From: an uncultured Gammaproteobacteria bacterium
Lineage (GTDB): Bacteria > Patescibacteriota > Patescibacteriia > Magasanikbacterales > GWA2-37-8
Assembly: GCA_964482695.1 (NCBI GenBank)
Contig: CAYZYP010000005.1
Location: forward strand, 1 to 59,173
DNA length: 59,173 nt
Direction of reading: 5' to 3'
Shown: positions 1 to 59,173 of the stretch, piece after piece
Layout: every line of letters starts with the position of its first letter
How positions within the stretch are numbered: the first letter of the stretch is position 1
The notes under the pieces: generated by a model
Told to the model about the DNA's origin: nothing
The model's database searches: none
What the model saw: only the letters and a program-made list of their open reading frames with translations
Program-made: the position numbers and the translations under genes

Positions 1-29
1 ATTATACAAAAAAATGGACACGATGTTTA

Positions 30-55
30 GTGTCCACTTTTTGGGGTACAGATCA
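30..55 (-). repeat. IS3-family-like terminal inverted repeat remnant, copy 1 (TGATCTGTACCCCAAAAAGTGGACAC on - strand)
   Basis: 26 nt identical to 12461-12486; resembles IS3 ends (TG...GTGGACAC); its distal part forms a terminator-like hairpin with 11-21. Confidence 0.55.
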
Positions 56-56
56 T

Positions 57-131
57 TGGCGGAAGGGCTGGGACGATGTTGGAATATGGATAGCCACCTT
101 CTACTTCGCCCAACCCCAGACAATTATTTAA
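57..131 (+). other. Left att junction of element 1 with displaced integrase 3' end
   Basis: TGGCGGAAGGGCTGGGA resembles tRNA-end TGGCGGAGAGGGTGGGA; from 60 it reads RKGWDDVGIWIATFYFAQPQTII*, in frame with the integrase after circularisation. Confidence 0.7.
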
Positions 132-775
132 TTAGTATGCGTCCTATAATACTCACCTCTTGCTATTTTTGCAATGGCATCGGCAACATTATCAAGATAC
201 TTTTCAATCACAAAGTTTGGATACCGTAATGTTTTATAGCCCTTTTTCATAGAGTAATAAGTTCTTTGGTAGTCGGCTGTTATTTGTTGTGGGTTTGTAT
301 AATGTTGAAGACCGTCAATCTCAATATTCAATTTTGCCCATGTAATTGCTATATCTATATGTTTGTGTCCGTCGTCTTTTTCTAGCACACATTTTATCCC
401 TCTTGCAATCAATGCGTCATGTAATGCTTGTGCTTGCGGTGTAGGTGTATTTGTTTTTTCAACTTTTGCTATAATCGCATTATCTTTTTTGGCCTCAACA
501 ACCAAGTGATCTATATCAGCATTCACGCTTTTAATTTCAGCAAAGATTTTTTTAGCTTTCTTGTTCTTCCAAATTTTAATAAAGATATATCCCGATAACA
601 AAACCCCTACTATCAAAACACCATATACGAGCCAATGAATAAAGGTAGCTCTGTCTGTAAAATATTTATAGACAATATAAAATAAACCTAATAGAATCAA
701 ACCTGCTATGGGGTCTTCTTCGTTATAGTCATCGTAATAATCGCTGTATCTATTGTAACGGCGGTAACGAGCCAT
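128..775 (-). CDS. Membrane-anchored DUF559/Vsr-like endonuclease-domain protein
   Basis: Two N-terminal hydrophobic segments; C-terminal HIDIA..LNIEIDGLQHY..D..RT..KGYKTLRY.N motif. Confidence 0.7.
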   Translation of the reverse strand: MARYRRYNRYSDYYDDYNEEDPIAGLILLGLFYIVYKYFTDRATFIHWLVYGVLIVGVLLSGYIFIKIWKNKKAKKIFAEIKSVNADIDHLVVEAKKDNAIIAKVEKTNTPTPQAQALHDALIARGIKCVLEKDDGHKHIDIAITWAKLNIEIDGLQHYTNPQQITADYQRTYYSMKKGYKTLRYPNFVIEKYLDNVADAIAKIARGEYYRTHTN

Positions 776-792
776 GTGTTTAATTTATACTA

Positions 793-1503
793 TTATAGGC
801 CAACTGCGTTAGCCCCGTACTCTGCTTGTTCTTGTGTAAATTTATCAAACTTCAACTGTTCAATTAAACTACCTCGTGAAAAAGCGGAATATGCCATGTA
901 TGATTTTGCCTTTTTAGCCGCTTGTTCATTCCAATTAGCACCAGAATTGTCTGCACCATAAACCGCATCGGCATGAGAAAATTGCTCATATTCCAATTGA
1001 GCAACCAATCCGTCATGAGAAAATCCTGTATAGTTTAAATAAGATTTTGCTTTTTGAACGGCATTTTTTTGACTAACTGTTATGGTTGATACTGGTGCGG
1101 TATTCTGCACGTCTGTTTGTTTGACTTGAGTTGGTGCTGGTGTAGGTGTCGGGGTAGTTACCTGTTTTGTCACAGGTGCGGTTTTTGTTTCTGTTTTTGT
1201 AGGGGTTGGGGTAGGCACTTCTATTTTATTTTCTACTACTGGTGTGGTGGTCGCATTATTTATCACATTCTGAGTATTCTCGGCAATTGGTTGTTTTACG
1301 CTCTGATTGTCGTTCTTTTTTGAAGAATCGGTTGTAATTCCAACCAACACAAATAAAGCAACGGCTGAAATACCAAAAATCTTTCCAATTCTTTTTCTTG
1401 TTAATTCTCCCTTAATGAATCGAGAGAAAGCCGTTGGCTTAATAAGTCCAACAACTAAACAAACAAGCGAGACGAGGAATAATAATATAAACAGGGTATT
1501 CAT
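793..1503 (-). CDS. Ltp-family surface protein (superinfection-exclusion type)
   Basis: N-terminal TM helices, Pro/Thr linker, two repeats A.xKAKSY....FS..GL..QL.Y/F..F....A.YGA. Confidence 0.8.
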   Translation of the reverse strand: MNTLFILLFLVSLVCLVVGLIKPTAFSRFIKGELTRKRIGKIFGISAVALFVLVGITTDSSKKNDNQSVKQPIAENTQNVINNATTTPVVENKIEVPTPTPTKTETKTAPVTKQVTTPTPTPAPTQVKQTDVQNTAPVSTITVSQKNAVQKAKSYLNYTGFSHDGLVAQLEYEQFSHADAVYGADNSGANWNEQAAKKAKSYMAYSAFSRGSLIEQLKFDKFTQEQAEYGANAVGL

Positions 1504-1526
1504 ATTTTAGATTATTGATTAAAATG

Positions 1527-1976
1527 TTATTTTGCCATGATTACATCTAATTTTTTCTTTACTTCATAAGGCTTTTCAATATGTCTTAAAACAATTTCGA
1601 TATTTCCTGAACCTGCTGTATTTATTGATAAATTGCCAGTATGAGTAAAAATACGATCTACTATTGGCTCTTCAACGTGCATATCGGTTATTTTTGTATA
1701 ATCGACACTTACCATTTTTGTTGAAAGCCAACCTGTGTGAATTATTATTCTTTTATTAGTAAATGCATAAGCGTTTGATGTTTTAGCGTAAAATTTACAA
1801 TAAAAAAGAGCTATTAAAAATGTTACAATACCAAAACCAGCGGCGGCCAATAAAGGCAAGCTGATAATACCAATCATTATCAAAATAAAATTCAAATATC
1901 TTTCCCCGATTGAAAATTCATATTCTACTTTTTCGTCTGACGATAATGTTTTGTCCCAAATTTTCTGATATTGCAT
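1527..1976 (-). CDS. Bacterial PH-domain (bPH_2) membrane protein
   Basis: Two TM segments then YAFTNKRII..TGWL...TGNLSINTAGS motif. Confidence 0.75.
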   Translation of the reverse strand: MQYQKIWDKTLSSDEKVEYEFSIGERYLNFILIMIGIISLPLLAAAGFGIVTFLIALFYCKFYAKTSNAYAFTNKRIIIHTGWLSTKMVSVDYTKITDMHVEEPIVDRIFTHTGNLSINTAGSGNIEIVLRHIEKPYEVKKKLDVIMAK

Positions 1977-2044
1977 ATAAATATATGTAAGTTAATTATT
2001 ATAATAATGCCACATTTTACGATTAAAATCAATTATTCCAGAAA

Positions 2045-2207
2045 CACAAAAGGCTACGTGTCTTCTGGCGATCCCTTGCGGAATCCAACAGCCTTTCGAC
2101 TGCTGACTACATGAATAATACCAGAGACGGCGTAGCCATCTCTATATTCATGTAGTATTTTCGACCATGCCCTATTTTTTAAGTAGGGTTTAGGTCTATA
2201 AATTGTT
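2045..2207 (-). ncRNA. Putative stand-alone structured sRNA
   Basis: TTGATT-N17-TAAGAT promoter (2242-2214); junction with GAAA and GCAA tetraloop hairpins closed by GGCTACG/CGTAGCC then a T-run; 12-bp complementarity 2106-2117/2145-2156. Confidence 0.5.
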
Positions 2208-2295
2208 GGGTATATCTTAACAAATAAACGCTCAAAAATCAAGGAAAACGCCCCACATTACAATCAATCGCCAAAATGGTATAATATAATTCCTT

Positions 2296-3090
2296 ATGAA
2301 AAACACCCAAATAATAGACAAAATAAACCAATTAGAGGGCGAATTCCAAGCAGAAACAAACTGTTTAAAAAAGCTCGTCACACTCCATGGATATGTGGAT
2401 TTTTTAAAGACGGACAATACTCTGAAAACCATGTTTGAAAAGGAAAACGGCCAAACCGAAACAACCCTCAAATCCTTGCTTTCAGGATCAACTACTTTTG
2501 CTGATTTTGATATTCAAACAGGTAAAACCAATTTTGATAATAACACCGTATTCTTTTACTGTTTTTTAGACGCTATGTATAAAACAATGGAAGAATACAA
2601 AGTTTTGACAGATAAAGACAAAATAGAAAAATTCAAGCTAAATGTTGAACTGGCTTTTAAAGACCCAATGCAGAATATGGTTTACAATATGGCATTTTCT
2701 GTTTTGAATAAAAAGATAATCAATGAATTAAGCACCGAGGATTTTATTAAAGGCAGTAAAGACAATACATATTTTGACAAGGAACAAAGCGTTTTGCATA
2801 TCAAAGGCAACGAAGTAAAAATCAAACGAAAAGCCGACTTGCCAATCGAACACTATATTTTAGAATGCCTGTTTGATCAAGAGGATAAAACCGAAGAGGT
2901 ATATTATCAAGACATAGCCAAAGACAAGTTAAAAGAGTTGGAATACGACAGCTCGACCGACTGGAAAACATATCACAAAGCGTGTCAAAGATTGCAAGAC
3001 AAAATTCGGATTGACGCACAGATTGACGACTTCATTATCTTCACCACCGGCAAGACTGGCAATGTGAAAATCAATAACGATTATCTCTAA
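2296..3090 (+). CDS. Element protein with putative C-terminal winged-helix domain (homolog of 18955-19767)
   Basis: C-terminal half aligns by eye: TYFD....VL..KG...KI, TY..AC..(L/I)Q.K.R, DF.IF.TGK.G.VKIN..YL. Confidence 0.7.
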   Translation: MKNTQIIDKINQLEGEFQAETNCLKKLVTLHGYVDFLKTDNTLKTMFEKENGQTETTLKSLLSGSTTFADFDIQTGKTNFDNNTVFFYCFLDAMYKTMEEYKVLTDKDKIEKFKLNVELAFKDPMQNMVYNMAFSVLNKKIINELSTEDFIKGSKDNTYFDKEQSVLHIKGNEVKIKRKADLPIEHYILECLFDQEDKTEEVYYQDIAKDKLKELEYDSSTDWKTYHKACQRLQDKIRIDAQIDDFIIFTTGKTGNVKINNDYL

Positions 3091-3220
3091 AAATTCCCCC
3101 AAACAGTAGTCAAAATAAGGCTTAAATTAAATACTTCCACGACTTCCCCCATTTCTTCCCTGTAAGATGAGGGAAGTCTTTTTTTATACAATTACCGCAT
3201 AATTTTTGTGCGGTTTTTTT

Positions 3221-3373
3221 GTGTTTACATACCCCGAACAATTAAGGACGGAATGTAAAGCATTTTATAAAGAAATGTGTGATGTTGATATTTCCGACGA
3301 AACCGCCGACCAGTATTTAGACAGCTTTGCCGATCTTTATACTGGCATGAAAAATCTTTTAAGCGATGATTAA
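3221..3373 (+). CDS. Small 50-aa protein, possible recombination directionality factor (not in ORF track)
   Basis: GTG start, FTYPEQLRTECKAFYKEMCDVDISDETADQYLDSFADLY; weak similarity to 25945-26145. Confidence 0.5.
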   Translation: MFTYPEQLRTECKAFYKEMCDVDISDETADQYLDSFADLYTGMKNLLSDD

Positions 3374-3380
3374 CTTTTCT

Positions 3381-3544
3381 TTGGGTAAAGAGTATTTATT
3401 TTTTTTGGGAACGCCCGACAGGGCAGACCAAAAAAATAAATACTTTACCAAGGAAGTAATGGATTAAAGTTTTCTCGCCCTCGCCCAAACCTGCCCGATT
3501 TGGGCGAGGGCGAGAAACAACGCTTACTCATTAACTGGATTATA
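3381..3544 (+). other. Putative double-strand replication origin of element 1
   Basis: Two long hairpins (3381-3451, 3471-3519) then TAACTGGATTATA, paralleled by TAATCTTGATTATA upstream of the second Rep. Confidence 0.5.
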
Positions 3545-3592
3545 TGTACATATTTGGACGCAAAATTTCATTACTATTTTATTTCAATAATT

Positions 3593-4474
3593 ATGATTGA
3601 AGCTTATGATTTCAGAGTGATTGTTTCTGGTCGTGAGATCGAAACTTATCACTACAAAACTAAAAAAATATTTCGTGGGTTTACAAAGAAAAATAAGATT
3701 GAAGAAGTCGAGGCCGAGATATGCGAAAAAAGAGAAGAAAAAATCAGTCCCGAAGAATGGGCGGAAATTGTGGAAGACTGGGGTTGCGAAGAGGAAAAAG
3801 AAAAACTACACAAAGAGCAAGCCGAGGCGAAAGAAAAGCAAAACATAAAAACCCAATCGTCAATCTGTCGCACTAGGACAAACATCAGACGACTGACAAA
3901 CACCAACCCACACCTTAATAATTTTTTGACGCTCACCTTTGCCAAGTCTATGCCCAATCTCGAACCTGCCAATAATTTATTTCATTTGTTTATCAAACGC
4001 ATTACTCGTAAATATCCAAATTTTGAATACATCGCCGTCAATGAATTTCAAAAAGACACTTACTTTGACGGACGGATTAAGCCTGAGGGCGGATCTGTTC
4101 ATTATCATTTGCTTTGCAATTTGGGGGCAAAATATACCACCAAAGAAGAATTGTTTGCATGGGAAAGACGCTTTGCTTTGAAATATTGGCAAAATGGATT
4201 TATTAAGATTAAAGAAGTAAGCCAAATCACGAATATGGGGGCGTACTTTTGCAAGTATTTAGGCAAGGATATGTTTGATAAAAGAATGTTTAGAAAAAAG
4301 AAATTCTTTTGTTCTCGGACATTACAACGACCAGTTGAATTAACTGGCGATAAAGCAATCAGTTTTTTCAATCGGTTTGTGAAATCGACAAAACCGATCT
4401 TTGAAAAAACCTTTACTAGCGAATATGTGGGCGAAGTTGATTATTCTGCCTATACACTTGAAAAAATACCTTAA
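3593..4474 (+). CDS. HUH rolling-circle replication initiator (Rep)
   Basis: Motif I FLTLTF, motif II VHYHLL, motif III YFCKYLGK; start set at MIEAYDF by alignment with the second Rep. Confidence 0.85.
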   Translation: MIEAYDFRVIVSGREIETYHYKTKKIFRGFTKKNKIEEVEAEICEKREEKISPEEWAEIVEDWGCEEEKEKLHKEQAEAKEKQNIKTQSSICRTRTNIRRLTNTNPHLNNFLTLTFAKSMPNLEPANNLFHLFIKRITRKYPNFEYIAVNEFQKDTYFDGRIKPEGGSVHYHLLCNLGAKYTTKEELFAWERRFALKYWQNGFIKIKEVSQITNMGAYFCKYLGKDMFDKRMFRKKKFFCSRTLQRPVELTGDKAISFFNRFVKSTKPIFEKTFTSEYVGEVDYSAYTLEKIP

Positions 4475-4491
4475 TATGATACTATATGAAA

Positions 4492-4616
4492 GCTAAACCA
4501 ACACAATTTATATATCAGAAGATTTTATTATTTTTGTCCCCAAAAAGGGGCGGTTTCTGTCCGACAAAAATATCTTCTGATATTTGCGTTGGTTTAGCCA
4601 GAACCGTCCCTTTTTG
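4492..4616 (+). ncRNA. Conserved pseudoknotted leader RNA upstream of integrase, copy 1
   Basis: Nested stems plus loop-to-3' pairing, covarying with 26148-26274; TTGAAA..TG.TACTAT promoter just upstream. Confidence 0.75.
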
Positions 4617-4635
4617 TTTTTAATAATTTTAATAT

Positions 4636-6417
4636 ATGAAGTACATTTTGTATTGCAGAAAATCCAGCGAAGACAAAGGCAAACAAATTTTGTCTTTAGA
4701 GAGCCAAGTTACGGAAATGAAAAAGTTGGCCGTTAATTTAGGTTTGGAAATAATCCAAACATACACCGAAAGCAAATCAGCGAAGAAGCCCGACAACAGA
4801 CCGTTATTCTCGGAAATGGTTAAACAAATACAAAAAAACAAAGACGGTGATCTCGGTATTCTCTGTTGGAAAATAGATCGTCTATCCCGAAATCCGATTG
4901 ATAGTGCAACTATTCAATGGCTTTTGCAACAAGGAAATATTAAAATAATCCAAACGATTGATAGACAATATTTGCCCTCTGATAATGTTGTCTTGTTTAG
5001 CGTGGAAAGCGGAATGGCCAATCAGTATATTTTGGATTTATCCAAAAATGTTAAGCGTGGAATATTAACAAAGCTCGAAAAAGGCGGTTGGCCAAATTTA
5101 GCACCGCTCGGATATTTGAATGACGGCAAGGGCGGAATCGTTATTGATAAGGCAAGGATAAAATATATCAAGCAAATATTTACCCTCTACAAAGAGGGAA
5201 ACAAAAGCGTTAGAGATATTGCCGATATATTATTTAAGCAAGGTTTTAGAAGTCGGGCAGGTAATAAATATCACAAAAGCAAAGTCCACAAAATACTTAA
5301 CGATTCTTTTTATTGCGGAATAATGACCAAGAACGGCAAACAGTACTTAGGTAACCATGAGCCGACCATACCTAAAAAATTGTTTGATAGCGTTCAAGAA
5401 GTCTTAAACAAAAAAGCCAATACTAAAAAGCAAAAGTTGTATTTTACTTATCGAGGCGTATTAAAATGTGATACTTGTGGCTGTGTTTTGACGGCCACGA
5501 AAAAGAAAGGCAAACATACTTATTACTATTGCACCAACGGCAAAGGAAAATGCGACGAACACAAAGTATATTTAAAAGAAGACGATGTTAAAAAAGAACT
5601 AACTAATGTTTTTGATAATGTAATAATCAACAAGAAATTGATTGAAATGTGCTACCAAGCTGAAAAGGTAAAATTGGGCGAAAATGACAGCTATCTAACC
5701 CAAGCCAGTCAAACAATCGAAACTGCTCTTGCAAAGGCACAGGACAGGAAAAACAAGCTTTTAGACCTATACCTAGACGGCAATCTAACCAAGGAAGTGT
5801 ACGATCAAAAAGTTATTGTTCTTGATAATGAAATAATACAACTTAAAAAAGATTTAGACGAATTAAAACACAAAAAATCGAACAATAACGAAATTACTTT
5901 GGAACGGGTAAAAGACATCTTTTTATTCCCAATTAAAGCTAAAAAAGAATTTGCCGATAGAAAAAATGGCAAACAGGAAATTATTATAAAAACTTTACTT
6001 TGGAACGCTCAAATTAGAAACAAAAAAATCGCTCATCTTAGCTTTAAAGAACCATTTTTAAGGCTCTCTAAAATTGAAAATAAAAGCGATTTTTTATCAG
6101 TGCGGAGAGGGTGGGATTTGAACCCACGAGGGCTATTAACCCTACCGCTTTTCGAGAGCGGCACTTTCAACCACTCAGACACCTCTCCATTTATAATTCT
6201 TTTAAAGGCATTACCGGTTTATCCCGCCAAAAGCGGAACAAGCTCAGTTTACCCCGCCAAAAGCGGAACAAGCTCAGTTTCCCCCGCCATAGGCGGGGAC
6301 ACCTCTCCATTTTCACCATACTATATCGCAAAAACCCTAAAAAAACAAGTAAAAAGACCTGAAAGACAGGTCTTTGGTAAACCCCGCATTGTGGCGCGGA
6401 GAAAAATATTAAATTAG
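4636..6417 (+). CDS. Large serine recombinase (integrase); integrated form reads through antisense tRNA
   Basis: YCRKSS catalytic motif, KIDRLSRN, recombinase domain, CxxC..YYYC zinc ribbon, coiled coil; residues after about 490 derive from tRNA and repeats. Confidence 0.92.
   Translation: MKYILYCRKSSEDKGKQILSLESQVTEMKKLAVNLGLEIIQTYTESKSAKKPDNRPLFSEMVKQIQKNKDGDLGILCWKIDRLSRNPIDSATIQWLLQQGNIKIIQTIDRQYLPSDNVVLFSVESGMANQYILDLSKNVKRGILTKLEKGGWPNLAPLGYLNDGKGGIVIDKARIKYIKQIFTLYKEGNKSVRDIADILFKQGFRSRAGNKYHKSKVHKILNDSFYCGIMTKNGKQYLGNHEPTIPKKLFDSVQEVLNKKANTKKQKLYFTYRGVLKCDTCGCVLTATKKKGKHTYYYCTNGKGKCDEHKVYLKEDDVKKELTNVFDNVIINKKLIEMCYQAEKVKLGENDSYLTQASQTIETALAKAQDRKNKLLDLYLDGNLTKEVYDQKVIVLDNEIIQLKKDLDELKHKKSNNNEITLERVKDIFLFPIKAKKEFADRKNGKQEIIIKTLLWNAQIRNKKIAHLSFKEPFLRLSKIENKSDFLSVRRGWDLNPRGLLTLPLFESGTFNHSDTSPFIILLKALPVYPAKSGTSSVYPAKSGTSSVSPAIGGDTSPFSPYYIAKTLKKQVKRPERQVFGKPRIVARRKILN
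6103..6188 (-). tRNA. tRNA-Ser (CGA)
   Basis: GGAGAGG acceptor, loop CTCGAAA, long variable arm, GTTCAAATC; no encoded CCA in the integrated state. Confidence 0.95.
6217..6312. repeat. 30-bp tandem repeat (2 full units + 1 variant) followed by duplicated tRNA 5' end
   Basis: GTTTA(T/C)CCCGCCAAAAGCGGAACAAGCTCA at 6217 and 6247, variant at 6277; GACACCTCTCCATTT at 6178-6192 and 6298-6312. Confidence 0.85.
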
Positions 6418-6426
6418 CCAATTTTT

Positions 6427-6942
6427 TTACTTCTTAAAACAAGCTGGCTCACGCTGGCCAGCGCCAAAACATTGGCGGCAACTGCTTGTCGCTTGGCCAT
6501 CATATCTATTATACAATCCGCACATTAGCCCTTTCTTAAAATAAATATTATCTAATTTAAAATAATTTATTAAAAAACCGGCTAAAAAAATAGTTAGCGC
6601 CAAACCAATAATAATAACAATAAAATTATTCTTATAAGAAAAATCGTAACGACGCAACAGCCAGCCACCCAAAGCAATACCAATAACAGCCAAAATAGGC
6701 GCCCACCAAGGAAAACTGGCCAATAACTGTTGCCAACGAATAGCCCCCATTGGCCCGTGAGTTCTGATTGAGAAAATAAACAGATTCATTAAAAAAATAC
6801 TGGCTACCACCAAGCAAACAAAGCCAGCAATCATAGCCACTGATCCAAACCAAAAATACCACTTTGGCCGCATTTTTACTGAACCATTATCAATTAATTC
6901 CATTATTTTTTTTACTGAATCTAAATTTTTTTTGTCTGACAT
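6427..6942 (-). CDS. Membrane protein, putative anti-sigma factor
   Basis: Three TM segments; overlaps the end of the ECF sigma gene. Confidence 0.55.
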   Translation of the reverse strand: MSDKKNLDSVKKIMELIDNGSVKMRPKWYFWFGSVAMIAGFVCLVVASIFLMNLFIFSIRTHGPMGAIRWQQLLASFPWWAPILAVIGIALGGWLLRRYDFSYKNNFIVIIIGLALTIFLAGFLINYFKLDNIYFKKGLMCGLYNRYDGQATSSCRQCFGAGQREPACFKK

Positions 6943-7469
6943 ATTTTTTTCATTAATATTTTTGCTCGATTAATTCTGGTGCCTACTGTGCCTATTGGCA
7001 CGCGTAAAATATCGCTAATTTCCTCGTATGACTTATCTTCTAGAAAAAATAACGATAAGGGCTCGGCATACAGCAAAGGAATTTGGTTAAGACATCCACT
7101 AATTCTTGCTTTTATTTCCTCTTTATCAAAATTATCTTCTAAATCTATATTACCCACGAAATCCATATTGGGCAATATTGGTGTTTCGCGCCGATGTTTA
7201 ACCAACTCATTAATCGCTTCGTTGTGGACAATGCGATAAATCCAAGTAGAAAATTTTAACTTATTTTTAAAACTATTAAGATTAACAAAAGCTTTTAAAA
7301 AAGAATTTTGCACGATATCGGCTGACATGGCTTCATCACGCGTTAAATTATTGGCATAACGCAATAATTTACTTTGAAAACGCAACACGATTTCGGCATA
7401 AGCTTCTTTGTCTTTCCGGCGTACATAATCAGCTACTTGTTCATCGGTTAATTTTGACAAATCAAACAT
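6921..7469 (-). CDS. ECF RNA polymerase sigma factor
   Basis: DIVQNSFLKAF, FSTWIYRIVHN, SYEEISDIL.VPIGTVGTRINRAK; start set at MFDLS. Confidence 0.92.
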   Translation of the reverse strand: MFDLSKLTDEQVADYVRRKDKEAYAEIVLRFQSKLLRYANNLTRDEAMSADIVQNSFLKAFVNLNSFKNKLKFSTWIYRIVHNEAINELVKHRRETPILPNMDFVGNIDLEDNFDKEEIKARISGCLNQIPLLYAEPLSLFFLEDKSYEEISDILRVPIGTVGTRINRAKILMKKICQTKKI

Positions 7470-7532
7470 AATATATTGAAAGCAATCAAATTCTTGCCAG
7501 ATATCTGGCAAGAATTTGATATTTTCTCTGTT

Positions 7533-7925
7533 CTATTTATTCATTCTACCACGACCCTGCCCAAATTGAGAACCGGTTCCAGCGTTTTGCCCATCACTTG
7601 TTCTTAAACCTAACTCTTTTCTAATAACATCAGCTTCGGCATATTTTCCTTGTTCGGCCAGTTTGTGGGCTTGGGCGAATTTGGCAAAATTATCTTTATT
7701 TATCACTTGATTCACGCGCCCTTTGCCAACCATTAAATTTTTCCAAGATTCATAATCAACATTATTAATCGCCTTTTGCATTGCTTCGTGCCTTTCGGTA
7801 GTGCAATTAGGACCTTTTTTTGTGTAATCACCCTGATATGCCGACACCGAGCCGGCGACCGACAAACCAGTGACACCAACAACCGCTAGGGTTAAAATTG
7901 AATATAACATTTTTTTAGAGTTCAT
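7533..7925 (-). CDS. Secreted hypothetical protein
   Basis: Signal peptide, helical core, Gly-rich tail. Confidence 0.6.
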   Translation of the reverse strand: MNSKKMLYSILTLAVVGVTGLSVAGSVSAYQGDYTKKGPNCTTERHEAMQKAINNVDYESWKNLMVGKGRVNQVINKDNFAKFAQAHKLAEQGKYAEADVIRKELGLRTSDGQNAGTGSQFGQGRGRMNK

Positions 7926-8003
7926 ATATTTAAAATTATTCTTGAATTAATGTTTTCGACCTTTCAACTATACTACAAGAAAGGCCGTGCTTTTCTTTCA
8001 AAC

Positions 8004-8576
8004 CTAGATTACCGCCAATTTCCTTAACTTTTTCCTCAAATTCGCGTAATCGGGCACTGTTTGGCCGACTAATCGCCAAAATCGCCCCGAATGATTCATC
8101 TCTTTTAAATGACACAGCTCATGAGTAATAATATATTCAGCTAAAGGCAATGGTAAAAAGAATATTTTGTAATTAAAATTCAAATTGCCTTTTCTAGAAC
8201 AGCTTCCCCAGCGTGTTTTTTGCTTTCTAATACTTATTCTGTTGTATTTAAACCCATAATTTTTGTTTATTTCTTCTAATTTTTGGTAAACAAAAATACG
8301 GGCTTTTTCTTTAAATTTTTTGTAACTCCCGCCAGCTACTAATGGCGTACTCTCTTTTTGCCGCCGAGCAAAACGCGCCAAACTTTTTTCTACCCAATTT
8401 CTCTTTTCTAATAAAAATTTCTCCGCTCTACCAATAGAAAAAAATAATGGCACGGTTACCACTACTTTTAAATCACGCTTCACTGTTATTCTTAAATTCC
8501 GCGCGCGATGACTGCGTTTAAAAATAATTTTAATATTATTCTTTCTTAATAGTAAACAAACAACGTTTTTGATCAT
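8004..8576 (-). CDS. YgjP/DUF45 metallopeptidase
   Basis: QKTRWGSCS, YIITHELCHLKEMNHS..FW; start uncertain. Confidence 0.85.
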   Translation of the reverse strand: MIKNVVCLLLRKNNIKIIFKRSHRARNLRITVKRDLKVVVTVPLFFSIGRAEKFLLEKRNWVEKSLARFARRQKESTPLVAGGSYKKFKEKARIFVYQKLEEINKNYGFKYNRISIRKQKTRWGSCSRKGNLNFNYKIFFLPLPLAEYIITHELCHLKEMNHSGRFWRLVGQTVPDYANLRKKLRKLAVI

Positions 8577-9243
8577 ACGAACCAGTATTTATACGTCTAA
8601 CAGCTATACCCTGATCATCATTTATATCTTCAATTAAACCGCCATCTCTTTCTATGTCTTCCAATGTTGAACATAAAATAATAGAGGTCTTTCTTTTTTC
8701 CTCGGATATTTCTTGACGCAATCCTCTAGTGGTTTCATAAAAATCATTGGTCCAATAATACTCTGGCTTTGGCTCGTCTATTGGTTGAGTCACGCGAAAA
8801 TACAAAACATATTTTGGGTCAACACCTGTCTCGCGCACTTTATCTAATAAAATCTGCCTGCCTTCCTCTGCTCGTCTTACCCGGCCATCATGATGTGAAC
8901 TCTCTGGCAAAGAAATTTCTTCCCCAAAAATACCCGCATTACCATCGTATTTTAAATTAAAAAATGCCGAGCAATTCTCTAAATATAGGGCCAGTGCTTC
9001 CGGACTTTTTAAATTGTCCGGTAAACACTTAACAAAATCGGTATCCGTAAAAATTTCCAAAGCCATTGGATGTATTTTTTCTGGATGTTTGCAGGCAGCT
9101 ATTATCTCTTTTGGATTTAAAGAAAAATCACGTACTTCTTTACGCAAAGGACCGCCAGGCATTTTGACACCGGTGTCTGCCGGGTTTACCGGCTTTAAAA
9201 CTTGCAATATATCATCTGGAATTTTTGGGTGGTCTCCACTCAT
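8536..9243 (-). CDS. Hypothetical protein
   Basis: 235-aa ORF co-oriented with neighbours; no motif recognised. Confidence 0.55.
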   Translation of the reverse strand: MSGDHPKIPDDILQVLKPVNPADTGVKMPGGPLRKEVRDFSLNPKEIIAACKHPEKIHPMALEIFTDTDFVKCLPDNLKSPEALALYLENCSAFFNLKYDGNAGIFGEEISLPESSHHDGRVRRAEEGRQILLDKVRETGVDPKYVLYFRVTQPIDEPKPEYYWTNDFYETTRGLRQEISEEKRKTSIILCSTLEDIERDGGLIEDINDDQGIAVRRINTGSYDQKRCLFTIKKE

Positions 9244-9253
9244 AATTTATAAT

Positions 9254-9661
9254 TTAACTCATTAAAAATAACAAACCAACAATAAACAACAATACATTAA
9301 TCAAAGCCGACAATAAACAATACAAACAATATTCTTTTATCTTTTTTACTTGGATAAAAACTAAATAAACAGAATACAAAACGCCCATTAAAGTGAAAGA
9401 AAAAATTAAAAAGGGCAAATAGACGATTCGCAGGTTAAAATAAAAAGCTAAAATTAGTAATAATAAGGTGGCGTAATATAGCATGCCCCAAACTTCATTT
9501 TTCACACCCAGCAATTCATTCCACTTACTATTTATCACGGCATTGCAATCGGAATTAAGTGGACAAGACAAGGGTAATTTTGTTTTGTGTTTGTAATACA
9601 AATATCCGGCGTCAATTAGACCTAGAACAACTAAAACGATAAGAATAATTAAAAATACCAT
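9254..9661 (-). CDS. Vitamin K epoxide reductase family protein
   Basis: CPLNSDCNAVINSKW and CLYC motifs, four TM segments. Confidence 0.9.
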   Translation of the reverse strand: MVFLIILIVLVVLGLIDAGYLYYKHKTKLPLSCPLNSDCNAVINSKWNELLGVKNEVWGMLYYATLLLLILAFYFNLRIVYLPFLIFSFTLMGVLYSVYLVFIQVKKIKEYCLYCLLSALINVLLFIVGLLFLMS

Positions 9662-9664
9662 ACA

Positions 9665-10015
9665 CTATTTTTTCTTGTTATTAAGAAATAATAAAGCCAA
9701 GGCGCTAAAAACAATAGGAATATCGCGAAACAATAAATCCATGGCTGTAAAATTAGTTACTATTATAACAAATAATAAAAAAATAACCACTATTACCGCG
9801 TATTTTATTTTGTAATTAGACAACAGCCACAAACCAAGTGAAAATTGAAAAATAGTAAAGACTAACAAAAATAATTTTGCCAAGCTGGCCGGTATAAGCC
9901 AAAGAGGCAAAAAACCAATCCAATTATCCGGAAACAACAACGAACTAACAGCCGCATAGAAAAAAGCAATGGCCAGTCCTAAGCGGATAATAAATGAGGC
10001 AAGTATTGGGTTCAT
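9665..10015 (-). CDS. DoxX-like membrane protein
   Basis: RLGLA..F.YA, FRDI motif, hydrophobic. Confidence 0.7.
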   Translation of the reverse strand: MNPILASFIIRLGLAIAFFYAAVSSLLFPDNWIGFLPLWLIPASLAKLFLLVFTIFQFSLGLWLLSNYKIKYAVIVVIFLLFVIIVTNFTAMDLLFRDIPIVFSALALLFLNNKKK

Positions 10016-10042
10016 AATATTTTAATATATCTTAATATAAAA

Positions 10043-10507
10043 TTACTCTACGATTAATTTCCCCACCATACCCATTTTGCGATGACTGCCAACACTGCAA
10101 TAATATTCATAAATGCCGGCTTTATCGGCTGTAAAAGTAACGCTGGTACTGCCGCCAGTTTGCACTTTTTGAGTAGCGGCCTTAAACTCGTCTACCACCC
10201 AATCATGATACCCATCGGTACTGGAGAAATTGATAGTTACTTTGTCTCCTTTCTTTACCTTGATTTCTGTAACAGAAAAGGCAAAATTTTTGGCAGTTAC
10301 ATTAAATACTTTGGCGTTGGGTTGATTGGTAACAATACTTGTACTAACAGCCACTACCGCACTAGTGGCACTACTAGTAGTACTAGTACTACTAGTAACC
10401 GTGCTAGTGCTAGACTTAACAGTAGTTTCAGCATTATTCGTGTTCGTGCATCCCGCTCCGATTAAAAACAGTAAAGAACCCAAACCAAGAAAAAAATATT
10501 TGACCAT
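10043..10507 (-). CDS. Cupredoxin-domain lipoprotein
   Basis: GAGC lipobox, Ser/Thr linker, H..YYCSVGSH...GM copper ligands. Confidence 0.85.
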   Translation of the reverse strand: MVKYFFLGLGSLLFLIGAGCTNTNNAETTVKSSTSTVTSSTSTTSSATSAVVAVSTSIVTNQPNAKVFNVTAKNFAFSVTEIKVKKGDKVTINFSSTDGYHDWVVDEFKAATQKVQTGGSTSVTFTADKAGIYEYYCSVGSHRKMGMVGKLIVE

Positions 10508-10616
10508 ATGTTTAAAATAATTTAATTAAATCATACCTTACTAGTATGTATTATACACAGAAATAAAAAGTTATCCACTGTGTATGTGGATAACTTTAGC
10601 CTTTTTTAAAAAATTT

Positions 10617-11150
10617 CTACAATACTCCTAACAACCATGGCAATAATAAACTAAGCAAAACGGCATAAATAGCATCAAACCAAATAACCCGTAAAGCATT
10701 GGCTATTTTAAGCAGGCCAGCAAAAATTTTCGAAACAAATAATAAAACACCACCTTGCCTGGCGTCCTTTACCGCCTGTACAAAATTCTGCATATCATCG
10801 TTACTAGGAAAAGCATGCATGCCAATAGAAAAACCGACCCAAATCAAAATGTTAAAAACAAAGCTATATTCTTTTACTTCTAAAATATAAACCGGCAAAA
10901 TTGCTGAAAATGTTAACAAAACACAGAGCGCTGAATTCATCAATAAAGGTCCGATTGAAATTAAAAAAGACTTTCTTAAACCATCAACTGGACCGTGGAC
11001 AACATAACCGGCGGGATTACCCAATCTAAAATAACTAACTTTGTATACTGGGATCTTGACTAAATCGCAAAATAATCTATGGGCGATCTCGTGAACGATC
11101 ACGCCCGGAAATGTTAATATTGAGACCAACCACCCTGGTATAAGTACCAT
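10617..11150 (-). CDS. Membrane zinc metalloprotease-like protein
   Basis: PGVIVHEIAH motif, FPSNDD, TM segments. Confidence 0.7.
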   Translation of the reverse strand: MVLIPGWLVSILTFPGVIVHEIAHRLFCDLVKIPVYKVSYFRLGNPAGYVVHGPVDGLRKSFLISIGPLLMNSALCVLLTFSAILPVYILEVKEYSFVFNILIWVGFSIGMHAFPSNDDMQNFVQAVKDARQGGVLLFVSKIFAGLLKIANALRVIWFDAIYAVLLSLLLPWLLGVL

Positions 11151-11151
11151 A

Positions 11152-11571
11152 TTATTTAGTATTAATTTCTTCAAAATACTCTTGATATTTAGTAGGCATT
11201 ACTTTTATAATTCTTTCCCAATCTTTATCATTAATATCAACGTTATTTAACAACAACATGGCAGAATCATCATCATTTTTATCGCTATTAGCAAAAATCG
11301 TCTCGGCAAATCCAATGCGAGCTGGGTCAGACGACGGCATCGCTTCTAAAACTTTTCTATAATATTCTTCGGCCTTATTATAATCAGCGGCTTTATAGGC
11401 TGTTTTGGCTACTTTCATTTGTTTAGCAGCCATAAAATATTTTGGCAATAAAAATAGTGAATATAAAACAGCTAACAAAACCACGCCTGCAAACAATTTT
11501 ATCCACAAAGGATACTTGTGCGCTGGCAAAGCCTTTGGTTCTGGCAAATTTTGCTCATCCATATTGTTCAA
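11152..11571 (-). CDS. TM-anchored TPR-like protein
   Basis: TM helix then AYKAADYNKAEEYYRKVLEAMP. Confidence 0.6.
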   Translation of the reverse strand: MNNMDEQNLPEPKALPAHKYPLWIKLFAGVVLLAVLYSLFLLPKYFMAAKQMKVAKTAYKAADYNKAEEYYRKVLEAMPSSDPARIGFAETIFANSDKNDDDSAMLLLNNVDINDKDWERIIKVMPTKYQEYFEEINTK

Positions 11572-11664
11572 ATTAATTAAATAACTCAGAATTACAATGA
11601 GTATAAGGTTTTTTCGAGCATTTGTCCATGGAATGAAGAAGACACTCGGCTACCTCCCTCATTC

Positions 11665-12393
11665 CTACCTACCAGCGGGTGGGTCTGTGCGATAAAGAAG
11701 TGAGTGACCATAAAAAATTTTAACAAGAATCGGTAAATCTCCTTTTATTCTTTCTCCTTGATCAATTCTTTCAAACAAAGCTTTTGGCGAAAGCCAGAAA
11801 TATTCGGTAAAGTCGTCTTTGTTGTAATTGGGTGCTTCTTCCATTTTTATTTCATATACATTCATAAAAGCAGAGACGCCATCTTTTTGAGGTGTGAGAT
11901 GACCTAAGAAGCGTACCTGCGCTGTATCAATATCAACATTCAATTCTTCTTGTGTTTCTCGCTTAAGCGTCTGTTCGTAAGTCTCGCCACTTTCTACATG
12001 GCCACCTATGCTCATGTCTAAGCAAAGCGGAAAAATTCTTTTGTTAGCAACTCTCCGCGGTATCCAAATTTCACCTCTTGAATTTACAACAAACGCATTC
12101 ACTACCCGAAAATTAGATAAATGCTCAGCATATACTTCTGATCGCTTTTTCTTACCGATAACGTGGTCGCTCTCATCAACCAAATCAAGATATTCATCTG
12201 TTTGAATGGCGTGCATAACGTTCTTACATTTAAACACAAAGACAATGCCAATAACAACTAACCCAAGACCAATTAGTTGTCCTCCTGGACTGTCGTCAAT
12301 TTCACCGTATATAACAAAAAACACTCCAAGTAATATTGTTAGAATTATAAGGCTCCAATACAAAATTTTATTTTTTATATCAGCGTAATTCAT
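11665..12393 (-). CDS. NUDIX hydrolase (IDI-like) fused to N-terminal two-TM domain
   Basis: GGHVESGETYEQTLKRETQEEL Nudix box. Confidence 0.85.
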   Translation of the reverse strand: MNYADIKNKILYWSLIILTILLGVFFVIYGEIDDSPGGQLIGLGLVVIGIVFVFKCKNVMHAIQTDEYLDLVDESDHVIGKKKRSEVYAEHLSNFRVVNAFVVNSRGEIWIPRRVANKRIFPLCLDMSIGGHVESGETYEQTLKRETQEELNVDIDTAQVRFLGHLTPQKDGVSAFMNVYEIKMEEAPNYNKDDFTEYFWLSPKALFERIDQGERIKGDLPILVKIFYGHSLLYRTDPPAGR

Positions 12394-12460
12394 TTGCTTG
12401 TATTATACCGTAAAAATCACCATTATTAAAGAAACTGATTCGATAATAAAAGTGGACTTT

Positions 12461-12486
12461 GTGTCCACTTTTTGGGGTACAGATCA
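12461..12486 (-). repeat. IS3-family-like terminal inverted repeat remnant, copy 2
   Basis: Identical to 30-55; hairpin AAAAGTGGAC/GTCCACTTTT. Confidence 0.55.
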
Positions 12487-12489
12487 CCA

Positions 12490-12556
12490 GCGGAGTATCG
12501 CGGACGATGTCAGAACTGAAGTCGTCCATTATTTATCCGTCGGATTGCGTAAATAG
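12490..12556 (+). other. Left att junction of element 2 with displaced integrase 3' end
   Basis: From 12491 reads RSIADDVRTEVVHYLSVGLRK*, in frame with the integrase ...LSW-R after circularisation. Confidence 0.7.
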
Positions 12557-12604
12557 TACCATTTTTAGCGGGTTTTTGTCAATTTTAGAAGATTAGAAGA
12601 ATCG

Positions 12605-13465
12605 TTAAAATAGCGTAGCTTGTTTATTTGAATTAATCGGGTCGTCTTTATATAAAATGGAAAAAATTCTTCCATTTTCGTAAAAGCATTCTCCATAACA
12701 TGGCATTTTTTTGCCACTAGCAAAAGGAAAGAAAGTTTTATCTGACAAGGTTTGTTTAGAATCTAAACAAAATTTTATTAAGTGGTCGTTTGGTATAATA
12801 GTATTCTTTTTAAGTAAATATTTAAAATTTTTAGATTTTGACCAAAATTCAATATGGCACTTGGGTGTTATTTTTTCTTCAATTTCAATCAGTTTATTTT
12901 GTTCTTCGTTAGGCGGTTCTTCTATGTCTTCATAAATGCAGGAAAGACAAACGCAATCCACGGGGCTTGAACGAGCAAATTTTATCACAAAAGCTTGAGC
13001 AGAAGCATTATATTTATTTTTTAAAAACTGGAAACTGCTTATTGAAAATCCGTTATTTACAAAATCATCTTTTATAGTACTTGAGGGAATTAAAAATTCG
13101 GCCGCTCCTATGTTGCACAATAACTCTGTGTAGTCATGTGATTGATAGCTTGGTTTATTTAAAAATAACTCCGTTAAATATTTACTTATTTCTTCATTAT
13201 CAGCAATAAGTTTGTGCGTTATTTCGTGAAAAATAGTAAAGGTTTTGCGCGGTTGATATGTTATTTTATTGTTCAAAACAATTATCCCGTTTACAATATC
13301 AAAAAAAGCATCCTGATCCTTCTTAAAGGGGGACGCTTCAGTTATCTTTAGGTCGAGTTTGTCTAATATCTGGTCGCATGTTGGATAATTTGAAAAATTA
13401 TTTTTTAAAAAATTTTGCACCATTTCTTCGACCATGGTATCCAAATGATACTTACTGTTTTCCAT
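12605..13465 (-). CDS. ImmA/IrrE-family metallopeptidase
   Basis: RKTFTIFHEITH, ELLCNIGAAEFLIP. Confidence 0.88.
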   Translation of the reverse strand: MENSKYHLDTMVEEMVQNFLKNNFSNYPTCDQILDKLDLKITEASPFKKDQDAFFDIVNGIIVLNNKITYQPRKTFTIFHEITHKLIADNEEISKYLTELFLNKPSYQSHDYTELLCNIGAAEFLIPSSTIKDDFVNNGFSISSFQFLKNKYNASAQAFVIKFARSSPVDCVCLSCIYEDIEEPPNEEQNKLIEIEEKITPKCHIEFWSKSKNFKYLLKKNTIIPNDHLIKFCLDSKQTLSDKTFFPFASGKKMPCYGECFYENGRIFSILYKDDPINSNKQATLF

Positions 13466-13865
13466 TTAATACATTTTTTAAATATAAAAATAGGTTAGCC
13501 CATTCCTCTTTTGTTTCTGGCTGGCTGCCTCTATATTCTACTTTTTGCAGTGTTTTTATCCACTGCTTACCATTTTCGTCGGCAAAAAAATCTTTAAATT
13601 TTTCGTCCTCAACCAATTCTACCAGACCCTTAGACAGGGTATTTAAGTTTATTTCTTCATCATTGTTTGCACCACTCAAAATTTCTGAAAGTGTTAAATT
13701 ATAGAATTTAGCAATTTTTTCTAGGGTTAAGACAGTAGGCTGTGATATACCACGTTCAATTTCAGATAAATATGGCAAAGAAATACCTGTACCCTCGGAC
13801 AATTTCTTGAGAGTTAAATTTTTTTCTTTTGTTCTTATATTACGCAATTTTTCGCTAATTTTCAT
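13452..13865 (-). CDS. XRE-family HTH repressor
   Basis: LTLKKLSEGTGISLPYLSEIERG..P. Confidence 0.9.
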   Translation of the reverse strand: MKISEKLRNIRTKEKNLTLKKLSEGTGISLPYLSEIERGISQPTVLTLEKIAKFYNLTLSEILSGANNDEEINLNTLSKGLVELVEDEKFKDFFADENGKQWIKTLQKVEYRGSQPETKEEWANLFLYLKNVLNGKQ

Positions 13866-13931
13866 ATGACTTTAGAATACCATTCTTTTGTAGTTTTGTC
13901 AATGGGATAATTTATCCACAGGATTACGCTA

Positions 13932-14052
13932 TTGACATAATTTAGCCTTTGGATTAAAATATCATATGAATTCTGCTTATCGCCCTAAATGTTGTCTGAT
14001 AGCCCTTTAGATAGGCTATGAATGGTCGACAGGACATTTTACCCTAAGCGGA
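13932..14052 (+). promoter_or_regulatory. Promoter plus long hairpin 5' leader
   Basis: TTGACA-N17-TAAAAT; nested stems TTCTGCTTA/TAAGCGGAG, AAATGT/ACATTT, ATAGCC/GGCTAT. Confidence 0.5.
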
Positions 14053-14088
14053 GAGTAATAATAATTTATAATTTAAATTTATATCTCT

Positions 14089-14295
14089 ATGGAAAAATAT
14101 TATGTTAACAAAAACGCCCAAGAAAATGGCGATCATGAGGTTCACAAACCCGGATGTTCCTTTATGCCAGAGCCAGAAAATAAAATGTATTTAGGTGAAC
14201 ACTCGGGTTGCCGAGGGGCAGTTTTAGAAGCTATCAAACATTATTCACAATCAAACGGGTGCTATTATTGTTGTAATGCATGCCATACTCAATAA
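14089..14295 (+). CDS. Small Cys/His-rich conserved hypothetical protein
   Basis: YYVNKNAQ.NGDHEVH..GC...NGCYYCC..CH. Confidence 0.75.
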   Translation: MEKYYVNKNAQENGDHEVHKPGCSFMPEPENKMYLGEHSGCRGAVLEAIKHYSQSNGCYYCCNACHTQ

Positions 14296-14302
14296 TTTTT
14301 TT

Positions 14303-14545
14303 ATGACTTTACCTAAATACACACTACAGTACGATGAAAAAAAAGAAAAATGGGCTCTTGAAAATGACAAAACAGACAGGGTAATCAGAAATTTTAGTAC
14401 AAAGGATGAAGCCACTAAAGGCGGAGTTCTAGAAGATGTACTCGGACAGGCTGGTGGTTCTGTAAAAATTCAAAAACTGAACGGTCGTTTTCAAGAAGAA
14501 AGAACTTATCCAAGAAGTGAAGACCCAAAAAAATCAAAAGGTTAA
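14303..14545 (+). CDS. DUF2188-family protein
   Basis: FSTKDEA, SVKIQKLNGRFQEERTYP..DP..SKG. Confidence 0.8.
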   Translation: MTLPKYTLQYDEKKEKWALENDKTDRVIRNFSTKDEATKGGVLEDVLGQAGGSVKIQKLNGRFQEERTYPRSEDPKKSKG

Positions 14546-14586
14546 ATATTAAGACAAGCATATAAAAGAGCCCCATTGGGGTTCTT

Positions 14587-15423
14587 TTATTTTTTATCCC
14601 CCTTTTTTTTGAAAGTTATAATATTTTGATGTTGGTGATTGATTTTATAGGCGTATGGATATCCAAAAGGATATAGTGGTTTATTATTTTGCAGTAGAAT
14701 TGTTGTGCCAGAAAACTCAAACCCTATATTATTCATAAGTTGAACTATATCACTTTGTACACATACCTCTTTTTTTTCAACTGTAAAATCGCTAATAATA
14801 ATACTTGTGTATCTACCGTCTTTTAATTTTTCATAGACATTTGCCATTATAGAGCCAAATATGTTGAGAAAGCCGTTATAATCTTTTTGATTTCCCAAAT
14901 CATTTTTATCATTAGAATAGTACTCTACACCAATTCTTGATCCACTTCGTTGGTCTTCTTTTTTAGCTCTTAATCCCTGCCCATTATTTTTTAAAATATT
15001 ATGGTATGGTGGCGAGGTTACGCAATAATCAATTTTACCTTTTATTTTTGGAATCTCTTTTAGAGAGTCGCCATTAATTACATTTTGCCCTTTCTTTATC
15101 CCAAATTCGGCCAGTCGGTCCTTTGCTAATTTACAATACTGTTTACTCAAATCAATTCCAACCCCTTTCCTTTTCAGATTATGACAAGCTAGTAGGGTTG
15201 TTCCAACCCCGCTAAATGGATCTAAAACAGTCATCTCTTTTTTTGTAAACATTGATATAAGTTTTTCAATGTCTTTAATCAAAAAAGGTGCTGGATGTTT
15301 GAATGCAAACTTATCTTCTTTACACTTTTCGCTAAGCCAAAAACTTTTTGTTAATTTTAGCCATTCAGTGCCAGTCAAATTATTCAGTTTGTTTCTTTTG
15401 TCATATTTTCCTTTCATAATCAA
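14587..15423 (-). CDS. DNA methyltransferase (N4-C/N6-A class)
   Basis: HPAPF, VLDPFSGVGTT, VTSPPY. Confidence 0.9.
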   Translation of the reverse strand: MIMKGKYDKRNKLNNLTGTEWLKLTKSFWLSEKCKEDKFAFKHPAPFLIKDIEKLISMFTKKEMTVLDPFSGVGTTLLACHNLKRKGVGIDLSKQYCKLAKDRLAEFGIKKGQNVINGDSLKEIPKIKGKIDYCVTSPPYHNILKNNGQGLRAKKEDQRSGSRIGVEYYSNDKNDLGNQKDYNGFLNIFGSIMANVYEKLKDGRYTSIIISDFTVEKKEVCVQSDIVQLMNNIGFEFSGTTILLQNNKPLYPFGYPYAYKINHQHQNIITFKKKGDKK

Positions 15424-17849
15424 AACTTTTTTAGAATCACGTTAATTGTGTCCCCAGTGATATTTCTTGAAGATTTTATATTGTTTATATCATCGTAGAA
15501 TAGATAACCCCAGTTATATTTATTAAAACTATCTATAAACAGAGGATCTTTTATACTCAAAAATTCATTCTTTCTTTTGTTTGGTAAAAGCATTATTTTT
15601 TTGATTCCGACATCAAGATTAGAAGCTCTTTGAATTCCCGAAGTAAAATTAGTCGAATTCTCAACTTCAATAACATATTCGACTTCATTTTTTTTGTTTA
15701 TCCAAACCATATCAATCATTTCAATTCTACTTCTTTTTTCTTTTTCGAATCCCAAAGTATCCAGCTTATTGATATCTGCAAATTCAACTAATTTTTTCCC
15801 ATTATAATTTTCGGGTTGTTCTCTTTTTCCAATATATACTGTAAAATCCATTTTTTTGCCAATTTCGGAAAGGAAAAATAACATTTCTGTATGCTGTGTA
15901 AAATCTTTTTCTGTTTCACCACCTTTATAAACCCACTTACCGCCAGACTTGTTAGCATATTTTTTTAGAATATGATCAACAGATTTTATGTCAGGAGTTA
16001 ATCCATTTGGATATTTAACAAAAATTTCACCCAAAACTTGGTCAAAAGTAACAGATACTTTTCTTCTTAATAAAGATATAATCGTGTCTTCAACTCTGTC
16101 TGTTAATTTTTTATCGGGATATTTAATGTATTCATTTGGATTTTTGAACCACCAATATTTTCCTGCGATATCCTTTGTGTCTGTGATTGTAAAAATATCG
16201 TCCGTATGTTTTGAGAGCATCTGTTCAATATTTTTATCAAAATCCTCTAAATCAAATCCGGCTGATGAAATTTCTGCTAACAAACCATTAAATAAAATTT
16301 GGTACGGCGTTGGCTCATTTCTTAAAGCGATTAAACTAATCGCTTTCTGCACAATGAAGTGTTCAAATTCCTCTTCGTTAGTTTTAAGGTTTGTGATTGG
16401 CTTTTTAATACACCTAATATAAAAATCTGTTGCTGATGTACCATATGGATTGGCTACATTTGATTCTCCGGTTCTTCTATTTTGTTGGTGTATAACTTTT
16501 TCAATTTTGAAACCGGATAGGGATATGGCATTAAGAAATGCATTCCAAATTTTAATATCTTTATTGTGAAAAGTAAAAATTATTTTGCCGTCTGATTTTA
16601 AAACTTTAAAGAGATTTTTTATACCATTCTGAAATTTAATTTTATAAGTATCCAAATCTTGAATATTATTTTTAACTGTAATTTCACTCTCATAGTTTGG
16701 CACAAGTTTAGTGTCATATTTTTTTAACCACACTAACCATATAGTGCTTAAATCTAAATACTGAACCAGACCACCATATGGCGGATCAGTCATTATAAAG
16801 TCAACGGAATCCTCGTCTAAATAATCCGTTATCGTATTTATATCTATAATACCGTATTTTATGTCAAAACTTTTTGTCTTGTTGCTTTTATTACTTTTAT
16901 CAACAAAAAGTATTTTTGGGATTTTGCCTAAATATTTTTTAACATCACATAGCGAACTTGCGACTGATTGTTTACCGAAAAAACTCCCTTCAAATACTAA
17001 AAGAGGGTTCATTTCCATTTGTCTGTTGGCACATATATATGCTGATCGTCCCCAACTGGTTGAGTAACTCCTATTAGCACCGGCTCTACGAGGGACGCTC
17101 ATTTTTGTACATAAATGAATTGATTTTATAAAGCCAAGCATAAGCTGTTTTTTGACTTCACTATCCTCAACTAATTGGATTTTATTGAAAATTTTAGAAA
17201 TTATATATAAATTTCTTTTTGTCCACAAATTATAAAAATGATTACCACCTATGCACTCAATAAAATTCGCAGAAAAAGATGGTGAATGATAAAACTCATC
17301 TTGTGGATACCAATCACTAATCGTAATTTTATTTATTCTTTTAACTCTCTCTATTTCTTCTTCGTTTGGTTTTTCTAAGTATCTAGTTATTTTGCCTTTT
17401 TTACAATTATGACACTCTATTCCAATTTCATATATAATTTTACTTTCCCATTTTACATTTTGAATTACAGCCTCGCGTGATCCGCATTTCCGACATTTTG
17501 TGTGAAACAATTTAACATATCCGTCATCTATTTTTATTTCATTAAAAATTTTATCTACAGCACTTTTTAGTTTTTCTTTGTCAAATTCAGTACAAAATAC
17601 TTCAATCAAAAAAGAGGTTAGGGGGTTTAAGTCGAAAGCAATAGCTTTTCTTCCTGCCTTAACTGCTTCAAAAGCACTCGTAGCACTACCGGCAAACGGA
17701 TCTAAAAAGATTCCATTTTCCGGAGTGTAATTTTTTATGTATTCCCTCCAAATATTATGTGGTTTTTTACCCCAATACTTCATCGCAGTATATAGCGGTG
17801 GTCTCGTTTCTTCTACTAACGCAAAATTTATATCTTCAATTTTTTCCAT
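15420..17849 (-). CDS. Large DNA methyltransferase with zinc ribbon and putative C-terminal PD-(D/E)xK-like nuclease
   Basis: KYWGKKP, FLDPFAGS, CxxC..CxxC, TDPPY; C-terminal IDMVW...IEVENST. Confidence 0.8.
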   Translation of the reverse strand: MEKIEDINFALVEETRPPLYTAMKYWGKKPHNIWREYIKNYTPENGIFLDPFAGSATSAFEAVKAGRKAIAFDLNPLTSFLIEVFCTEFDKEKLKSAVDKIFNEIKIDDGYVKLFHTKCRKCGSREAVIQNVKWESKIIYEIGIECHNCKKGKITRYLEKPNEEEIERVKRINKITISDWYPQDEFYHSPSFSANFIECIGGNHFYNLWTKRNLYIISKIFNKIQLVEDSEVKKQLMLGFIKSIHLCTKMSVPRRAGANRSYSTSWGRSAYICANRQMEMNPLLVFEGSFFGKQSVASSLCDVKKYLGKIPKILFVDKSNKSNKTKSFDIKYGIIDINTITDYLDEDSVDFIMTDPPYGGLVQYLDLSTIWLVWLKKYDTKLVPNYESEITVKNNIQDLDTYKIKFQNGIKNLFKVLKSDGKIIFTFHNKDIKIWNAFLNAISLSGFKIEKVIHQQNRRTGESNVANPYGTSATDFYIRCIKKPITNLKTNEEEFEHFIVQKAISLIALRNEPTPYQILFNGLLAEISSAGFDLEDFDKNIEQMLSKHTDDIFTITDTKDIAGKYWWFKNPNEYIKYPDKKLTDRVEDTIISLLRRKVSVTFDQVLGEIFVKYPNGLTPDIKSVDHILKKYANKSGGKWVYKGGETEKDFTQHTEMLFFLSEIGKKMDFTVYIGKREQPENYNGKKLVEFADINKLDTLGFEKEKRSRIEMIDMVWINKKNEVEYVIEVENSTNFTSGIQRASNLDVGIKKIMLLPNKRKNEFLSIKDPLFIDSFNKYNWGYLFYDDINNIKSSRNITGDTINVILKKF

Positions 17850-17948
17850 ATAATGATAGTATTTATCGTATAGTCATTATTATACAGTATTTTTGATATT
17901 TAAGATAGTATTTGCTATTCGGTTTAACTTCGGCTATAATTATACCAT

Positions 17949-18548
17949 ATGAATAACCTAACGCAAAGACAAAAAGAAATTTTGGAGTTTGTTACCGAGT
18001 ATATCAAGGAAAATGAGAGGTCCCCCTCGTTTAATGAGATAAAGGATAAATTTGGTCTTTCGGCTCTGTCTACAGTCCACGAACATATCACTGAATTGGT
18101 GGAAAAAGGGTTTTTACGCCGTGATGAGCGAAAAGAACGAGGGTTGTATCTACCAGCCAAACGCCAACAATATATTGAGGTGCCTTTGGTTGGGGCGATT
18201 GCTTGTGGTAAACCGATTGAAGCCATAGAAATGCCGGACGAATTTATTAGAGTTGTGCGTGAAGATTCTTTACGAGGCAATATCTATGCTTTGAAAGCCA
18301 AAGGCGATTCAATGATCCAAGAGGGCATATTTGACGGCGATTTTATCATAGTCAAAAAGCAAAGCGTGGCGGAAAATGGCGATACCGTGGTGGCGATTAT
18401 AGATGATAATCAAACAACGCTTAAAAAATACTTTCGGGAAAAAGAAAAAATAAGATTGCAACCTGCTAATCCGAAATACGAACCAATTTACAGAAAAGAG
18501 GTTGAAATAAATGGCGTGGTGGTAAAAATAATTCGTAATTTAAAATAG
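17949..18548 (+). CDS. lexA: LexA repressor
   Basis: LT.RQKEILEF wHTH, IACG cleavage region, GDSM catalytic Ser, TLKK. Confidence 0.9.
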   Translation: MNNLTQRQKEILEFVTEYIKENERSPSFNEIKDKFGLSALSTVHEHITELVEKGFLRRDERKERGLYLPAKRQQYIEVPLVGAIACGKPIEAIEMPDEFIRVVREDSLRGNIYALKAKGDSMIQEGIFDGDFIIVKKQSVAENGDTVVAIIDDNQTTLKKYFREKEKIRLQPANPKYEPIYRKEVEINGVVVKIIRNLK

Positions 18549-18714
18549 TCATTATTTGTAGAAATGCCAGCAAGAAAAATACTCGGGGGCTGTGGATTTA
18601 ATCTGGTTTAGTTCACCTTAATCGCTTTCCTTTGAAAATCTCTCGCAGGTTTTCAGAGTCGGAAGCGGATTAAAGTCGGACGCAACCATTTTATTAACCA
18701 TAACTTTCAAGTAT

Positions 18715-18885
18715 ATGATTGCCAAAATTAGCACTCGTACGGGACAAACGACAAAAGTGTCGGGTCAATATAGACCGTCAGGCGCTAAGTCGGAGATAAC
18801 CCTTTCAAGGGGTGATCGCGTTCCGCCTTACAGCGGAAAGGCTAAATCTTTTACTTTAGTCGATAAGACTAAACATAAGAGATAA
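18715..18885 (+). CDS. YjzC-like small protein, 56 aa (not in ORF track)
   Basis: MIAKISTRTGQTTKVSGQYRPSGAKSEITLSRGDRVPPYSGKAKSFTLVDKTKHKR. Confidence 0.65.
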   Translation: MIAKISTRTGQTTKVSGQYRPSGAKSEITLSRGDRVPPYSGKAKSFTLVDKTKHKR

Positions 18886-18954
18886 TAAACCTTTACGCTA
18901 TCTTGCTGGCATTTATGCAAACAAACTTTGCAATACCCCTCACAAACCAACCAC

Positions 18955-19767
18955 ATGAAAAATTTTGTTCACAAAATAAAAGACAAAATGCTCGAATTTA
19001 CGAAGCTATTTTGTATTGAAACAAATATTTTTCAGCGGTTTGTTATTGTTTACAAATATTTCAAATTTCTAAACACCGAGCCGATAGTCAAAGATATTTT
19101 GCAAAAGATTTTTGACGATACGGCCAAGATTATTGGCGAACCAGAGGAAAATATGGACGAGGACAAGTTTTTGAAAGTAAAAGGCGATGCTCTTTTTTCC
19201 CGTGAGTTTTGGGTGTATTACACCAATTTGGAAGTAATATATGGGAAAATGAAAAAACTTCAAAAGTGCCATTTGTCGGATAAAAACGAGTTTGAACAGT
19301 TGTCTAAATTGTTTTCAAAACCCTACTCCAAAAAAATGCTCGAATTGTCTTTAGAAGTAATAAACAGCGAAGTTTTTAACCGGCTTGATCAGAAAGTTTT
19401 TTGCGAAGACGACGAGCATGACGGCGAAACCTACTTTGACGAAAAAAGAAGCGTTTTATATGTTAAAGGCGAGCCAATAAAAATAAACAAACAAAGCAGA
19501 ATTACCAACGCCCACAAAATTTTAAAATATATTTTTATAACTAATAAAGATAATTTGGATGATGATTTTTTTTATTCGGAAATAGCCGAAAATGAATTTC
19601 ACGAATTGGAATATGGCAAAAGCCGAAGGACATCTGAAACCTACCGATTAGCTTGCCGTGAAATACAAGAAAAGGTAAGAAAACAAACAAAAGACAAGAT
19701 TGAAGATTTTTTGATTTTTAATACGGGCAAGGCTGGATTTGTTAAAATAAATAAAAAGTATTTATAA
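18955..19767 (+). CDS. Element protein with putative C-terminal winged-helix domain (homolog of 2296-3090)
   Basis: Shared C-terminal motifs with 2296-3090. Confidence 0.7.
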   Translation: MKNFVHKIKDKMLEFTKLFCIETNIFQRFVIVYKYFKFLNTEPIVKDILQKIFDDTAKIIGEPEENMDEDKFLKVKGDALFSREFWVYYTNLEVIYGKMKKLQKCHLSDKNEFEQLSKLFSKPYSKKMLELSLEVINSEVFNRLDQKVFCEDDEHDGETYFDEKRSVLYVKGEPIKINKQSRITNAHKILKYIFITNKDNLDDDFFYSEIAENEFHELEYGKSRRTSETYRLACREIQEKVRKQTKDKIEDFLIFNTGKAGFVKINKKYL

Positions 19768-19860
19768 AAATTTATTGATATCAATTGAAGCAATGACCGG
19801 GGCAAAGAAAGAAGAATAATATTCCTCAAACTTTGCCACCGGTTTTTTCCTCCTAAAATA

Positions 19861-19932
19861 TCACGGGGCTAGGAATCGAACCTAGGCCTCCGGGTTATGA
19901 GCCCGGCGAGCTAACCACTGCTCTACCCCGCG
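19861..19932 (-). tRNA. tRNA-Met (CAT), initiator-like body with paired C1-G72
   Basis: CGCGGGG TA GAGC..GCTC G CCGGG CTCATAA CCCGG AGGC CTAGG TTCGATT CCTAG CCCCGTG A; no CCA. Confidence 0.88.
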
Positions 19933-19935
19933 TAA

Positions 19936-20009
19936 TTGTAAGGGTGGGATTTGAACCCACATTCTCCCGGAGAAATGATTCCGGGCGCTTCGCCAATAGC
20001 GGCCTTACG
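19936..20009 (-). tRNA. Atypical tRNA-like gene with 8-nt anticodon loop containing CAT
   Basis: Acceptor CGTAAGG/CCTTACA, intact T arm GTGGG TTCAAAT CCCAC, stem CCCGGA/TCCGGG with loop ATCATTTC. Confidence 0.55.
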
Positions 20010-20025
20010 CTGTACTTATTCCCTA

Positions 20026-20352
20026 CTAGTACTCCGCGACCACCTCCTTCTCCAAGCGCAGCTCGGGCTCGCCGAGCCTGTTCCAGAGCACCCAGGTGCT
20101 GGGGCTCCGGTGGGCGATGATGATGTGATCGTTCTCACACTGTGCGAGCTCGTTCCGCTTGATCTTCTGGGGCTCGCCGATTTTGATGGAGGTGAAGGGG
20201 TTGCTTCCCCTGAAGTAAGAGACCTCCTTGACGGTCAGGTCGTCGCCGTCCTCCTTGATGACGACGACTGCCTTCATCTCCTGCACTTTTTTGTCAAACA
20301 CGCGACCCATCAAACCGATAAAGGCGAAGTTGCCAGGCTGCGGCTCAAACAT
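20026..20352 (-). CDS. GC-rich ORFan, 108 aa
   Basis: AAGGAGA SD before ATG; many G/C-ending codons; no family recognised. Confidence 0.7.
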   Translation of the reverse strand: MFEPQPGNFAFIGLMGRVFDKKVQEMKAVVVIKEDGDDLTVKEVSYFRGSNPFTSIKIGEPQKIKRNELAQCENDHIIIAHRSPSTWVLWNRLGEPELRLEKEVVAEY

Positions 20353-20382
20353 GACTCACTCTCCTTTTGCCCATCTTGGGCG

Positions 20383-20417
20383 AAATTAAAGAACCCCCGT
20401 CTTCCGACGAGGGTTCT
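20383..20417 (-). terminator. Attenuator terminator 2
   Basis: AGAACCCTCGTC-GGAA-GACGGGGGTTCT-TTAATTT. Confidence 0.75.
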
Positions 20418-20447
20418 ATTTAGATTTATGAACTGAATGATTCAAAT

Positions 20448-20513
20448 CTAAGCAAAACCTTCATCAGAAGACTTCGACATAGACATCATCATATTTTTAA
20501 GTTGAAAATTCAT
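20448..20513 (-). CDS. Met-rich leader peptide 2 (MNFQLKNMMMSMSKSSDEGFA)
   Basis: 4 Met in 5 codons; 3' part GTCTTCTGATGAAGGTTT is complementary to terminator 2's 5' arm and loop. Confidence 0.75.
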   Translation of the reverse strand: MNFQLKNMMMSMSKSSDEGFA

Positions 20514-20530
20514 AATATAGTTTTAATTTA

Positions 20531-20560
20531 ATAAAAAATCCCTCGCTTTTGGCGAAGGAT
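20531..20560 (-). terminator. Attenuator terminator 1
   Basis: ATCCTTCGC-CAAAA-GCGAGGGAT followed by a T-run. Confidence 0.8.
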
Positions 20561-20581
20561 CTATTTGCGTTTTTTATTTGC

Positions 20582-20662
20582 TTATGAAATATGAAAAAAC
20601 GCGCCTTCGCCGAAAGAAGTCATCATTGCCATCATTTTTTGTGCGTTTATATAGTTTTGCAT
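20582..20662 (-). CDS. Met-rich leader peptide 1 (MQNYINAQKMMAMMTSFGEGAFFHIS)
   Basis: 4 Met in 5 codons; CTTTCGGCGAAGG.GCGTTTTTT pairs with AAAAAACGC..CCTTCGCCAAAAG overlapping terminator 1. Confidence 0.75.
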   Translation of the reverse strand: MQNYINAQKMMAMMTSFGEGAFFHIS

Positions 20663-20671
20663 AACAAATTT

Positions 20672-20699
20672 ACTTTATCACATGTTCAAAAAATGTCAA
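20672..20699 (-). promoter_or_regulatory. Sigma70-type promoter of the Met cassette
   Basis: TTGACA-N16-TAAAGT with extended TG. Confidence 0.65.
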
Positions 20700-20889
20700 T
20701 GGCTCTCGTGTGGATAACCATATACTATTGGGACAAATTATACTTAAAAAACCTCTTAACAGAGGCTTTTCTTGTGTTTGGGTCAAAAATTTATGTAAAT
20801 TTTTACCAACCCAGTTTTTCTAAACTACCCTCACGCAAACAAGAAAGGTCGATTTGCGAAACTTAATTCATCAAGAAAGCAATAAAACT

Positions 20890-21153
20890 ATGTATAAGTT
20901 AACAGGTATCCTCAAAAAAGAGGAAGTAAGGGAATACACCCGAAAAACCGGTGAACAAGGAAAAAGCCGAACATTATTCATCGAGCCAGAGGGAACAATC
21001 TATCCGGTAAAGGTCAACGTCAGCGATATGGACTTCAAGGTCGGCAAAATTGGCGAAAAAATAACTTTGGATGTCGCCATTTTCCCTTATTACATCCAAA
21101 ACAAGCAAAGACAACGGGCTTTCATGGATATTTATATCCCTAACAAGAAATAA
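20890..21153 (+). CDS. Inovirus pV-like ssDNA-binding protein
   Basis: 87 aa, beta-rich with YTRKTGEQG hairpin, first gene of the virion operon. Confidence 0.6.
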   Translation: MYKLTGILKKEEVREYTRKTGEQGKSRTLFIEPEGTIYPVKVNVSDMDFKVGKIGEKITLDVAIFPYYIQNKQRQRAFMDIYIPNKK

Positions 21154-21156
21154 TTT

Positions 21157-21360
21157 ATGGACTTCATAACCGCCACAACCACTTTCACAGTCAGCCGTTT
21201 CGGCCTGCAATTTGTGCCGTCATCGGCAAAAACAGCATACGCTCTCACGGACAAAGCATTGGACTTGATAAATTTTTTCAGCCAATTGCTTACTGTTTCG
21301 TTTGGAATATTGTTTGGGTTGGTCGTGCTTATGATTGTCCTTTTAATTTTCAAATCCTAA
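21157..21360 (+). CDS. Small single-TM virion protein
   Basis: C-terminal TM; position between SSB and coat gene. Confidence 0.6.
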   Translation: MDFITATTTFTVSRFGLQFVPSSAKTAYALTDKALDLINFFSQLLTVSFGILFGLVVLMIVLLIFKS

Positions 21361-21361
21361 T

Positions 21362-21472
21362 ATGACTGGTCTAATTGTCAACATATTTTCCGGTTTGGGT
21401 TTGAGCCTTGTTTTCCCCTTGGTCTTATTCGTCGTCTTAAATTTATTCTTAGCGATAATGTCGAGCAAATAG
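21362..21472 (+). CDS. Small TM protein, pVII/pIX-like, 36 aa (not in ORF track)
   Basis: MTGLIVNIFSGLGLSLVFPLVLFVVLNLFLAIMSSK; 1-nt gaps to neighbours. Confidence 0.65.
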   Translation: MTGLIVNIFSGLGLSLVFPLVLFVVLNLFLAIMSSK

Positions 21473-21473
21473 T

Positions 21474-21626
21474 ATGTGTTCACTATATATCTTACTCAAC
21501 AATTCGTGCTACTTGGACAATTTCCTTTTGATAGGAAAAGTCTTTGCTAAAGCGATTACTTTGGGTTTGATTATGGGAACAGTGGTCGGCGTACTAGTAT
21601 TATTCGTTAGGAAAATTAACTCATAA
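21474..21626 (+). CDS. Small TM protein, pVII/pIX-like, 50 aa (not in ORF track)
   Basis: MCSLYILLNN...AITLGLIMGTVVGVLVLFVRKINS; tightly packed. Confidence 0.6.
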   Translation: MCSLYILLNNSCYLDNFLLIGKVFAKAITLGLIMGTVVGVLVLFVRKINS

Positions 21627-21630
21627 ATAT

Positions 21631-21900
21631 ATGACTAATAAGATTGCAGATCTTATCTTGGGTACTAAAGCCAAATTGTCCGTCTTGTCTCTCGCCATTG
21701 CTGGTGGAGTGTTGATGGCCAGTAACGCTTTCGCCGCAGTCGATCCCGATGTTGCTTCCACGACCCAAACCATGGTGTCCACGATGAAAGAGAATGTGAC
21801 TGGTGTTATCACCACTAACATTTCTCAAATCGTAATTGTTGGTGTCATCATCTTCTCATTGACTTTTGTGTGGCGTTTGGCTCGCAAATTCATGAAATAG
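21631..21900 (+). CDS. Inovirus major coat protein (pVIII-like)
   Basis: Signal peptide ending AFA, acidic N-terminus, TM helix, basic C-terminus WRLARKFMK. Confidence 0.8.
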   Translation: MTNKIADLILGTKAKLSVLSLAIAGGVLMASNAFAAVDPDVASTTQTMVSTMKENVTGVITTNISQIVIVGVIIFSLTFVWRLARKFMK

Positions 21901-21907
21901 GCAAACC

Positions 21908-21941
21908 GGCGGGGGCTGGCAGTAAATCGCCAAGCCCCCGC
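21908..21941 (+). terminator. GC-rich hairpin after coat gene
   Basis: GCGGGGGCTGGC/GCCAAGCCCCCGC, in the usual position after filamentous-phage gene VIII. Confidence 0.55.
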
Positions 21942-21987
21942 TAAGGGAATTAAAAAATAAATTTATCTATGTCCAAAATCATTATTT

Positions 21988-23559
21988 ATGTTCAGCAAAT
22001 TAAACACAATAAAAACAGTCCTTGTCTTTGTCCTCGCTGTTGTCGGTATACTGTTTTTTGCCGGCCACGCAAACGCTTACCAAAAACAAGGAATATTCGA
22101 CACCGGAGTATATTTCTCAAGCGGTAGCAATAGAGGAATGCTGTGGACGGATAAAACAGGATTATCTTCGGCCAAGGTGCAAAAAATTGTTTTGGCTTTA
22201 TCCAACGGCGACGCTGGCGTCAATTTCAAACTATTTTGCGCCAACGGTACATTGACTCATTTTACTTACTCGGAACCAACAATCGTCACCAGCTCCAATT
22301 TTTACACTTTTAATTTTACCAATAATTTTGCCGAGAATGATATTACTTACTGCATTGTAACTTGCCACAACGGAACCAAGTATTGTGAATATCCGGATTA
22401 TGTTTCACATTTACGTTATTTAGGGGCGAATTTCGACGCCAATACAAAAGTAATTCCATACGGTTCCGGCTATTCGCCGGTGGTGGATCTGTATTTTGAA
22501 GTTTACACGGTTGATGATGTGATTATTCCATTTCAAATAACCAGCCCGCAGAACAACGACCCGGCGGTGGCTGACACTTGGATAACCGTTACCGGCACTT
22601 GCCCGACAAACGGAACGAACCGAATCGGCTTGTCTAATGATTGTTTGGGGTTTGATAAAATTAATTACAATATTGACTGCGCCAGTAATACTTTTTCCGC
22701 CCCATTCTATTACAACGGCCTTGGCGACAAGCGAGTGATAGCCAGAGAAGCTAGTAGCACATCGGGCGACTGTGTTGATTATGACGACAAAATGGATTTC
22801 AAGACCCTGCGGACGATTGAGATTATCGAGGGCTACCCCGACGACTGGTATTTTAATTTTGATTATTATGACGATTACGACATCAAAATCAAAAGCCCGA
22901 ATTTTGACACGGCTCTGACTTTGTCGGCCGGATCCCAGTCCGCCAACTTCACCTTTCAATTTGTTTATCCCAGCTCATCTACTTTAAGCAACCTGCAATT
23001 TATTATTAAGCAGTACGACCCAAATGGCAATCTGCTTAACGGTAGTTATCATGTCAAAACTTTGTCCGCTATGTCTGACACGCAAAATTATGCTGTTACG
23101 CTTTCTGCCTCATCCACCACGCCTTTGCATTATGTCGTTCAACTGACAGAAAATGGCGAAATGAAACGGCAATATCCGTTTGCCATTTATGTCTCGGATA
23201 TTAGCTACACTTACAACAGCAACAGTGTTAATAATAAATACTTTTTTCCTCGGCTAGTGGCCTTGTTAAAGAAAAAAATAATTTTTAATTATTATTTTGC
23301 TTTCCACGACGGCTTCTATAATTTGTTCAACGCCAGCCCAGTAACCGCAATCGGAACTGCCCTTGATATTACTTTCAAAACGATGTCGGCAAACAAGCAA
23401 TACAACACGGACATTAAAATCTTTTCCGCCAGCGATCCCAATGTGGTTAGTTTTGCCAATGGACTGCGTCCGTACATCACGGCTTTTCTCTGGCTCATAT
23501 TCGCCCTGTATTTAGTGCTTCGAGTATCGTATTTATTCAGTGGCAATAATTCAGAATAA
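21988..23559 (+). CDS. pIII-like adsorption protein
   Basis: Signal peptide, Cys-containing beta-rich ectodomain, C-terminal TM; follows coat gene. Confidence 0.7.
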   Translation: MFSKLNTIKTVLVFVLAVVGILFFAGHANAYQKQGIFDTGVYFSSGSNRGMLWTDKTGLSSAKVQKIVLALSNGDAGVNFKLFCANGTLTHFTYSEPTIVTSSNFYTFNFTNNFAENDITYCIVTCHNGTKYCEYPDYVSHLRYLGANFDANTKVIPYGSGYSPVVDLYFEVYTVDDVIIPFQITSPQNNDPAVADTWITVTGTCPTNGTNRIGLSNDCLGFDKINYNIDCASNTFSAPFYYNGLGDKRVIAREASSTSGDCVDYDDKMDFKTLRTIEIIEGYPDDWYFNFDYYDDYDIKIKSPNFDTALTLSAGSQSANFTFQFVYPSSSTLSNLQFIIKQYDPNGNLLNGSYHVKTLSAMSDTQNYAVTLSASSTTPLHYVVQLTENGEMKRQYPFAIYVSDISYTYNSNSVNNKYFFPRLVALLKKKIIFNYYFAFHDGFYNLFNASPVTAIGTALDITFKTMSANKQYNTDIKIFSASDPNVVSFANGLRPYITAFLWLIFALYLVLRVSYLFSGNNSE

Positions 23560-23560
23560 T

Positions 23561-23809
23561 ATGTTTAATTTACTGGAAACAATCCTCGTCAAAGTGTTCT
23601 CGCTTTTGCCCGACGCCGATCCCAACAATTCTGTTATTGCGTCCGTCAACAGCGCCTTTGCCGTTATCACGCCGACCATAGCCAAGATAAATTTAATCTT
23701 TCCGGTTTACACTCTGTTTAAAATTCTCTTAATGGTTTTGTTTGTGGAAATGACAATTTTTCTTATCACCTTGGTCATTAAAATGGTGGCCTCATTCAAA
23801 CCCCTATGA
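23561..23809 (+). CDS. pVI-like minor coat protein
   Basis: Hydrophobic, N.IFPV motif, overlaps Zot start. Confidence 0.7.
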   Translation: MFNLLETILVKVFSLLPDADPNNSVIASVNSAFAVITPTIAKINLIFPVYTLFKILLMVLFVEMTIFLITLVIKMVASFKPL

Positions 23810-24522
23810 TTACCATTATCACCGGCAAACCCGGAGCCGGCAAAACATTGTTTATGACCGGCAAAGCTCTGGAAATGTTTTTGCAAGGGCAAGATGTTTA
23901 CGCCAATTGGAAGCTGGATTTTTCCGGCTATATCAAAAAGAAAAAATTAGATAAAAAAAAGACGAAATTAGGCAAAGTATATTTCTGGTCGGAAATTCCC
24001 GAACTGCTCCGCATTAAAGGCGGACAAATATTTATTGATGAAGCTCAAGGATATTTTGATTCACGAGAATGGCTGGAAATGCCTCCCTCAGCCAAACAAA
24101 AGTTTTCCGCGCACCGCCACGACATCAGACATGACGACGAGGGCAATATTATTCCTCTTGATGTTTGGGCAGGCGTTCAGCATATGAGCAATATTGATAA
24201 ACGAATTAGAGATTTAGGACAGCATTTTATAGAAGTGAGAAATGTTTTGCGTTTGTTTTTTATGACCTCATATTTTGAGCTTCATGATTTAAAAGACGAC
24301 ACCGTTAAACGCCAAGCGGTTAAAAGAAGTTTTTTTCTGTTCAGCAAGTTAAAGGCCAACTGCTACAACACGCACGAAGCTGTCAATTTTATTGAATATC
24401 CCGAATTTCCATATTACCGGCAATATGACAATGAATATTCCAACGACAACACCGGACTTATTCCCATATCCGATAATGTGCCCCCGTATCACAAACAGCC
24501 AAAAAGGGACCGGATTCGTTAG
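23806..24522 (+). CDS. Zot-like / pI morphogenesis ATPase
   Basis: ITGKPGAGKT Walker A at N-terminus, IFIDEAQ Walker B, HRH, Q...IDKRIR. Confidence 0.9.
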   Translation: MITIITGKPGAGKTLFMTGKALEMFLQGQDVYANWKLDFSGYIKKKKLDKKKTKLGKVYFWSEIPELLRIKGGQIFIDEAQGYFDSREWLEMPPSAKQKFSAHRHDIRHDDEGNIIPLDVWAGVQHMSNIDKRIRDLGQHFIEVRNVLRLFFMTSYFELHDLKDDTVKRQAVKRSFFLFSKLKANCYNTHEAVNFIEYPEFPYYRQYDNEYSNDNTGLIPISDNVPPYHKQPKRDRIR

Positions 24523-24542
24523 AATCCAGCCCCTTTATCCGG

Positions 24543-24830
24543 TTAGGCTAATTTCTCAACCTGCCGGATGTAGAAAAGGTTAATCTGCTTGGGATATTGG
24601 CAGATTATCTGTCCCTTGTCGTTTTTTTGTTCAACGACAATAAAGGATTTAAGAGCCTTTTCGCCTCTCTTAACCTTGAAGCCGTGGTCAAACCACTGCT
24701 TGAAAGTAAGGCAATTAGACTGCGGGTCGTAATTGCCGGCTTCGTCCTCTCCCCAACGGTCGAGGATTTGCCTGCGGACAATGTCAAAGGTTTTCTCTGA
24801 CCCTGTCCAGTTGGACTTAATTTTATCCAT
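24543..24830 (-). CDS. ArdC N-terminal-like ssDNA-binding protein
   Basis: LTFKQW...GFKVKRGEKA, LFYIRQVE. Confidence 0.7.
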   Translation of the reverse strand: MDKIKSNWTGSEKTFDIVRRQILDRWGEDEAGNYDPQSNCLTFKQWFDHGFKVKRGEKALKSFIVVEQKNDKGQIICQYPKQINLFYIRQVEKLA

Positions 24831-25039
24831 AGATAAAAATTAACGGCCTAAATTAAAAACCCGCTGGATTCGGCCGATGAACCGCAACAGGCAAAAAAAG
24901 AGAGCGACTGATAGCTTGCCATAGTCAAGGTGGAGATTTGAAAAATACTACCTTTACTTTGGAAAAGCTGGCGCTAAAATTCAAAGCCCTGATGCGGGAA
25001 TAACAGTCTTATAGTTTAAGCGATCAAATATCTGGAACG

Positions 25040-25142
25040 GCAAGCAAATTATTTTTTCGTCCGTCGTTGCTCGACGGCGAAAAAATAATGCTTGCGAGCA
25101 GAATTGAAGCGAAACGAAGCTTTATATCTAATCTTGATTATA
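25040..25142 (+). other. Putative double-strand origin of element 2
   Basis: Long hairpin 25040-25095 and TAATCTTGATTATA, similar to CTTGATA-type HUH nick sites. Confidence 0.5.
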
Positions 25143-25166
25143 TCCACACATCTAAAGAAAATTGTT

Positions 25167-25961
25167 ATGGCTTTTCCCTACAACATGAAAGTTGTGGTGT
25201 CGGGCAAACAGGTTGAAGTTTATAAATACACAAAGAGCGTCTGGCGGGACTTTGAAAGAACGCAAGCAAGCGTAGAAACCAAACTAATTAAAGAGCCAAA
25301 ACAATTGGACATATTTGAAAAAATTAAACAGCAAAAACAAAAACAAGAATTTTCGGTCAATCGGACACGAACAGAGATTCGCCGACTGATAAATTCAAAT
25401 CCGCAATTAAACAAATTTATGACTTTGACTTTTGCCGAGAACATCACGGATCTAAAACAAGCTAATTATGAATTTAATAAGTTTGTTTTGAGGTTATCTT
25501 ACAAATACCCTAATTTTGAATATCTGGCCGTGCCGGAATTTCAACAGCGTGGTGCAGTGCATTATCATGTCATTTGTAATTTGCCGTTTGTTCACTACAA
25601 TGAGATTTTTGAAACTTGGGGACAAGGCAAAATTGATATTAAGAAAGTCAAAGATGTTACTAATCTTGGTGCTTATGTCTGTAAGTATTTAGGCAAGGAT
25701 ATGTTTGATGAGCGAACTTTTGGAAAGAAAAAGTTTTTTCGTTCGCAAACATTATCCGAGGCAAAAGAATTTTTCGGTTACTTGGCTCAATTATTTGTTA
25801 AAAAGTTTCTCGCTTTTGCTACTCCGGTATTTGAAAAAGTTTTTAATTCCGAGTGGACGGGTGAAGTTACTTATCAAACATACACACTTGATAGTTTGCC
25901 GTTGATGAATGGCCTGTTTGAAAAATTATTTTTCAAAGGCCGATATGCAATTCAACGATGA
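25167..25961 (+). CDS. HUH rolling-circle replication initiator (Rep)
   Basis: FMTLTF, RGAVHYHV, YVCKYLGK; homolog of 3593-4474. Confidence 0.88.
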   Translation: MAFPYNMKVVVSGKQVEVYKYTKSVWRDFERTQASVETKLIKEPKQLDIFEKIKQQKQKQEFSVNRTRTEIRRLINSNPQLNKFMTLTFAENITDLKQANYEFNKFVLRLSYKYPNFEYLAVPEFQQRGAVHYHVICNLPFVHYNEIFETWGQGKIDIKKVKDVTNLGAYVCKYLGKDMFDERTFGKKKFFRSQTLSEAKEFFGYLAQLFVKKFLAFATPVFEKVFNSEWTGEVTYQTYTLDSLPLMNGLFEKLFFKGRYAIQR

Positions 25962-26145
25962 ACAATTAAAAAGTTTCATCGCTTTATACAAGCGAGAATT
26001 TGGCGAAGATATTGACCGAGCCGAGGCACAACGGCAAGCGTCGGCTCTTGTTTCGCTCGTAAAGATTACCTATAAACCGATGACGAGGAGTGAATATTTG
26101 AAAGTCATCGAACTTGCCAAATCTTTGGGGTATGGTAAAATATAA
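25945..26145 (+). CDS. Small helical protein, possible recombination directionality factor
   Basis: MQFNDEQLKSFIALYKREFGEDIDRAEA; between Rep and integrase. Confidence 0.6.
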   Translation: MQFNDEQLKSFIALYKREFGEDIDRAEAQRQASALVSLVKITYKPMTRSEYLKVIELAKSLGYGKI

Positions 26146-26147
26146 AC

Positions 26148-26274
26148 GCTTAACCAATACAACAAACACTCCGAGAGTTTTATTATTTTTGTCCCCAATA
26201 AGGGGCGGTTCATGTCCGACAAAAATTACTCTTTGGAGTAGTTGCGTTGGTTAAGCCATGACCGTCCCTTTTTG
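26148..26274 (+). ncRNA. Conserved pseudoknotted leader RNA upstream of integrase, copy 2
   Basis: Covaries with 4492-4616; TTGCCA..TG.TAAAAT promoter just upstream. Confidence 0.75.
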
Positions 26275-26285
26275 TTTATAATAAT

Positions 26286-27953
<1,668 letters not shown>

Positions 27954-27997
27954 ATTAAACACCACTAAACTACCATAAAATTAAATAAAATTCAACT

Positions 27998-28270
27998 CTA
28001 TAGATTATAAACTTCGCGCCGATGTTTAACGCGTAAAATTAACAATATTGTAATTGTACTATCTTTACTTAAATCAAAAATTACTCGATAATCGCCAACA
28101 CGAAAACGATAATTACCAAAATAAAAATTAGTTAACTTTTTAGCGTATTTTAAAGGATTTTTTTGAACAGAAAAAAATGTTAATTTATTCAAAATTCTCC
28201 GCCTCGCGATACTGTCTATTCTTTCCAAATCTCTATGAGCGCTCTCTGACAAACAAAATTTAAAAATCAT
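27998..28270 (-). CDS. RelE/ParE-family toxin
   Basis: YRFRVGDYRVIF, VKHRREVY. Confidence 0.9.
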   Translation of the reverse strand: MIFKFCLSESAHRDLERIDSIARRRILNKLTFFSVQKNPLKYAKKLTNFYFGNYRFRVGDYRVIFDLSKDSTITILLILRVKHRREVYNL

Positions 28271-28515
28271 AAACCAAAATCACGTTTTACTTCTTCTAAA
28301 GAATAAAATCGCCCACGTTTAAAATCTTCTCTCGCTTCGGCCACATCCACCGCTAACTTCTCTAAAATAGCCTCTTTTTCGTTTAAGGGCTTAACTTCAA
28401 AAATGGGCTTATTGCGATTTAAAATAATAAACCGCCAGTCATTTTTTATCGCCTGTTTATAAAAAGTAGCGATATTCTGCCTAAATTCTTTTACACCAAC
28501 TAATTTAGTAACCAT
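28267..28515 (-). CDS. Phd/YefM-like antitoxin
   Basis: VGVKEFRQN..ILNRNKPIF; overlaps toxin start. Confidence 0.8.
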   Translation of the reverse strand: MVTKLVGVKEFRQNIATFYKQAIKNDWRFIILNRNKPIFEVKPLNEKEAILEKLAVDVAEAREDFKRGRFYSLEEVKRDFGL

Positions 28516-28573
28516 ACTTAAATTAATTAAAAATTAAAGTGTACTTTAAGTGTACACTTTAATTTATTACCCG

Positions 28574-30196
28574 TCAATTACTTTCTTCTTTCCCTACTAC
28601 TCCACTCTTACCAAATATCAACAGCAATTTCTTAAACCAACCTCGCAAAACATCCGCTTTAACTTTAATTACCAAACTAACCAACACCAATAACAAACCA
28701 CTGGCAATAACCAATAAATATCTACTGGCTGTTTTTTTACTACTCCCATGATTATCACCGTTCATATTTAACATCTGAACATTTTTTTCTGTTGTTGTTA
28801 CAGATGAAATATTATCGACTGTTGAAGACGCTAAGTTTAAAATTTTGATATCACTATTACCCCTAGGCCAAACTTGCCAAATGTCGTTAACCAACTGCAA
28901 TATGCCAATTGCTTCTGCCTGGCCATCTGTTTTAAAAACTTTTTTATTTATCCCAGCGCCGGTTTTAAAATATACCATCACTTCTCCTTGGCCATCGTCT
29001 AGATAAACATAACTGCTTTTAACAGCAGTAACATCGCCACTTACTTTTACCAGCCCACCTTGTATATTTTCGCTTAACTGGCCAATTTCCGCCATTATTG
29101 GCGCGATATTTTTATTTTTCCCCAAAACAACAATATCCTTTTTTTCTTTTGTCTTAATCATTTTTAATTTATTAATTTCTGTTATTTCACCACTAACCTC
29201 TACTTGATCACCCACAACCAACTTCGGAAAATCTTTTTTATAACTATATATTGCGACACCAGCCACGCCATCGGTGATATAGAAATATTGCGTGCCAAAA
29301 ATACCCGGCAGAACGCTTACCCAGCCGGTTATTTTTACCTTATCACCTTTTTCCAATCCATACGCTTGTTTGGCGCTAGACAAAACAAGGTATCCCGTCG
29401 TACTAAGTGATTTACTGCTTGTAGAATTAATTGCCACACTCTCTGCTCCACACTCACAAACACATTCGTTTTGGCTAGAACTGGTATTGGTTTCTAAAGA
29501 TGATTTAACAGAAATACTTGACGTATTTACTTTTTCCACACCAACAATAACAGAAGTTGTTGAATTAGCACTAGCAATAATATTAGTTATGTTAGCAGAA
29601 ATAGAATTATTATTTTCGGCTATTTGGGCTGTTTGCTCGCTCTGTGTTGAAGTGTTATTAACTTTAGCAGGCAGGACTATTTCTAATTCCGGTATTTCAT
29701 TGGCTCTGCCTGGTGTTATATTATCTGTTATTGCCCAATCACTGGCTTGATTATTACTCACACCATCTTTTTTAAGCGCCGCGGATTGCCCTTTGTCTGG
29801 AACTTTAATATCTTCTCCATAAATTAACTTATCCACCTCTGCCCCATCCTGGGTTTTTAAAACAATCGTATCTTTATCATTGTTTAAATATTTATTGGTT
29901 TGCAAATCCACCACCAGCCAGCCACTGGCTTTAACCGTACCACTGGCTATCTTGCAACTCTTATTGGTACTATCACAAATCTGCCAACCAATCATTTGAT
30001 AATCGTATTTCCCTGGGTTATATATTTCTACCCATTCATTACCACTTGCCGGATTTACCACCACCTCGTTTATTTTCAAACTCGGCCATTCAATTTCCGC
30101 TGTCGTTGTGTTTGCCAAACAAAAATTGGCTAAAAATACAGTAAAAATGGCAATAAATAACATCATTGCCAACCCCCAAATTTTTCCCCTCCTCAT
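28574..30196 (-). CDS. Surface protein with lamin-tail and OB-fold domains
   Basis: INEV...EWVEIYN..LNN..D..TPG.AN; FYITDG..GV.IY; N- and C-terminal TM. Confidence 0.75.
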   Translation of the reverse strand: MRRGKIWGLAMMLFIAIFTVFLANFCLANTTTAEIEWPSLKINEVVVNPASGNEWVEIYNPGKYDYQMIGWQICDSTNKSCKIASGTVKASGWLVVDLQTNKYLNNDKDTIVLKTQDGAEVDKLIYGEDIKVPDKGQSAALKKDGVSNNQASDWAITDNITPGRANEIPELEIVLPAKVNNTSTQSEQTAQIAENNNSISANITNIIASANSTTSVIVGVEKVNTSSISVKSSLETNTSSSQNECVCECGAESVAINSTSSKSLSTTGYLVLSSAKQAYGLEKGDKVKITGWVSVLPGIFGTQYFYITDGVAGVAIYSYKKDFPKLVVGDQVEVSGEITEINKLKMIKTKEKKDIVVLGKNKNIAPIMAEIGQLSENIQGGLVKVSGDVTAVKSSYVYLDDGQGEVMVYFKTGAGINKKVFKTDGQAEAIGILQLVNDIWQVWPRGNSDIKILNLASSTVDNISSVTTTEKNVQMLNMNGDNHGSSKKTASRYLLVIASGLLLVLVSLVIKVKADVLRGWFKKLLLIFGKSGVVGKEESN

Positions 30197-30330
30197 ATGC
30201 TTTTTAAATTAAAAATTAAATATACATTTCTGGGATTAAAATATTTTAATCCCAGAAATGTATATACTACCACACCCCTCATGATAAAAACTTAAAATAA
30301 TCATAAAATTTTTATCCACAGTGTGTACTC

Positions 30331-30359
30331 TTGCGTTGTTGTTGTTGTTGTTGTAAACT
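30331..30359 (+). promoter_or_regulatory. Promoter whose spacer is a (GTT)6 microsatellite
   Basis: TTGCGT-N17-TAAACT; perfect DnaA box TTATCCACA at 30312-30320. Confidence 0.5.
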
Positions 30360-30450
30360 TTTACTGACCTGGTGGACGTGCTGAAATAATAGTAAGTACG
30401 TCGCACCCGCGACCTGCCCCCATGGGGCACATCGAGACCGAGGAGATCAC

Positions 30451-30543
30451 ATGAACTGGCACGAGAACGTCATCCACCGCCGCAACCTGCTGAGCTACCT
30501 GTTCGAGCCCATCACCGGCGCCGAGAACAAGGTCCAGAGCTGA
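30451..30543 (+). CDS. 30-aa GC-rich small ORF inside a hairpin-rich island (not in ORF track)
   Basis: GAGGAG SD; MNWHENVIHRRNLLSYLFEPITGAENKVQS; sense codons end in G/C. Confidence 0.55.
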   Translation: MNWHENVIHRRNLLSYLFEPITGAENKVQS

Positions 30544-30846
30544 TGCCGCAAGGGGATCCACCCCGAAGGGCTCGGGGTCCTCCTAAATAGGACCCTCAGC
30601 CAAAAAACTGAATAGTTTCAGAGAACCCGCGTTCGCGGGAAAAGGCTATGTGTCCACTGCCATGGACACGTCCCAACTAAAGGGAAGCCACGGGAGGAAA
30701 AAGCAAACTACAAGCTTCTCGCTCAGACCTCCCATTATTCATTACAATTATCAAAAGATGATTGCAGTGAGTAAACTAGGTTTGAGCGAAAATTTCAAAA
30801 CATCAACGACTTCGTTGGTGTTTTTAAATTACGAAACTGTCTTTCT

Positions 30847-30955
30847 TGTCATTCCGAGGACCCCGACCTTAGTCGGGGGACGAGGAATCTCTGTCTCAAT
30901 TTGGTCATATTGACAATTTAAGACAGAGATCCCTCGCTGCGGCTCGGGATGACAA
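30847..30955. repeat. Palindromic miniature repeat (GTCATT/CC...GGATGAC type)
   Basis: TTGTCATTCCGAG...CTCGGGATGACAA; same family as the inserts in polA. Confidence 0.75.
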
Positions 30956-31229
30956 TTGAGGGTTTCGTAATTTAAAAAAATTAAAATATTAGTTTTAACT
31001 AAATAATAAAATTTGTCTACACAAGCCTATACAACTGTGGATAACTCTGGGTATAAACTACCAAAAAAGTGCATAACTTACTTTGATTTTCCCTATAATT
31101 TAGCCAAAATAAAAAAGTATACACTAGTGTAGACAAATAAAATATGGCATTTTAGACAAATTGGCTTAAATTAGCCAAATCATACCCCTTGACAAAACTT
31201 AAAGTTTGTGTTATTATAAATAATGTTAA

Positions 31230-31506
31230 TATTAGTTCTTTGGACAACATAAGTCTTGAACTGCTTACAGAGGCGATCTATCGTTACTTCTAAAATACGA
31301 TAGCTCAACTCCCAACCGGGTATTCCCAATTATTTAAACGCCGTTTGTGCGTTTGACAGGGACCCTACCCCCAAGCGGTTGAAGCACCAGCTACCAAGGC
31401 GGTAGCGACACTTTCCCTTTTGGGGAAGCAGTCTCGCCTAGGTAGTATATTAAGGCGAGACAGCCATATAACAAAATGTAATAGGGCAGCGTACTCGCCT
31501 TTTTTA
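31230..31506 (+). ncRNA. Putative ~270-nt structured non-coding RNA
   Basis: TTGACA-N17-TATTAT promoter, boxA-like GTTCTTTGGACAAC, many nested stems, T-run end, no ORF. Confidence 0.55.
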
Positions 31507-31592
31507 ATTTCATTTTTTTACTTGATTTTTATTTTTAACAGTGCTATCATATTATCATTATATTAATATTTTAGACCTTTAGATTACAAAGT

Positions 31593-31994
31593 ATGGCTAA
31601 ACAAACCAAACAAAAAACTAGTTTTTCTACAGATTTTACAACAAAAATGAAGGCTGTTTTATTAGCAGAAAAAGAACGCTTAGAACAAGATTTGGGTAAA
31701 TTCGCCAAAAAAAATCCAATGGCACCAGGTGGTTTTGACAGTTCTTTTCCTGATTATGGCGACAAAGATGATGAAAACGCCGCCGAGGTTGCCGACTATG
31801 TGGTAAATTTATCGCTAGAAGATAATTTAGAAAAAGCTTTGCGCGATGTTGACCAAGCCTTAGAAAGATTAGCCAAAGGCAAATATGGTATTTGTAAATA
31901 TTGCAACAAACCAATAGAAGAAAAAAGATTGCTTATTCGCCCTTCTTCTAGCGCTTGTATGGTATGCAAGAAAACAATCAAACAAGAAGCATAA
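31593..31994 (+). CDS. TraR/DksA C4 zinc-finger protein
   Basis: ALERL..GKYGICKYC...I...RL...P....CMVC. Confidence 0.9.
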   Translation: MAKQTKQKTSFSTDFTTKMKAVLLAEKERLEQDLGKFAKKNPMAPGGFDSSFPDYGDKDDENAAEVADYVVNLSLEDNLEKALRDVDQALERLAKGKYGICKYCNKPIEEKRLLIRPSSSACMVCKKTIKQEA

Positions 31995-32437
31995 ACAAAA
32001 ATAAAATCCGCCTGCTTATAATTATAGGCGGCGGATTTTTTTTATTGCTTGATCAATTTTTAAAATCACAGGCCACTCATAATTGGAGCCAGACAAAACT
32101 TATTAATAAATATTTTGGCTGGCAACCGTTTTTAAATTCCGGCGCCGCGTTTAGCTTGCCTGTGCCTAATTGGTTAATAATTATTTTATCCCTTCCAATA
32201 ATCGCTTTGGTAATATTTTTGCTTATAAAAGAACGTCATAAAACATATAACTTTTTAATCTGGGTACTTATTTTAACCGGCGCGATTTCTAATTTTTTTG
32301 ATAGAATTTTTTACGGGCATGTAATTGACTATCTAGCTTTTATTACCGGCGTGATTAATTTAGGTGATGTTTTGATTGTAATTGGCTTGGGATTATATTT
32401 ATTAAACTGGAAAAATATTAATGATAGGAAAATATAA
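31955..32437 (+). CDS. lspA: Lipoprotein signal peptidase II
   Basis: LDQFLK, NSGAAFS, GAISNFFDR, VIDY, NLGD; start uncertain. Confidence 0.88.
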   Translation: MYGMQENNQTRSINKNKIRLLIIIGGGFFLLLDQFLKSQATHNWSQTKLINKYFGWQPFLNSGAAFSLPVPNWLIIILSLPIIALVIFLLIKERHKTYNFLIWVLILTGAISNFFDRIFYGHVIDYLAFITGVINLGDVLIVIGLGLYLLNWKNINDRKI

Positions 32438-32665
32438 TTTTAAAAATAAAAACACCTTTGTATAATGCAATGGTGTTTTTTTGTTTTATTTAAAAAGACA
32501 CAACATTCTTATATCATGAACGACAACCAGTATTTAGATTTACAATAAACGCTAAAATAAGAGAAAAGATTGCTTTAAAAAGATAAATTTCACACAATCA
32601 ATCATTGACTTTTATAATCTTCTATGTATATATAATGAAACTAACCCCCAACAGGAGTGGATCAA

Positions 32666-32980
32666 ATGGAAGATTTCCTTGCCCTGGTAGAATTGAAGAA
32701 AGTGTGGGAATCGGTCACCCCTTCCAATGAGGACGAGGATGAGATGCTCGAGGCCTCTGTAGATGAGGCGCACGAAGAAGCTTCACTCCTCATCGACGCC
32801 GTTCAAGAAAACGTCGAGGCGTTCGAGTCCGTTGCTGACAAGATAGAGATCGTCGGTGGCGAGCCTACCGACGACCAGCGCGACGAGCTGGAGATGCTCT
32901 CCAACGCGGTCGAAGAGGGGTGGTTGATCGTCGAGCGGATGGATCTCTACGTAGGTGCCACCCAGGTTCCCCTGTCCTGA
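32666..32980 (+). CDS. GC-rich, highly acidic ORFan, 104 aa
   Basis: AGGAG SD; about 30 Asp/Glu vs 5 Lys/Arg; own promoter and terminator (33097-33122). Confidence 0.7.
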   Translation: MEDFLALVELKKVWESVTPSNEDEDEMLEASVDEAHEEASLLIDAVQENVEAFESVADKIEIVGGEPTDDQRDELEMLSNAVEEGWLIVERMDLYVGATQVPLS

Positions 32981-33198
32981 CAAACCCATCTCTTTCCATC
33001 GCAGCTATCCCACCTCTCGGGACCCACTCGTCGGTCCCATCCCAGATTTGATAATTTAATTGTCTGATCTGGCAAACCGATGAGTGTGACATTAAAAAAT
33101 ACCGACAAACGTCGGTGTTTTTTGTTTATTTCACTTTATCAAAACTTTAACAATTATTTAACAAGGTTTTAACTGCTGTTAGGTATAATAAAACCCAT

Positions 33199-34713
33199 AT
33201 GTTTTTCAAACTACACTCAGCCGCTACTTTGGGGCTAGAATGTCGAGCAATTGATGTTGAGGTAGATATTCACAAAGGCCAAACTGCTTTTAATATTGTC
33301 GGCCTGCCAGACACTTCTATTCAAGAAGCAAAATCCCGCATTCATTCTGCCTTAAAAAATTCCGACTTTTTCTATCCCTTTAATTTTAATATTCTTGTTA
33401 ATCTAGCACCGGCTGATCTGCATAAAGAAGGCCCTGCTTATGACCTGCCAATGGCTATTGGAATAATCGCTATAAGCCACGAATTTAATTTCAACCTCAC
33501 AAATGCCCTACTCATAGGCGAGCTGGCCTTAGATGGCTCTTTACGCCACGTTAACGGCGTTCTACTCTTGGCCTTGTTCGCCAAAAAACAAGGTTTAAAA
33601 AGAATTTTTTTACCAGAGACAGATGCCTCGGAAGCTGGGCTAGTAAATGACTTAGAAATTTACCCGGTAAAAAATTTACAACAACTTGTAAACCACCTGC
33701 TTAGCCGACAAAAAATTAAAGTTTATAAACGGCCGGACAATTGGAATAATTTTACCGCACCGCCATACGATTTAGACATGTCTATGGTAAAAGGCCAAGA
33801 ATTTGCCAAACGCGCTTTAGAAATCGCGGCCAGCGGTTCTCATAATATTCTTATGAACGGCCCACCGGGAAGCGGTAAAACACTGCTCGCCCGCACTCTG
33901 TCGTCTATTTTACCGCGTTTAAATTTAGAAGAAGCTCTAGAAGTCACCAAAATTTATTCTGTGGCCGGACTGCTTAACAATGGTTTTGTAAAAACCAGAC
34001 CCTTTCGCACACCGCACCATACAGCGTCCGGTGTTGCCTTGGTTGGCGGCGGTAAATATCCCAGACCAGGAGAAATTTCATTGGCTCATAGAGGTGTTTT
34101 GTTTTTAGACGAATTTCCCGAATTTCCTCGTTCTGCTTTGGAAAATTTACGTCAACCTTTGGAAGATGGCACCATAACAATTTCTCGCGCCCAAGGCGCG
34201 TTTAGCTTCCCGGCTCGTTTTATTCTAGTAGCCAGCCAAAACCCCTGTCCTTGTGGTTATAGCACAGACACAGAACGACAATGTTCTTGTTCACCATCAC
34301 AAATTATTCGCTACCAGAAAAAAATCAGCGGCCCGCTGTTAGATCGCATTGATTTACACGTAGAAGTGCCACGGATAAAATTTGATAAATTAACTTCCCA
34401 AGATCTGGCGGAATCGTCTGTGGTAATTCGCGAACGAGTGGAACAAGCCAGAGATATTCAACAATCGCGCTTTAAAAATTTGCCCATTCACGCTAACAGT
34501 GAAATGAGAAACGCGGAGATAAAACAATACTGCCAATTAGACAACAAAACAATAGACCTGCTACGCGCCGCTGTTTCACAAATGCATCTTTCGGCCAGAG
34601 CCTATAACCGTATTTTAAAACTTAGCCGTACGATAGCTGATTTAGGAAAAAGCGAAAAGATAAAAATAGAACATGTAGCCGAGGCTTTGCAGTATAGAGC
34701 AAAAAGTGAGTAA
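33199..34713 (+). CDS. comM: ComM/YifB Mg-chelatase-like AAA+ ATPase
   Basis: VGLPD, NLAPADL.KEG, GPPGSGKT, PGEISLAHRGVLFLDE, NPCPCG. Confidence 0.95.
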   Translation: MFFKLHSAATLGLECRAIDVEVDIHKGQTAFNIVGLPDTSIQEAKSRIHSALKNSDFFYPFNFNILVNLAPADLHKEGPAYDLPMAIGIIAISHEFNFNLTNALLIGELALDGSLRHVNGVLLLALFAKKQGLKRIFLPETDASEAGLVNDLEIYPVKNLQQLVNHLLSRQKIKVYKRPDNWNNFTAPPYDLDMSMVKGQEFAKRALEIAASGSHNILMNGPPGSGKTLLARTLSSILPRLNLEEALEVTKIYSVAGLLNNGFVKTRPFRTPHHTASGVALVGGGKYPRPGEISLAHRGVLFLDEFPEFPRSALENLRQPLEDGTITISRAQGAFSFPARFILVASQNPCPCGYSTDTERQCSCSPSQIIRYQKKISGPLLDRIDLHVEVPRIKFDKLTSQDLAESSVVIRERVEQARDIQQSRFKNLPIHANSEMRNAEIKQYCQLDNKTIDLLRAAVSQMHLSARAYNRILKLSRTIADLGKSEKIKIEHVAEALQYRAKSE

Positions 34714-34760
34714 TAAAAAACCACCCTAATTTAAATCAGGGTGGTCTTGATTATTAATTT

Positions 34761-35354
34761 TTAGTTAACAACCATACTTAATTGCACTATTCTAGACTGA
34801 TAATAAATCTCTATATCAACTACTTTTACACCAAATTTGATAGCTGTTTGTTTGTTACTGTTTAGCCAAATGTCCATTCGGCCATAACCATAGCGTTCAT
34901 TCATGCGATCATCAACTATAAACTCTTTATCGCCATAAAGGCTGGGAATTTTAATTTTAGTACCAAATGGCAACCAATTGGCAGCCACCATACCATCGTA
35001 AACATGTCTGCCGGAAGCGGCAATGAATGGATCATCATCTGTTTGATCTACGGTACTGGTGTAGGCAGTAATAACAGCCCTAACAACATTGTCTGGTTTT
35101 GATTTACCTATAGACCTGGCTGTTTTGGGCTTTATTCCTGGAGCTTCTTTAATAACTAACTTGTTTTCGTTATTATCAATAGTTGAATTTTGGCTAAAAT
35201 AAGACAAAAAAGTATTAAAATTACCATTTTCAGCTTCTACGGCTGCTGGCCTTATGGTACTAGCTAAAAAAATGGCTAAAATAAGCATGTTTGGCACTTT
35301 ACTGGCCTGCTTTTTTAACCAATTTTTAATGTTTTTTGGCCTAAATAAGCTCAT
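34761..35354 (-). CDS. 3D-domain protein
   Basis: TAYTS...TD..PFI.ASG, LPFGTK, VDDRM, MDIW. Confidence 0.85.
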   Translation of the reverse strand: MSLFRPKNIKNWLKKQASKVPNMLILAIFLASTIRPAAVEAENGNFNTFLSYFSQNSTIDNNENKLVIKEAPGIKPKTARSIGKSKPDNVVRAVITAYTSTVDQTDDDPFIAASGRHVYDGMVAANWLPFGTKIKIPSLYGDKEFIVDDRMNERYGYGRMDIWLNSNKQTAIKFGVKVVDIEIYYQSRIVQLSMVVN

Positions 35355-35493
35355 ATTGGCAAATTAAAAAAGATACCCTTAGATATCTTTGTTTCTGGCT
35401 GATTGGTTTAACAAGAGTTACTATACCATAAAAAACCGTTTTTGTCAATTAGCTGTTTATCGTGTATAATATTTTCATACAAACAACTATTTT

Positions 35494-38358
35494 ATGCCCA
35501 TTCCTTTTTTGCGCCCTCGTCAGCCAGCAACCAGACGTTATGGGCACATTACAAACCAGACAAAAAACATTTTACCAAACCCCAAACCAAGGCATTCCAG
35601 GCATATTATAAATAAAAAAAGGCTAAAACAAATAATGCTATTCTTTTTGTTTGTAATAGCTTTGAGTTTTATTGGTGGTACTGCGGTGGTCGCTTGGATA
35701 ACCAATGATTTGCCGGATCCAAACAAACTAATAGATCGCCAAGTGGCTCAAAGTACTAAAATTTACGACAGAACAGGTAAACACTTATTATACGAAATTT
35801 ACCAAAACCAAAAAAGAACACTAGTGGAATTAAACCAGATTTCCGATTATGCTAAAAACGCCACCATTGCTATTGAAGATAAATATTTTTATACCCACAA
35901 AGGTATTAGAATACCTAGTATTATCAGAGCGGCTATAAACAATCTGCTTGGCCGGCAAAGTGGTTCCGGCGGTGCTTCTACCCTTACTCAACAATTAATT
36001 AAAAATGCTGTAGTCGGTGATGAACATTCTGTATTTAGAAAACTCAAAGAGGCAATAATGGCTATTAGATTAGAAAAAAAGTATAACAAAGATGAAATTC
36101 TAAAACTTTATCTTAACGAAATACCTTATGGTTCAACCAATTATGGCATAGAAGCTGCGAGCCAAAGCTACTTTCACAAAAACGCCAAGGATCTAACCGC
36201 GGCCGAAGCAGCTACCATAGCCGCTATCGCCAAAGCGCCTAGCCAATATTTAAGTGATTTAAATAGTTTGCGAGGACGTCGCGATATTGTTATTAATTTA
36301 ATGTTCGACCAAGGTTATATAACCGAAACACAAAAAAAAGAAGCCCAAAATACACCTTTGCGCCTTTACAGAAACGCTGGGGTTTTAGAAGCCCCCCATT
36401 TTGTTCTTTATGTTAAACAAATGCTAGCCGACAGTTTTGGCGAACAAACAATTGACGAAGGTGGTTTAAAAGTTATTACTACGCTTGATTATGAAAAACA
36501 ACAAATAGCCGAAAAGACAATAAAAGAGATCGGCGATATCAACGAAAAACAATACAACGCCAACAATGCGGCTTTAATAGCCATAGATCCAAAAACAGGA
36601 CAAATATTATCAATGGTTGGTTCTCGTGATTATGAGAATGACATTATTAATGGTAAATTTAATGTAGCTGTACTGGGCAAAAGACAACCGGGGTCGTCTT
36701 TTAAACCAATTGTTTATACAGCTGCTTTTGAAAAAGGTTTTACTCCGGATACGGTTTTATATGATGTTAAAACTAATTTTGACCAACGTGCCGGCGAAAA
36801 CTACACACCACAGAACTACTCTGGCAAAGAATATGGGCTAATAACTATGCGCCAAGCTTTACAAGGGTCGCTAAATATCACAGCTGTTAAAACCCTTTAT
36901 TTAGTTGGGGTAAAAGAAGCTGTAGAATTTGCTCAACGCTTTGGCTACACCACCTTTACCGGTGATTATGGTTTAAGCTTGGTGTTGGGCGGGGGCGAAG
37001 TAAATTTATTAGAACACACAGCTGCTTTTGCCACACTTGCCAACGAAGGAACATACCACAAACCAGTGTCTATTTTAAGTGTTACAGACAACAAGGGAAA
37101 AGAGATTTACAAACTAAAAGAAGATAGCGGCAAAGAAGTAATAAAAAAAGAATTGGCGGCCACCATTTCTAATGTGCTTTCAGATAACAACGCTCGTTCA
37201 TATATTTTTGGCACTAATAATAGATTAATATTATCGGATCGCCCTGTAGCAACAAAAACAGGCACTACCAACGACTACAAAGACGCTTGGACAATGGGTT
37301 ATACTCCGTCTCTGACTGTTGGAGTTTGGGTTGGCAACACCACTCCTTCTACTATGAAAGGTGGTGGTGAAATGTTGGCCGCGCCTATTTGGAACAAATT
37401 CCTGAAAGAAGCTTTGAAAAACACTGTGATAGAAAAATTTCCAACACCACCAACACCAACTGCCAAAAATCCCTTGCTACGCGGCAAGAGTGGTGGAATA
37501 GAATTAGAAATAAACAAAAAAACTGGTAAAATAGCTTCTTCTTCTACGCCCAAAGAATTAGTAGAAAAGAAAACATATTTGCCACCACACACTATTTTAC
37601 AATACGTGGATAAAAACAACCCCGATGGTCCGGCTCCACAAAACCCTTCTAGCGACCCACAATACGAAGAATGGGAAAAAGCCTTAAAAGACTGGTTTTC
37701 TCGCACCAAAAATTTAAATCCAAGTATTTCCATGCAAGACCCGCCCACCGAATACGACACACCCCAATCGGCCGAATTAGCACCTGATTTAGAAATCATC
37801 TGGCCAACTCCAAGCTCTACCATCAATACTCGCCAATTAAATTTTAAAATAAAGGCAACGGCGCCAAGAGGTATTTCTGAAATTAATTATTACATAGACA
37901 ACTCACTGATTGCCAACTCCAATCAATACCCATTTGATATTAGTTATTACGCCAAAACTTTAGCAACAGGAGAACACACCTTAAAAATTACAGCCGACGA
38001 CGACATTGGTAATACAACAGCCAAAGAGATTAAATTTGACCTACAAGCCCCACTAGACCCGCCAGATATAAACTGGTTTAACAGTTCACCACTAACTTTA
38101 AACAAGGATGATTTTCCGCGATCAATGATGATCGAACCATTTAGGTGGGAAGATATAAAAGAAATTAAAATTTATTTAAAATCAAATTCAACAGAAAAAT
38201 TAATTTACACCTTTGATCAAAACGAAAAACTCTTTAACAAAAAATTAATGTTTACTTGGAACAATTACCCCGGTAGTGGAGATTTTACGTTGCAAGCGCT
38301 AATGACAGATAAAAACAATAATATACAAGAGAGAAAGTTAACAGTAAAAACAAATTAG
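35494..38358 (+). CDS. Class A penicillin-binding protein with C-terminal Ig-like domains
   Basis: EDKYFY.H.G, GASTLTQQLIKN, RQPGSSFK, KTGT. Confidence 0.95.
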   Translation: MPIPFLRPRQPATRRYGHITNQTKNILPNPKPRHSRHIINKKRLKQIMLFFLFVIALSFIGGTAVVAWITNDLPDPNKLIDRQVAQSTKIYDRTGKHLLYEIYQNQKRTLVELNQISDYAKNATIAIEDKYFYTHKGIRIPSIIRAAINNLLGRQSGSGGASTLTQQLIKNAVVGDEHSVFRKLKEAIMAIRLEKKYNKDEILKLYLNEIPYGSTNYGIEAASQSYFHKNAKDLTAAEAATIAAIAKAPSQYLSDLNSLRGRRDIVINLMFDQGYITETQKKEAQNTPLRLYRNAGVLEAPHFVLYVKQMLADSFGEQTIDEGGLKVITTLDYEKQQIAEKTIKEIGDINEKQYNANNAALIAIDPKTGQILSMVGSRDYENDIINGKFNVAVLGKRQPGSSFKPIVYTAAFEKGFTPDTVLYDVKTNFDQRAGENYTPQNYSGKEYGLITMRQALQGSLNITAVKTLYLVGVKEAVEFAQRFGYTTFTGDYGLSLVLGGGEVNLLEHTAAFATLANEGTYHKPVSILSVTDNKGKEIYKLKEDSGKEVIKKELAATISNVLSDNNARSYIFGTNNRLILSDRPVATKTGTTNDYKDAWTMGYTPSLTVGVWVGNTTPSTMKGGGEMLAAPIWNKFLKEALKNTVIEKFPTPPTPTAKNPLLRGKSGGIELEINKKTGKIASSSTPKELVEKKTYLPPHTILQYVDKNNPDGPAPQNPSSDPQYEEWEKALKDWFSRTKNLNPSISMQDPPTEYDTPQSAELAPDLEIIWPTPSSTINTRQLNFKIKATAPRGISEINYYIDNSLIANSNQYPFDISYYAKTLATGEHTLKITADDDIGNTTAKEIKFDLQAPLDPPDINWFNSSPLTLNKDDFPRSMMIEPFRWEDIKEIKIYLKSNSTEKLIYTFDQNEKLFNKKLMFTWNNYPGSGDFTLQALMTDKNNNIQERKLTVKTN

Positions 38359-38432
38359 TTCCAAGTTGTTTTTGCGGTTTAAAAACAAAAAACACAGAGA
38401 GTCCTGTGTTTTTTGTATAAAAACTTTTTTAT

Positions 38433-39557
38433 TTATTGTCTAATCGGCATTATAATGTAAGTAAAACTGTCGTCGTCTTTTGGAACAAACACACAGGGGC
38501 TATCAGGGTTAACCACTTTTATTAGACCAACTTCTGTTTCTATATTGTTTAAACCATCTAAAATATAACGATGATTTAATAAAATAGTATTTTTTTCTCC
38601 TTTTATTTCTACCTCTATATCGGACTTATATTCACCTGTTTGCGCTGACACCGAGGAAATACCAATCAAACCTTGGTCTGTTTTAAAATCAAAGGTTATG
38701 GCATTTACACCGGAAGTGGTAAATAAACTAGCCGCTTTTACCTCTTTGGTGGTAATTGTGGTAGAAAATTCGGCTATTGTTTTAAATTCTTTGGGTATAA
38801 TCTGGGTATAGTCTGGATACTGGCCCTCTACCAAACGAGAGGTCATCTCTACATCGTTATAACGTAAAACTATTTGGTTGTCGGCTAGAACAATCCTGAT
38901 ATTCTTTTCTGCCTCTATATTTTTTGTCACAGTTAACACCCTGTTTATTTCTTGGGCTGTGCGCGCGGGAACGATTATCTTTTTTTCTTCTTCTCCTTGA
39001 ATAATTTTTATCTTTTTCTCTGCCAGACGATAGCTGTCGGTAGCCGCAATAGTTAAAAAGCCTTTTTTACTATCGTTAAAACCAAAAGAAACACCTGCTA
39101 ATTCCGGTCTAATATCGTTTCTAGCAGCAGCATAAATTACTTGTTCCAAACCTTTCTTAAGATCGTCTACATTCACTAAATAACCAATACCGTCGCTAAT
39201 TGTTGGTAAAACAGGAAACTCTTCTGCTGGAGCGCCTTTTATCTTTGTAGCTGACTTGCCACAATTTACTTCTAGTTCGTTTTCCTTGGTTTGAATTTCA
39301 ACCTTTTCTTCCGAAAGAAGATTAACAAAATCATAAAGGGTGCGCGCGGGGACAGTAAAAGAACCTTCTTCTTCTACTTTTGCTCTTAATTGGGCTGTTA
39401 CACCTAATTCTAAATTAGTAGCTATTAATTCCACTTTTTGTGAAGTCGCTTTTATGAGAACATTATTTAAGATCGGTAAGTTAAGGTTTTTACTAGCAAT
39501 ATTACTAATAAGCGATAGAGCTAAAAGTAAATTATCTTTAGTGCATATAAGTTTCAT
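38433..39557 (-). CDS. dnaN: DNA polymerase III beta clamp
   Basis: ATNLE, AATDSYRL, G.YPDY, IMPIR. Confidence 0.97.
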   Translation of the reverse strand: MKLICTKDNLLLALSLISNIASKNLNLPILNNVLIKATSQKVELIATNLELGVTAQLRAKVEEEGSFTVPARTLYDFVNLLSEEKVEIQTKENELEVNCGKSATKIKGAPAEEFPVLPTISDGIGYLVNVDDLKKGLEQVIYAAARNDIRPELAGVSFGFNDSKKGFLTIAATDSYRLAEKKIKIIQGEEEKKIIVPARTAQEINRVLTVTKNIEAEKNIRIVLADNQIVLRYNDVEMTSRLVEGQYPDYTQIIPKEFKTIAEFSTTITTKEVKAASLFTTSGVNAITFDFKTDQGLIGISSVSAQTGEYKSDIEVEIKGEKNTILLNHRYILDGLNNIETEVGLIKVVNPDSPCVFVPKDDDSFTYIIMPIRQ

Positions 39558-39559
39558 AT

Positions 39560-39823
39560 TTGATATATTATATTTATATATAGAAAGATAATAATATTAA
39601 TAATAAGGCGGTGGATAATATGTATAAGTTGTTTTTTAAAGTAATTTTAGCCAAACAAGGCTGTTAATAATAATCTAATAAAAAGTGGATGCGGTTGCGC
39701 AGAGTGTTAACAAGTTTGTTGTTTGTGTTTATCCCTGTGCAGAAACAGATAGTAGGTGTGGGTAAGTTGGGTTGTTTATTAACACTTTATACAAAGTTTG
39801 TTAACAAGTTATTCACACGTACT
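39560..39823. other. Putative oriC (DnaA-box cluster plus AT-rich segment)
   Basis: Many DnaA-box-like 9-mers (GTGGATAA, TGTGGGTAA, TTATTCACA, TGTTAACAA) between dnaA and dnaN; AT-rich 39560-39605. Confidence 0.75.
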
Positions 39824-41203
39824 TTAAGTTAAATAAAGTCTCTGTTTGATTAAATCTACATCTTGTTTTAATTTTAAATCATCCTCTATGCGCATGTTTA
39901 TTTTGTGGTCAGCATGCATAGCTGTGGTGTGGTCACGACCTCCCAATTCGTTTCCAATAGTAGGATAAGACATATTGAGTTCTTTGCGCATTAAGTGCAT
40001 TATTATTTGTCGTGGCATGGAAAACCTCTTTTCTCTGCTAGAACCCAAGATGTCTTGGATAGAAATTTCGTAAAATTGGCAAACAGCGTCAATAATTTGT
40101 TGTGGGGTTAGGGAACGTGAAGGGCGCATCTCTAAGCTAGAAAGCAGTGTTTTTACTGATTCAGATGTCGGGATAATATTTTTAAGCTGGTGAAAAGCAA
40201 TAATTTTATTTAAGGCACCTTCTAATTCTCTAATGTTTTTTTGCACCACAACAGCTGTTGTTTGTAAAACTTCTTGGTCAAGCGGGAAATTTAATTCAGC
40301 GCATTTTTTTTGTAAAACAGCGATGCGAGTTTCTAAGTCTGGCGGTGAAACATCCACTATCATACCCCATTCAAAGCGCGATTTTAGGCGGTCTTCTAAT
40401 GCCGGAATAGCTTTTGGTGGCCGGTCGGATGTCATAATCACCTGTTTATTTTGTTGGTGAAGTTCGTTAAAAGTGTGAAAAAAAGATTCTTGCGTACGGT
40501 CTTTGCCGGAAATAAACTGAATATCATCTATTAACAACAGATCAATATTGCGGTAATGATTTTGGAAATTTTTGGCGTTTCCGTCTTTTACAGAAGATAT
40601 AAAATCGTTAGAAAATTTTTCCGCGCTGGCGTATATAATGTTAGTATTTGGATTCCGGCGTAACATTTCGTTGCCAATAGCTTGTAAAAGATGGGTTTTT
40701 CCCAAACCAACACCACCATAAATAAATAATGGATTATAAGCTTCGCCTGGTTTGTTAACCACGGCTTGGGCTGCTGCATAAGCCAGTTCAGAGCCGCTAC
40801 CAACTACAAATCTGTTAAAGGCGTATTTTGCGTTAAGACCAAATTTACCAATACTTGTTGGTGTTTGTGTTTGTGTTTGACAGGTACTGTAAACTTCGCT
40901 GGAGGTTGGTTTTTCATCAGAAAGTTGTGTTTCTTGAAAATGATTTTTAATATTTCCTATTTTATATTCTAGTTTTTTAATTGGTTTACTCGTAACTCTT
41001 TCTAGAGATTTAACAATCATTTGATGATATTTTTTAGCTAACCATGTTTGATAAAAAGCATTTGGGACACAAATAACAACCTCGTTGTTTTGGTAGTTAA
41101 TTATATCAGTGTTTTTAAACCAGGTAACAAAATTTGGTTTAGATATTTCTGGTGATAATTCTAGTTCGGCAAGTACTGCTTGCCAAATTTCATGGTTATT
41201 CAT
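39824..41203 (-). CDS. dnaA: Chromosomal replication initiator
   Basis: YNPLFIYGGVGLGKTHL, LLIDDIQF, RELEGAL, GGRDHTT. Confidence 0.98.
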   Translation of the reverse strand: MNNHEIWQAVLAELELSPEISKPNFVTWFKNTDIINYQNNEVVICVPNAFYQTWLAKKYHQMIVKSLERVTSKPIKKLEYKIGNIKNHFQETQLSDEKPTSSEVYSTCQTQTQTPTSIGKFGLNAKYAFNRFVVGSGSELAYAAAQAVVNKPGEAYNPLFIYGGVGLGKTHLLQAIGNEMLRRNPNTNIIYASAEKFSNDFISSVKDGNAKNFQNHYRNIDLLLIDDIQFISGKDRTQESFFHTFNELHQQNKQVIMTSDRPPKAIPALEDRLKSRFEWGMIVDVSPPDLETRIAVLQKKCAELNFPLDQEVLQTTAVVVQKNIRELEGALNKIIAFHQLKNIIPTSESVKTLLSSLEMRPSRSLTPQQIIDAVCQFYEISIQDILGSSREKRFSMPRQIIMHLMRKELNMSYPTIGNELGGRDHTTAMHADHKINMRIEDDLKLKQDVDLIKQRLYLT

Positions 41204-41279
41204 AAATTATGAGGATTTTTATTTTAGTTTACCTAATTTTACCACAGTTGGTTTTTTAAACAAATAGAAATTTAAGCAA

Positions 41280-41312
41280 TAAGTGGATGGAGTGTGGATA
41301 AGGTGTTGATAA
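41280..41312. promoter_or_regulatory. DnaA boxes upstream of dnaA
   Basis: TGTGGATAA plus flanking degenerate boxes. Confidence 0.6.
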
Positions 41313-41389
41313 GTTTTAGAAGAGATTGACTAAAATTATATAATAATATATAATGTTTCTATAAAATAATTATTTATAGTTAAAATAAT

Positions 41390-41569
41390 ATGTCAACCAA
41401 GCGAACTTATCAGCCAAAAAAACGTAAAAGAGCCAAAACTCACGGTTTTTTGGAGAGGATGAAAACAAAAGACGGTCGTACTGTTTTGTCGCGTCGTCGG
41501 GCCAAAGGCAGAAAAAAATTAACAGTATCAGACGAAAAACGAGGTAAGCGCAGACGAAAAACGAGGTAA
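41390..41569 (+). CDS. rpmH: 50S ribosomal protein L34 (not in ORF track)
   Basis: [46 protein letters not shown] plus extension. Confidence 0.95.
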
Positions 41570-41654
41570 ATTTTACTGATTCAAACAAACCCGCTTTTCT
41601 ATAAGAGCGGGTTTTGTTATAATAGTATCATAATAATCATTTAGACTAACAAAT

Positions 41655-42044
41655 ATGCTTCAACCAGAAAATCGCTTAACAAAGGTGCGGGATTTTAATT
41701 TAGTTATGAAACACGGTCGGTGGCTAAGCGGTCGGTTTTTACGTGTAAAGTGGCTTAAATTAGCCGATTTTCAAAATCATTTTCCCAAAAAAGAAGATGT
41801 GGATAAGTTTAAAAAACAGCTAAAATTAGCCATTATTGTAGGGGTTAAGGTTAGTAAAAGCGCAGTAAAACGTAATCGACTAAAAAGGCAGATGCGGGAA
41901 GTGGTGCGTCTGCTTTTAAAAGACAGTTGCTTATCAGAAGGGTACTACTTGATGTTGATGGCTCAGAAAGAGATGTTAGACAAAAATTACGCTGAAATTA
42001 GCGAAGAAATTAAATTATTGTTGGGGAAAATTAAATTATTATAA
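41655..42044 (+). CDS. rnpA: RNase P protein component
   Basis: KVSKSAVKRNRLKRQMRE. Confidence 0.93.
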   Translation: MLQPENRLTKVRDFNLVMKHGRWLSGRFLRVKWLKLADFQNHFPKKEDVDKFKKQLKLAIIVGVKVSKSAVKRNRLKRQMREVVRLLLKDSCLSEGYYLMLMAQKEMLDKNYAEISEEIKLLLGKIKLL

Positions 42045-42048
42045 TTAC

Positions 42049-42327
42049 ATGGAGCGTAAACATATAATTAAAATAGTAAATTTATTGTTATTTTTACCAA
42101 GAACACCAATTTTATTTTTTATTAAATTTTATCAAAAAACAATTTCACCGGATCATGGGATTGTTAGATTCTTATTTCCTAACGGCTATTGCCGTTTTTA
42201 TCCGTCTTGTAGCGAGTATGGTTATCAAGTAATAAAAAACCGCGGTCTTATTCGCGGTTTGCCAAAAACTTTTTGGCGTATTCTTCGTTGTAATCCTTGG
42301 GGAAAGGGAGGCATTGATTTGCCCTAG
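42049..42327 (+). CDS. yidD: Membrane protein insertion efficiency factor
   Basis: YQKTISP, CRFYPSCSEY, RILRCNPW..GG.D. Confidence 0.93.
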   Translation: MERKHIIKIVNLLLFLPRTPILFFIKFYQKTISPDHGIVRFLFPNGYCRFYPSCSEYGYQVIKNRGLIRGLPKTFWRILRCNPWGKGGIDLP

Positions 42328-43097
42328 GCAACCAGTTTTAGAAGTTTTTTGTGCGCTGAGCCATTAGTGGCGACAGTTGTTAAGTCTTTTATGTTCCAAT
42401 TTTCGCCTTTGAAGTTAGTAACTTTTCCGCCAGCCGCGCGAACAATCAGAATACCGGCTAAAACATCCCAAGGATGCGCTTCTACCAAAGCACAACCATC
42501 AGCTCGCCCAGAAGCAACAGCTGAAAATTCAACACCAGCCGAAGCAAAAGATCGGAAGCGGATTTGTTTGGGGTTAATTCTTCTCATTATTTGGGTGAAT
42601 TTATTTTGGCCATAATTAGAATGACCGCCGCAAAATAAAAACATTTCTCGAGTACGGTGTTCGTTATTTTTAGAAATATAAATTTTTTTGCCGTTTAAAT
42701 AAGCCGGACCGTTTTTGGTCGCCCAAAATACTTCATCAAATGCTGGCAATCCAATCACGCCAATTTCTATTTCGCCGTTTTCACCTACTCGCGCCAAACA
42801 AGTGGCAAATTCACGAAAACCGTAAGCAAAATTAGTGGTGCCGTCTAAAGGGTCAATATACCAGGTTTTTTTGCCAGGGTTGTTAATTTTAGGCGCTTCT
42901 TCGGATATAATATCGTCGTTAGGAAAATATTTAAGCAAAAAGTCGGTCATTAGATTGTTGGCGTCCATATCTGCCTGAGTGACAATTTCTTCGCCCTTTT
43001 TCATTTTTAAGGTGTGAGTGCCAGACGGCTTGAATCTATTGAGCAGTAATTTATTTACTTGTTTAATTAGTTTGACAGCGAGTTGGATGTCGGACAT
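42324..43097 (-). CDS. Inositol monophosphatase family protein
   Basis: WYIDPLDGTTNF, PWDVLAG. Confidence 0.93.
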   Translation of the reverse strand: MSDIQLAVKLIKQVNKLLLNRFKPSGTHTLKMKKGEEIVTQADMDANNLMTDFLLKYFPNDDIISEEAPKINNPGKKTWYIDPLDGTTNFAYGFREFATCLARVGENGEIEIGVIGLPAFDEVFWATKNGPAYLNGKKIYISKNNEHRTREMFLFCGGHSNYGQNKFTQIMRRINPKQIRFRSFASAGVEFSAVASGRADGCALVEAHPWDVLAGILIVRAAGGKVTNFKGENWNIKDLTTVATNGSAHKKLLKLVA

Positions 43098-43921
43098 ATT
43101 TTTTTTAATATTTTTAAATCTTTATTTACTTTATCATGTTTTGTTTCCAAAACAAAATTAACATGTTGTAGACGTTTATCATTTAACAAAGCTTTGAAGC
43201 CAATTAATCCAATCAAACCATCGCCGATATGCTCATGGCGATCGCGGCGAGAGCCAAGTTCTGTTTTGGAGTCATTACAGTGAGAGAGTTTTAAATTTTT
43301 TAGGCCAATAATTTTTTCAAATTCAAAAAGAGTTTTATTAACTGCTGACTGCGTACGAATGTCATAGTCAGAAGCAAAACCATGCTGGGTGTCATAACAA
43401 ACCCCAATGTCGTGTTTCTTCAACTTCGAATGATTAATTATTTCCGCGATTTCTTCAAAAGTGTCGCCAATTATCTCGCCTGATCCAGCGGAAATTTCTA
43501 TTAAAAATTTTGTTTCACCTTTATAGTTTTTTAACATTTCCGCTAGTCCGTCGACTAGTTGTTTATAGCCCTTTTCATATCCCAAATCTTTGTAACTTCC
43601 CAAATGAGCCATTACATATTTTGCGCCCAAAAGAGACGCTCGTTCTAGTTCTTGTCGTACAGTGGTAATAGAGCCGTATTTAATACGATTGTTTTTAGAA
43701 GCGAAGTTAATAAAATAAGGAGTGTGAACATACCACTCCTTTTGTTTGGCCTTTTTACAATTAGCTTTAAAAATTTTAGCTATTTTTTCATCGCATTTAG
43801 GCACCCAGCCGCCCTGGGGCGAGCGAGTAAACATTTGAAAAACCTCGCAACCAATTTTAATAGCGTTGAGTGGCGCGTTTTCCAAGCCACCGGCGATAGA
43901 AACATGAGCGCCGAAGAGCAT
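43067..43921 (-). CDS. nfo: Endonuclease IV
   Basis: GAHVSIAGG, HTPYFIN, DTQH, HCNDSK...DRHEHIG. Confidence 0.95.
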   Translation of the reverse strand: MLFGAHVSIAGGLENAPLNAIKIGCEVFQMFTRSPQGGWVPKCDEKIAKIFKANCKKAKQKEWYVHTPYFINFASKNNRIKYGSITTVRQELERASLLGAKYVMAHLGSYKDLGYEKGYKQLVDGLAEMLKNYKGETKFLIEISAGSGEIIGDTFEEIAEIINHSKLKKHDIGVCYDTQHGFASDYDIRTQSAVNKTLFEFEKIIGLKNLKLSHCNDSKTELGSRRDRHEHIGDGLIGLIGFKALLNDKRLQHVNFVLETKHDKVNKDLKILKKICPTSNSLSN

Positions 43922-43961
43922 ATTTTAAAATCCTAGATAAATTAAGATTAGGATTCAGAAT

Positions 43962-45251
43962 TTATGATTTTGGATTTAGAATTTGGTCCTTTAACCATTG
44001 TATTACTTTTCTGTTTTGGACCGCAACCGCGATAGTTTCTTTTACTTCTGGTTTTTGAATATTTTCCTCAACAGTTTTGTCGTTGGGATAAGTTTTTTTA
44101 ATAAGTTCGATTTCTTGTTCTAATTCTTTTGGTTCGGCGTGGAGATGGTTATCCAAAGCTACTTGACGTGAAATTAGAGCCGCCTTAACACGTTTGTTTG
44201 TTTGTTCGGCAAAATCATCAAAAATCTGTTTTTCGGTTTTCTTTAAGTCGGCTAGATATTTTTCCATGGTAATGCCGTATTTTTCTAAGTTATGTTTTAA
44301 TTCGTGAAATATTTTTTGTTTTTCAGTATCAACTAACACTTCTGGAATATCGCTAAATTCGCTAGAATTCACCAGAGCGTCTAAAATTTCGGCTTCTATT
44401 CTTTGATCATCTTTGCGCTCTGCTTCCTTGGTTAAATTTTCTAAAAGCAAAGCTTTTAATTCTCCTATATTTTCTTGTCCTAGTCTTTTAGCAAAATCAT
44501 CATTAAATTCCGGATATTGTAGTTCGTAAACGTCGTTAATTTTTATCTTAAAATCAATGTTTTTACCAGCTAAATGTTTTTGGTAATGTTCATCTGGAAA
44601 TTTAAGCGAAAATTCTTTTGTTTCGTCTTTTTTAAGTCCTACTAACTGCTCTTGTAAGCCGGGGATGTAGTGTTGTTCGGATAAATAAACCGCGTGTTTA
44701 TCGGCTTGGCCGCCTTCTACCGGCACTTTGTTATTAAACATTTCCATTTTTATTAATACCTTGTCATCTTTGGTAGCCGAACCGTTTTTTAATACTTCTT
44801 TAGCTTGCATTTTACGTAAATTTTCTAATACCTCGCTAACATTTTTATCATCAACATGCTTTGGATTTTTGGTTACTTTTATGTTTTTGATGTCACCTAA
44901 CTTAACAGTTGGCAGTAGAGCCACCACTGCTTTAAAAATAAAATCATTCCCCGGAGCGATTTTTTGAATGGTAATTTGTGGCATGCCAATTGTCTGCAGT
45001 TTTTCGGCCTGTACCGCTTGATAGAAATATTTTTCCACAATGCTTTGCATGGCCTCCTCAAATATTTTTATGTCACCCAATTGCTGTTTAACCATTTCGT
45101 ATGGTGCTTTGCCCGGGCGGAAACCTTTAATGGCGGCACGTTCGGATAGGCGTAGGGCGGCTTTTTTTAACAAATCATCATAATCATTTGGCACAACTGT
45201 TATTTCTAATTCCACTTGGGATTTTTCGAGAGATTTGAGGATGTGGGTCAT
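43962..45251 (-). CDS. tig: Trigger factor
   Basis: GFRPGKAP ribosome-binding motif, FKBP-like middle domain. Confidence 0.95.
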   Translation of the reverse strand: MTHILKSLEKSQVELEITVVPNDYDDLLKKAALRLSERAAIKGFRPGKAPYEMVKQQLGDIKIFEEAMQSIVEKYFYQAVQAEKLQTIGMPQITIQKIAPGNDFIFKAVVALLPTVKLGDIKNIKVTKNPKHVDDKNVSEVLENLRKMQAKEVLKNGSATKDDKVLIKMEMFNNKVPVEGGQADKHAVYLSEQHYIPGLQEQLVGLKKDETKEFSLKFPDEHYQKHLAGKNIDFKIKINDVYELQYPEFNDDFAKRLGQENIGELKALLLENLTKEAERKDDQRIEAEILDALVNSSEFSDIPEVLVDTEKQKIFHELKHNLEKYGITMEKYLADLKKTEKQIFDDFAEQTNKRVKAALISRQVALDNHLHAEPKELEQEIELIKKTYPNDKTVEENIQKPEVKETIAVAVQNRKVIQWLKDQILNPKS

Positions 45252-45380
45252 AGTTATAGGTTAGTGATTAGTAGGGTGAGTTTAAAATAAATCGGTGTAA
45301 ATGTCAATGTTAATAGTTATTATTTATTTTTTGCTTTCTCCTGTACAGTAAAATTTAACTATTAATAATTGTCAGGAAAA

Positions 45381-46073
45381 TTAATTTCCTCCAAACCTTC
45401 TCTGTCTTCGGGCGTATTCGGCTAGCGCTTCATCAATGTCGGCGGTAGAAAATTCCGGCCACATTTTGGGCGAGAAATACAATTCGGAATAGACCGACTG
45501 CCAAGGAAGAAAGCCGGACAAACGCATTTCACCCGAAGTTCTAATTATAAAATCAGGATCCGGTTGACCGGCTGTCCATAAATTTTTTGCCACAATTTTT
45601 TCGGTAATATTTTCTACCGGAATTTTTTGTAAAATTAATTTTTTTATTGCCTCAATAATTTCCGACCGTCCACCATAATTTAAGCAAAGATTAACCACAC
45701 CATTTTTGTTATCGGCAGTAAGTTTTTCCGCTTCGTCAATCATTTTTAATATTTGTTTATCCAATTTTGTTTTTAGACCCAACACTTTGATTTTAATTCC
45801 TTTTTTATGCAATATATTTGTTTCTTCAACCAACATCTTTTTCAAAAGGCGCATTAAATAGCTAACTTCGCGCGCCGTTCGATTCCAATTTTCGGTGGAA
45901 AAAACATAGGCGGTAATAATTTTTATTCCACACTTAAAGCAGTAGTCTGAGATAACCTTAAAATTATCATAACCTTTTTTGTGGCCTGATAGTGTCGGCA
46001 GACCTCTTTTTTTGGCCCAGCGCCGATTGCCGTCTAATATAAAACCGATGTGGTTTGGGAGATTGTCTGTCAT
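45381..46073 (-). CDS. uppS: Undecaprenyl diphosphate synthase
   Basis: ILDGNRRWA, FSTENWNR, IRTSGEMRLSGF; start set at MTDNLP. Confidence 0.95.
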   Translation of the reverse strand: MTDNLPNHIGFILDGNRRWAKKRGLPTLSGHKKGYDNFKVISDYCFKCGIKIITAYVFSTENWNRTAREVSYLMRLLKKMLVEETNILHKKGIKIKVLGLKTKLDKQILKMIDEAEKLTADNKNGVVNLCLNYGGRSEIIEAIKKLILQKIPVENITEKIVAKNLWTAGQPDPDFIIRTSGEMRLSGFLPWQSVYSELYFSPKMWPEFSTADIDEALAEYARRQRRFGGN

Positions 46074-46111
46074 ATTGGTTATTTTAACATAAATCATTGA
46101 ATTGTAAAAAA

Positions 46112-46183
46112 GTAGAGACAGGTCGCGACCCGTCTCTACAAAACAATATAGTGTTTATTTGTAGGGGCGTGTTTACCCCGCCC
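46112..46183. repeat. GTAG-type REP-like palindromes
   Basis: GTAGAGAC...GTCTCTAC and GTAGGGGCG...CGCCC; similar units at 49700-49727 and 54764-54787. Confidence 0.6.
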
Positions 46184-46199
46184 ATTCAATGATTTTTTT

Positions 46200-48182
46200 T
46201 TATTTTATCAATAACCCCACTATTAACAGCGCCACAATATTGGCTACCTTAATCATTGGGTTAATTGCTGGCCCGGCGGTATCTTTGTATGGATCACCAA
46301 CTGTGTCGCCGGTAATAGCTGCCTGATGAGCGAATGAACCTTTGCCGCCATAATTGCCTTTTTCAATAAATTTTTTAGCATTATCCCAAGCGCCGCCACC
46401 GGTTGTCATAGAGATAGCGACAAATAAGCCAGTAATAATAGTGCCCAAGAGTAATCCTCCCAAGGCTTCTATGCCTAGAATAAAACCAACTAAAATTGGG
46501 ATGACAACAGGGATAAGAGCTGGTAGAGTCATTTGTCCAATAGCACCTTTGGTAACGATATCAACAGCTTTACTGTAGTCTGGTTTATTTGTGCCTTCCA
46601 TAATACCGGTAATTTCTCTAAATTGTCGACGCACTTCTTCTACAACCTTGCCAGCAACTTTGCCAACTGATTCCATAAGTATGGCACCGAAGAAATATGG
46701 CAGTAAGCCGCCGATTAGTAATCCAGCCAATACTTTTGGATCATTAATAAGGAATTTAACTGAATCTGGCAGTTTGTGAGTAAAATCCGCGAATAATACT
46801 AAAGAAGCCAAGGCTGCGCTAGCAATAGCATAACCCTTGGTAACAGCTTTTGTGGTGTTACCAACAGCATCTAACTGGTCGGTGATTTCGCGTACGTTTT
46901 CTGGTAAATTACTCATTTCCGCGATGCCACCGGCATTGTCAGTAATTGGACCATAAGCGTCAATTGTGACAATAATACCAGCAAGTGATAACATAGCCAC
47001 TGCCGCGATCGCCACGCCATATAACCCGGCTAGCCAGTAAGAGCTTAAAATAGCGGCAATAATACAAATAGTTGGTAAAGCAGTTGATTTCATGGATAGA
47101 GCCAAACCAGCAATCACGTTTGTGCCGTGCCCGGTTTCACTGGCTTTGGCGATTTGTTTTATCGGGTTATATTTTGTTGAAGTATAATATTCAGTAATCC
47201 AAACCATTAAAGCGGCCAAGACCAAACCGATTATAGAAGTTAAATAAATTTTATTAACAGAATAGGCAGAACCTTTCATCAGCCAGTAAGTAATTGGGTA
47301 AAAACCAATAGCAGATAAAACACCAGATGCTATTAAGCCTTTATATAAAGCATTCATAATATTTTGCGTTTTACCCAAACGAATGGCAAAAGTGCCGACT
47401 ATTGAAGCGATTATTGATACACCGCCAAGTATTAATGGGTATATTACCGCTTTTTCGTTACTAACAAAAAGTAAACCACCCAAAACCATCGCGGCAATCA
47501 TGGTAACAGCGTAAGTTTCAAATAAATCAGCTGCCATCCCAGCACAATCTCCTACATTATCACCAACATTGTCAGCTATTACAGCTGGATTTCTAGGATC
47601 ATCTTCTGGAATACCTTTTTCTACTTTACCAACTAAATCAGCTCCAACATCTGCCGCTTTGGTAAAAATACCGCCGCCTATTCTGGCAAAAATAGAAATT
47701 AAAGAACCGCCAAAGCCCAAGCCAATTAGAGCCGACAGATCTTTGGTTAAAATATAAAAGCCAGAAACCCCCAACAAGCCGAGACCAACAACTAATAAGC
47801 CTGTGATGGTTCCCCCTCTAACAGCAACGTTTAAAGCTTGTTTAAGACCTATTTTGGCCGCTTCGCTGGTTTTAACATTAGCTCGTACAGAAATATTCAT
47901 GCCAATGATACCTGCGGCTCCGGATAAAATTGCGCCAACCAAAAAACCAAAGGCGGTGAACCAATCAATAAAAATACCCAATAAGATAAAAATGGGCATA
48001 GCTACTATGGCGATTGTTTTGTATTGACGATTTAAATAGGCTTTAGCGCCGTCTTGGATAGCTCGCGCTATAGCTTGCATTTTTTCTTCCCCGCTAGATT
48101 GCTTGTTAATCCAGGTGATGAGTATAATGCCATAAATTATGGCCAAAACCGCTGGCAATATTGCCAAAAGGGTTATAATCAT
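46200..48182 (-). CDS. hppA: Membrane ion-translocating pyrophosphatase, predicted K+-independent H+ pump
   Basis: [26 protein letters not shown] (Lys at the K+-dependence position). Confidence 0.93.
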
Positions 48183-48345
48183 ATATATTTAGTGAGTTAA
48201 TTATATAATGATGTAAATTGTAATTTTAGATTAATTTACCAATTTTGCGAGCGTTTTAATCAGTAGATTGGCCCAAAATTAGTATAATCAGCATCACATT
48301 GTAGTAACCAATATGATATGCTAAAATAAAGGTCTAGTCAAGATT

Positions 48346-49686
48346 ATGAAGTATAAATTATTATTAAAAGGTTTACAGATTTTAATCTATATAAAAAGAT
48401 TTATTTGGTGGTTGGGGTCGTTTTTTTATTTAATTTTAGGCAAAATTTTTTTGCCGGTGTTTAAATTCATTGGCTATTGGGTTTACAAGATCAATTTATT
48501 TGTAAGTAAAACCCATACATATAAATGGTTTGGCCATCAATTTTTTCGTCGAGATAATTTACAAGTAGCTGTTTTGTTGGTTTTATTTATTATAGCTTTT
48601 CCACAAACCAAGATATATGGCAAGACAGAAGATGCTTTATCAGGGCAAAGAACAATAGCCTTCACTTTTGTAAAGGATTATAGAGAATTTGACATTGAAG
48701 AAATTAAGGCAGAAGAAGTTGCTTCAAAAAATACAATAATTCCGAGCTGGAAAGAAGGTACCATAAGTAGCGAAGATTTTATCAATACCAGTATATTGGG
48801 TCACGACCAGCAATTACCGGCTGGAATAGTGGTTGATGGCACTGCTTTGACAAAGCCGGTTGTGTTCCCAGGTACTTTTGTTGGCGGAAAAAGAAGCGAA
48901 ACAATAGAATATATTATCCAGCCAGGTGATACTATAAGTGGCATCGCGCTTAGTTTTGGCGTTAGCGCGGCCACTATTTTATGGGAAAATAATTTAACAT
49001 TAACATCTTTTATTCAGCCAGGGAATAAATTGCGGATTTTGCCAGTTAATGGTTTGACTCACAAAGTAAAAAGCGGTGACACTTTAATAGCTATAGCCAA
49101 TTCATATGGCGCCAAAACAGATGAGATAATAAAATTTAACAAATTAAAAAGTGACGGTTCGGATTTGACTGCTGGTGAAAGTTTGATTATCCCAAATGGT
49201 GTAAAGCAATATCAAGCAACAGCGGTAGCTACCACTCAGTATAGTCAGCCGTCATATAACAAGGTTAGTATTCCGCCCTCATCAAGAAGTTCACCATCGG
49301 ATTCCGGATTTATTTGGCCTTCTGCTATGCGTATGATTACCCAGTATTTTAGCTGGTTTCATTCCGGTGTAGATATAAGCGGGCCAGTTGGCCAAGCAAG
49401 AGGTTCGGCTATTTATGCCTCAAAAAGCGGCGTTGTAGAAGTATCACAATGCGGTTGGAATGCTGGTTATGGCTGTTATATTATTATCGATCACGGGGGA
49501 GGTTACAAAACTCTTTACGGCCACGAAGATGCTTTGTTAGTTTCTGTTGGCCAATATGTGGAAACCGGCCAGACGATTGGCTTAATGGGTAATACTGGAC
49601 GCGTCTATGGTTATGATGGCGTGCATATACATTTTGAAATCCGTATTAATGGAGTGACAGTTAATCCGTTGGGGTATGTGAGGTAA
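48346..49686 (+). CDS. LysM + M23 peptidase
   Basis: Two LysM repeats, HSGVD, TLYGH, HIHFE. Confidence 0.92.
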   Translation: MKYKLLLKGLQILIYIKRFIWWLGSFFYLILGKIFLPVFKFIGYWVYKINLFVSKTHTYKWFGHQFFRRDNLQVAVLLVLFIIAFPQTKIYGKTEDALSGQRTIAFTFVKDYREFDIEEIKAEEVASKNTIIPSWKEGTISSEDFINTSILGHDQQLPAGIVVDGTALTKPVVFPGTFVGGKRSETIEYIIQPGDTISGIALSFGVSAATILWENNLTLTSFIQPGNKLRILPVNGLTHKVKSGDTLIAIANSYGAKTDEIIKFNKLKSDGSDLTAGESLIIPNGVKQYQATAVATTQYSQPSYNKVSIPPSSRSSPSDSGFIWPSAMRMITQYFSWFHSGVDISGPVGQARGSAIYASKSGVVEVSQCGWNAGYGCYIIIDHGGGYKTLYGHEDALLVSVGQYVETGQTIGLMGNTGRVYGYDGVHIHFEIRINGVTVNPLGYVR

Positions 49687-49723
49687 TTACATTAAACATA
49701 TAGAGACGCAATATTTTGCGTCT

Positions 49724-50476
49724 CTATAGATGTCGCGCTTGATTATGCGCCTCCCATTCTAGAGTATCATCAAGGGGTATTAATGCCACTTCTTTTTTAT
49801 ATTTTTGTTCCAAAGCTGTTTTAATTAGCCAGTCGGCCAAATGAGGATTTTTGGGAAGCAGTGGGCCGTGTAAATAGGTGCCGATAGTATTTTTGTAAAC
49901 AATACCCTCGGTTTTGTCTTCACTGTTATTACCAGAGCCGACAATGACTCGCCCAAGTGGCTGTGTGTTTTTGCCAAGATATGTTCTGCCGCCATGATTT
50001 TCAAAACCAACAATAATTTTATTTTCTAATTCTTTGATGCCAATAATTTTTGTACTAACATTGCCAACACATCTTTTTTTGTCTCGGCCAAAATGTTGGG
50101 TGTGTAAATCTATTACCCCCAAGCCAGGTATGCCTACTCCGTCATATGGCTGGTAATAATGGCCGAGCATTTGTAGGCCGCCACAAATAAACAAACCAAC
50201 TCCATTGTTTTTAATATATTCTTTTAACCAAGGCCACTTATTAATTAAGAAATCTTCATATAATAATTTTTGGTCTGTGTCTTCGCCTCCGCCCATAAAG
50301 ATGATCGTAGATTTCAGATCGTAGATTTCAGATTGTGGTTGTGAGCCGATCGTAATCGGTATTACCTCAACTTCAATATTTCTCCACTGGCAGCGTTTTA
50401 CTAAGCATTCAATATTGCCTTGGTCGCCGTAGAGGTTTAGGAGGTCGGGATAGAGATGAATAATAGCGATTCGCAT
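49724..50476 (-). CDS. gatD: Lipid II amidotransferase, glutaminase subunit
   Basis: LNLYGDQGN, ICGGLQMLG, GFENHGG, YLHGPLLPKN. Confidence 0.9.
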   Translation of the reverse strand: MRIAIIHLYPDLLNLYGDQGNIECLVKRCQWRNIEVEVIPITIGSQPQSEIYDLKSTIIFMGGGEDTDQKLLYEDFLINKWPWLKEYIKNNGVGLFICGGLQMLGHYYQPYDGVGIPGLGVIDLHTQHFGRDKKRCVGNVSTKIIGIKELENKIIVGFENHGGRTYLGKNTQPLGRVIVGSGNNSEDKTEGIVYKNTIGTYLHGPLLPKNPHLADWLIKTALEQKYKKEVALIPLDDTLEWEAHNQARHL

Positions 50477-50479
50477 AAT

Positions 50480-51637
50480 TTATAATATTTTTTTTCCACA
50501 CAATATTTTTCTTGTTTCCAACATTGCCGAATAAGTTGGTAAAATTAATATAAGCTCGTTTGGTTGCGCCTGTTCTGTGATTGTCGTAATTATTTTATTT
50601 AGGTCTTTGTTATGAGTTATTTGTGATGTTTCTAAGCCAGCGTATTTTAATCGTAAAGCAAAATCTGCCGCTCGTTTACCGGAAACAAATATTTTTTTAT
50701 TTTGGCAAGTTTTGTTTAATAAATCAGATTTAATATCGTAAATCCACGAGACGTCGCTACCATCGGGAATGTTATCATTTAAAATAAACAGGATTGATTT
50801 AGTGTGTGGCAGTTCTTCTATAATAGTTTCTAGGTTAATATTAAAACTCGCTGGATTTTTGGCTAAAAGAATTTTAAATATTTTTTCATTAATAATAATT
50901 TCTTCGCCACGGCCAAAAGCTGGTTTGAAATTTCTTATAGCTTTGTCTATTTTTTTTTCGGGAACATTTAATATTTTAGCCGCTGTCATGGTTGCCAAAG
51001 CATTAAGTTTGTTGTGTTTGCCCAACAAATGATTGATTTGCGGGTTGTTTGTTAAATCGTTTAAAGAAAAATAAGATGTTTTTCCTTTAAATTTTTCTCC
51101 CAAACTGGCAATTCTTTGATTATCTTTGTTAATAACTAAATTTACTTCTGTTGGCAATTTTTTTAAGGCCTCGGCCCATTTTTGGCGCATAATTTCTACT
51201 TCGCCATAACGATCTAATTGATCGCGTGAAAGGTTGAGTAATATGATTATTTTTGGCGTAAAAAGTTGTAAAGCTTTTGGTAAATTAGCCTCGTCGATTT
51301 CAAATACCGCGATATCTGCCCGTGATTTGCCCAACATATTACTATTAATAATAAAAGAAGAAGCCAGGCCATTTAACAAATTAGCGCCACTGATATTGTG
51401 CAGCACTTTTAAGTCGTTTTCACGCAAAATATCGGCTGTTAGGTAGGCTGTTGTTGTTTTGCCGTTAGTGCCAGAGATCAAAATAACTCCTTTAGTAATT
51501 TGATTGGCCATCTGGCGCAAGAAGCTTTTATTTAATTTCAAAGCAACCTCACCCGGCCATGTGGCGCCAGCGCCTAAGCGTAAAATTTTGGAAGTCAGAA
51601 AAATAAGTTTGCCTAAATATATCAGAAGGAGATTCAT
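50480..51637 (-). CDS. murT: Lipid II amidotransferase, Mur-ligase subunit
   Basis: SGTNGKTTT, RDQLDRYGE, LAKNP, DVSW, TYSAM. Confidence 0.9.
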   Translation of the reverse strand: MNLLLIYLGKLIFLTSKILRLGAGATWPGEVALKLNKSFLRQMANQITKGVILISGTNGKTTTAYLTADILRENDLKVLHNISGANLLNGLASSFIINSNMLGKSRADIAVFEIDEANLPKALQLFTPKIIILLNLSRDQLDRYGEVEIMRQKWAEALKKLPTEVNLVINKDNQRIASLGEKFKGKTSYFSLNDLTNNPQINHLLGKHNKLNALATMTAAKILNVPEKKIDKAIRNFKPAFGRGEEIIINEKIFKILLAKNPASFNINLETIIEELPHTKSILFILNDNIPDGSDVSWIYDIKSDLLNKTCQNKKIFVSGKRAADFALRLKYAGLETSQITHNKDLNKIITTITEQAQPNELILILPTYSAMLETRKILCGKKIL

Positions 51638-51791
51638 ATAACTCTAATATTATATGTTACTTGAAAAAAAGTCCAATTAATGATATTCTCGTATAAACCC
51701 TTCCTTGTGACAGAGACCGAAGGGTATATAAACTCCTCGGCTCGGAAAAGCAAACTTGTTTGCTTTTCACTCACCTGCGTCGCTTATAAAT

Positions 51792-51863
51792 GGTACCGTG
51801 GCCAAGTGGTAAGGCGAAGCTCTGCAAAAGCTTTATTCGCCGGTTCGAATCCGGCCGGTACCT
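51792..51863 (+). tRNA. tRNA-Cys (GCA)
   Basis: GGTACCG/CGGTACC acceptor, loop CTGCAAA, U discriminator. Confidence 0.95.
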
Positions 51864-51868
51864 CACTT

Positions 51869-54724
51869 ATGGATAAACTCGTTATAATAGACGGTAACGC
51901 CATTATTCATCGCGCTTATCACGCCATACCACCGCTTACCGACAAAAATGGGCGGATGATTAACGCCGCGTATGGTTTTACTTCCATGCTACTTAAGGTG
52001 TGGCGCGACTTAAAGCCAACACATATCGTGGTTACTTTTGATATGGCTGGGCCGACTTTTCGGCATGAAAAATTTAAAGAATATAAAGCCACGCGGGTAA
52101 AAGCCGACCAAGAATTGTATGATCAAATTCCTTTGGTACACGATGTAGTGCGTGCTTTTAATATTCCGATTTACGAGAAAAAAGGTTACGAAGCGGACGA
52201 TGTGATTGGCACGATTGTAAGCTTGGTTTGTCATCCTGAGGGAGTAAAACGACCGAAGGATCTTTTGATACAAAGACACACCTTATCAGAAAGATCCTTC
52301 ACTGCGCTTCGCTCCGTTCAGGATGACAATTTGGTAATTTATATTGTTACCGGTGATATGGATACGTTGCAACTGGTTCAGCCAGGGGTAAAAGTATATA
52401 CTTTGCGCAAGGGGATGAGCGACGTGGTGATTTACGACGAAGAAGAAGTAAAAAAACGTTATGGTTTTGGTCCGGAAATGGTGGTAGATTACAAAGCTTT
52501 GCGCGGTGATGCTTCGGATAATATTCCTGGTGTTCTAGGGATTGGCGAAAAAACGGCGACAGAATTGATTAAAGAGATCGGGGGGGTAGATGAAATATAT
52601 AAACAAATCCGAAATCCGAAATCCGAAATCCGAAATAAATTGAAACAATCAGTTATAAAAAAATTAGAAGACGGAGAGAAAAGCGCTGAAATGAGCAAGG
52701 AATTAGCCACGTTGGATTGCAGTGTGCCGGAATTAAATTTTAAGTTGACAGATTGTCTAGCGCATGATTTTGACAAAGATAAAGTTATTAAAATATTTCA
52801 AGAACTTGAATTCGTGTCACTACTCAAAAGAGTGCCTGGGTTAGAGGCTCCAAACGCCAATAGCCAAATGTTAAAAGCCGAAGGCAAACGAGGCAAAAAG
52901 AGTTTGACCGAGTTTAAATTTAGCGAAATTAAAAAGTCGGATGAATTAGATGAAATAATTAAACTAATCGCAGAAAAAAAAGTGTTTGCCAGCAAGGCTA
53001 TTTTAAACAGCAAGGATGTTTTTAGCAGTGAATTATTGGGGATTGTTTTAGTGGTGGGGTACGAAGGTTTTTATGTTAGAAAAAATTTATTAGAAAAAAT
53101 TTTAACGGTTTTTGATGACAGTGAATTAGAAATGGTAGGCCACGATTTAAAACAAACCATTAAAATATTAAATATTAAGAATTCAGTTTTAGTTAAAAAT
53201 AAAATTTTTGACACTCAAATTGCCTCTTACTTACTTAACCCCGGCAGTAGAGCGCACGATCCAACCAGTATTGTTTTAAAATTTTTAGGCACCGAATTGC
53301 CAACTGGCAGTGGCCAGGAAAGTTTATTTGGTGTTGACGCGAGAGCAGTGGCCAATGAACTATATTTATTATTACAAACAGTTGAAAAACTTAAAAATGA
53401 GCTGGATAAAGCCAATAATTTGGGGTTATTTAGGCTTATAGAAATGCCACTAGCCCATGTTTTGGCGGAAATGGAATTAAACGGCGTGGCTGTTGATTTA
53501 AACATGTTAAATAAGTTATCAAAAGAGGTTGCCGAAGAAATTAAAAAGACAAGTAAAAATATTTATAATATGTCCGGCGAGGAGTTTAATATTGCCTCGC
53601 CTTTGCAATTGCGGGAAGTTCTTTTTGATAAAATGCAGATACCGGTTATGGGAATTAAAAAAGGTAAAACCGGTCTTTCTACTTCGGCCGAACAATTAGA
53701 AAAATTACGCGGTTTGCATCCGATTATTGATGAAATAGAAACTTATCGCGAACTGGCTAAATTGCAAAATACCTATATTGACGTTTTACCAACTTTGGTA
53801 AATAAAAAGACCAATCGCATTCATACTACTTTTAACCAAGCCGTGACAGCTACTGGCCGGCTATCTAGCTCTGATCCTAATTTACAAAATATTCCAATTC
53901 GCACCGAGCTTGGCCGAGAAATCAGAAAATCTTTTGTGGCGGAAAAAGGTAATAGTTTGGTGGTCGCTGACTATTCGCAAATAGAATTGAGAATTGTGGC
54001 TTCTCTGGCCAAAGATAAAAAGATGATGGAGATTTTTAATCAAGACAAAGACATTCACCAAGCTACAGCTGCTTTTATTAATGGCATTTCACTGGAAAAT
54101 GTGACCAAAGAAATGCGTAGTGCGGCCAAAGCGGTTAACTTTGGAGTCTTGTATGGTATGGGATCCTATGGTTTAAGCGGGCGGACCGGCATGCAGGTTT
54201 GGGAAGCCAAGGATTTTATTAAAAAATATTTTGAACAGTTTAGCGAGGTAAGAAAATATTTGGATCAGACTTTGGAATTTACCAAAAAAGAGGGCTACTG
54301 TGAAACACTATTTGGTCGTCGGCGTTATTTGCCGGAACTCAATTCACCGAATTTTCAAATTAGATCAGCGGCCGAGCGCATGGCCATAAATCATCCGGTA
54401 CAAGGCACGGCCGCGGATATTATGAAAATGGCGATGATTGAGGTTTATAAAAGTATTCACAATGTCATCCTGAGCGAAGCGAAGGATCTTTTCGTACAGA
54501 CGCGTCGTAGACAGAAAGATTCTTCGGCTTCGCCTCAGAATGACAATGTGGGTGAGGTAAAACTCATTCTTCAAGTTCACGACGAGTTGGTTTTAGAAGT
54601 TAAAAAGGGTTTAGAGAAAGAAGCTAGCGAAATGATCAAAAAAACAATGGAGGAAGTTGTCAAATTAAACGTGCCGGTGAAAGTAGAAGTAAATTGGGGA
54701 GAAAGATGGGGAGAGATAAAATGA
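51869..54724 (+). CDS. polA: DNA polymerase I (true start after tRNA-Cys)
   Basis: MDKLVIIDGNAIIHRAYHA, DYSQIELR, QVHDEL; carries in-frame repeat insertions. Confidence 0.96.
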   Translation: MDKLVIIDGNAIIHRAYHAIPPLTDKNGRMINAAYGFTSMLLKVWRDLKPTHIVVTFDMAGPTFRHEKFKEYKATRVKADQELYDQIPLVHDVVRAFNIPIYEKKGYEADDVIGTIVSLVCHPEGVKRPKDLLIQRHTLSERSFTALRSVQDDNLVIYIVTGDMDTLQLVQPGVKVYTLRKGMSDVVIYDEEEVKKRYGFGPEMVVDYKALRGDASDNIPGVLGIGEKTATELIKEIGGVDEIYKQIRNPKSEIRNKLKQSVIKKLEDGEKSAEMSKELATLDCSVPELNFKLTDCLAHDFDKDKVIKIFQELEFVSLLKRVPGLEAPNANSQMLKAEGKRGKKSLTEFKFSEIKKSDELDEIIKLIAEKKVFASKAILNSKDVFSSELLGIVLVVGYEGFYVRKNLLEKILTVFDDSELEMVGHDLKQTIKILNIKNSVLVKNKIFDTQIASYLLNPGSRAHDPTSIVLKFLGTELPTGSGQESLFGVDARAVANELYLLLQTVEKLKNELDKANNLGLFRLIEMPLAHVLAEMELNGVAVDLNMLNKLSKEVAEEIKKTSKNIYNMSGEEFNIASPLQLREVLFDKMQIPVMGIKKGKTGLSTSAEQLEKLRGLHPIIDEIETYRELAKLQNTYIDVLPTLVNKKTNRIHTTFNQAVTATGRLSSSDPNLQNIPIRTELGREIRKSFVAEKGNSLVVADYSQIELRIVASLAKDKKMMEIFNQDKDIHQATAAFINGISLENVTKEMRSAAKAVNFGVLYGMGSYGLSGRTGMQVWEAKDFIKKYFEQFSEVRKYLDQTLEFTKKEGYCETLFGRRRYLPELNSPNFQIRSAAERMAINHPVQGTAADIMKMAMIEVYKSIHNVILSEAKDLFVQTRRRQKDSSASPQNDNVGEVKLILQVHDELVLEVKKGLEKEASEMIKKTMEEVVKLNVPVKVEVNWGERWGEIK
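52228..52329. repeat. Palindromic element inserted in frame in polA (5' nuclease domain)
   Basis: TTGTCATCCTGA...TCAGGATGACAA; encodes CHPEGVKRPKDL...RSFTALRSVQDD. Confidence 0.85.
52605..52636 (+). repeat. Heptamer repeat (AAATCCG)4 in polA
   Basis: Encodes IRNPKSEIRN; related heptamer run at 50303-50344 in gatD. Confidence 0.8.
54463..54545. repeat. Second palindromic element inserted in frame in polA (polymerase domain)
   Basis: TGTCATCCTGAGCGAAGCGAAGGATCT...AGATTCTTCGGCTTCGCCTCAGAATGACA. Confidence 0.85.
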
Positions 54725-54838
54725 CATGACACATAATTTAAGATAACACATTTCAAATTATTTGTAGGGGTCGCATATATGCGACCCGAGGGTTATTAAA
54801 AAACACCTGTTTAGAGGTGTTTACGTGTTTCCGTGCAA

Positions 54839-55867
54839 CTATATCCACCTCTTTCTTTTAAAAAAAATCATCATTATTAAACAGACCGACAACATTACAC
54901 CAGCCATAATGGGAAAACCCCAAAACCAATATAGTCCGGGCATGTATTTAAAATTCATGCCATAAAGTCCGGCCAAAAAAGATAAAGGCATGAAAATTGT
55001 GGTGATAATTGTTAAAATTTTCATTACGGAATTTAATTTGTTGCTAACAGAAGACAAATAAACATCCAACATACTGGATAACATATCGCGGTATGTTTCA
55101 ATCGTATCAATTACTTGAATGGTATGTTCATAAAGATCGCGCAAATAAATGTTGGTGTGTTTTTTAATTAAAGCTGAATCGCCTCGTTCCAAAACATTCA
55201 CCACTTCGCGCATTGGCCAAGCGTATTTACGCAAAGCGATCATTTCTCTTTTTAAAGTATGTAAAATTTTTAAAGTTTTTGGCGTTGGATTAGCAATTAA
55301 TTCATTTTCTAAATTTTCAATTTTTTCGCCAAATGTTTCCAAAATATGAAAATAGCCATTAATAATTTCGTCCATCAACCGATAAGCCAAATAGTCGGTG
55401 CCAGACTGGCGAATTTTCGTTTTTGGCTGGCGAATGTGCTCACGAATTTTATCAAAAACATCGCCTTTGATTCCCTGCTGAAAAGATAGAACAAATTTGT
55501 CGGCGATAATAATACTAAGTTGTTCGCAAATATTATTTTTGCCTGCCGGATCCGGATAAACCATTTTTAAAACCACGCAGATATAGTCGTCCATTATTTC
55601 AATTTTGGATCGTTGTTTGGTATTGGTGATATCTTCCAAAATTACTGGATGCAATTCAAATCCCAGGCCCAATTTGGCCAAAAAATCCGCCGGCGGGACA
55701 TTGTCAATATTTATCCAGGTGATAGTTGGAGTTTTTTTGAATTCAATACACTCTTCCAGAGTTTTCACTTTTTTTTCAATAAAATTATTTTCATCATAAT
55801 CAAAAACAGTAATGTTGTTTTGCGGCAGTCCTTTGATTTTTATTTCATTGTTTATTTCTTTGGACAT
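54839..55867 (-). CDS. corA: Magnesium transporter CorA
   Basis: LHPVILED, YGMNF motif, two C-terminal TM. Confidence 0.95.
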   Translation of the reverse strand: MSKEINNEIKIKGLPQNNITVFDYDENNFIEKKVKTLEECIEFKKTPTITWINIDNVPPADFLAKLGLGFELHPVILEDITNTKQRSKIEIMDDYICVVLKMVYPDPAGKNNICEQLSIIIADKFVLSFQQGIKGDVFDKIREHIRQPKTKIRQSGTDYLAYRLMDEIINGYFHILETFGEKIENLENELIANPTPKTLKILHTLKREMIALRKYAWPMREVVNVLERGDSALIKKHTNIYLRDLYEHTIQVIDTIETYRDMLSSMLDVYLSSVSNKLNSVMKILTIITTIFMPLSFLAGLYGMNFKYMPGLYWFWGFPIMAGVMLSVCLIMMIFFKRKRWI

Positions 55868-55988
55868 AGTAATGATATTATACTATATTTTATAAAATAA
55901 GGCGATATTGGAATTTGTTGTTTACAATTGGTTGACAAATTATATTATAAGTGCTATAATACTATTTGTCTACCTAGTGTCAACCAAT

Positions 55989-57014
55989 ATGGATGTAAAA
56001 AAGCTAATCTTAGATAAAATTAAACAAAAAGGGCAAATTAAGTCGGCTGAGATAATAAAACAGACTGGTTTGTCGCGCGCTTATATTAATCGGATGTTGC
56101 AGGAATTGAGAAATGAGGGAAAAATTATTTTGCTTGGTCAAACCAGAAAAGCAATTTATATTTTGGCTGATAAGGAATCCGTAGCACTGGCTAAACAGCA
56201 AGTATTGGAATTTAAAGAAATTTGCGCGAATAAAAATTTGAATGAAGATTTTGTTTTGGATGAAATTAAAAAACAAACCGGCATATTTTTTGATTTGCCC
56301 AAAAATATAATTGGCGCGCTTGATTTCGCGTTTTTGGAAATATTAAATAATGCCATTGAGCACTCACATTCCAAAGACATAATGGTTAAAGTGGAAACAA
56401 ACGCAGATGATATAAAATTTTGGATAATTGATCAGGGCATAGGTATTTTTAATAGCATTAAGAAGAAATTTGCTTTTGCCGATGATTTGGTCGCCATTGA
56501 GCATTTATTAAAAGGCAAACAAACTACTGATCCTAAACGACATAGCGGGCAGGGTATATTTTTTACTTCCAAATTAGCCGATGTATTTACGATAATAAGC
56601 GGACGTAAACGGTTAAGGTTTATAAAAGAACTGGATGATATATTTATAGATGATATTCAAGAATTTTCTGGCACAAAAATATTTTTTTCCATAAATAAAA
56701 GCAGTAAAACGCAGGCCAAGAAAGTTTTTGACGAGTTTTCTAACGAAGAATTTGAGTTTAGCAAAACCAAAATTTTAATTAAATTATCAAAAAACAGCCA
56801 AGGTCTGATTTCCCGTTCCGAAGCGCGCCGGATTATGTTTGGTTTGGATAAATTTAAAGAAATTGTTTTGGATTTTAAGGGCGTAGAAACAGTTGGCCAA
56901 GGTTTTGTCGATGAAGTATTCAGGGTTTGGCAAAATAAATATCCAGAAATAAAAATTAGTTATGTTAACGCCAATGAGAATGTGGAGTTTATGGTGAGAA
57001 GGGCGTTGAGATAA
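55989..57014 (+). CDS. HTH + HATPase + STAS-like (DUF4325) protein
   Basis: N-terminal HTH, EILNNAIEHS, D.GIGIF, HSGQGIFF, LDFKGV..VGQGF.DE. Confidence 0.85.
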   Translation: MDVKKLILDKIKQKGQIKSAEIIKQTGLSRAYINRMLQELRNEGKIILLGQTRKAIYILADKESVALAKQQVLEFKEICANKNLNEDFVLDEIKKQTGIFFDLPKNIIGALDFAFLEILNNAIEHSHSKDIMVKVETNADDIKFWIIDQGIGIFNSIKKKFAFADDLVAIEHLLKGKQTTDPKRHSGQGIFFTSKLADVFTIISGRKRLRFIKELDDIFIDDIQEFSGTKIFFSINKSSKTQAKKVFDEFSNEEFEFSKTKILIKLSKNSQGLISRSEARRIMFGLDKFKEIVLDFKGVETVGQGFVDEVFRVWQNKYPEIKISYVNANENVEFMVRRALR

Positions 57015-57150
57015 AAAGTATTATTAAATTTATATTTTCCCCTCGGCGGCTTGGACTAAGAGTAGAACAAAAGTGGCGGTCTTGACAACAGGTATTGTAT
57101 ATGATAATATAAAATATATATTTAAATTATCATGTAATTTTAAACTAAAT

Positions 57151-58293
57151 ATGTATGAAAGAATACAAAAATTTCAAGGTTTAGGCCAAGAAAGCTGTTT
57201 TTTGTGGGGTCCTCGTCAAAGTGGTAAAAGTACATTGTTGAAGACCTTATTTCCAAATTCCCCATATTATGATTTGCTTTTATCAGATGAATTTGCTCGG
57301 CTTAATCGTCGGCCGGCTCTGTTACGCGAGGAACTTTTGGCGCGCCAGTTTAAGGCGCCAGTGATTGTGGATGAGGTACAAAAGATACCGCAATTGCTTG
57401 ATGAAATTCAATGGCTGATAGTTAATAAAAATATCCAATTCATTCTTTGCGGTTCAAGCGCGCGGAAACTAAAAAGAAGAAGCGGCAATTTGTTGGGTGG
57501 ACGGGCATTGCGTTATGAAATGTTTCCCTTGGTGTCGCCAGAAATTCCGGATTTTGATCTTTTGAAGGCTTTAAACAATGGGCTTATACCAAAACACTAT
57601 CAAGCCAATCGTCCAAATCTCTTGCTTCGTTCATATATTGGTGATTATTTAAAAGAAGAAATAGCAGCCGAAGCTCTTACGCGAAATATTCCGGCCTTTG
57701 CCCGATTTTTAGAAGTCGCGTCTTTTAGTAATGGCGAATTGATAAATTTTACTAATATCGCCAGAGAGTGTGGTGTGAGCGTGCCAACCGCCAAAGAATA
57801 TTTTCAAATTTTAGTTGATACACTTTTGGCGCGATTTGTACCTTCATTTCAAAAGAAAGCCAAAAGACGGGTTATTCAAGCGTCAAAATTTTATTTTTTT
57901 GATGTTGGCATCGCCAATACTCTGCTTAAAAGAAATTCTGTTGTGCCGGGAAACGAAATGTTTGGGAAAGCGTTTGAACATTTTATTTTTCAAGAAATAG
58001 TAGCGCATAGTCATTATTCTGGTTTAGAATATCCGATTTGTTATTGGCGAACAGCGTCTGGATTTGAAGTGGATTTTATTTTAGGTGATCAAGATATAGC
58101 GGTGGAGGTTAAAGGGACTCACGAAGTTCAATTACATCACTTACGTGGCCTTCGCGCGTTTCAAGGTGAATTTAAACCGAAAAAAACAATTGTTGTTTCG
58201 CTTGATGTTCAGCCGCGCGCAGTTGATGGCATTAGTATCGTACCGTGGAAAATGTTCTTGCGTGATTTGTGGGCGGGGATGATAGTTAAATAA
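57151..58293 (+). CDS. AAA ATPase with DUF4143 domain
   Basis: GPRQSGKST, VDEVQK, KFYFFDVG, YWRT..G.EVDF. Confidence 0.88.
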   Translation: MYERIQKFQGLGQESCFLWGPRQSGKSTLLKTLFPNSPYYDLLLSDEFARLNRRPALLREELLARQFKAPVIVDEVQKIPQLLDEIQWLIVNKNIQFILCGSSARKLKRRSGNLLGGRALRYEMFPLVSPEIPDFDLLKALNNGLIPKHYQANRPNLLLRSYIGDYLKEEIAAEALTRNIPAFARFLEVASFSNGELINFTNIARECGVSVPTAKEYFQILVDTLLARFVPSFQKKAKRRVIQASKFYFFDVGIANTLLKRNSVVPGNEMFGKAFEHFIFQEIVAHSHYSGLEYPICYWRTASGFEVDFILGDQDIAVEVKGTHEVQLHHLRGLRAFQGEFKPKKTIVVSLDVQPRAVDGISIVPWKMFLRDLWAGMIVK

Positions 58294-58326
58294 ACAAAAA
58301 ATTATTATTTAAATTTATGAAGTCGC

Positions 58327-58842
58327 TTGAAATATTTGTTATATATGTTTCCATGGGAAATGGAAGGATATATATTAAAAAATAAACTGGGTAATAAAGA
58401 GATAGAAGAACGTAGAAAATTTTCTTGTTTGTTGGTAAACAATAGCCATGTTAAAATTCTGGCGGGAGAGAAAGCGCGAGAATATTATAATTACTTAGGC
58501 GTAGAAAAAGAAATGTCTGATGTAACTGAGATAAAAGGACAGTGCGCTTATATGGGTAAAGCAAGAGGGGTAGTAAAATTAATTTTTACTCCTAGCGACA
58601 TGCACAAGATGAACGAAGGAAATATATTGATATCGCAGGCGACTAGTCCAGATTTAATTACGGCCATGAAGAAAGCAGCCGCTATCGTGACAAATACTGG
58701 CGGGTTGATTTGTCATGCCGCTATCACAGCTCGAGAATTAAAAATTCCGTGTGTGGTAGGAACCATCAATGCCACTCTTATTTTTAAAGATGGCGATTAT
58801 ATTGAAGTTGACGCTGTTAGGGGGGTAGTCAGAAAATTATAG
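58327..58842 (+). CDS. PEP-utilising enzyme mobile-domain protein (possibly 5'-truncated)
   Basis: AIVTNTGGLICHAAITARELKIPCVVG. Confidence 0.8.
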   Translation: MKYLLYMFPWEMEGYILKNKLGNKEIEERRKFSCLLVNNSHVKILAGEKAREYYNYLGVEKEMSDVTEIKGQCAYMGKARGVVKLIFTPSDMHKMNEGNILISQATSPDLITAMKKAAAIVTNTGGLICHAAITARELKIPCVVGTINATLIFKDGDYIEVDAVRGVVRKL

Positions 58843-59173
58843 AAAATTAGTACAAAGTTATAACGACTATTTTGAAGAGTTGTGGAATAAATAGTGATAA
58901 TTCACGCAGAAAATGTTTGAGATGGTGTGGTTGGGCGCAAAGTAAAAATAAACCACGGCCAATCAAGGCCGTGTTTTATTTAAGTTGGAGGGCCGCCGGT
59001 CCCTCCGTTAGGATTTGTGTGTTAAAAAAAGAACTCCCAGCACCAACACAATCAGCCCTCCAAATAGGAAGTAAGCAGTCGTCAGTAGTACTAGCGTACC
59101 CAACTTTAATTTATTCATTCTATAATGGTCTGGTAAATCTAGACAATAAATTTTCAGAAATGAGAGACTGTGG

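What the first reader, a model, noticed from the sequence alone, without database searches (positions are those of the whole stretch)
4492..4616. Covarying pseudoknot RNA in front of both large serine recombinases
Seen: the copies at 4492-4616 and 26148-26274 differ in sequence but keep all pairings. P1: GCTAAACCAAC/GTTGGTTTAGC vs GCTTAACCAAT/GTTGGTTAAGC. P2: ATATCAGAAGAT/ATCTTCTGATAT vs ACTCCGAGAGT/ACTCTTTGGAGT. P3: ATTTTTGTC/GACAAAAAT. The apical loop (AAGGGGCGGTTTCTG vs AAGGGGCGGTTCATG) pairs with the 3' tail (CAGAACCGTCCCTT vs CATGACCGTCCCTT) with compensatory changes. Each starts just after a promoter and ends in a T-run 11-19 nt before the ATG, although the upstream genes differ. Inference: an undescribed RNA motif that controls integrase expression or acts as an RNA cofactor; serine integrases are not known to use RNA.
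Basis: partly seen in the sequence, partly recalled or inferred. Interest (0 to 1): 0.8.

Follow-up and report, generated by a model that had tools for sequence, protein, structure and literature searches.

The report
Structured leader RNA before serine integrase genes
A roughly 130-base folded RNA with its own promoter sits directly in front of the integrase genes of small mobile elements in ultra-small (CPR/Patescibacteria) bacteria; it matches no catalogued RNA family and most likely decides whether the integrase is made.

Summary
Both copies (4490-4624, 26146-26282, + strand) fold as described. No Rfam 15 family matches them. Covariance models found relatives in 30 of 151 genomes sampled from the order, 16 of 151 from the class and 11 of 151 from the phylum, plus 6 IMG/VR contigs. 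On 50 distinct sequences 92% of pair cells are standard pairs (71% in shuffles) and 47 of 52 pairs show two-sided changes. The loop-tail helix, which the model did not contain, has two-sided changes in 13 of 17 pairs. G-U outnumbers A-C 209 to 38, so the sense strand folds. A sigma-70-type promoter ends 6 nt before P1 in 35 of 38 copies (2% at random sites). A large serine recombinase gene follows in 50 of 57 assessable copies. The elements are tRNA-integrated inovirus-like or other islands, so the RNA tracks the integrase, not the rolling-circle Rep. Best reading: a cis-acting leader with two states. The long hairpin leaves the tail free (integrase on). Loop-tail pairing makes a GC-rich helix plus U-run just before the ATG (off, by termination and/or blocked ribosome loading). 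The trigger is unknown. A guide or cofactor role is not supported: identical RNAs accompany integrases with different tRNA targets, and seven relatives precede other genes.

The parts
4458..4485 (+). Promoter of leader copy A: -35 TTGAAA, 16-nt spacer, extended -10 TGA-TACTAT. The -10 ends 6 nt before P1.
4490..4624 (+). Leader RNA copy A (full covariance-model match)
   Evidence: 177.6 bits with R1, 150.9 bits with R2
4492..4506 (+). P1 5' strand (4492-4502 plus the CAA extension 4504-4506). It pairs with 4584-4598.
4512..4522 (+). P2 5' strand; pairs with 4573-4583
4529..4538 (+). P3 5' strand; pairs with 4563-4572. Its 3' end GTCCCC can alternatively pair with GGGGC of the loop (mini-hairpin 4534-4553).
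4542..4559 (+). PKa: apical-loop segment AAAAAGGGGCGGTTTCTG
4563..4598 (+). 3' strands of P3 (4563-4572), P2 (4573-4583) and P1 (4584-4586, 4588-4598)
4599..4621 (+). PKb tail CAGAACCGTCCCTTTTT (4599-4615), pairing with PKa, then G and TTTTT: a terminator-like end
4636..6417 (+). Large serine recombinase A (Resolvase, Recombinase and Zn_ribbon_recom domains). Its 3' part runs antisense through tRNA-Ser.
6102..6188 (-). tRNA-Ser(CGA), the integration target of element A
3500..4474 (+). Rolling-circle Rep (REP_ORF2-G2P) upstream of copy A
26114..26141 (+). Promoter of leader copy B: TTGCCA, 16-nt spacer, TGG-TAAAAT
26146..26282 (+). Leader RNA copy B. P1 is 26148-26158 with 26246-26256; PKa 26197-26214; PKb 26257-26273.
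26286..27905 (+). Large serine recombinase B
27864..27953 (-). tRNA-Ser(TGA), the integration target of element B
25909..26145 (+). Small 3-helix protein (s78 family) directly upstream of copy B; a frequent neighbour of the leader
25092..25961 (+). Rolling-circle Rep of the inovirus-like prophage B (Zot/pI at 23806-24522)

Best explanation
This is a cis-acting 5' leader RNA of the integrase transcription unit of tRNA-targeting integrative elements in Patescibacteria. Transcription starts at the base of P1. The RNA can adopt two states. In the ON state the 5' and 3' halves zip into the long P1-P2-P3 hairpin. The 3' tail is then left single-stranded, RNA polymerase reads on, and the U/A-rich tail is free for ribosome loading. 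These hosts use no Shine-Dalgarno sequence. In the OFF state the G-rich segment in the apical loop (PKa) pairs with the tail (PKb). This gives a 12-17 bp GC-rich helix followed by a U-run 10-20 nt before the ATG. That helix would terminate transcription and/or bury the ribosome loading zone. P1 acts as the anti-terminator mainly by geometry: the tail starts 0 nt after P1, so a closed, straight hairpin keeps PKb away from PKa. SHOWN: the RNA-level pairings, the strand, the promoter position, the linkage to the integrase gene and the near-equal stability of the two folds. INFERRED: that the two folds alternate, that the PK state is the off state, and what flips the switch. Candidate triggers are the element's small s78/c45 protein, the integrase itself, an RNase III-type cut of the long hairpin, or folding kinetics.
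For: (1) Covariation. On 50 distinct sequences, 92.2% of cells are paired against 71.2% in shuffles. 47 of 52 pairs have two-sided changes, 0 of 500 shuffles reach the observed values, and slid controls give 38-52% (17 sequences). The PK helix was not in the covariance model, yet 13 of its 17 pairs show two-sided changes and 91.7% of its cells are paired. (2) Strand. There are 209 G-U cells against 38 A-C cells. (3) Promoter. 35 of 38 copies score 9 or more, with the -10 hexamer ending 6 nt before P1, against 2.2% of 5000 random anchors. (4) Linkage. An LSR gene follows in 26 of 38 order-level copies directly, in 3 after a 55-64 aa ORF and in 1 at +558, and in 20 of 20 class- and phylum-level loci. 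The first ATG lies 1-13 nt after the model end in most copies. (5) The upstream genes vary: Rep, s78, a terminase-small-subunit-like protein, an AAA_25 protein, or none. (6) Two-state energetics. In 36 of 38 copies PKa:PKb is 11-17 bp (-17 to -27 kcal/mol) and is followed by a U-run of 4 or more. The mean hairpin-state energy is -43.5 and the PK-enforced energy -40.6 kcal/mol. The PK state is the lower one in 12 of 36 and is the unconstrained MFE of the G043 copy. (7) Seven divergent 'type II' members carry an extra upstream strand that pairs with PKa in their MFE folds and resembles PKb. That is a classical three-strand terminator/antiterminator layout. (8) Host genes lack SD motifs (2 of 43 ORFs), so a free AU-rich leader is the likely ribosome entry site.
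Against: There are no expression data: no RNA run was listed, so start, end and read-through are untested. The arms of the putative terminator are about 40-50 nt apart, and the simple terminator scan does not call it. In the class- and phylum-level copies the T-run after PKb is 4 or more in only 13 of 20, exactly 3 in 6, and 2 in 1, so termination cannot be the whole story there. No trigger is identified, and few unpaired positions are conserved. In type II members the hairpin state is 10-20 kcal/mol more stable than the PK state. The strict 0-nt P1-to-PKb junction and the bulges confined to the 5' strand also fit a static fold in which P1 and PK stack coaxially. The CM-made alignments lean towards the modelled P1-P3 helices.
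Confidence: 0.55

Rival explanations
1. A static, compact pseudoknotted RNA. P1 and PK stack coaxially, P2-P3 fold back alongside them, and all helices form together. The RNA would act as a stable structural module: protection of the 5' end or mRNA stability, a binding platform for a protein such as s78, the integrase or a host factor, or a trans-acting small RNA released by termination.
For: The first PK pair directly follows the last P1 pair: 43 of 44 sequences with letters at both columns pair there. The promoter places the 5' end exactly at the P1 base. In the copies folded singly, both large internal loops are bulges on the 5' strand with a continuous 3' strand. A G-U pair inside PK is kept in 44 of 50 sequences and is G-C in 6. 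The leader is more conserved than the integrase: 100% identical RNA against 71% identical protein. A promoter plus a terminator-like end is the anatomy of a discrete small RNA.
Against: Type II members sequester PKa in a competing helix, which argues for alternation. The integrase ATG follows within 10-20 nt and has no promoter of its own, so the RNA must at least also be a leader.
Confidence: 0.22
2. A ligand- or tRNA-sensing riboswitch-like leader, in which a small molecule or an RNA stabilises one of the two folds.
For: It is a two-state leader with a terminator-like expression platform, and the GGGCRG/CYGYCC core is conserved.
Against: Almost all conserved positions are paired, and no conserved multi-nucleotide internal loop or junction could serve as a pocket. 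No Rfam riboswitch or T-box match appears even at E up to 10. The genes controlled are mobile-element genes rather than metabolic ones.
Confidence: 0.07
3. An ssDNA structure of a rolling-circle or filamentous-phage replicon (minus-strand origin, packaging signal or nick region) rather than an RNA.
For: In the window both copies lie in the Rep-to-int intergenic region of inovirus-like/rolling-circle elements. All six IMG/VR contigs with a model match have the Zot-Rep-leader-int order. The hairpin is long and imperfect, like Ff intergenic hairpins. The tail GTTTTTAAT weakly resembles the M13 nick region gttctttaatagt (the nick position itself is recalled).
Against: The element also occurs where no Rep homologue was found upstream: G034 and G136a (s78 only or nothing), G012a/b, G022 and G059b, whose neighbours include a terminase-like protein and an AAA_25 protein. 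Only 1 of the 20 class- and phylum-level loci has a Rep hit upstream. A dsDNA promoter sits at a fixed 6-nt distance in 35 of 38 copies. The many G-U pairs (209 cells) would be G-T mismatches in DNA. The element follows the integrase, not Rep.
Confidence: 0.04
4. An RNA guide or cofactor of the serine recombinase, analogous to the IS110 bridge RNA, that helps choose or synapse att sites.
For: The RNA is encoded immediately 5' of the recombinase gene, is structured, and has variable helices.
Against: Identical leaders go with different targets: G018 at tRNA-Asp against G034 at tRNA-Ser(GGA), and G000 copy A at tRNA-Ser(CGA) against G059a at tRNA-Ser(GGA). The leader shares no meaningful exact match of 9 nt or more with the rest of either element or with the tRNA junctions. 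Seven relatives precede other genes, including two Cas12a-like REC1 proteins. Many related recombinases lack it.
Confidence: 0.04
5. DNA-level inverted repeats that bind a protein (an operator or recombination site), with no role for a transcript.
For: P1 is fairly conserved in sequence across the phylum (GTTGACCCA ... TGGGTCAAC) and lies just downstream of a promoter.
Against: 47 of 52 pairs covary with free choice of sequence in P2 and P3, and the G-U to A-C asymmetry is 5.5 to 1. The att site lies at the other end of the int gene, overlapping the tRNA.
Confidence: 0.03

Closest known systems
Terminator/antiterminator leader RNAs (expression platforms of riboswitches, T-box and protein-controlled attenuators; named from general knowledge; abstract-level listing of reviews)
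   Same: A promoter-proximal 5' leader. It has two competing folds of similar stability. One of them is a GC-rich helix plus U-run just before the regulated gene. Type II members have the classical three-strand competition.
   Different: No sensor domain or ligand is evident. In type I the antiterminator does not share nucleotides with the terminator; it excludes it by geometry, because the terminator arms lie in the apical loop and directly after P1. The terminator loop would be 40-50 nt. No Rfam family matches.
Phage lambda int retroregulation by sib/tI (recalled, not checked in a paper here)
   Same: Integrase expression of a temperate element is set post-initiation by an RNA structure that can be either a terminator or a long, RNase III-type hairpin.
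   Different: sib lies downstream of int and depends on which promoter made the transcript. Here the structure is upstream, has its own promoter, and controls a serine rather than a tyrosine integrase.
P4 CI / P1-P7 c4 immunity RNAs (Rfam C4; recalled, and named in earlier scan notes)
   Same: A mobile-element leader in which an exposed loop is complementary to a downstream stretch of the same leader, and the pairing causes premature termination.
   Different: No match to C4 or any other Rfam family at E up to 10. There is no evidence of processing or of action in trans, and the architecture is different.
LOOT RNA (Rfam RF03000)
   Same: An orphan structured RNA of Patescibacteria mobile islands. 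One copy lies in the same window at 2070-2196(-), next to element A.
   Different: LOOT is a series of four hairpins. The integrase leader does not match the LOOT model.
Ff (M13/f1) intergenic hairpins: packaging signal and minus-strand origin
   Same: A long imperfect hairpin in the non-coding stretch next to the gene II-type Rep of an inovirus-like genome.
   Different: The leader is also present in elements without a Rep homologue. It has a fixed dsDNA promoter and many G-U pairs.

Membership tests
Any Rfam 15 family | Covariance-model score at or above the family's gathering threshold | tested here: not met
   The window scan at gathering thresholds gives only LOOT and tRNAs elsewhere. Permissive scans of both copies give only sub-threshold chance hits: at most 21 bits against thresholds of 41-229.
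LOOT RNA (RF03000) | Match to the four-hairpin LOOT model | tested here: not met
   LOOT matches 2070-2196(-) with 81.8 bits but does not match 4490-4624 or 26146-26282.
Intrinsic (rho-independent) terminator | GC-rich stem directly followed by a U-run | tested here: met
   PKa:PKb is 11-17 bp and is followed by U4 or more in 36 of 38 order-level copies. The feature is weaker in distant copies: a T-run of 4 or more in 13 of 20.
Intrinsic (rho-independent) terminator | Compact hairpin (loop of a few nucleotides) | tested here: not met
   The two arms are separated by about 40-50 nt (the 3' strands of P3, P2 and P1). The consensus terminator scan does not report it.
Terminator/antiterminator attenuator | Two mutually exclusive folds, one of them the terminator | tested here: inconclusive
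   The two folds have similar energies, and type II members have a strand that competes for PKa. In type I the exclusion rests on a steric argument only.
Terminator/antiterminator attenuator | Regulated read-through into the downstream gene | not testable with these tools
H-type pseudoknot | A hairpin loop pairs with sequence 3' of the hairpin, supported by covariation | tested here: met
   13 of 17 PK pairs have two-sided changes and 91.7% of cells are paired on 50 sequences. The helix was not part of the model used for alignment.
H-type pseudoknot | Both helices present in the same molecule at the same time | not testable with these tools
   This needs probing or 3D modelling. Geometry (a 0-nt linker and a stack of about 35 bp) forbids the classical form and allows only a folded-back form (inference).
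Single-strand origin / Ff packaging signal (ssDNA structure) | Obligatory association with a rolling-circle replicon | tested here: not met
   No Rep homologue lies upstream in 6 of the 21 mapped loci (G034, G136a, G012a, G012b, G022, G059b). Only 1 of the 20 class- and phylum-level loci has a Rep hit.
Recombinase guide RNA (IS110 bridge RNA type) | The RNA sequence covaries with, or is complementary to, the target or donor site | tested here: not met
   Identical RNAs accompany different tRNA targets. No complementarity to the element ends was found.

The most novel reading that the evidence does not exclude
The leader is not a simple attenuator but a compact folded RNA: P1 and the loop-tail helix stack coaxially at the RNA's own 5' end, and P2-P3 pack alongside. 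This RNA is read by an element protein, either the 3-helix s78/c45 protein or the serine integrase itself. RNA folding would then set when the integrase is made and so the direction (integration or excision) of a serine recombinase system. That would be a kind of control not described for serine integrases. The same module has been borrowed to gate Cas12a-like and other island genes.
Probability: 0.1. Interest if true: 0.85.

Novelty: new variant of a known kind. Interest (0 to 1): 0.6.

Why it matters
Large serine integrases are prized genome-engineering tools, but how their natural expression is controlled is poorly known, and CPR/Patescibacteria regulation is almost unexplored. This work defines a well-supported RNA family absent from Rfam 15 and not found in the literature searches run here. 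Its boundaries, promoter and two testable folds are clear. It occurs in roughly 7-20% of sampled genomes, from one order up to the phylum. It marks the integrase end of a very large class of tRNA-targeting mobile elements, including CPR inoviruses, so it can be used to find and delimit them. The antiterminator appears to work through helix geometry rather than shared nucleotides. If that is confirmed, it would be an unusual design for an RNA switch.

Tried and rejected
1. RNA-seq evidence: the look-up of sequencing runs listed no RNA holder.

2. ssDNA-origin idea: I fetched the M13 intergenic region. Only a short AT-rich resemblance to the nick region appeared, and the distribution argues against the idea.

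3. Guide-RNA idea: rejected, because identical RNAs go with different targets and no complementarity was found.

4. MAFFT alignments (A1-A3) mis-register P2 and P3, so RNAalifold found only P1. I replaced them with covariance-model alignments.

5. My first constrained-fold script for the PK state did not enforce the pairs. It was redone. The order-level T-run count used a faulty anchor and is not used; one search is used instead.

6. Small neighbouring protein s78/c45/s55: no Pfam or PHROG hit. The ESM Atlas gave only unnamed clusters below 0.9. The AF2 model is a confident 3-helix fold (pLDDT 89), but no PDB fold match reached E 0.001 or better. Its function stays unknown.

7. The roughly 200-aa proteins upstream of distant copies have no Pfam hit.

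8. Literature: searches for LOOT, for serine recombinase plus RNA motif plus CPR, for Patescibacteria structured RNA, and for LSR leader or antitermination found no description of this motif. In PMC5737381 I read passages only: it does not mention recombinases, and its four integrase mentions concern integrons and references. In PMC6813254 I read passages only: it reports CPR inoviruses and serine recombinases but no RNA. Supplementary tables of these papers were not seen and could list a similar motif.

9. Two slips: structure string one character too long, corrected; illegal search term, replaced.

Full report
OBSERVATION. They are 88% identical over 138 columns, although the large serine recombinases (LSRs) that follow share only 30% of residues. 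Each folds on its own into a long hairpin. Copy A has an MFE of -44.9 kcal/mol (z -7.9) and copy B -41.4 kcal/mol (z -4.8). None of 200 dinucleotide shuffles folds as well in either case. The apical-loop segment and the 3' tail are complementary: 17 bp in A and 14 bp in B. Promoter-like sites with an extended -10 end at 4485 and 26141. T-runs follow the tail, and the ATGs lie at 4636 and 26286. Neither copy matches any of the 4227 Rfam 15 families, at gathering thresholds or at E up to 10.

CONTEXT IN THE WINDOW. Both copies lie inside integrated mobile elements.
- Copy A is preceded by a REP_ORF2-G2P rolling-circle Rep (3500-4474).
- Copy B is preceded by Zot/pI (23806-24522), a Rep (25092-25961) and a 78-aa protein. 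This is an inovirus-like prophage of about 8 kb.
- Both LSR genes run, at their 3' ends, antisense through a tRNA-Ser gene (6102-6188 and 27864-27953).
- A partial tRNA-like repeat at about 19941 marks the far end of element B.

This context raised a serious rival: the hairpin could be an ssDNA origin or packaging signal of a filamentous phage.

RELATIVES.
- The 1.15-Mb genome holds only these two copies.
- BLAST found relatives at 70-81% identity in sister genera.
- A covariance model built from copy A (R1) found matches in 16 of 100 genomes of the family.
- A second model (R2, built from 18 aligned copies) found matches in 30 of 151 genomes sampled from the order, 16 of 151 from the class and 11 of 151 from the phylum. 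Each count includes the window's own genome.
- A two-part DNA pattern found 7 IMG/VR contigs. Six of them hold a full model match.
- Record titles of related LSR loci name Patescibacteria lineages, including Magasanikiibacteriota, Falkowbacteria, Nomurabacteria, Paceibacterota and Moraniibacteriota.

STRUCTURE IS REAL AND IS RNA.
- The first eight distinct copies each fold alone into the same P1/P2/P3 architecture.
- On 17 distinct sequences, 93.7% of pair cells are standard pairs, against 76.5% in shuffles.
- On 50 distinct sequences the figures are 92.2% against 71.2%. 47 of 52 pairs carry two-sided changes, the covariation score is 0.559 against 0.195, 0 of 500 shuffles reach the observed values, and slid controls give 38-52% paired.
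- Caveat: these alignments were fitted to the P1-P3 model.
- The loop-tail helix could not be part of the model, so its support is independent. 13 of its 17 pairs have two-sided changes (for example column pair 99:176, G-C 37 and A-U 13), and 91.7% of its cells are paired.
- G-U pairs outnumber A-C mismatches 209 to 38 overall, and 110 to 12 in the loop-tail helix. The sense strand is therefore the one that folds. So many wobble pairs fit RNA better than ssDNA.
- A sigma-70-type promoter scoring 9 or more is present in 35 of 38 copies, and its -10 hexamer almost always ends exactly 6 nt before the first P1 nucleotide. Only 2.2% of 5000 random anchors in the same loci score as high. The transcript therefore starts at the base of P1.

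LINKAGE.
- In all 20 of the 21 mapped loci that have downstream sequence, an LSR gene follows: directly in 18, and after a 60-73 aa ORF in 2. In 18 of those 20, a tRNA gene on the opposite strand was found at its 3' end (Ser, Gln, Asp, Asn, Gly or Glu); none was found in G132 and G012b.
- Of the 38 order-level copies, 26 have the LSR directly downstream, 3 have it after a small ORF, 1 has it at +558, 1 is cut by a contig end, and 7 precede other genes.
- All 20 class- and phylum-level loci have an LSR downstream.
- In total, 50 of 57 assessable copies are followed by an LSR gene.
- The upstream genes vary: a Rep; only the small s78 protein (G136a); nothing on that strand (G034); or unrelated proteins, including a Terminase_2-like protein (G012a) and, two ORFs upstream, an AAA_25 protein (G059b). 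Only 1 of the 20 distant loci has a Rep hit upstream.
- The RNA therefore travels with the integrase, not with the rolling-circle replicon. This, together with the promoter and the G-U pairs, makes the ssDNA reading unlikely.
- In the reverse direction, 80 LSR loci were fetched by protein similarity. 26 of them carry the leader upstream and 3 have no upstream DNA. The others have different conserved or structured upstream sequences. This leader thus characterises sub-clades of the integrase family, not all of it.

NOT A GUIDE.
- The G018 and G034 leaders are identical. Their integrases are 71% identical, and the elements sit at tRNA-Asp and tRNA-Ser(GGA).
- Copy A and its twin in G059 are identical over the 135-nt element, yet their elements sit at tRNA-Ser(CGA) and tRNA-Ser(GGA).
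- The leader shares no meaningful exact match of 9 nt or more with the rest of either element or with the tRNA junctions.

HOW IT MOST LIKELY WORKS.
- The tail (PKb) starts 0 nt after P1, and PKa sits in the apical loop at the far end of a stack of about 35 bp. A straight hairpin and the loop-tail helix therefore cannot coexist (inference from geometry).
- The loop-tail helix is 11-17 bp (-17 to -27 kcal/mol) and is followed by a U-run of 4 or more in 36 of 38 order-level copies.
- The two folds are close in energy (means -43.5 and -40.6 kcal/mol). The PK fold is the lower one in 12 of 36 copies and is the plain MFE of the G043 copy.
- Seven divergent 'type II' members add an upstream strand that resembles PKb and pairs with PKa in their MFE folds. 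This is the textbook terminator/antiterminator triad.
- In type I the 3' end of P3a (GUCCCC) can form a similar mini-hairpin with PKa.
- The integrase ATG lies 10-20 nt after the U-run with no room for another promoter, and host genes here lack Shine-Dalgarno motifs (2 of 43).

I therefore read the hairpin state as ON: the tail is free, the polymerase reads through and the ribosome can load. I read the loop-tail state as OFF: termination and/or occlusion of the loading zone.

WHAT COUNTS AGAINST THIS.
- The terminator arms are 40-50 nt apart.
- In distant copies the T-run shrinks: 4 or more in 13 of 20, exactly 3 in 6, and 2 in 1.
- Type II hairpin states are 10-20 kcal/mol more stable than their PK states.
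- No trigger is known.
- No expression data exist; no RNA run was listed.
- A static fold in which P1 and PK stack coaxially at the RNA's 5' end, with P2-P3 folded back, is geometrically possible. It fits the invariant 0-nt junction, the fixed transcription start and the 5'-strand bulges. I keep it as the main rival.

COMPARISON WITH KNOWN SYSTEMS.
- It works like a terminator/antiterminator leader but belongs to no catalogued family.
- It is not LOOT, which has four serial hairpins and occurs separately at 2070-2196(-).
- Recalled analogies are lambda sib/tI retroregulation of int and the P4 CI and P1 c4 leader-derived RNAs. None was tested as a family beyond the negative Rfam scan.
- Four literature searches found no description of the motif. 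Passages of PMC5737381 and PMC6813254 do not mention it. Supplements were not visible.
- Earlier scan notes describe the same family of tRNA-end-targeting serine-integrase elements in CPR bacteria, and other leader RNAs on them. Several of those windows share short words with a leader copy, but no note describes this RNA.

VERDICT. This is a real, widespread and apparently undescribed structured leader RNA of serine-integrase genes in Patescibacteria mobile elements. The 'expression control' reading is supported as most likely (0.55). The 'RNA cofactor' reading is not supported. Novelty: a new variant of a known kind. Interest: 0.6.

Noticed in passing
window 2070-2196 (-): A full-length LOOT RNA (RF03000, 81.8 bits) lies at the left side of element A, transcribed away from the element's + strand genes and towards the ORFs at 1527-1976 and 793-1503. 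The same arrangement recurs in G021, where the equivalent 'ORF' cluster c53 sits next to the 235-aa protein of cluster c50.
   Followed up: partly
window 6050-6417 and 27800-27953: Both integrase ORFs read antisense through the 3' part of a tRNA-Ser gene, and the two proteins align up to ...RRGWD(L/S)NPR. ORF A then continues about 95 codons past the alignment, across the tRNA. The att site therefore seems to lie inside the end of the integrase gene, as earlier scan notes say for this family.
   Followed up: partly
window 19936-20009 (-) and about 19941: A weak tRNA-like match (31.8 bits) next to tRNA-Met shares an 11-mer with tRNA-Ser at 27872. It is probably the attL remnant that bounds the 8-kb inovirus-like prophage B. 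No such repeat was found for element A.
   Followed up: partly
L078 (G030) and L080 (G157), downstream of the leader-like element: Two divergent 'type II' members of the leader family precede ORFs of 493 aa or more (cut by the locus end) that match Pfam REC1 (PF18501; E 3.5e-22 and 3.9e-30). I recall this as the Cas12a recognition lobe. Other type II members precede a DUF4352 protein, an operon with an M78/IrrE-type peptidase, or a gene followed by a ParB-like protein.
   Followed up: partly
window 25909-26145 and 3206-3373; L021, L022, L024, L026, L050, L052, L055, L056: The 50-78 aa proteins flanking the leader (clusters s78, c45 and s55) form one family. The predicted fold is three helices (pLDDT 89). 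There is no Pfam, PHROG or PDB match. In some elements one copy lies on each side of the leader. It is a candidate regulator or recombination directionality factor.
   Followed up: partly
L183, L184, L137, L171, L135, L139-L143, L147, L149 (upstream of related recombinase genes): Related serine recombinase genes that lack this leader carry other conserved or palindromic upstream sequences. Examples are AAATGGCCGTC...GGGACGGCCATTT in L183 and L184, and a shared TATATAATTAACTTGACTATACGCACACAC block in most of the loci titled Falkowbacteria or placed with them. Further leader types may exist.
   Followed up: no
window, all ORFs of 150 aa or more: Only 2 of 43 long ORFs have a Shine-Dalgarno-like 4-mer at -20 to -5, so this organism appears to initiate translation without SD pairing.
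   Followed up: partly
window 51792-51864 (+): The tRNA-Cys gene lies inside the mechanically listed 1014-aa ORF 51680-54724. The true start of that gene is probably downstream of the tRNA.
   Followed up: no
L088, L090, L097, L100, L101, L103, L105 (upstream of distant leader copies): A protein of about 195-203 aa with no Pfam hit lies directly upstream of the leader in many class- and phylum-level loci. This suggests a different, conserved element backbone there.
   Followed up: partly

What the first reader, a model, noticed from the sequence alone, without database searches (positions are those of the whole stretch)
19861..20699. Tandem Met-codon attenuators controlling an ORFan and two tRNA-Met-like genes
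Seen (- strand, in order): promoter; leader 1 MQNYINAQK-MMAMM-TSFGEGAFFHIS*; terminator 1; leader 2 MNFQLKN-MMMSM-SKSSDEGFA*; terminator 2; SD plus 108-aa ORFan; tRNA-like gene (CAT); tRNA-Met(CAT). In both leaders the sequence right after the Met run is complementary to the terminator 5' arm and loop (17 of 18 pairs in unit 2, counting G-U). Knowledge: this is the geometry of ribosome-mediated attenuation, where stalling on the control codons frees the antiterminator. Such attenuators normally control biosynthetic operons, and Met is usually sensed by SAM riboswitches, T-boxes or MetJ. Inference: a phage-borne double-gated sensor of Met-tRNA shortage whose output is replacement tRNA-Met plus an unknown protein. 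It could rescue translation after tRNA cleavage by a toxin or defence nuclease, or respond to starvation. Best candidate here for an undescribed system.
Basis: partly seen in the sequence, partly recalled or inferred. Interest (0 to 1): 0.92.

Follow-up and report, generated by a model that had tools for sequence, protein, structure and literature searches.

The report
Met-codon attenuators before phage tRNA genes
A filamentous prophage in a tiny-genome bacterium carries a 1-kb add-on in which two successive switches, each apparently read by a ribosome crossing a run of methionine codons, sit in front of an unknown protein gene and two methionine-type tRNA genes; it occurs only once, so its function is not yet shown.

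Summary
On the minus strand lie a sigma-70-like promoter, two leader ORF plus terminator units, a 108-aa ORF, a tRNA-like gene and a tRNA(CAT). Only 6 places in the 1.15-Mb genome have at least 4 ATG in 5 in-frame codons, and two are these leaders. In both units the stretch after the Met run is complementary to the terminator 5' arm beyond shuffles (7 and 1 of 1000 reach it). Both leader starts look like host start sites.

New points:
- The cassette (about 19768-20737) is an insertion in an inovirus-like prophage. None of 13 related viral contigs has it, nor any of about 440 related genomes searched.
- The payload is foreign: GC3 is 0.86, and it has a Shine-Dalgarno site in a host that uses none.
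- The tRNA has an initiator body but a paired C1-G72 end, so it is predicted to work in elongation.
- The tRNA-like gene has an 8-nt anticodon loop.

Ribosome-mediated Met attenuation with tRNA feedback is the best reading (about 0.5). No homologous leader or RNA data could be obtained. The counter-defence idea has no support here. Verdict: new variant of a known kind.

The parts
19768..20737 (-). Whole accessory cassette: an insertion inside the prophage. It runs from just after the stop of the conserved 279-aa phage gene to the shared intergenic terminator and promoter region.
   Evidence: blastn against 13 related IMG/VR inovirus contigs. Window 17949-19614 and 20832-25947 match L024 at 78-83% identity, and the stretch between has no counterpart. 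The junction was read. No tRNA was found in any of the 13 contigs.
20672..20699 (-). Sigma-70-like promoter: TTGACA, 16 nt, TG-n-TAAAGT. The -10 box ends 10 nt before the leader 1 ATG, so leader 1 would have a 5' UTR of only a few nt (inferred).
   Evidence: 10 of 12 matches, TG present; sequence.
20582..20662 (-). Leader ORF 1 (26 codons plus stop).
   Evidence: Start-context score 5.13, above 98% of random ATGs and at the 63rd percentile of 577 host gene starts.
20621..20635 (-). Met run 1: ATG ATG GCA ATG ATG (leader codons 10-14).
20604..20616 (-). Unit 1 region 2, the antiterminator strand. It is complementary to 20558-20546, the 5' arm and loop of terminator 1.
   Evidence: Inverted repeat I7, 13 nt, 92% complementary. 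Fold -20.0 kcal/mol, z -4.2. 7 of 1000 shuffles reach the duplex energy.
20523..20562 (-). Terminator 1: stem-loop 20562-20536 plus U-rich tail.
20448..20513 (-). Leader ORF 2 (21 codons plus stop).
   Evidence: Start-context score 6.64, above 99% of random ATGs and at the 81st percentile of host starts.
20478..20492 (-). Met run 2: ATG ATG ATG TCT ATG (leader codons 8-12).
20444..20476 (-). Unit 2 regions 1 and 2. They form a local hairpin (20476-20453, -7.1 kcal/mol). Its 3' half, and in the long form the whole stretch, can instead pair with the terminator 2 5' arm and loop.
   Evidence: hairpin; inverted repeat I1, 29-nt arms; folds. 1 of 1000 shuffles reaches the duplex energy.
20379..20417 (-). 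Terminator 2: stem-loop 20417-20390 plus U-rich tail UUUAAUUU.
20026..20366 (-). AAGGAG (20366-20361) plus a 108-aa ORF of unknown function, compositionally foreign.
   Evidence: GC at codon positions 1/2/3 is 0.55/0.32/0.86, against GC3 of 0.34-0.52 in 8 neighbouring ORFs. Start context -8.33, below 99% of host starts. Homologs: P0001 (92% identity) and P0003 (32%) only. No family or fold match.
19936..20009 (-). tRNA-like gene. It has a C1xA72 mismatch, a 3-bp D stem, an 8-nt anticodon loop AUCAUUUC (CAUU) and a perfect T arm.
   Evidence: Rfam tRNA 31.8 bits; ARAGORN only at a relaxed threshold; fold.
19861..19932 (-). tRNA(CAT) with an initiator-type body (A11:U24, three G-C pairs next to the anticodon loop) but a paired C1-G72 and a G2-U71 wobble. 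No CCA is encoded.
   Evidence: The host's own initiator (C3:78877) and the initiators at 11 of 11 relatives' loci keep an unpaired or wobble 1x72.
19796..19843 (.). Long hairpin closing the cassette. On the plus strand it is followed by TTTTTT and ends the 279-aa phage gene. On the minus strand the tail is only weakly U-rich.
   Evidence: -26.4 kcal/mol, z -4.7; sequence.
17949..19767 (+). Left flank: phage genes. A LexA/S24-type repressor (17949-18548) and a conserved 279-aa gene (18928-19767).
   Evidence: Pfam; conserved in related viral contigs.
20890..27905 (+). Right flank: the inovirus module. It holds small membrane and coat-like ORFs, a 523-aa ORF, Zot/pI (23806-24522), a rolling-circle Rep (25092-25961), and a serine integrase (26286-27905) that overlaps tRNA-Ser 27864-27953.

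Best explanation
This is a self-contained accessory transcription unit (a 'moron') inserted in an inovirus-like prophage.

Layout: one promoter drives two paralogous leader-peptide attenuators in series, and their control codons are AUG. Behind them lies a foreign, GC-rich payload. It consists of a 108-aa ORF, a tRNA-like RNA with an 8-nt CAUU loop, and an initiator-derived tRNA(CAU) whose 1:72 end is paired.

Proposed mechanism (inferred):
- When Met-tRNA(Met) is plentiful, the ribosome runs through the Met run to the leader stop. There it covers region 2 (unit 2) or sits between regions 2 and 3 (unit 1). The terminator hairpin forms and transcription ends.
- When AUG decoding is slow, the ribosome stalls on the run and frees region 2. 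Region 2 pairs with the terminator 5' arm, and RNA polymerase reads through.
- Two gates in series multiply the effect and keep basal expression low.
- The paired 1:72 end predicts a tRNA that binds EF-Tu and decodes internal AUG. Read-through would then raise AUG-decoding capacity and shut the gates again, giving negative feedback.

Shown: the sequence anatomy, its non-randomness, and the phage context. Inferred: translation of the leaders, stalling, the activity of the tRNA, and any role of the ORF.
For: 1. Met runs: 2 of the 6 genome-wide places with at least 4 ATG in 5 in-frame codons are here, against 0.29 expected for the whole genome.
2. Both units have strong terminators. The leader segment right after the run is complementary to the terminator 5' arm and loop, and 7 and 1 of 1000 shuffles reach that energy.
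3. Constrained folds behave as the model needs. Blocking the stop-codon footprint gives the terminator. Blocking a footprint on the first ATG of run 2 gives the antiterminator at -39.3 kcal/mol.
4. Unit 2 also has a 1:2-type hairpin starting 3 nt after the last Met codon.
5. The two units are diverged copies. Their terminators are direct repeats 145 nt apart at 71% identity (alignment). They keep the Met run and both pairings. At position 11 of the terminator 5' arm, C pairs with G in both region 2 and region 4 in unit 1. In unit 2 the same position is U and pairs with A in both (read).
6. The host does not use Shine-Dalgarno sites: 4.7% of 577 ORF starts carry a GGAG-type motif against 5.0% background, and T stands at -1 in 87%. 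Both leader ATGs score like real host starts, and the ATGs inside the runs mostly score lower.
7. Control codon and downstream anticodon match.
8. A Watson-Crick 1:72 pair makes E. coli initiator tRNA a poor formylase substrate and lets it act in elongation (PMC6393288, passages read).
9. The cassette sits between conserved phage genes. It has its own promoter and a closing hairpin, and it points the opposite way to the other phage genes identified (LexA-like repressor, 279-aa gene, structural, Rep and integrase genes).
Against: - It is a single occurrence. No homologous leader was found in 40 relatives, in 400 genomes of the phylum, in 13 related inovirus contigs, or in the viral, metagenome and genome collections. 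The only comparative evidence is the internal duplication.
- No expression or 3'-end data could be obtained (closed).
- Unit 1 has no convincing 1:2 hairpin (-3.1 kcal/mol, worse than the shuffles). At its stop codon the ribosome would sit between regions 2 and 3 rather than on region 2.
- The tail of terminator 2 is only moderately U-rich.
- Extra tRNA does not help against lack of methionine itself.
- The phage uses Met no more than the host: 1.76% against 1.79%.
- The ORF's start context is very unlike host starts, so it may be poorly translated.
- Whether transcription and translation are coupled in this host is unknown.
- The G2-U71 wobble next to C1-G72 leaves the tRNA's role, initiator or elongator, open.
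Confidence: 0.5

Rival explanations
1. Translation-initiation or general translation-capacity sensor. What matters is whether a ribosome loads on the leaders at all, which depends on initiator tRNA, IF2 and 70S availability, and not how fast it decodes AUG in elongation. Without a ribosome the thermodynamically favoured antiterminator forms and the unit reads through. The AUG runs would then serve as extra in-frame entry points just upstream of region 2.
For: With no ribosome the antiterminator competes with the terminator in unit 2. It is the MFE (-43.2 kcal/mol) of the 150-nt unit. With the unit cut 3 nt shorter, a terminator fold is the MFE (-42.2 kcal/mol). Unit 1 has no 1:2 hairpin. The leader 1 ATG lies 10 nt after the -10 box, so it would be nearly leaderless, and such starts depend strongly on initiator tRNA (sequence; the dependence is recalled knowledge). 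Both downstream genes are initiator-like in body or in acceptor end.
Against: The ATGs inside the runs have poor host-type start contexts: 6 of 8 score below 1 against a mean of 3.3 for real starts, and only 20492 and 20480 are moderate. In full-length unit 1 the terminator fold is the MFE (-26.7 against -22.4 kcal/mol). Unit 2 has a 1:2 hairpin that would favour termination without a ribosome. This reading gives no reason for four Met codons in both diverged copies.
Confidence: 0.12
2. There is no conditional control. Two ordinary terminators, or decayed duplicated remnants, lie in front of a recently captured and largely silent foreign fragment. The short terminated transcripts, if anything, are the product (small RNAs), and the Met runs have no sensing role.
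For: The cassette is unique and its payload is unadapted to the host (GC3 0.86; Shine-Dalgarno-type start in a host without such starts). The tRNA-like gene is aberrant. Nothing is conserved elsewhere.
Against: The Met runs, the antiterminator complementarity and the host-like leader starts are each improbable by chance, and they coincide twice. The duplicated units kept all three features despite only 54% identical alignment columns (82 of 152).
Confidence: 0.15
3. Nascent-peptide or small-molecule dependent arrest. The MMAMM and MMMSM peptides would stall the ribosome in response to a drug or metabolite, as in the erm, cat and msr leaders, and not in response to tRNA charging.
For: The architecture is the same as in arrest-peptide attenuators. 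Apart from the Met run the two peptides share only a loose S-x-x-EG-F tail.
Against: That shared tail is encoded by region 2, so RNA pairing explains it. No resistance-type gene lies downstream. The anticodon and control-codon match would be a coincidence.
Confidence: 0.06
4. RNA-RNA sensing without a ribosome. The AUG runs would pair directly with CAU-containing anticodon loops (T-box-like), or with the AUC AUC AUC stretch of the ORF. The D-arm region of the tRNA-like RNA would pair with the terminator 1 5' arm as a trans antiterminator.
For: The duplex between the tRNA-like D region and the terminator 1 5' arm is -20.4 kcal/mol. The best of the 45 genome tRNAs gives -14.7, with mean -11.8 and sd 1.8. 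ORF positions 20129-20113 are complementary to both Met runs (repeats I12 and I13).
Against: There is no T-box, riboswitch or other Rfam match at E up to 1 apart from weak sub-threshold sRNA, leader and cis-regulatory hits. These complementarities were found post hoc among 19 inverted repeats. An (ATC)n stretch is automatically complementary to an (ATG)n stretch, and HIIIA-type residues are conserved in the protein homologs.
Confidence: 0.05

Closest known systems
Classical leader-peptide transcription attenuators of amino-acid operons (trpL, hisL, pheL, leuL, thrL, ilv leaders)
   Same: Short translated leader with clustered control codons, then mutually exclusive antiterminator and terminator hairpins. 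Unit 2 has the four-region layout.
   Different: The control codon is Met. No Met-codon attenuator turned up in searches. The output is tRNA genes plus an ORFan, not biosynthetic enzymes. The unit is carried on a filamentous prophage. No Shine-Dalgarno site is present, which is normal for this host. No Rfam leader family is matched: His_leader scores 22.8 bits against a gathering score of 49.
Tandem attenuators of the Salmonella mgtCBR leader (mgtM, mgtP), PMC3641672 (search listing and start of abstract seen)
   Same: Two short ORFs in series in one leader, whose translation is proposed to control transcription into the coding region.
   Different: Here the two units are paralogous copies with the same control codon, each with its own intrinsic terminator. 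There is no sequence relation.
Leaderless polycysteine short ORFs acting as cysteine-responsive attenuators in mycobacteria, bioRxiv 10.1101/834739 (search listing and start of abstract seen)
   Same: A short ORF at or near the 5' end of the transcript, rich in one amino acid, controlling downstream genes.
   Different: Different amino acid. That leader 1 is leaderless is only inferred from the promoter spacing. The payload is tRNA.
T-box riboswitches
   Same: They would answer the same question, whether the cognate tRNA is charged, and they use a terminator/antiterminator switch. They can occur in tandem (recalled).
   Different: No Rfam T-box match at E up to 1. The units are about 140 nt and carry translatable ORFs. 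No UGGU-type bulge was seen by eye.
Phage-encoded tRNAs proposed to evade tRNA-targeting defences (PMC10264068, passages read; PMC11555353, listing and start of abstract)
   Same: A phage carries tRNA genes that differ from the host's at functionally sensitive positions. Here these are the acceptor end of the tRNA and the anticodon loop of the tRNA-like gene.
   Different: Those tRNAs sit in large tailed-phage tRNA arrays. This one is in an inovirus about 10 kb long and is gated by attenuators. No cognate nuclease was identified in the host. That paper states that phages generally avoid encoding the VapC target tRNA-fMet.
E. coli initiator tRNA mutants with a Watson-Crick 1:72 pair (PMC6393288, passages read)
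   Same: Initiator body with a paired 1:72. In E. coli such a mutant is a poor Fmt substrate and takes part in elongation.
   Different: This is a natural gene in a phage, with an additional G2-U71 wobble. Its activity is untested.

Membership tests
Ribosome-mediated (leader-peptide) transcription attenuator | Short ORF in the 5' leader with a credible translation start | tested here: met
   ORFs. Host start-context scores of 5.13 and 6.64, above 98-99% of random ATGs. The lack of a Shine-Dalgarno site is the host norm.
Ribosome-mediated (leader-peptide) transcription attenuator | Cluster of codons for one amino acid inside the leader | tested here: met
   4 of 5 codons are ATG in each leader. 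Only 6 such places exist in the genome.
Ribosome-mediated (leader-peptide) transcription attenuator | Intrinsic terminator between the leader and the regulated genes | tested here: met
   (z -4.6 and -5.7).
Ribosome-mediated (leader-peptide) transcription attenuator | Antiterminator formed by the segment after the control codons with the terminator 5' arm, mutually exclusive with the terminator | tested here: met
   (7 and 1 of 1000 shuffles reach the duplex energy).
Ribosome-mediated (leader-peptide) transcription attenuator | Anti-antiterminator (1:2) hairpin that a stalled ribosome disrupts | tested here: inconclusive
   Unit 2: hairpin 20476-20453, -7.1 kcal/mol, 5 of 200 shuffles fold as well. 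Unit 1: none.
Ribosome-mediated (leader-peptide) transcription attenuator | Features conserved, with covariation, in homologous loci | tested here: inconclusive
   No homologous locus was found. Only the two internal copies can be compared.
Ribosome-mediated (leader-peptide) transcription attenuator | Read-through responds to the level of the cognate charged tRNA | not testable with these tools
Rfam leader, T-box and SAM-riboswitch families | Covariance-model score at or above the gathering threshold | tested here: not met
   His_leader scores 22.8 against 49 and PyrR 24.6 against 54. No T-box or SAM family appears at E up to 1.
Bacterial initiator tRNA (tRNA-fMet), for gene 19932-19861 | Three consecutive G-C pairs next to the anticodon loop, and A11:U24 | tested here: met
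   Sequence and cloverleaf.
Bacterial initiator tRNA (tRNA-fMet), for gene 19932-19861 | Unpaired 1x72 with G2:C71 | tested here: not met
   It has C1-G72 and G2-U71. The host's initiator and those at 11 of 11 relatives' loci keep an unpaired or wobble 1x72.
Canonical tRNA, for gene 20009-19936 | Cloverleaf with a 7-nt anticodon loop, detected by standard tRNA finders | tested here: not met
   The Rfam tRNA score of 31.8 just passes 29. The loop has 8 nt and the D stem 3 bp. ARAGORN finds it only at a relaxed threshold.
Inovirus (filamentous phage) prophage | Zot/pI morphogenesis ATPase, rolling-circle Rep, a run of small membrane and coat-like ORFs, about 10 kb, integrase | tested here: met
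   13 related viral contigs of 5.7-12.5 kb.

The most novel reading that the evidence does not exclude
A filamentous prophage carries a 'fail-open' monitor of AUG decoding. Two serial gates open when elongator Met-tRNA is scarce (stalling on the Met runs), and also when leader initiation fails (no ribosome, so the antiterminator forms). They release an initiator-derived tRNA re-tooled as an elongator, together with a tRNA-like RNA with a 4-base CAUU anticodon. The D-arm of that RNA can pair with terminator 1 and would give feed-forward. Such a unit would protect the lysogen or the phage against toxins or defence nucleases that inactivate tRNA-Met species. It would be the first leader-peptide attenuator known for Met, for a tRNA gene, and on a phage.
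Probability: 0.12. Interest if true: 0.85.

Novelty: new variant of a known kind. Interest (0 to 1): 0.62.

Why it matters
If the gates work as their anatomy suggests, this extends leader-peptide attenuation in three ways.

- It adds methionine, the one amino acid thought awkward for this mechanism because it also starts every leader.
- It moves the output from biosynthetic operons to the tRNA itself, giving direct homeostasis of decoding capacity.
- It places the mechanism on a mobile element of an uncultivated, reduced-genome bacterium that uses no Shine-Dalgarno sites.

It would also give a natural example of an initiator tRNA converted by two acceptor-end changes. It is a compact, portable part of about 350 nt for sensing Met-tRNA status. 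The whole unit is small enough to test directly in vitro.

Tried and rejected
ORFan function. All of these gave nothing usable:
- Pfam, PHROGs, PADLOC and NCBIfam. The only hit was NOV3GF23 at E 0.025, 15 bits against a cut-off of 165.
- PDB sequence profile and ESM Atlas.
- AlphaFold2 on 3 sequences gave pLDDT 60.5 and an all-beta model. Foldseek against PDB found 0 matches at E up to 0.001.
- The match to P0002 covers only a beta-hairpin of repeated FctA pilin domains. I treated it as not informative.

Homologous cassettes:
- Protein-based locus searches in the viral, metagenome (twice) and genome collections found none.
- Exact or degenerate DNA patterns for the tRNA-like arm, the tRNA 3' end, the T arm and a unit-1-type leader gave only chance or unrelated hits. 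None of the 80 genome loci returned had a tRNA context. None of the 50 viral hits had the complementary arm.
- The pattern ATGATGNNNATGATG matched in 223 of 401 genomes of the phylum. The 30 loci fetched were all inside coding sequence or lacked a terminator. The roughly 400 other matches were not inspected.
- The phage database matched only the tRNA, for example the adjacent tRNA-Met pair of Gordonia phage GodonK. I judged that to be general tRNA similarity.

Ideas rejected or left without support:
- Codon compensation was rejected. Internal Met is 1.76% in 11 phage ORFs and 1.79% in 704 host ORFs.
- VapC-type cleavage of tRNA-fMet as the trigger has no support. No PF01850 match was found in the own genome, which is 95.6% complete.
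- Structured non-coding RNA instead of the ORF was rejected by the codon-position GC pattern and the lack of any Rfam match.
- The 16S 3' end is not assembled, so the anti-Shine-Dalgarno sequence could not be read.

Supplementary files of the papers were not opened.
Full report
WHAT IS THERE

Read on the minus strand, the region holds, in order:
- a sigma-70-like promoter: TTGACA at 20699, 16 nt, TG-n-TAAAGT ending at 20672;
- a 26-codon ORF (20662-20582) containing ATG ATG GCA ATG ATG;
- a strong intrinsic terminator: stem 20562-20536 plus a U run, -14.9 kcal/mol, z -4.6;
- a 21-codon ORF (20513-20448) containing ATG ATG ATG TCT ATG;
- a second terminator: stem 20417-20390, -21.5 kcal/mol, z -5.7;
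- a small hairpin and AAGGAG;
- a 108-aa ORF (20352-20026);
- a tRNA-like gene (20009-19936);
- a tRNA(CAT) (19932-19861);
- a long closing hairpin (19843-19796).

IS IT MORE THAN CHANCE?

- On both strands of the whole 1.15-Mb genome only 6 places have at least 4 ATG in 5 in-frame codons, against 0.29 expected from ATG frequency. Two of them are these leaders, 143 nt apart. The other four lie elsewhere, and most read GAT GAT in another frame.
- The best duplex between each leader ORF and the 5' arm plus loop of its terminator is -16.1 and -17.2 kcal/mol. Only 7 and 1 of 1000 dinucleotide shuffles of the leader reach this. In both units the duplex falls just after the Met run.
- The antiterminator folds score z -4.2 and -5.2.
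- The promoter scan alone is not significant: 5 sites against 3.0 +/- 1.8 in shuffles.

ARE THE LEADERS LIKELY TO BE TRANSLATED?

Neither leader has a Shine-Dalgarno site, but this host does not use them.
- Of 577 ORFs of at least 250 aa, 4.7% have GGAG, GAGG or AGGA at -20 to -4, against a 5.0% background.
- Upstream regions are A/T-rich, and position -1 is T in 87%.
- A start-context matrix built from those ORFs scores the two leader ATGs at 5.13 and 6.64. That is above 98-99% of random ATGs and at the 63rd and 81st percentile of real starts.
- Six of the 8 ATGs inside the runs score below 1.
- The 108-aa ORF's start scores -8.33, below 99% of real starts.
- The leader 1 ATG begins 10 nt after the -10 box, so its mRNA would be nearly leaderless. 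This is an inference from spacing.

GEOMETRY

Unit 2 has the classical four regions.
- A local hairpin (regions 1:2, 20476-20453, -7.1 kcal/mol) starts 3 nt after the last Met codon.
- Its 3' half, and in the long form the whole stretch, pairs with the terminator's 5' arm and loop.
- The leader stop codon lies 2 nt after region 2.

Constrained folds behave accordingly.
- Blocking a footprint at the stop codon leaves the terminator.
- Blocking a footprint with the first ATG of the run in the A site gives the antiterminator at -39.3 kcal/mol.

Unit 1 has no convincing 1:2 hairpin. Its stop codon lies between regions 2 and 3, so a terminating ribosome would separate them rather than cover region 2.

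The two units are diverged copies.
- The terminators are direct repeats 145 nt apart at 71% identity. The Met runs and a 10-nt block repeat at 134 nt.
- 82 of 152 alignment columns are identical.
- Both copies kept the Met run and both pairings.
- At position 11 of the terminator 5' arm, unit 1 has C pairing with G in region 2 and with G in region 4. Unit 2 has U pairing with A in both. I read this.

This internal comparison is the only comparative evidence available.

CONTEXT

The window is contig C5 of a 28-contig, 36% GC genome.
- The genes to the right (20890-27905, plus strand) are an inovirus module. It holds small membrane and coat-like ORFs, Zot/pI, a rolling-circle Rep, and a serine integrase that overlaps tRNA-Ser.
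- Thirteen related viral contigs of 5.7-12.5 kb were found.
- The closest, L024, matches window 17949-19614 and 20832-25947 at 78-83% identity. It has only about 110 nt where the window has about 970 nt.
- None of the 13 contigs has a tRNA.

So the cassette is an insertion inside the phage, directly after the stop of a conserved 279-aa phage gene. It points the opposite way to the other phage genes identified. Another relative, L029, carries a reverse transcriptase plus bAvd, probably a diversity-generating retroelement, in the same slot. The slot therefore accepts cargo.

Apart from tRNA-type matches, nothing like the cassette was found in 40 relatives or in 400 genomes of the phylum.

THE PAYLOAD IS FOREIGN

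- GC is 0.53-0.60 across 19900-20399, against about 0.29-0.34 on either side.
- The ORF has GC 0.55/0.32/0.86 at codon positions 1/2/3, against GC3 of 0.34-0.52 in 8 neighbouring ORFs. It is therefore a real coding sequence from a GC-richer source.
- Its only relatives among billions of proteins are P0001 (92% identity) and P0003 (118 aa, 32% identity, E 1.3e-6). Both lie on contigs of about 1.2 kb.
- No family, fold or atlas match was obtained.

THE TWO RNA GENES

The host has its own canonical initiator (C3:78877, C1xA72) and elongator tRNA-Met (C6:46766).

The cassette tRNA has the initiator hallmarks: A11:U24 and three G-C pairs next to the anticodon loop. Its 3' acceptor strand, however, reads CCCCGUG-A, which gives C1-G72 and G2-U71. 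The initiators at 11 of 11 relatives' loci keep an unpaired or wobble 1x72. In E. coli a Watson-Crick 1:72 pair makes initiator tRNA a poor formylase substrate and allows it to act in elongation (PMC6393288, passages read). I therefore predict an AUG-decoding elongator. This is an inference, and the neighbouring G-U wobble leaves room for doubt.

The tRNA-like gene has C1xA72, a 3-bp D stem, an 8-nt loop AUCAUUUC and a perfect T arm. ARAGORN at a relaxed threshold calls it tRNA-?(Met|Asn) with anticodon CATT. It may be a quadruplet reader, a decoy, a processing signal or a decayed copy. I cannot tell which.

MECHANISM AND RIVALS

The best reading (about 0.5) is ribosome-mediated attenuation on AUG codons, twice in series, with the tRNA output feeding back on the signal.

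What it is for remains open.
- Extra tRNA does not cure lack of methionine.
- Phage Met usage equals the host's: 1.76% against 1.79%.
- No PIN/VapC family member was detected in the genome. The counter-defence idea (PMC10264068) is therefore possible but unsupported here.

Rivals:
- a sensor of leader initiation rather than elongation (0.12);
- no conditional control (0.15);
- peptide or drug-dependent arrest (0.06);
- direct RNA-RNA sensing (0.05).

Two complementarities bear on the last rival. The tRNA-like D-arm region pairs with the terminator 1 5' arm at -20.4 kcal/mol, while the best of the 45 genome tRNAs gives -14.7. The ORF's ATC ATC ATC stretch is complementary to both Met runs. Both were found post hoc.

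COMPARISON WITH WHAT IS KNOWN

The switch works like the trp, his, phe and leu leaders but is not a member of any Rfam leader family. Tandem translated leaders (mgtCBR, PMC3641672) and leaderless amino-acid-run ORF attenuators (bioRxiv 10.1101/834739) exist; I saw the listings and abstract starts. Full-text searches returned no paper describing a Met-codon attenuator, an attenuator in front of a tRNA gene, or a leader-peptide attenuator on a phage. The library lacks most subscription journals, so this does not prove absence. I recall older reports of attenuator-like leaders before E. coli tRNA-Phe genes but could not check them.

LIMITS

- The cassette occurs once.
- No RNA data were available.
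- The host 16S 3' end is not assembled.

VERDICT

This is a new variant of a known kind. Interest is 0.62.

Noticed in passing
L029:2677-5046 (IMG/VR relative of the prophage): The same slot, after the 279-aa phage gene, holds different cargo in L029: a reverse transcriptase (RVT_1, E 5e-23), a bAvd-like protein (E 3e-12) and a 153-aa ORF. This is probably a diversity-generating retroelement on an inovirus.
   Followed up: partly
whole genome G000 (577 ORFs of at least 250 aa): The host shows no Shine-Dalgarno signal: 4.7% of starts carry the motif against 5.0% background. It has T at position -1 of the start codon in 87% of genes, within A/T-rich upstream regions.
   Followed up: partly
window 19988-20002 versus 20544-20558: The D-arm region of the tRNA-like gene is complementary to the 5' arm and loop of terminator 1, and so resembles region 2 of unit 1. 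The duplex is -20.4 kcal/mol, against -14.7 for the best of the 45 genome tRNAs (mean -11.8, sd 1.8).
   Followed up: partly
window 20113-20129 versus 20483-20492 and 20620-20630: The ORF codons CAC ATC ATC ATC GCC are complementary to both Met runs (10 of 10 and 10 of 11 nt). This may simply follow from (ATC)n being the complement of (ATG)n.
   Followed up: no
window 20785-20804: A perfect palindrome, AAAAATTTA-TG-TAAATTTTT, lies between the cassette promoter and the phage structural operon. A related half-site lies at 20656-20672 over the cassette's -10 box and leader start (repeat D2). It is a possible operator for the phage's LexA-type repressor.
   Followed up: no
window 26286-27953: The serine integrase ORF (plus strand) overlaps tRNA-Ser(TGA) (27864-27953, minus strand) by about 40 nt. 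A ParE-family toxin ORF follows at 27998-28270.
   Followed up: no
G000:C2:88961-89035: ARAGORN reports a tRNA of undetermined type with a two-base 'tt' anticodon call next to tRNA-Val. The loop reads TTTTTAA.
   Followed up: no
window 12605-17849: Upstream of the prophage lie an M78 (IrrE-like) peptidase ORF and two DNA methyltransferase ORFs, one of 809 aa. This may be another mobile or defence-related block.
   Followed up: no
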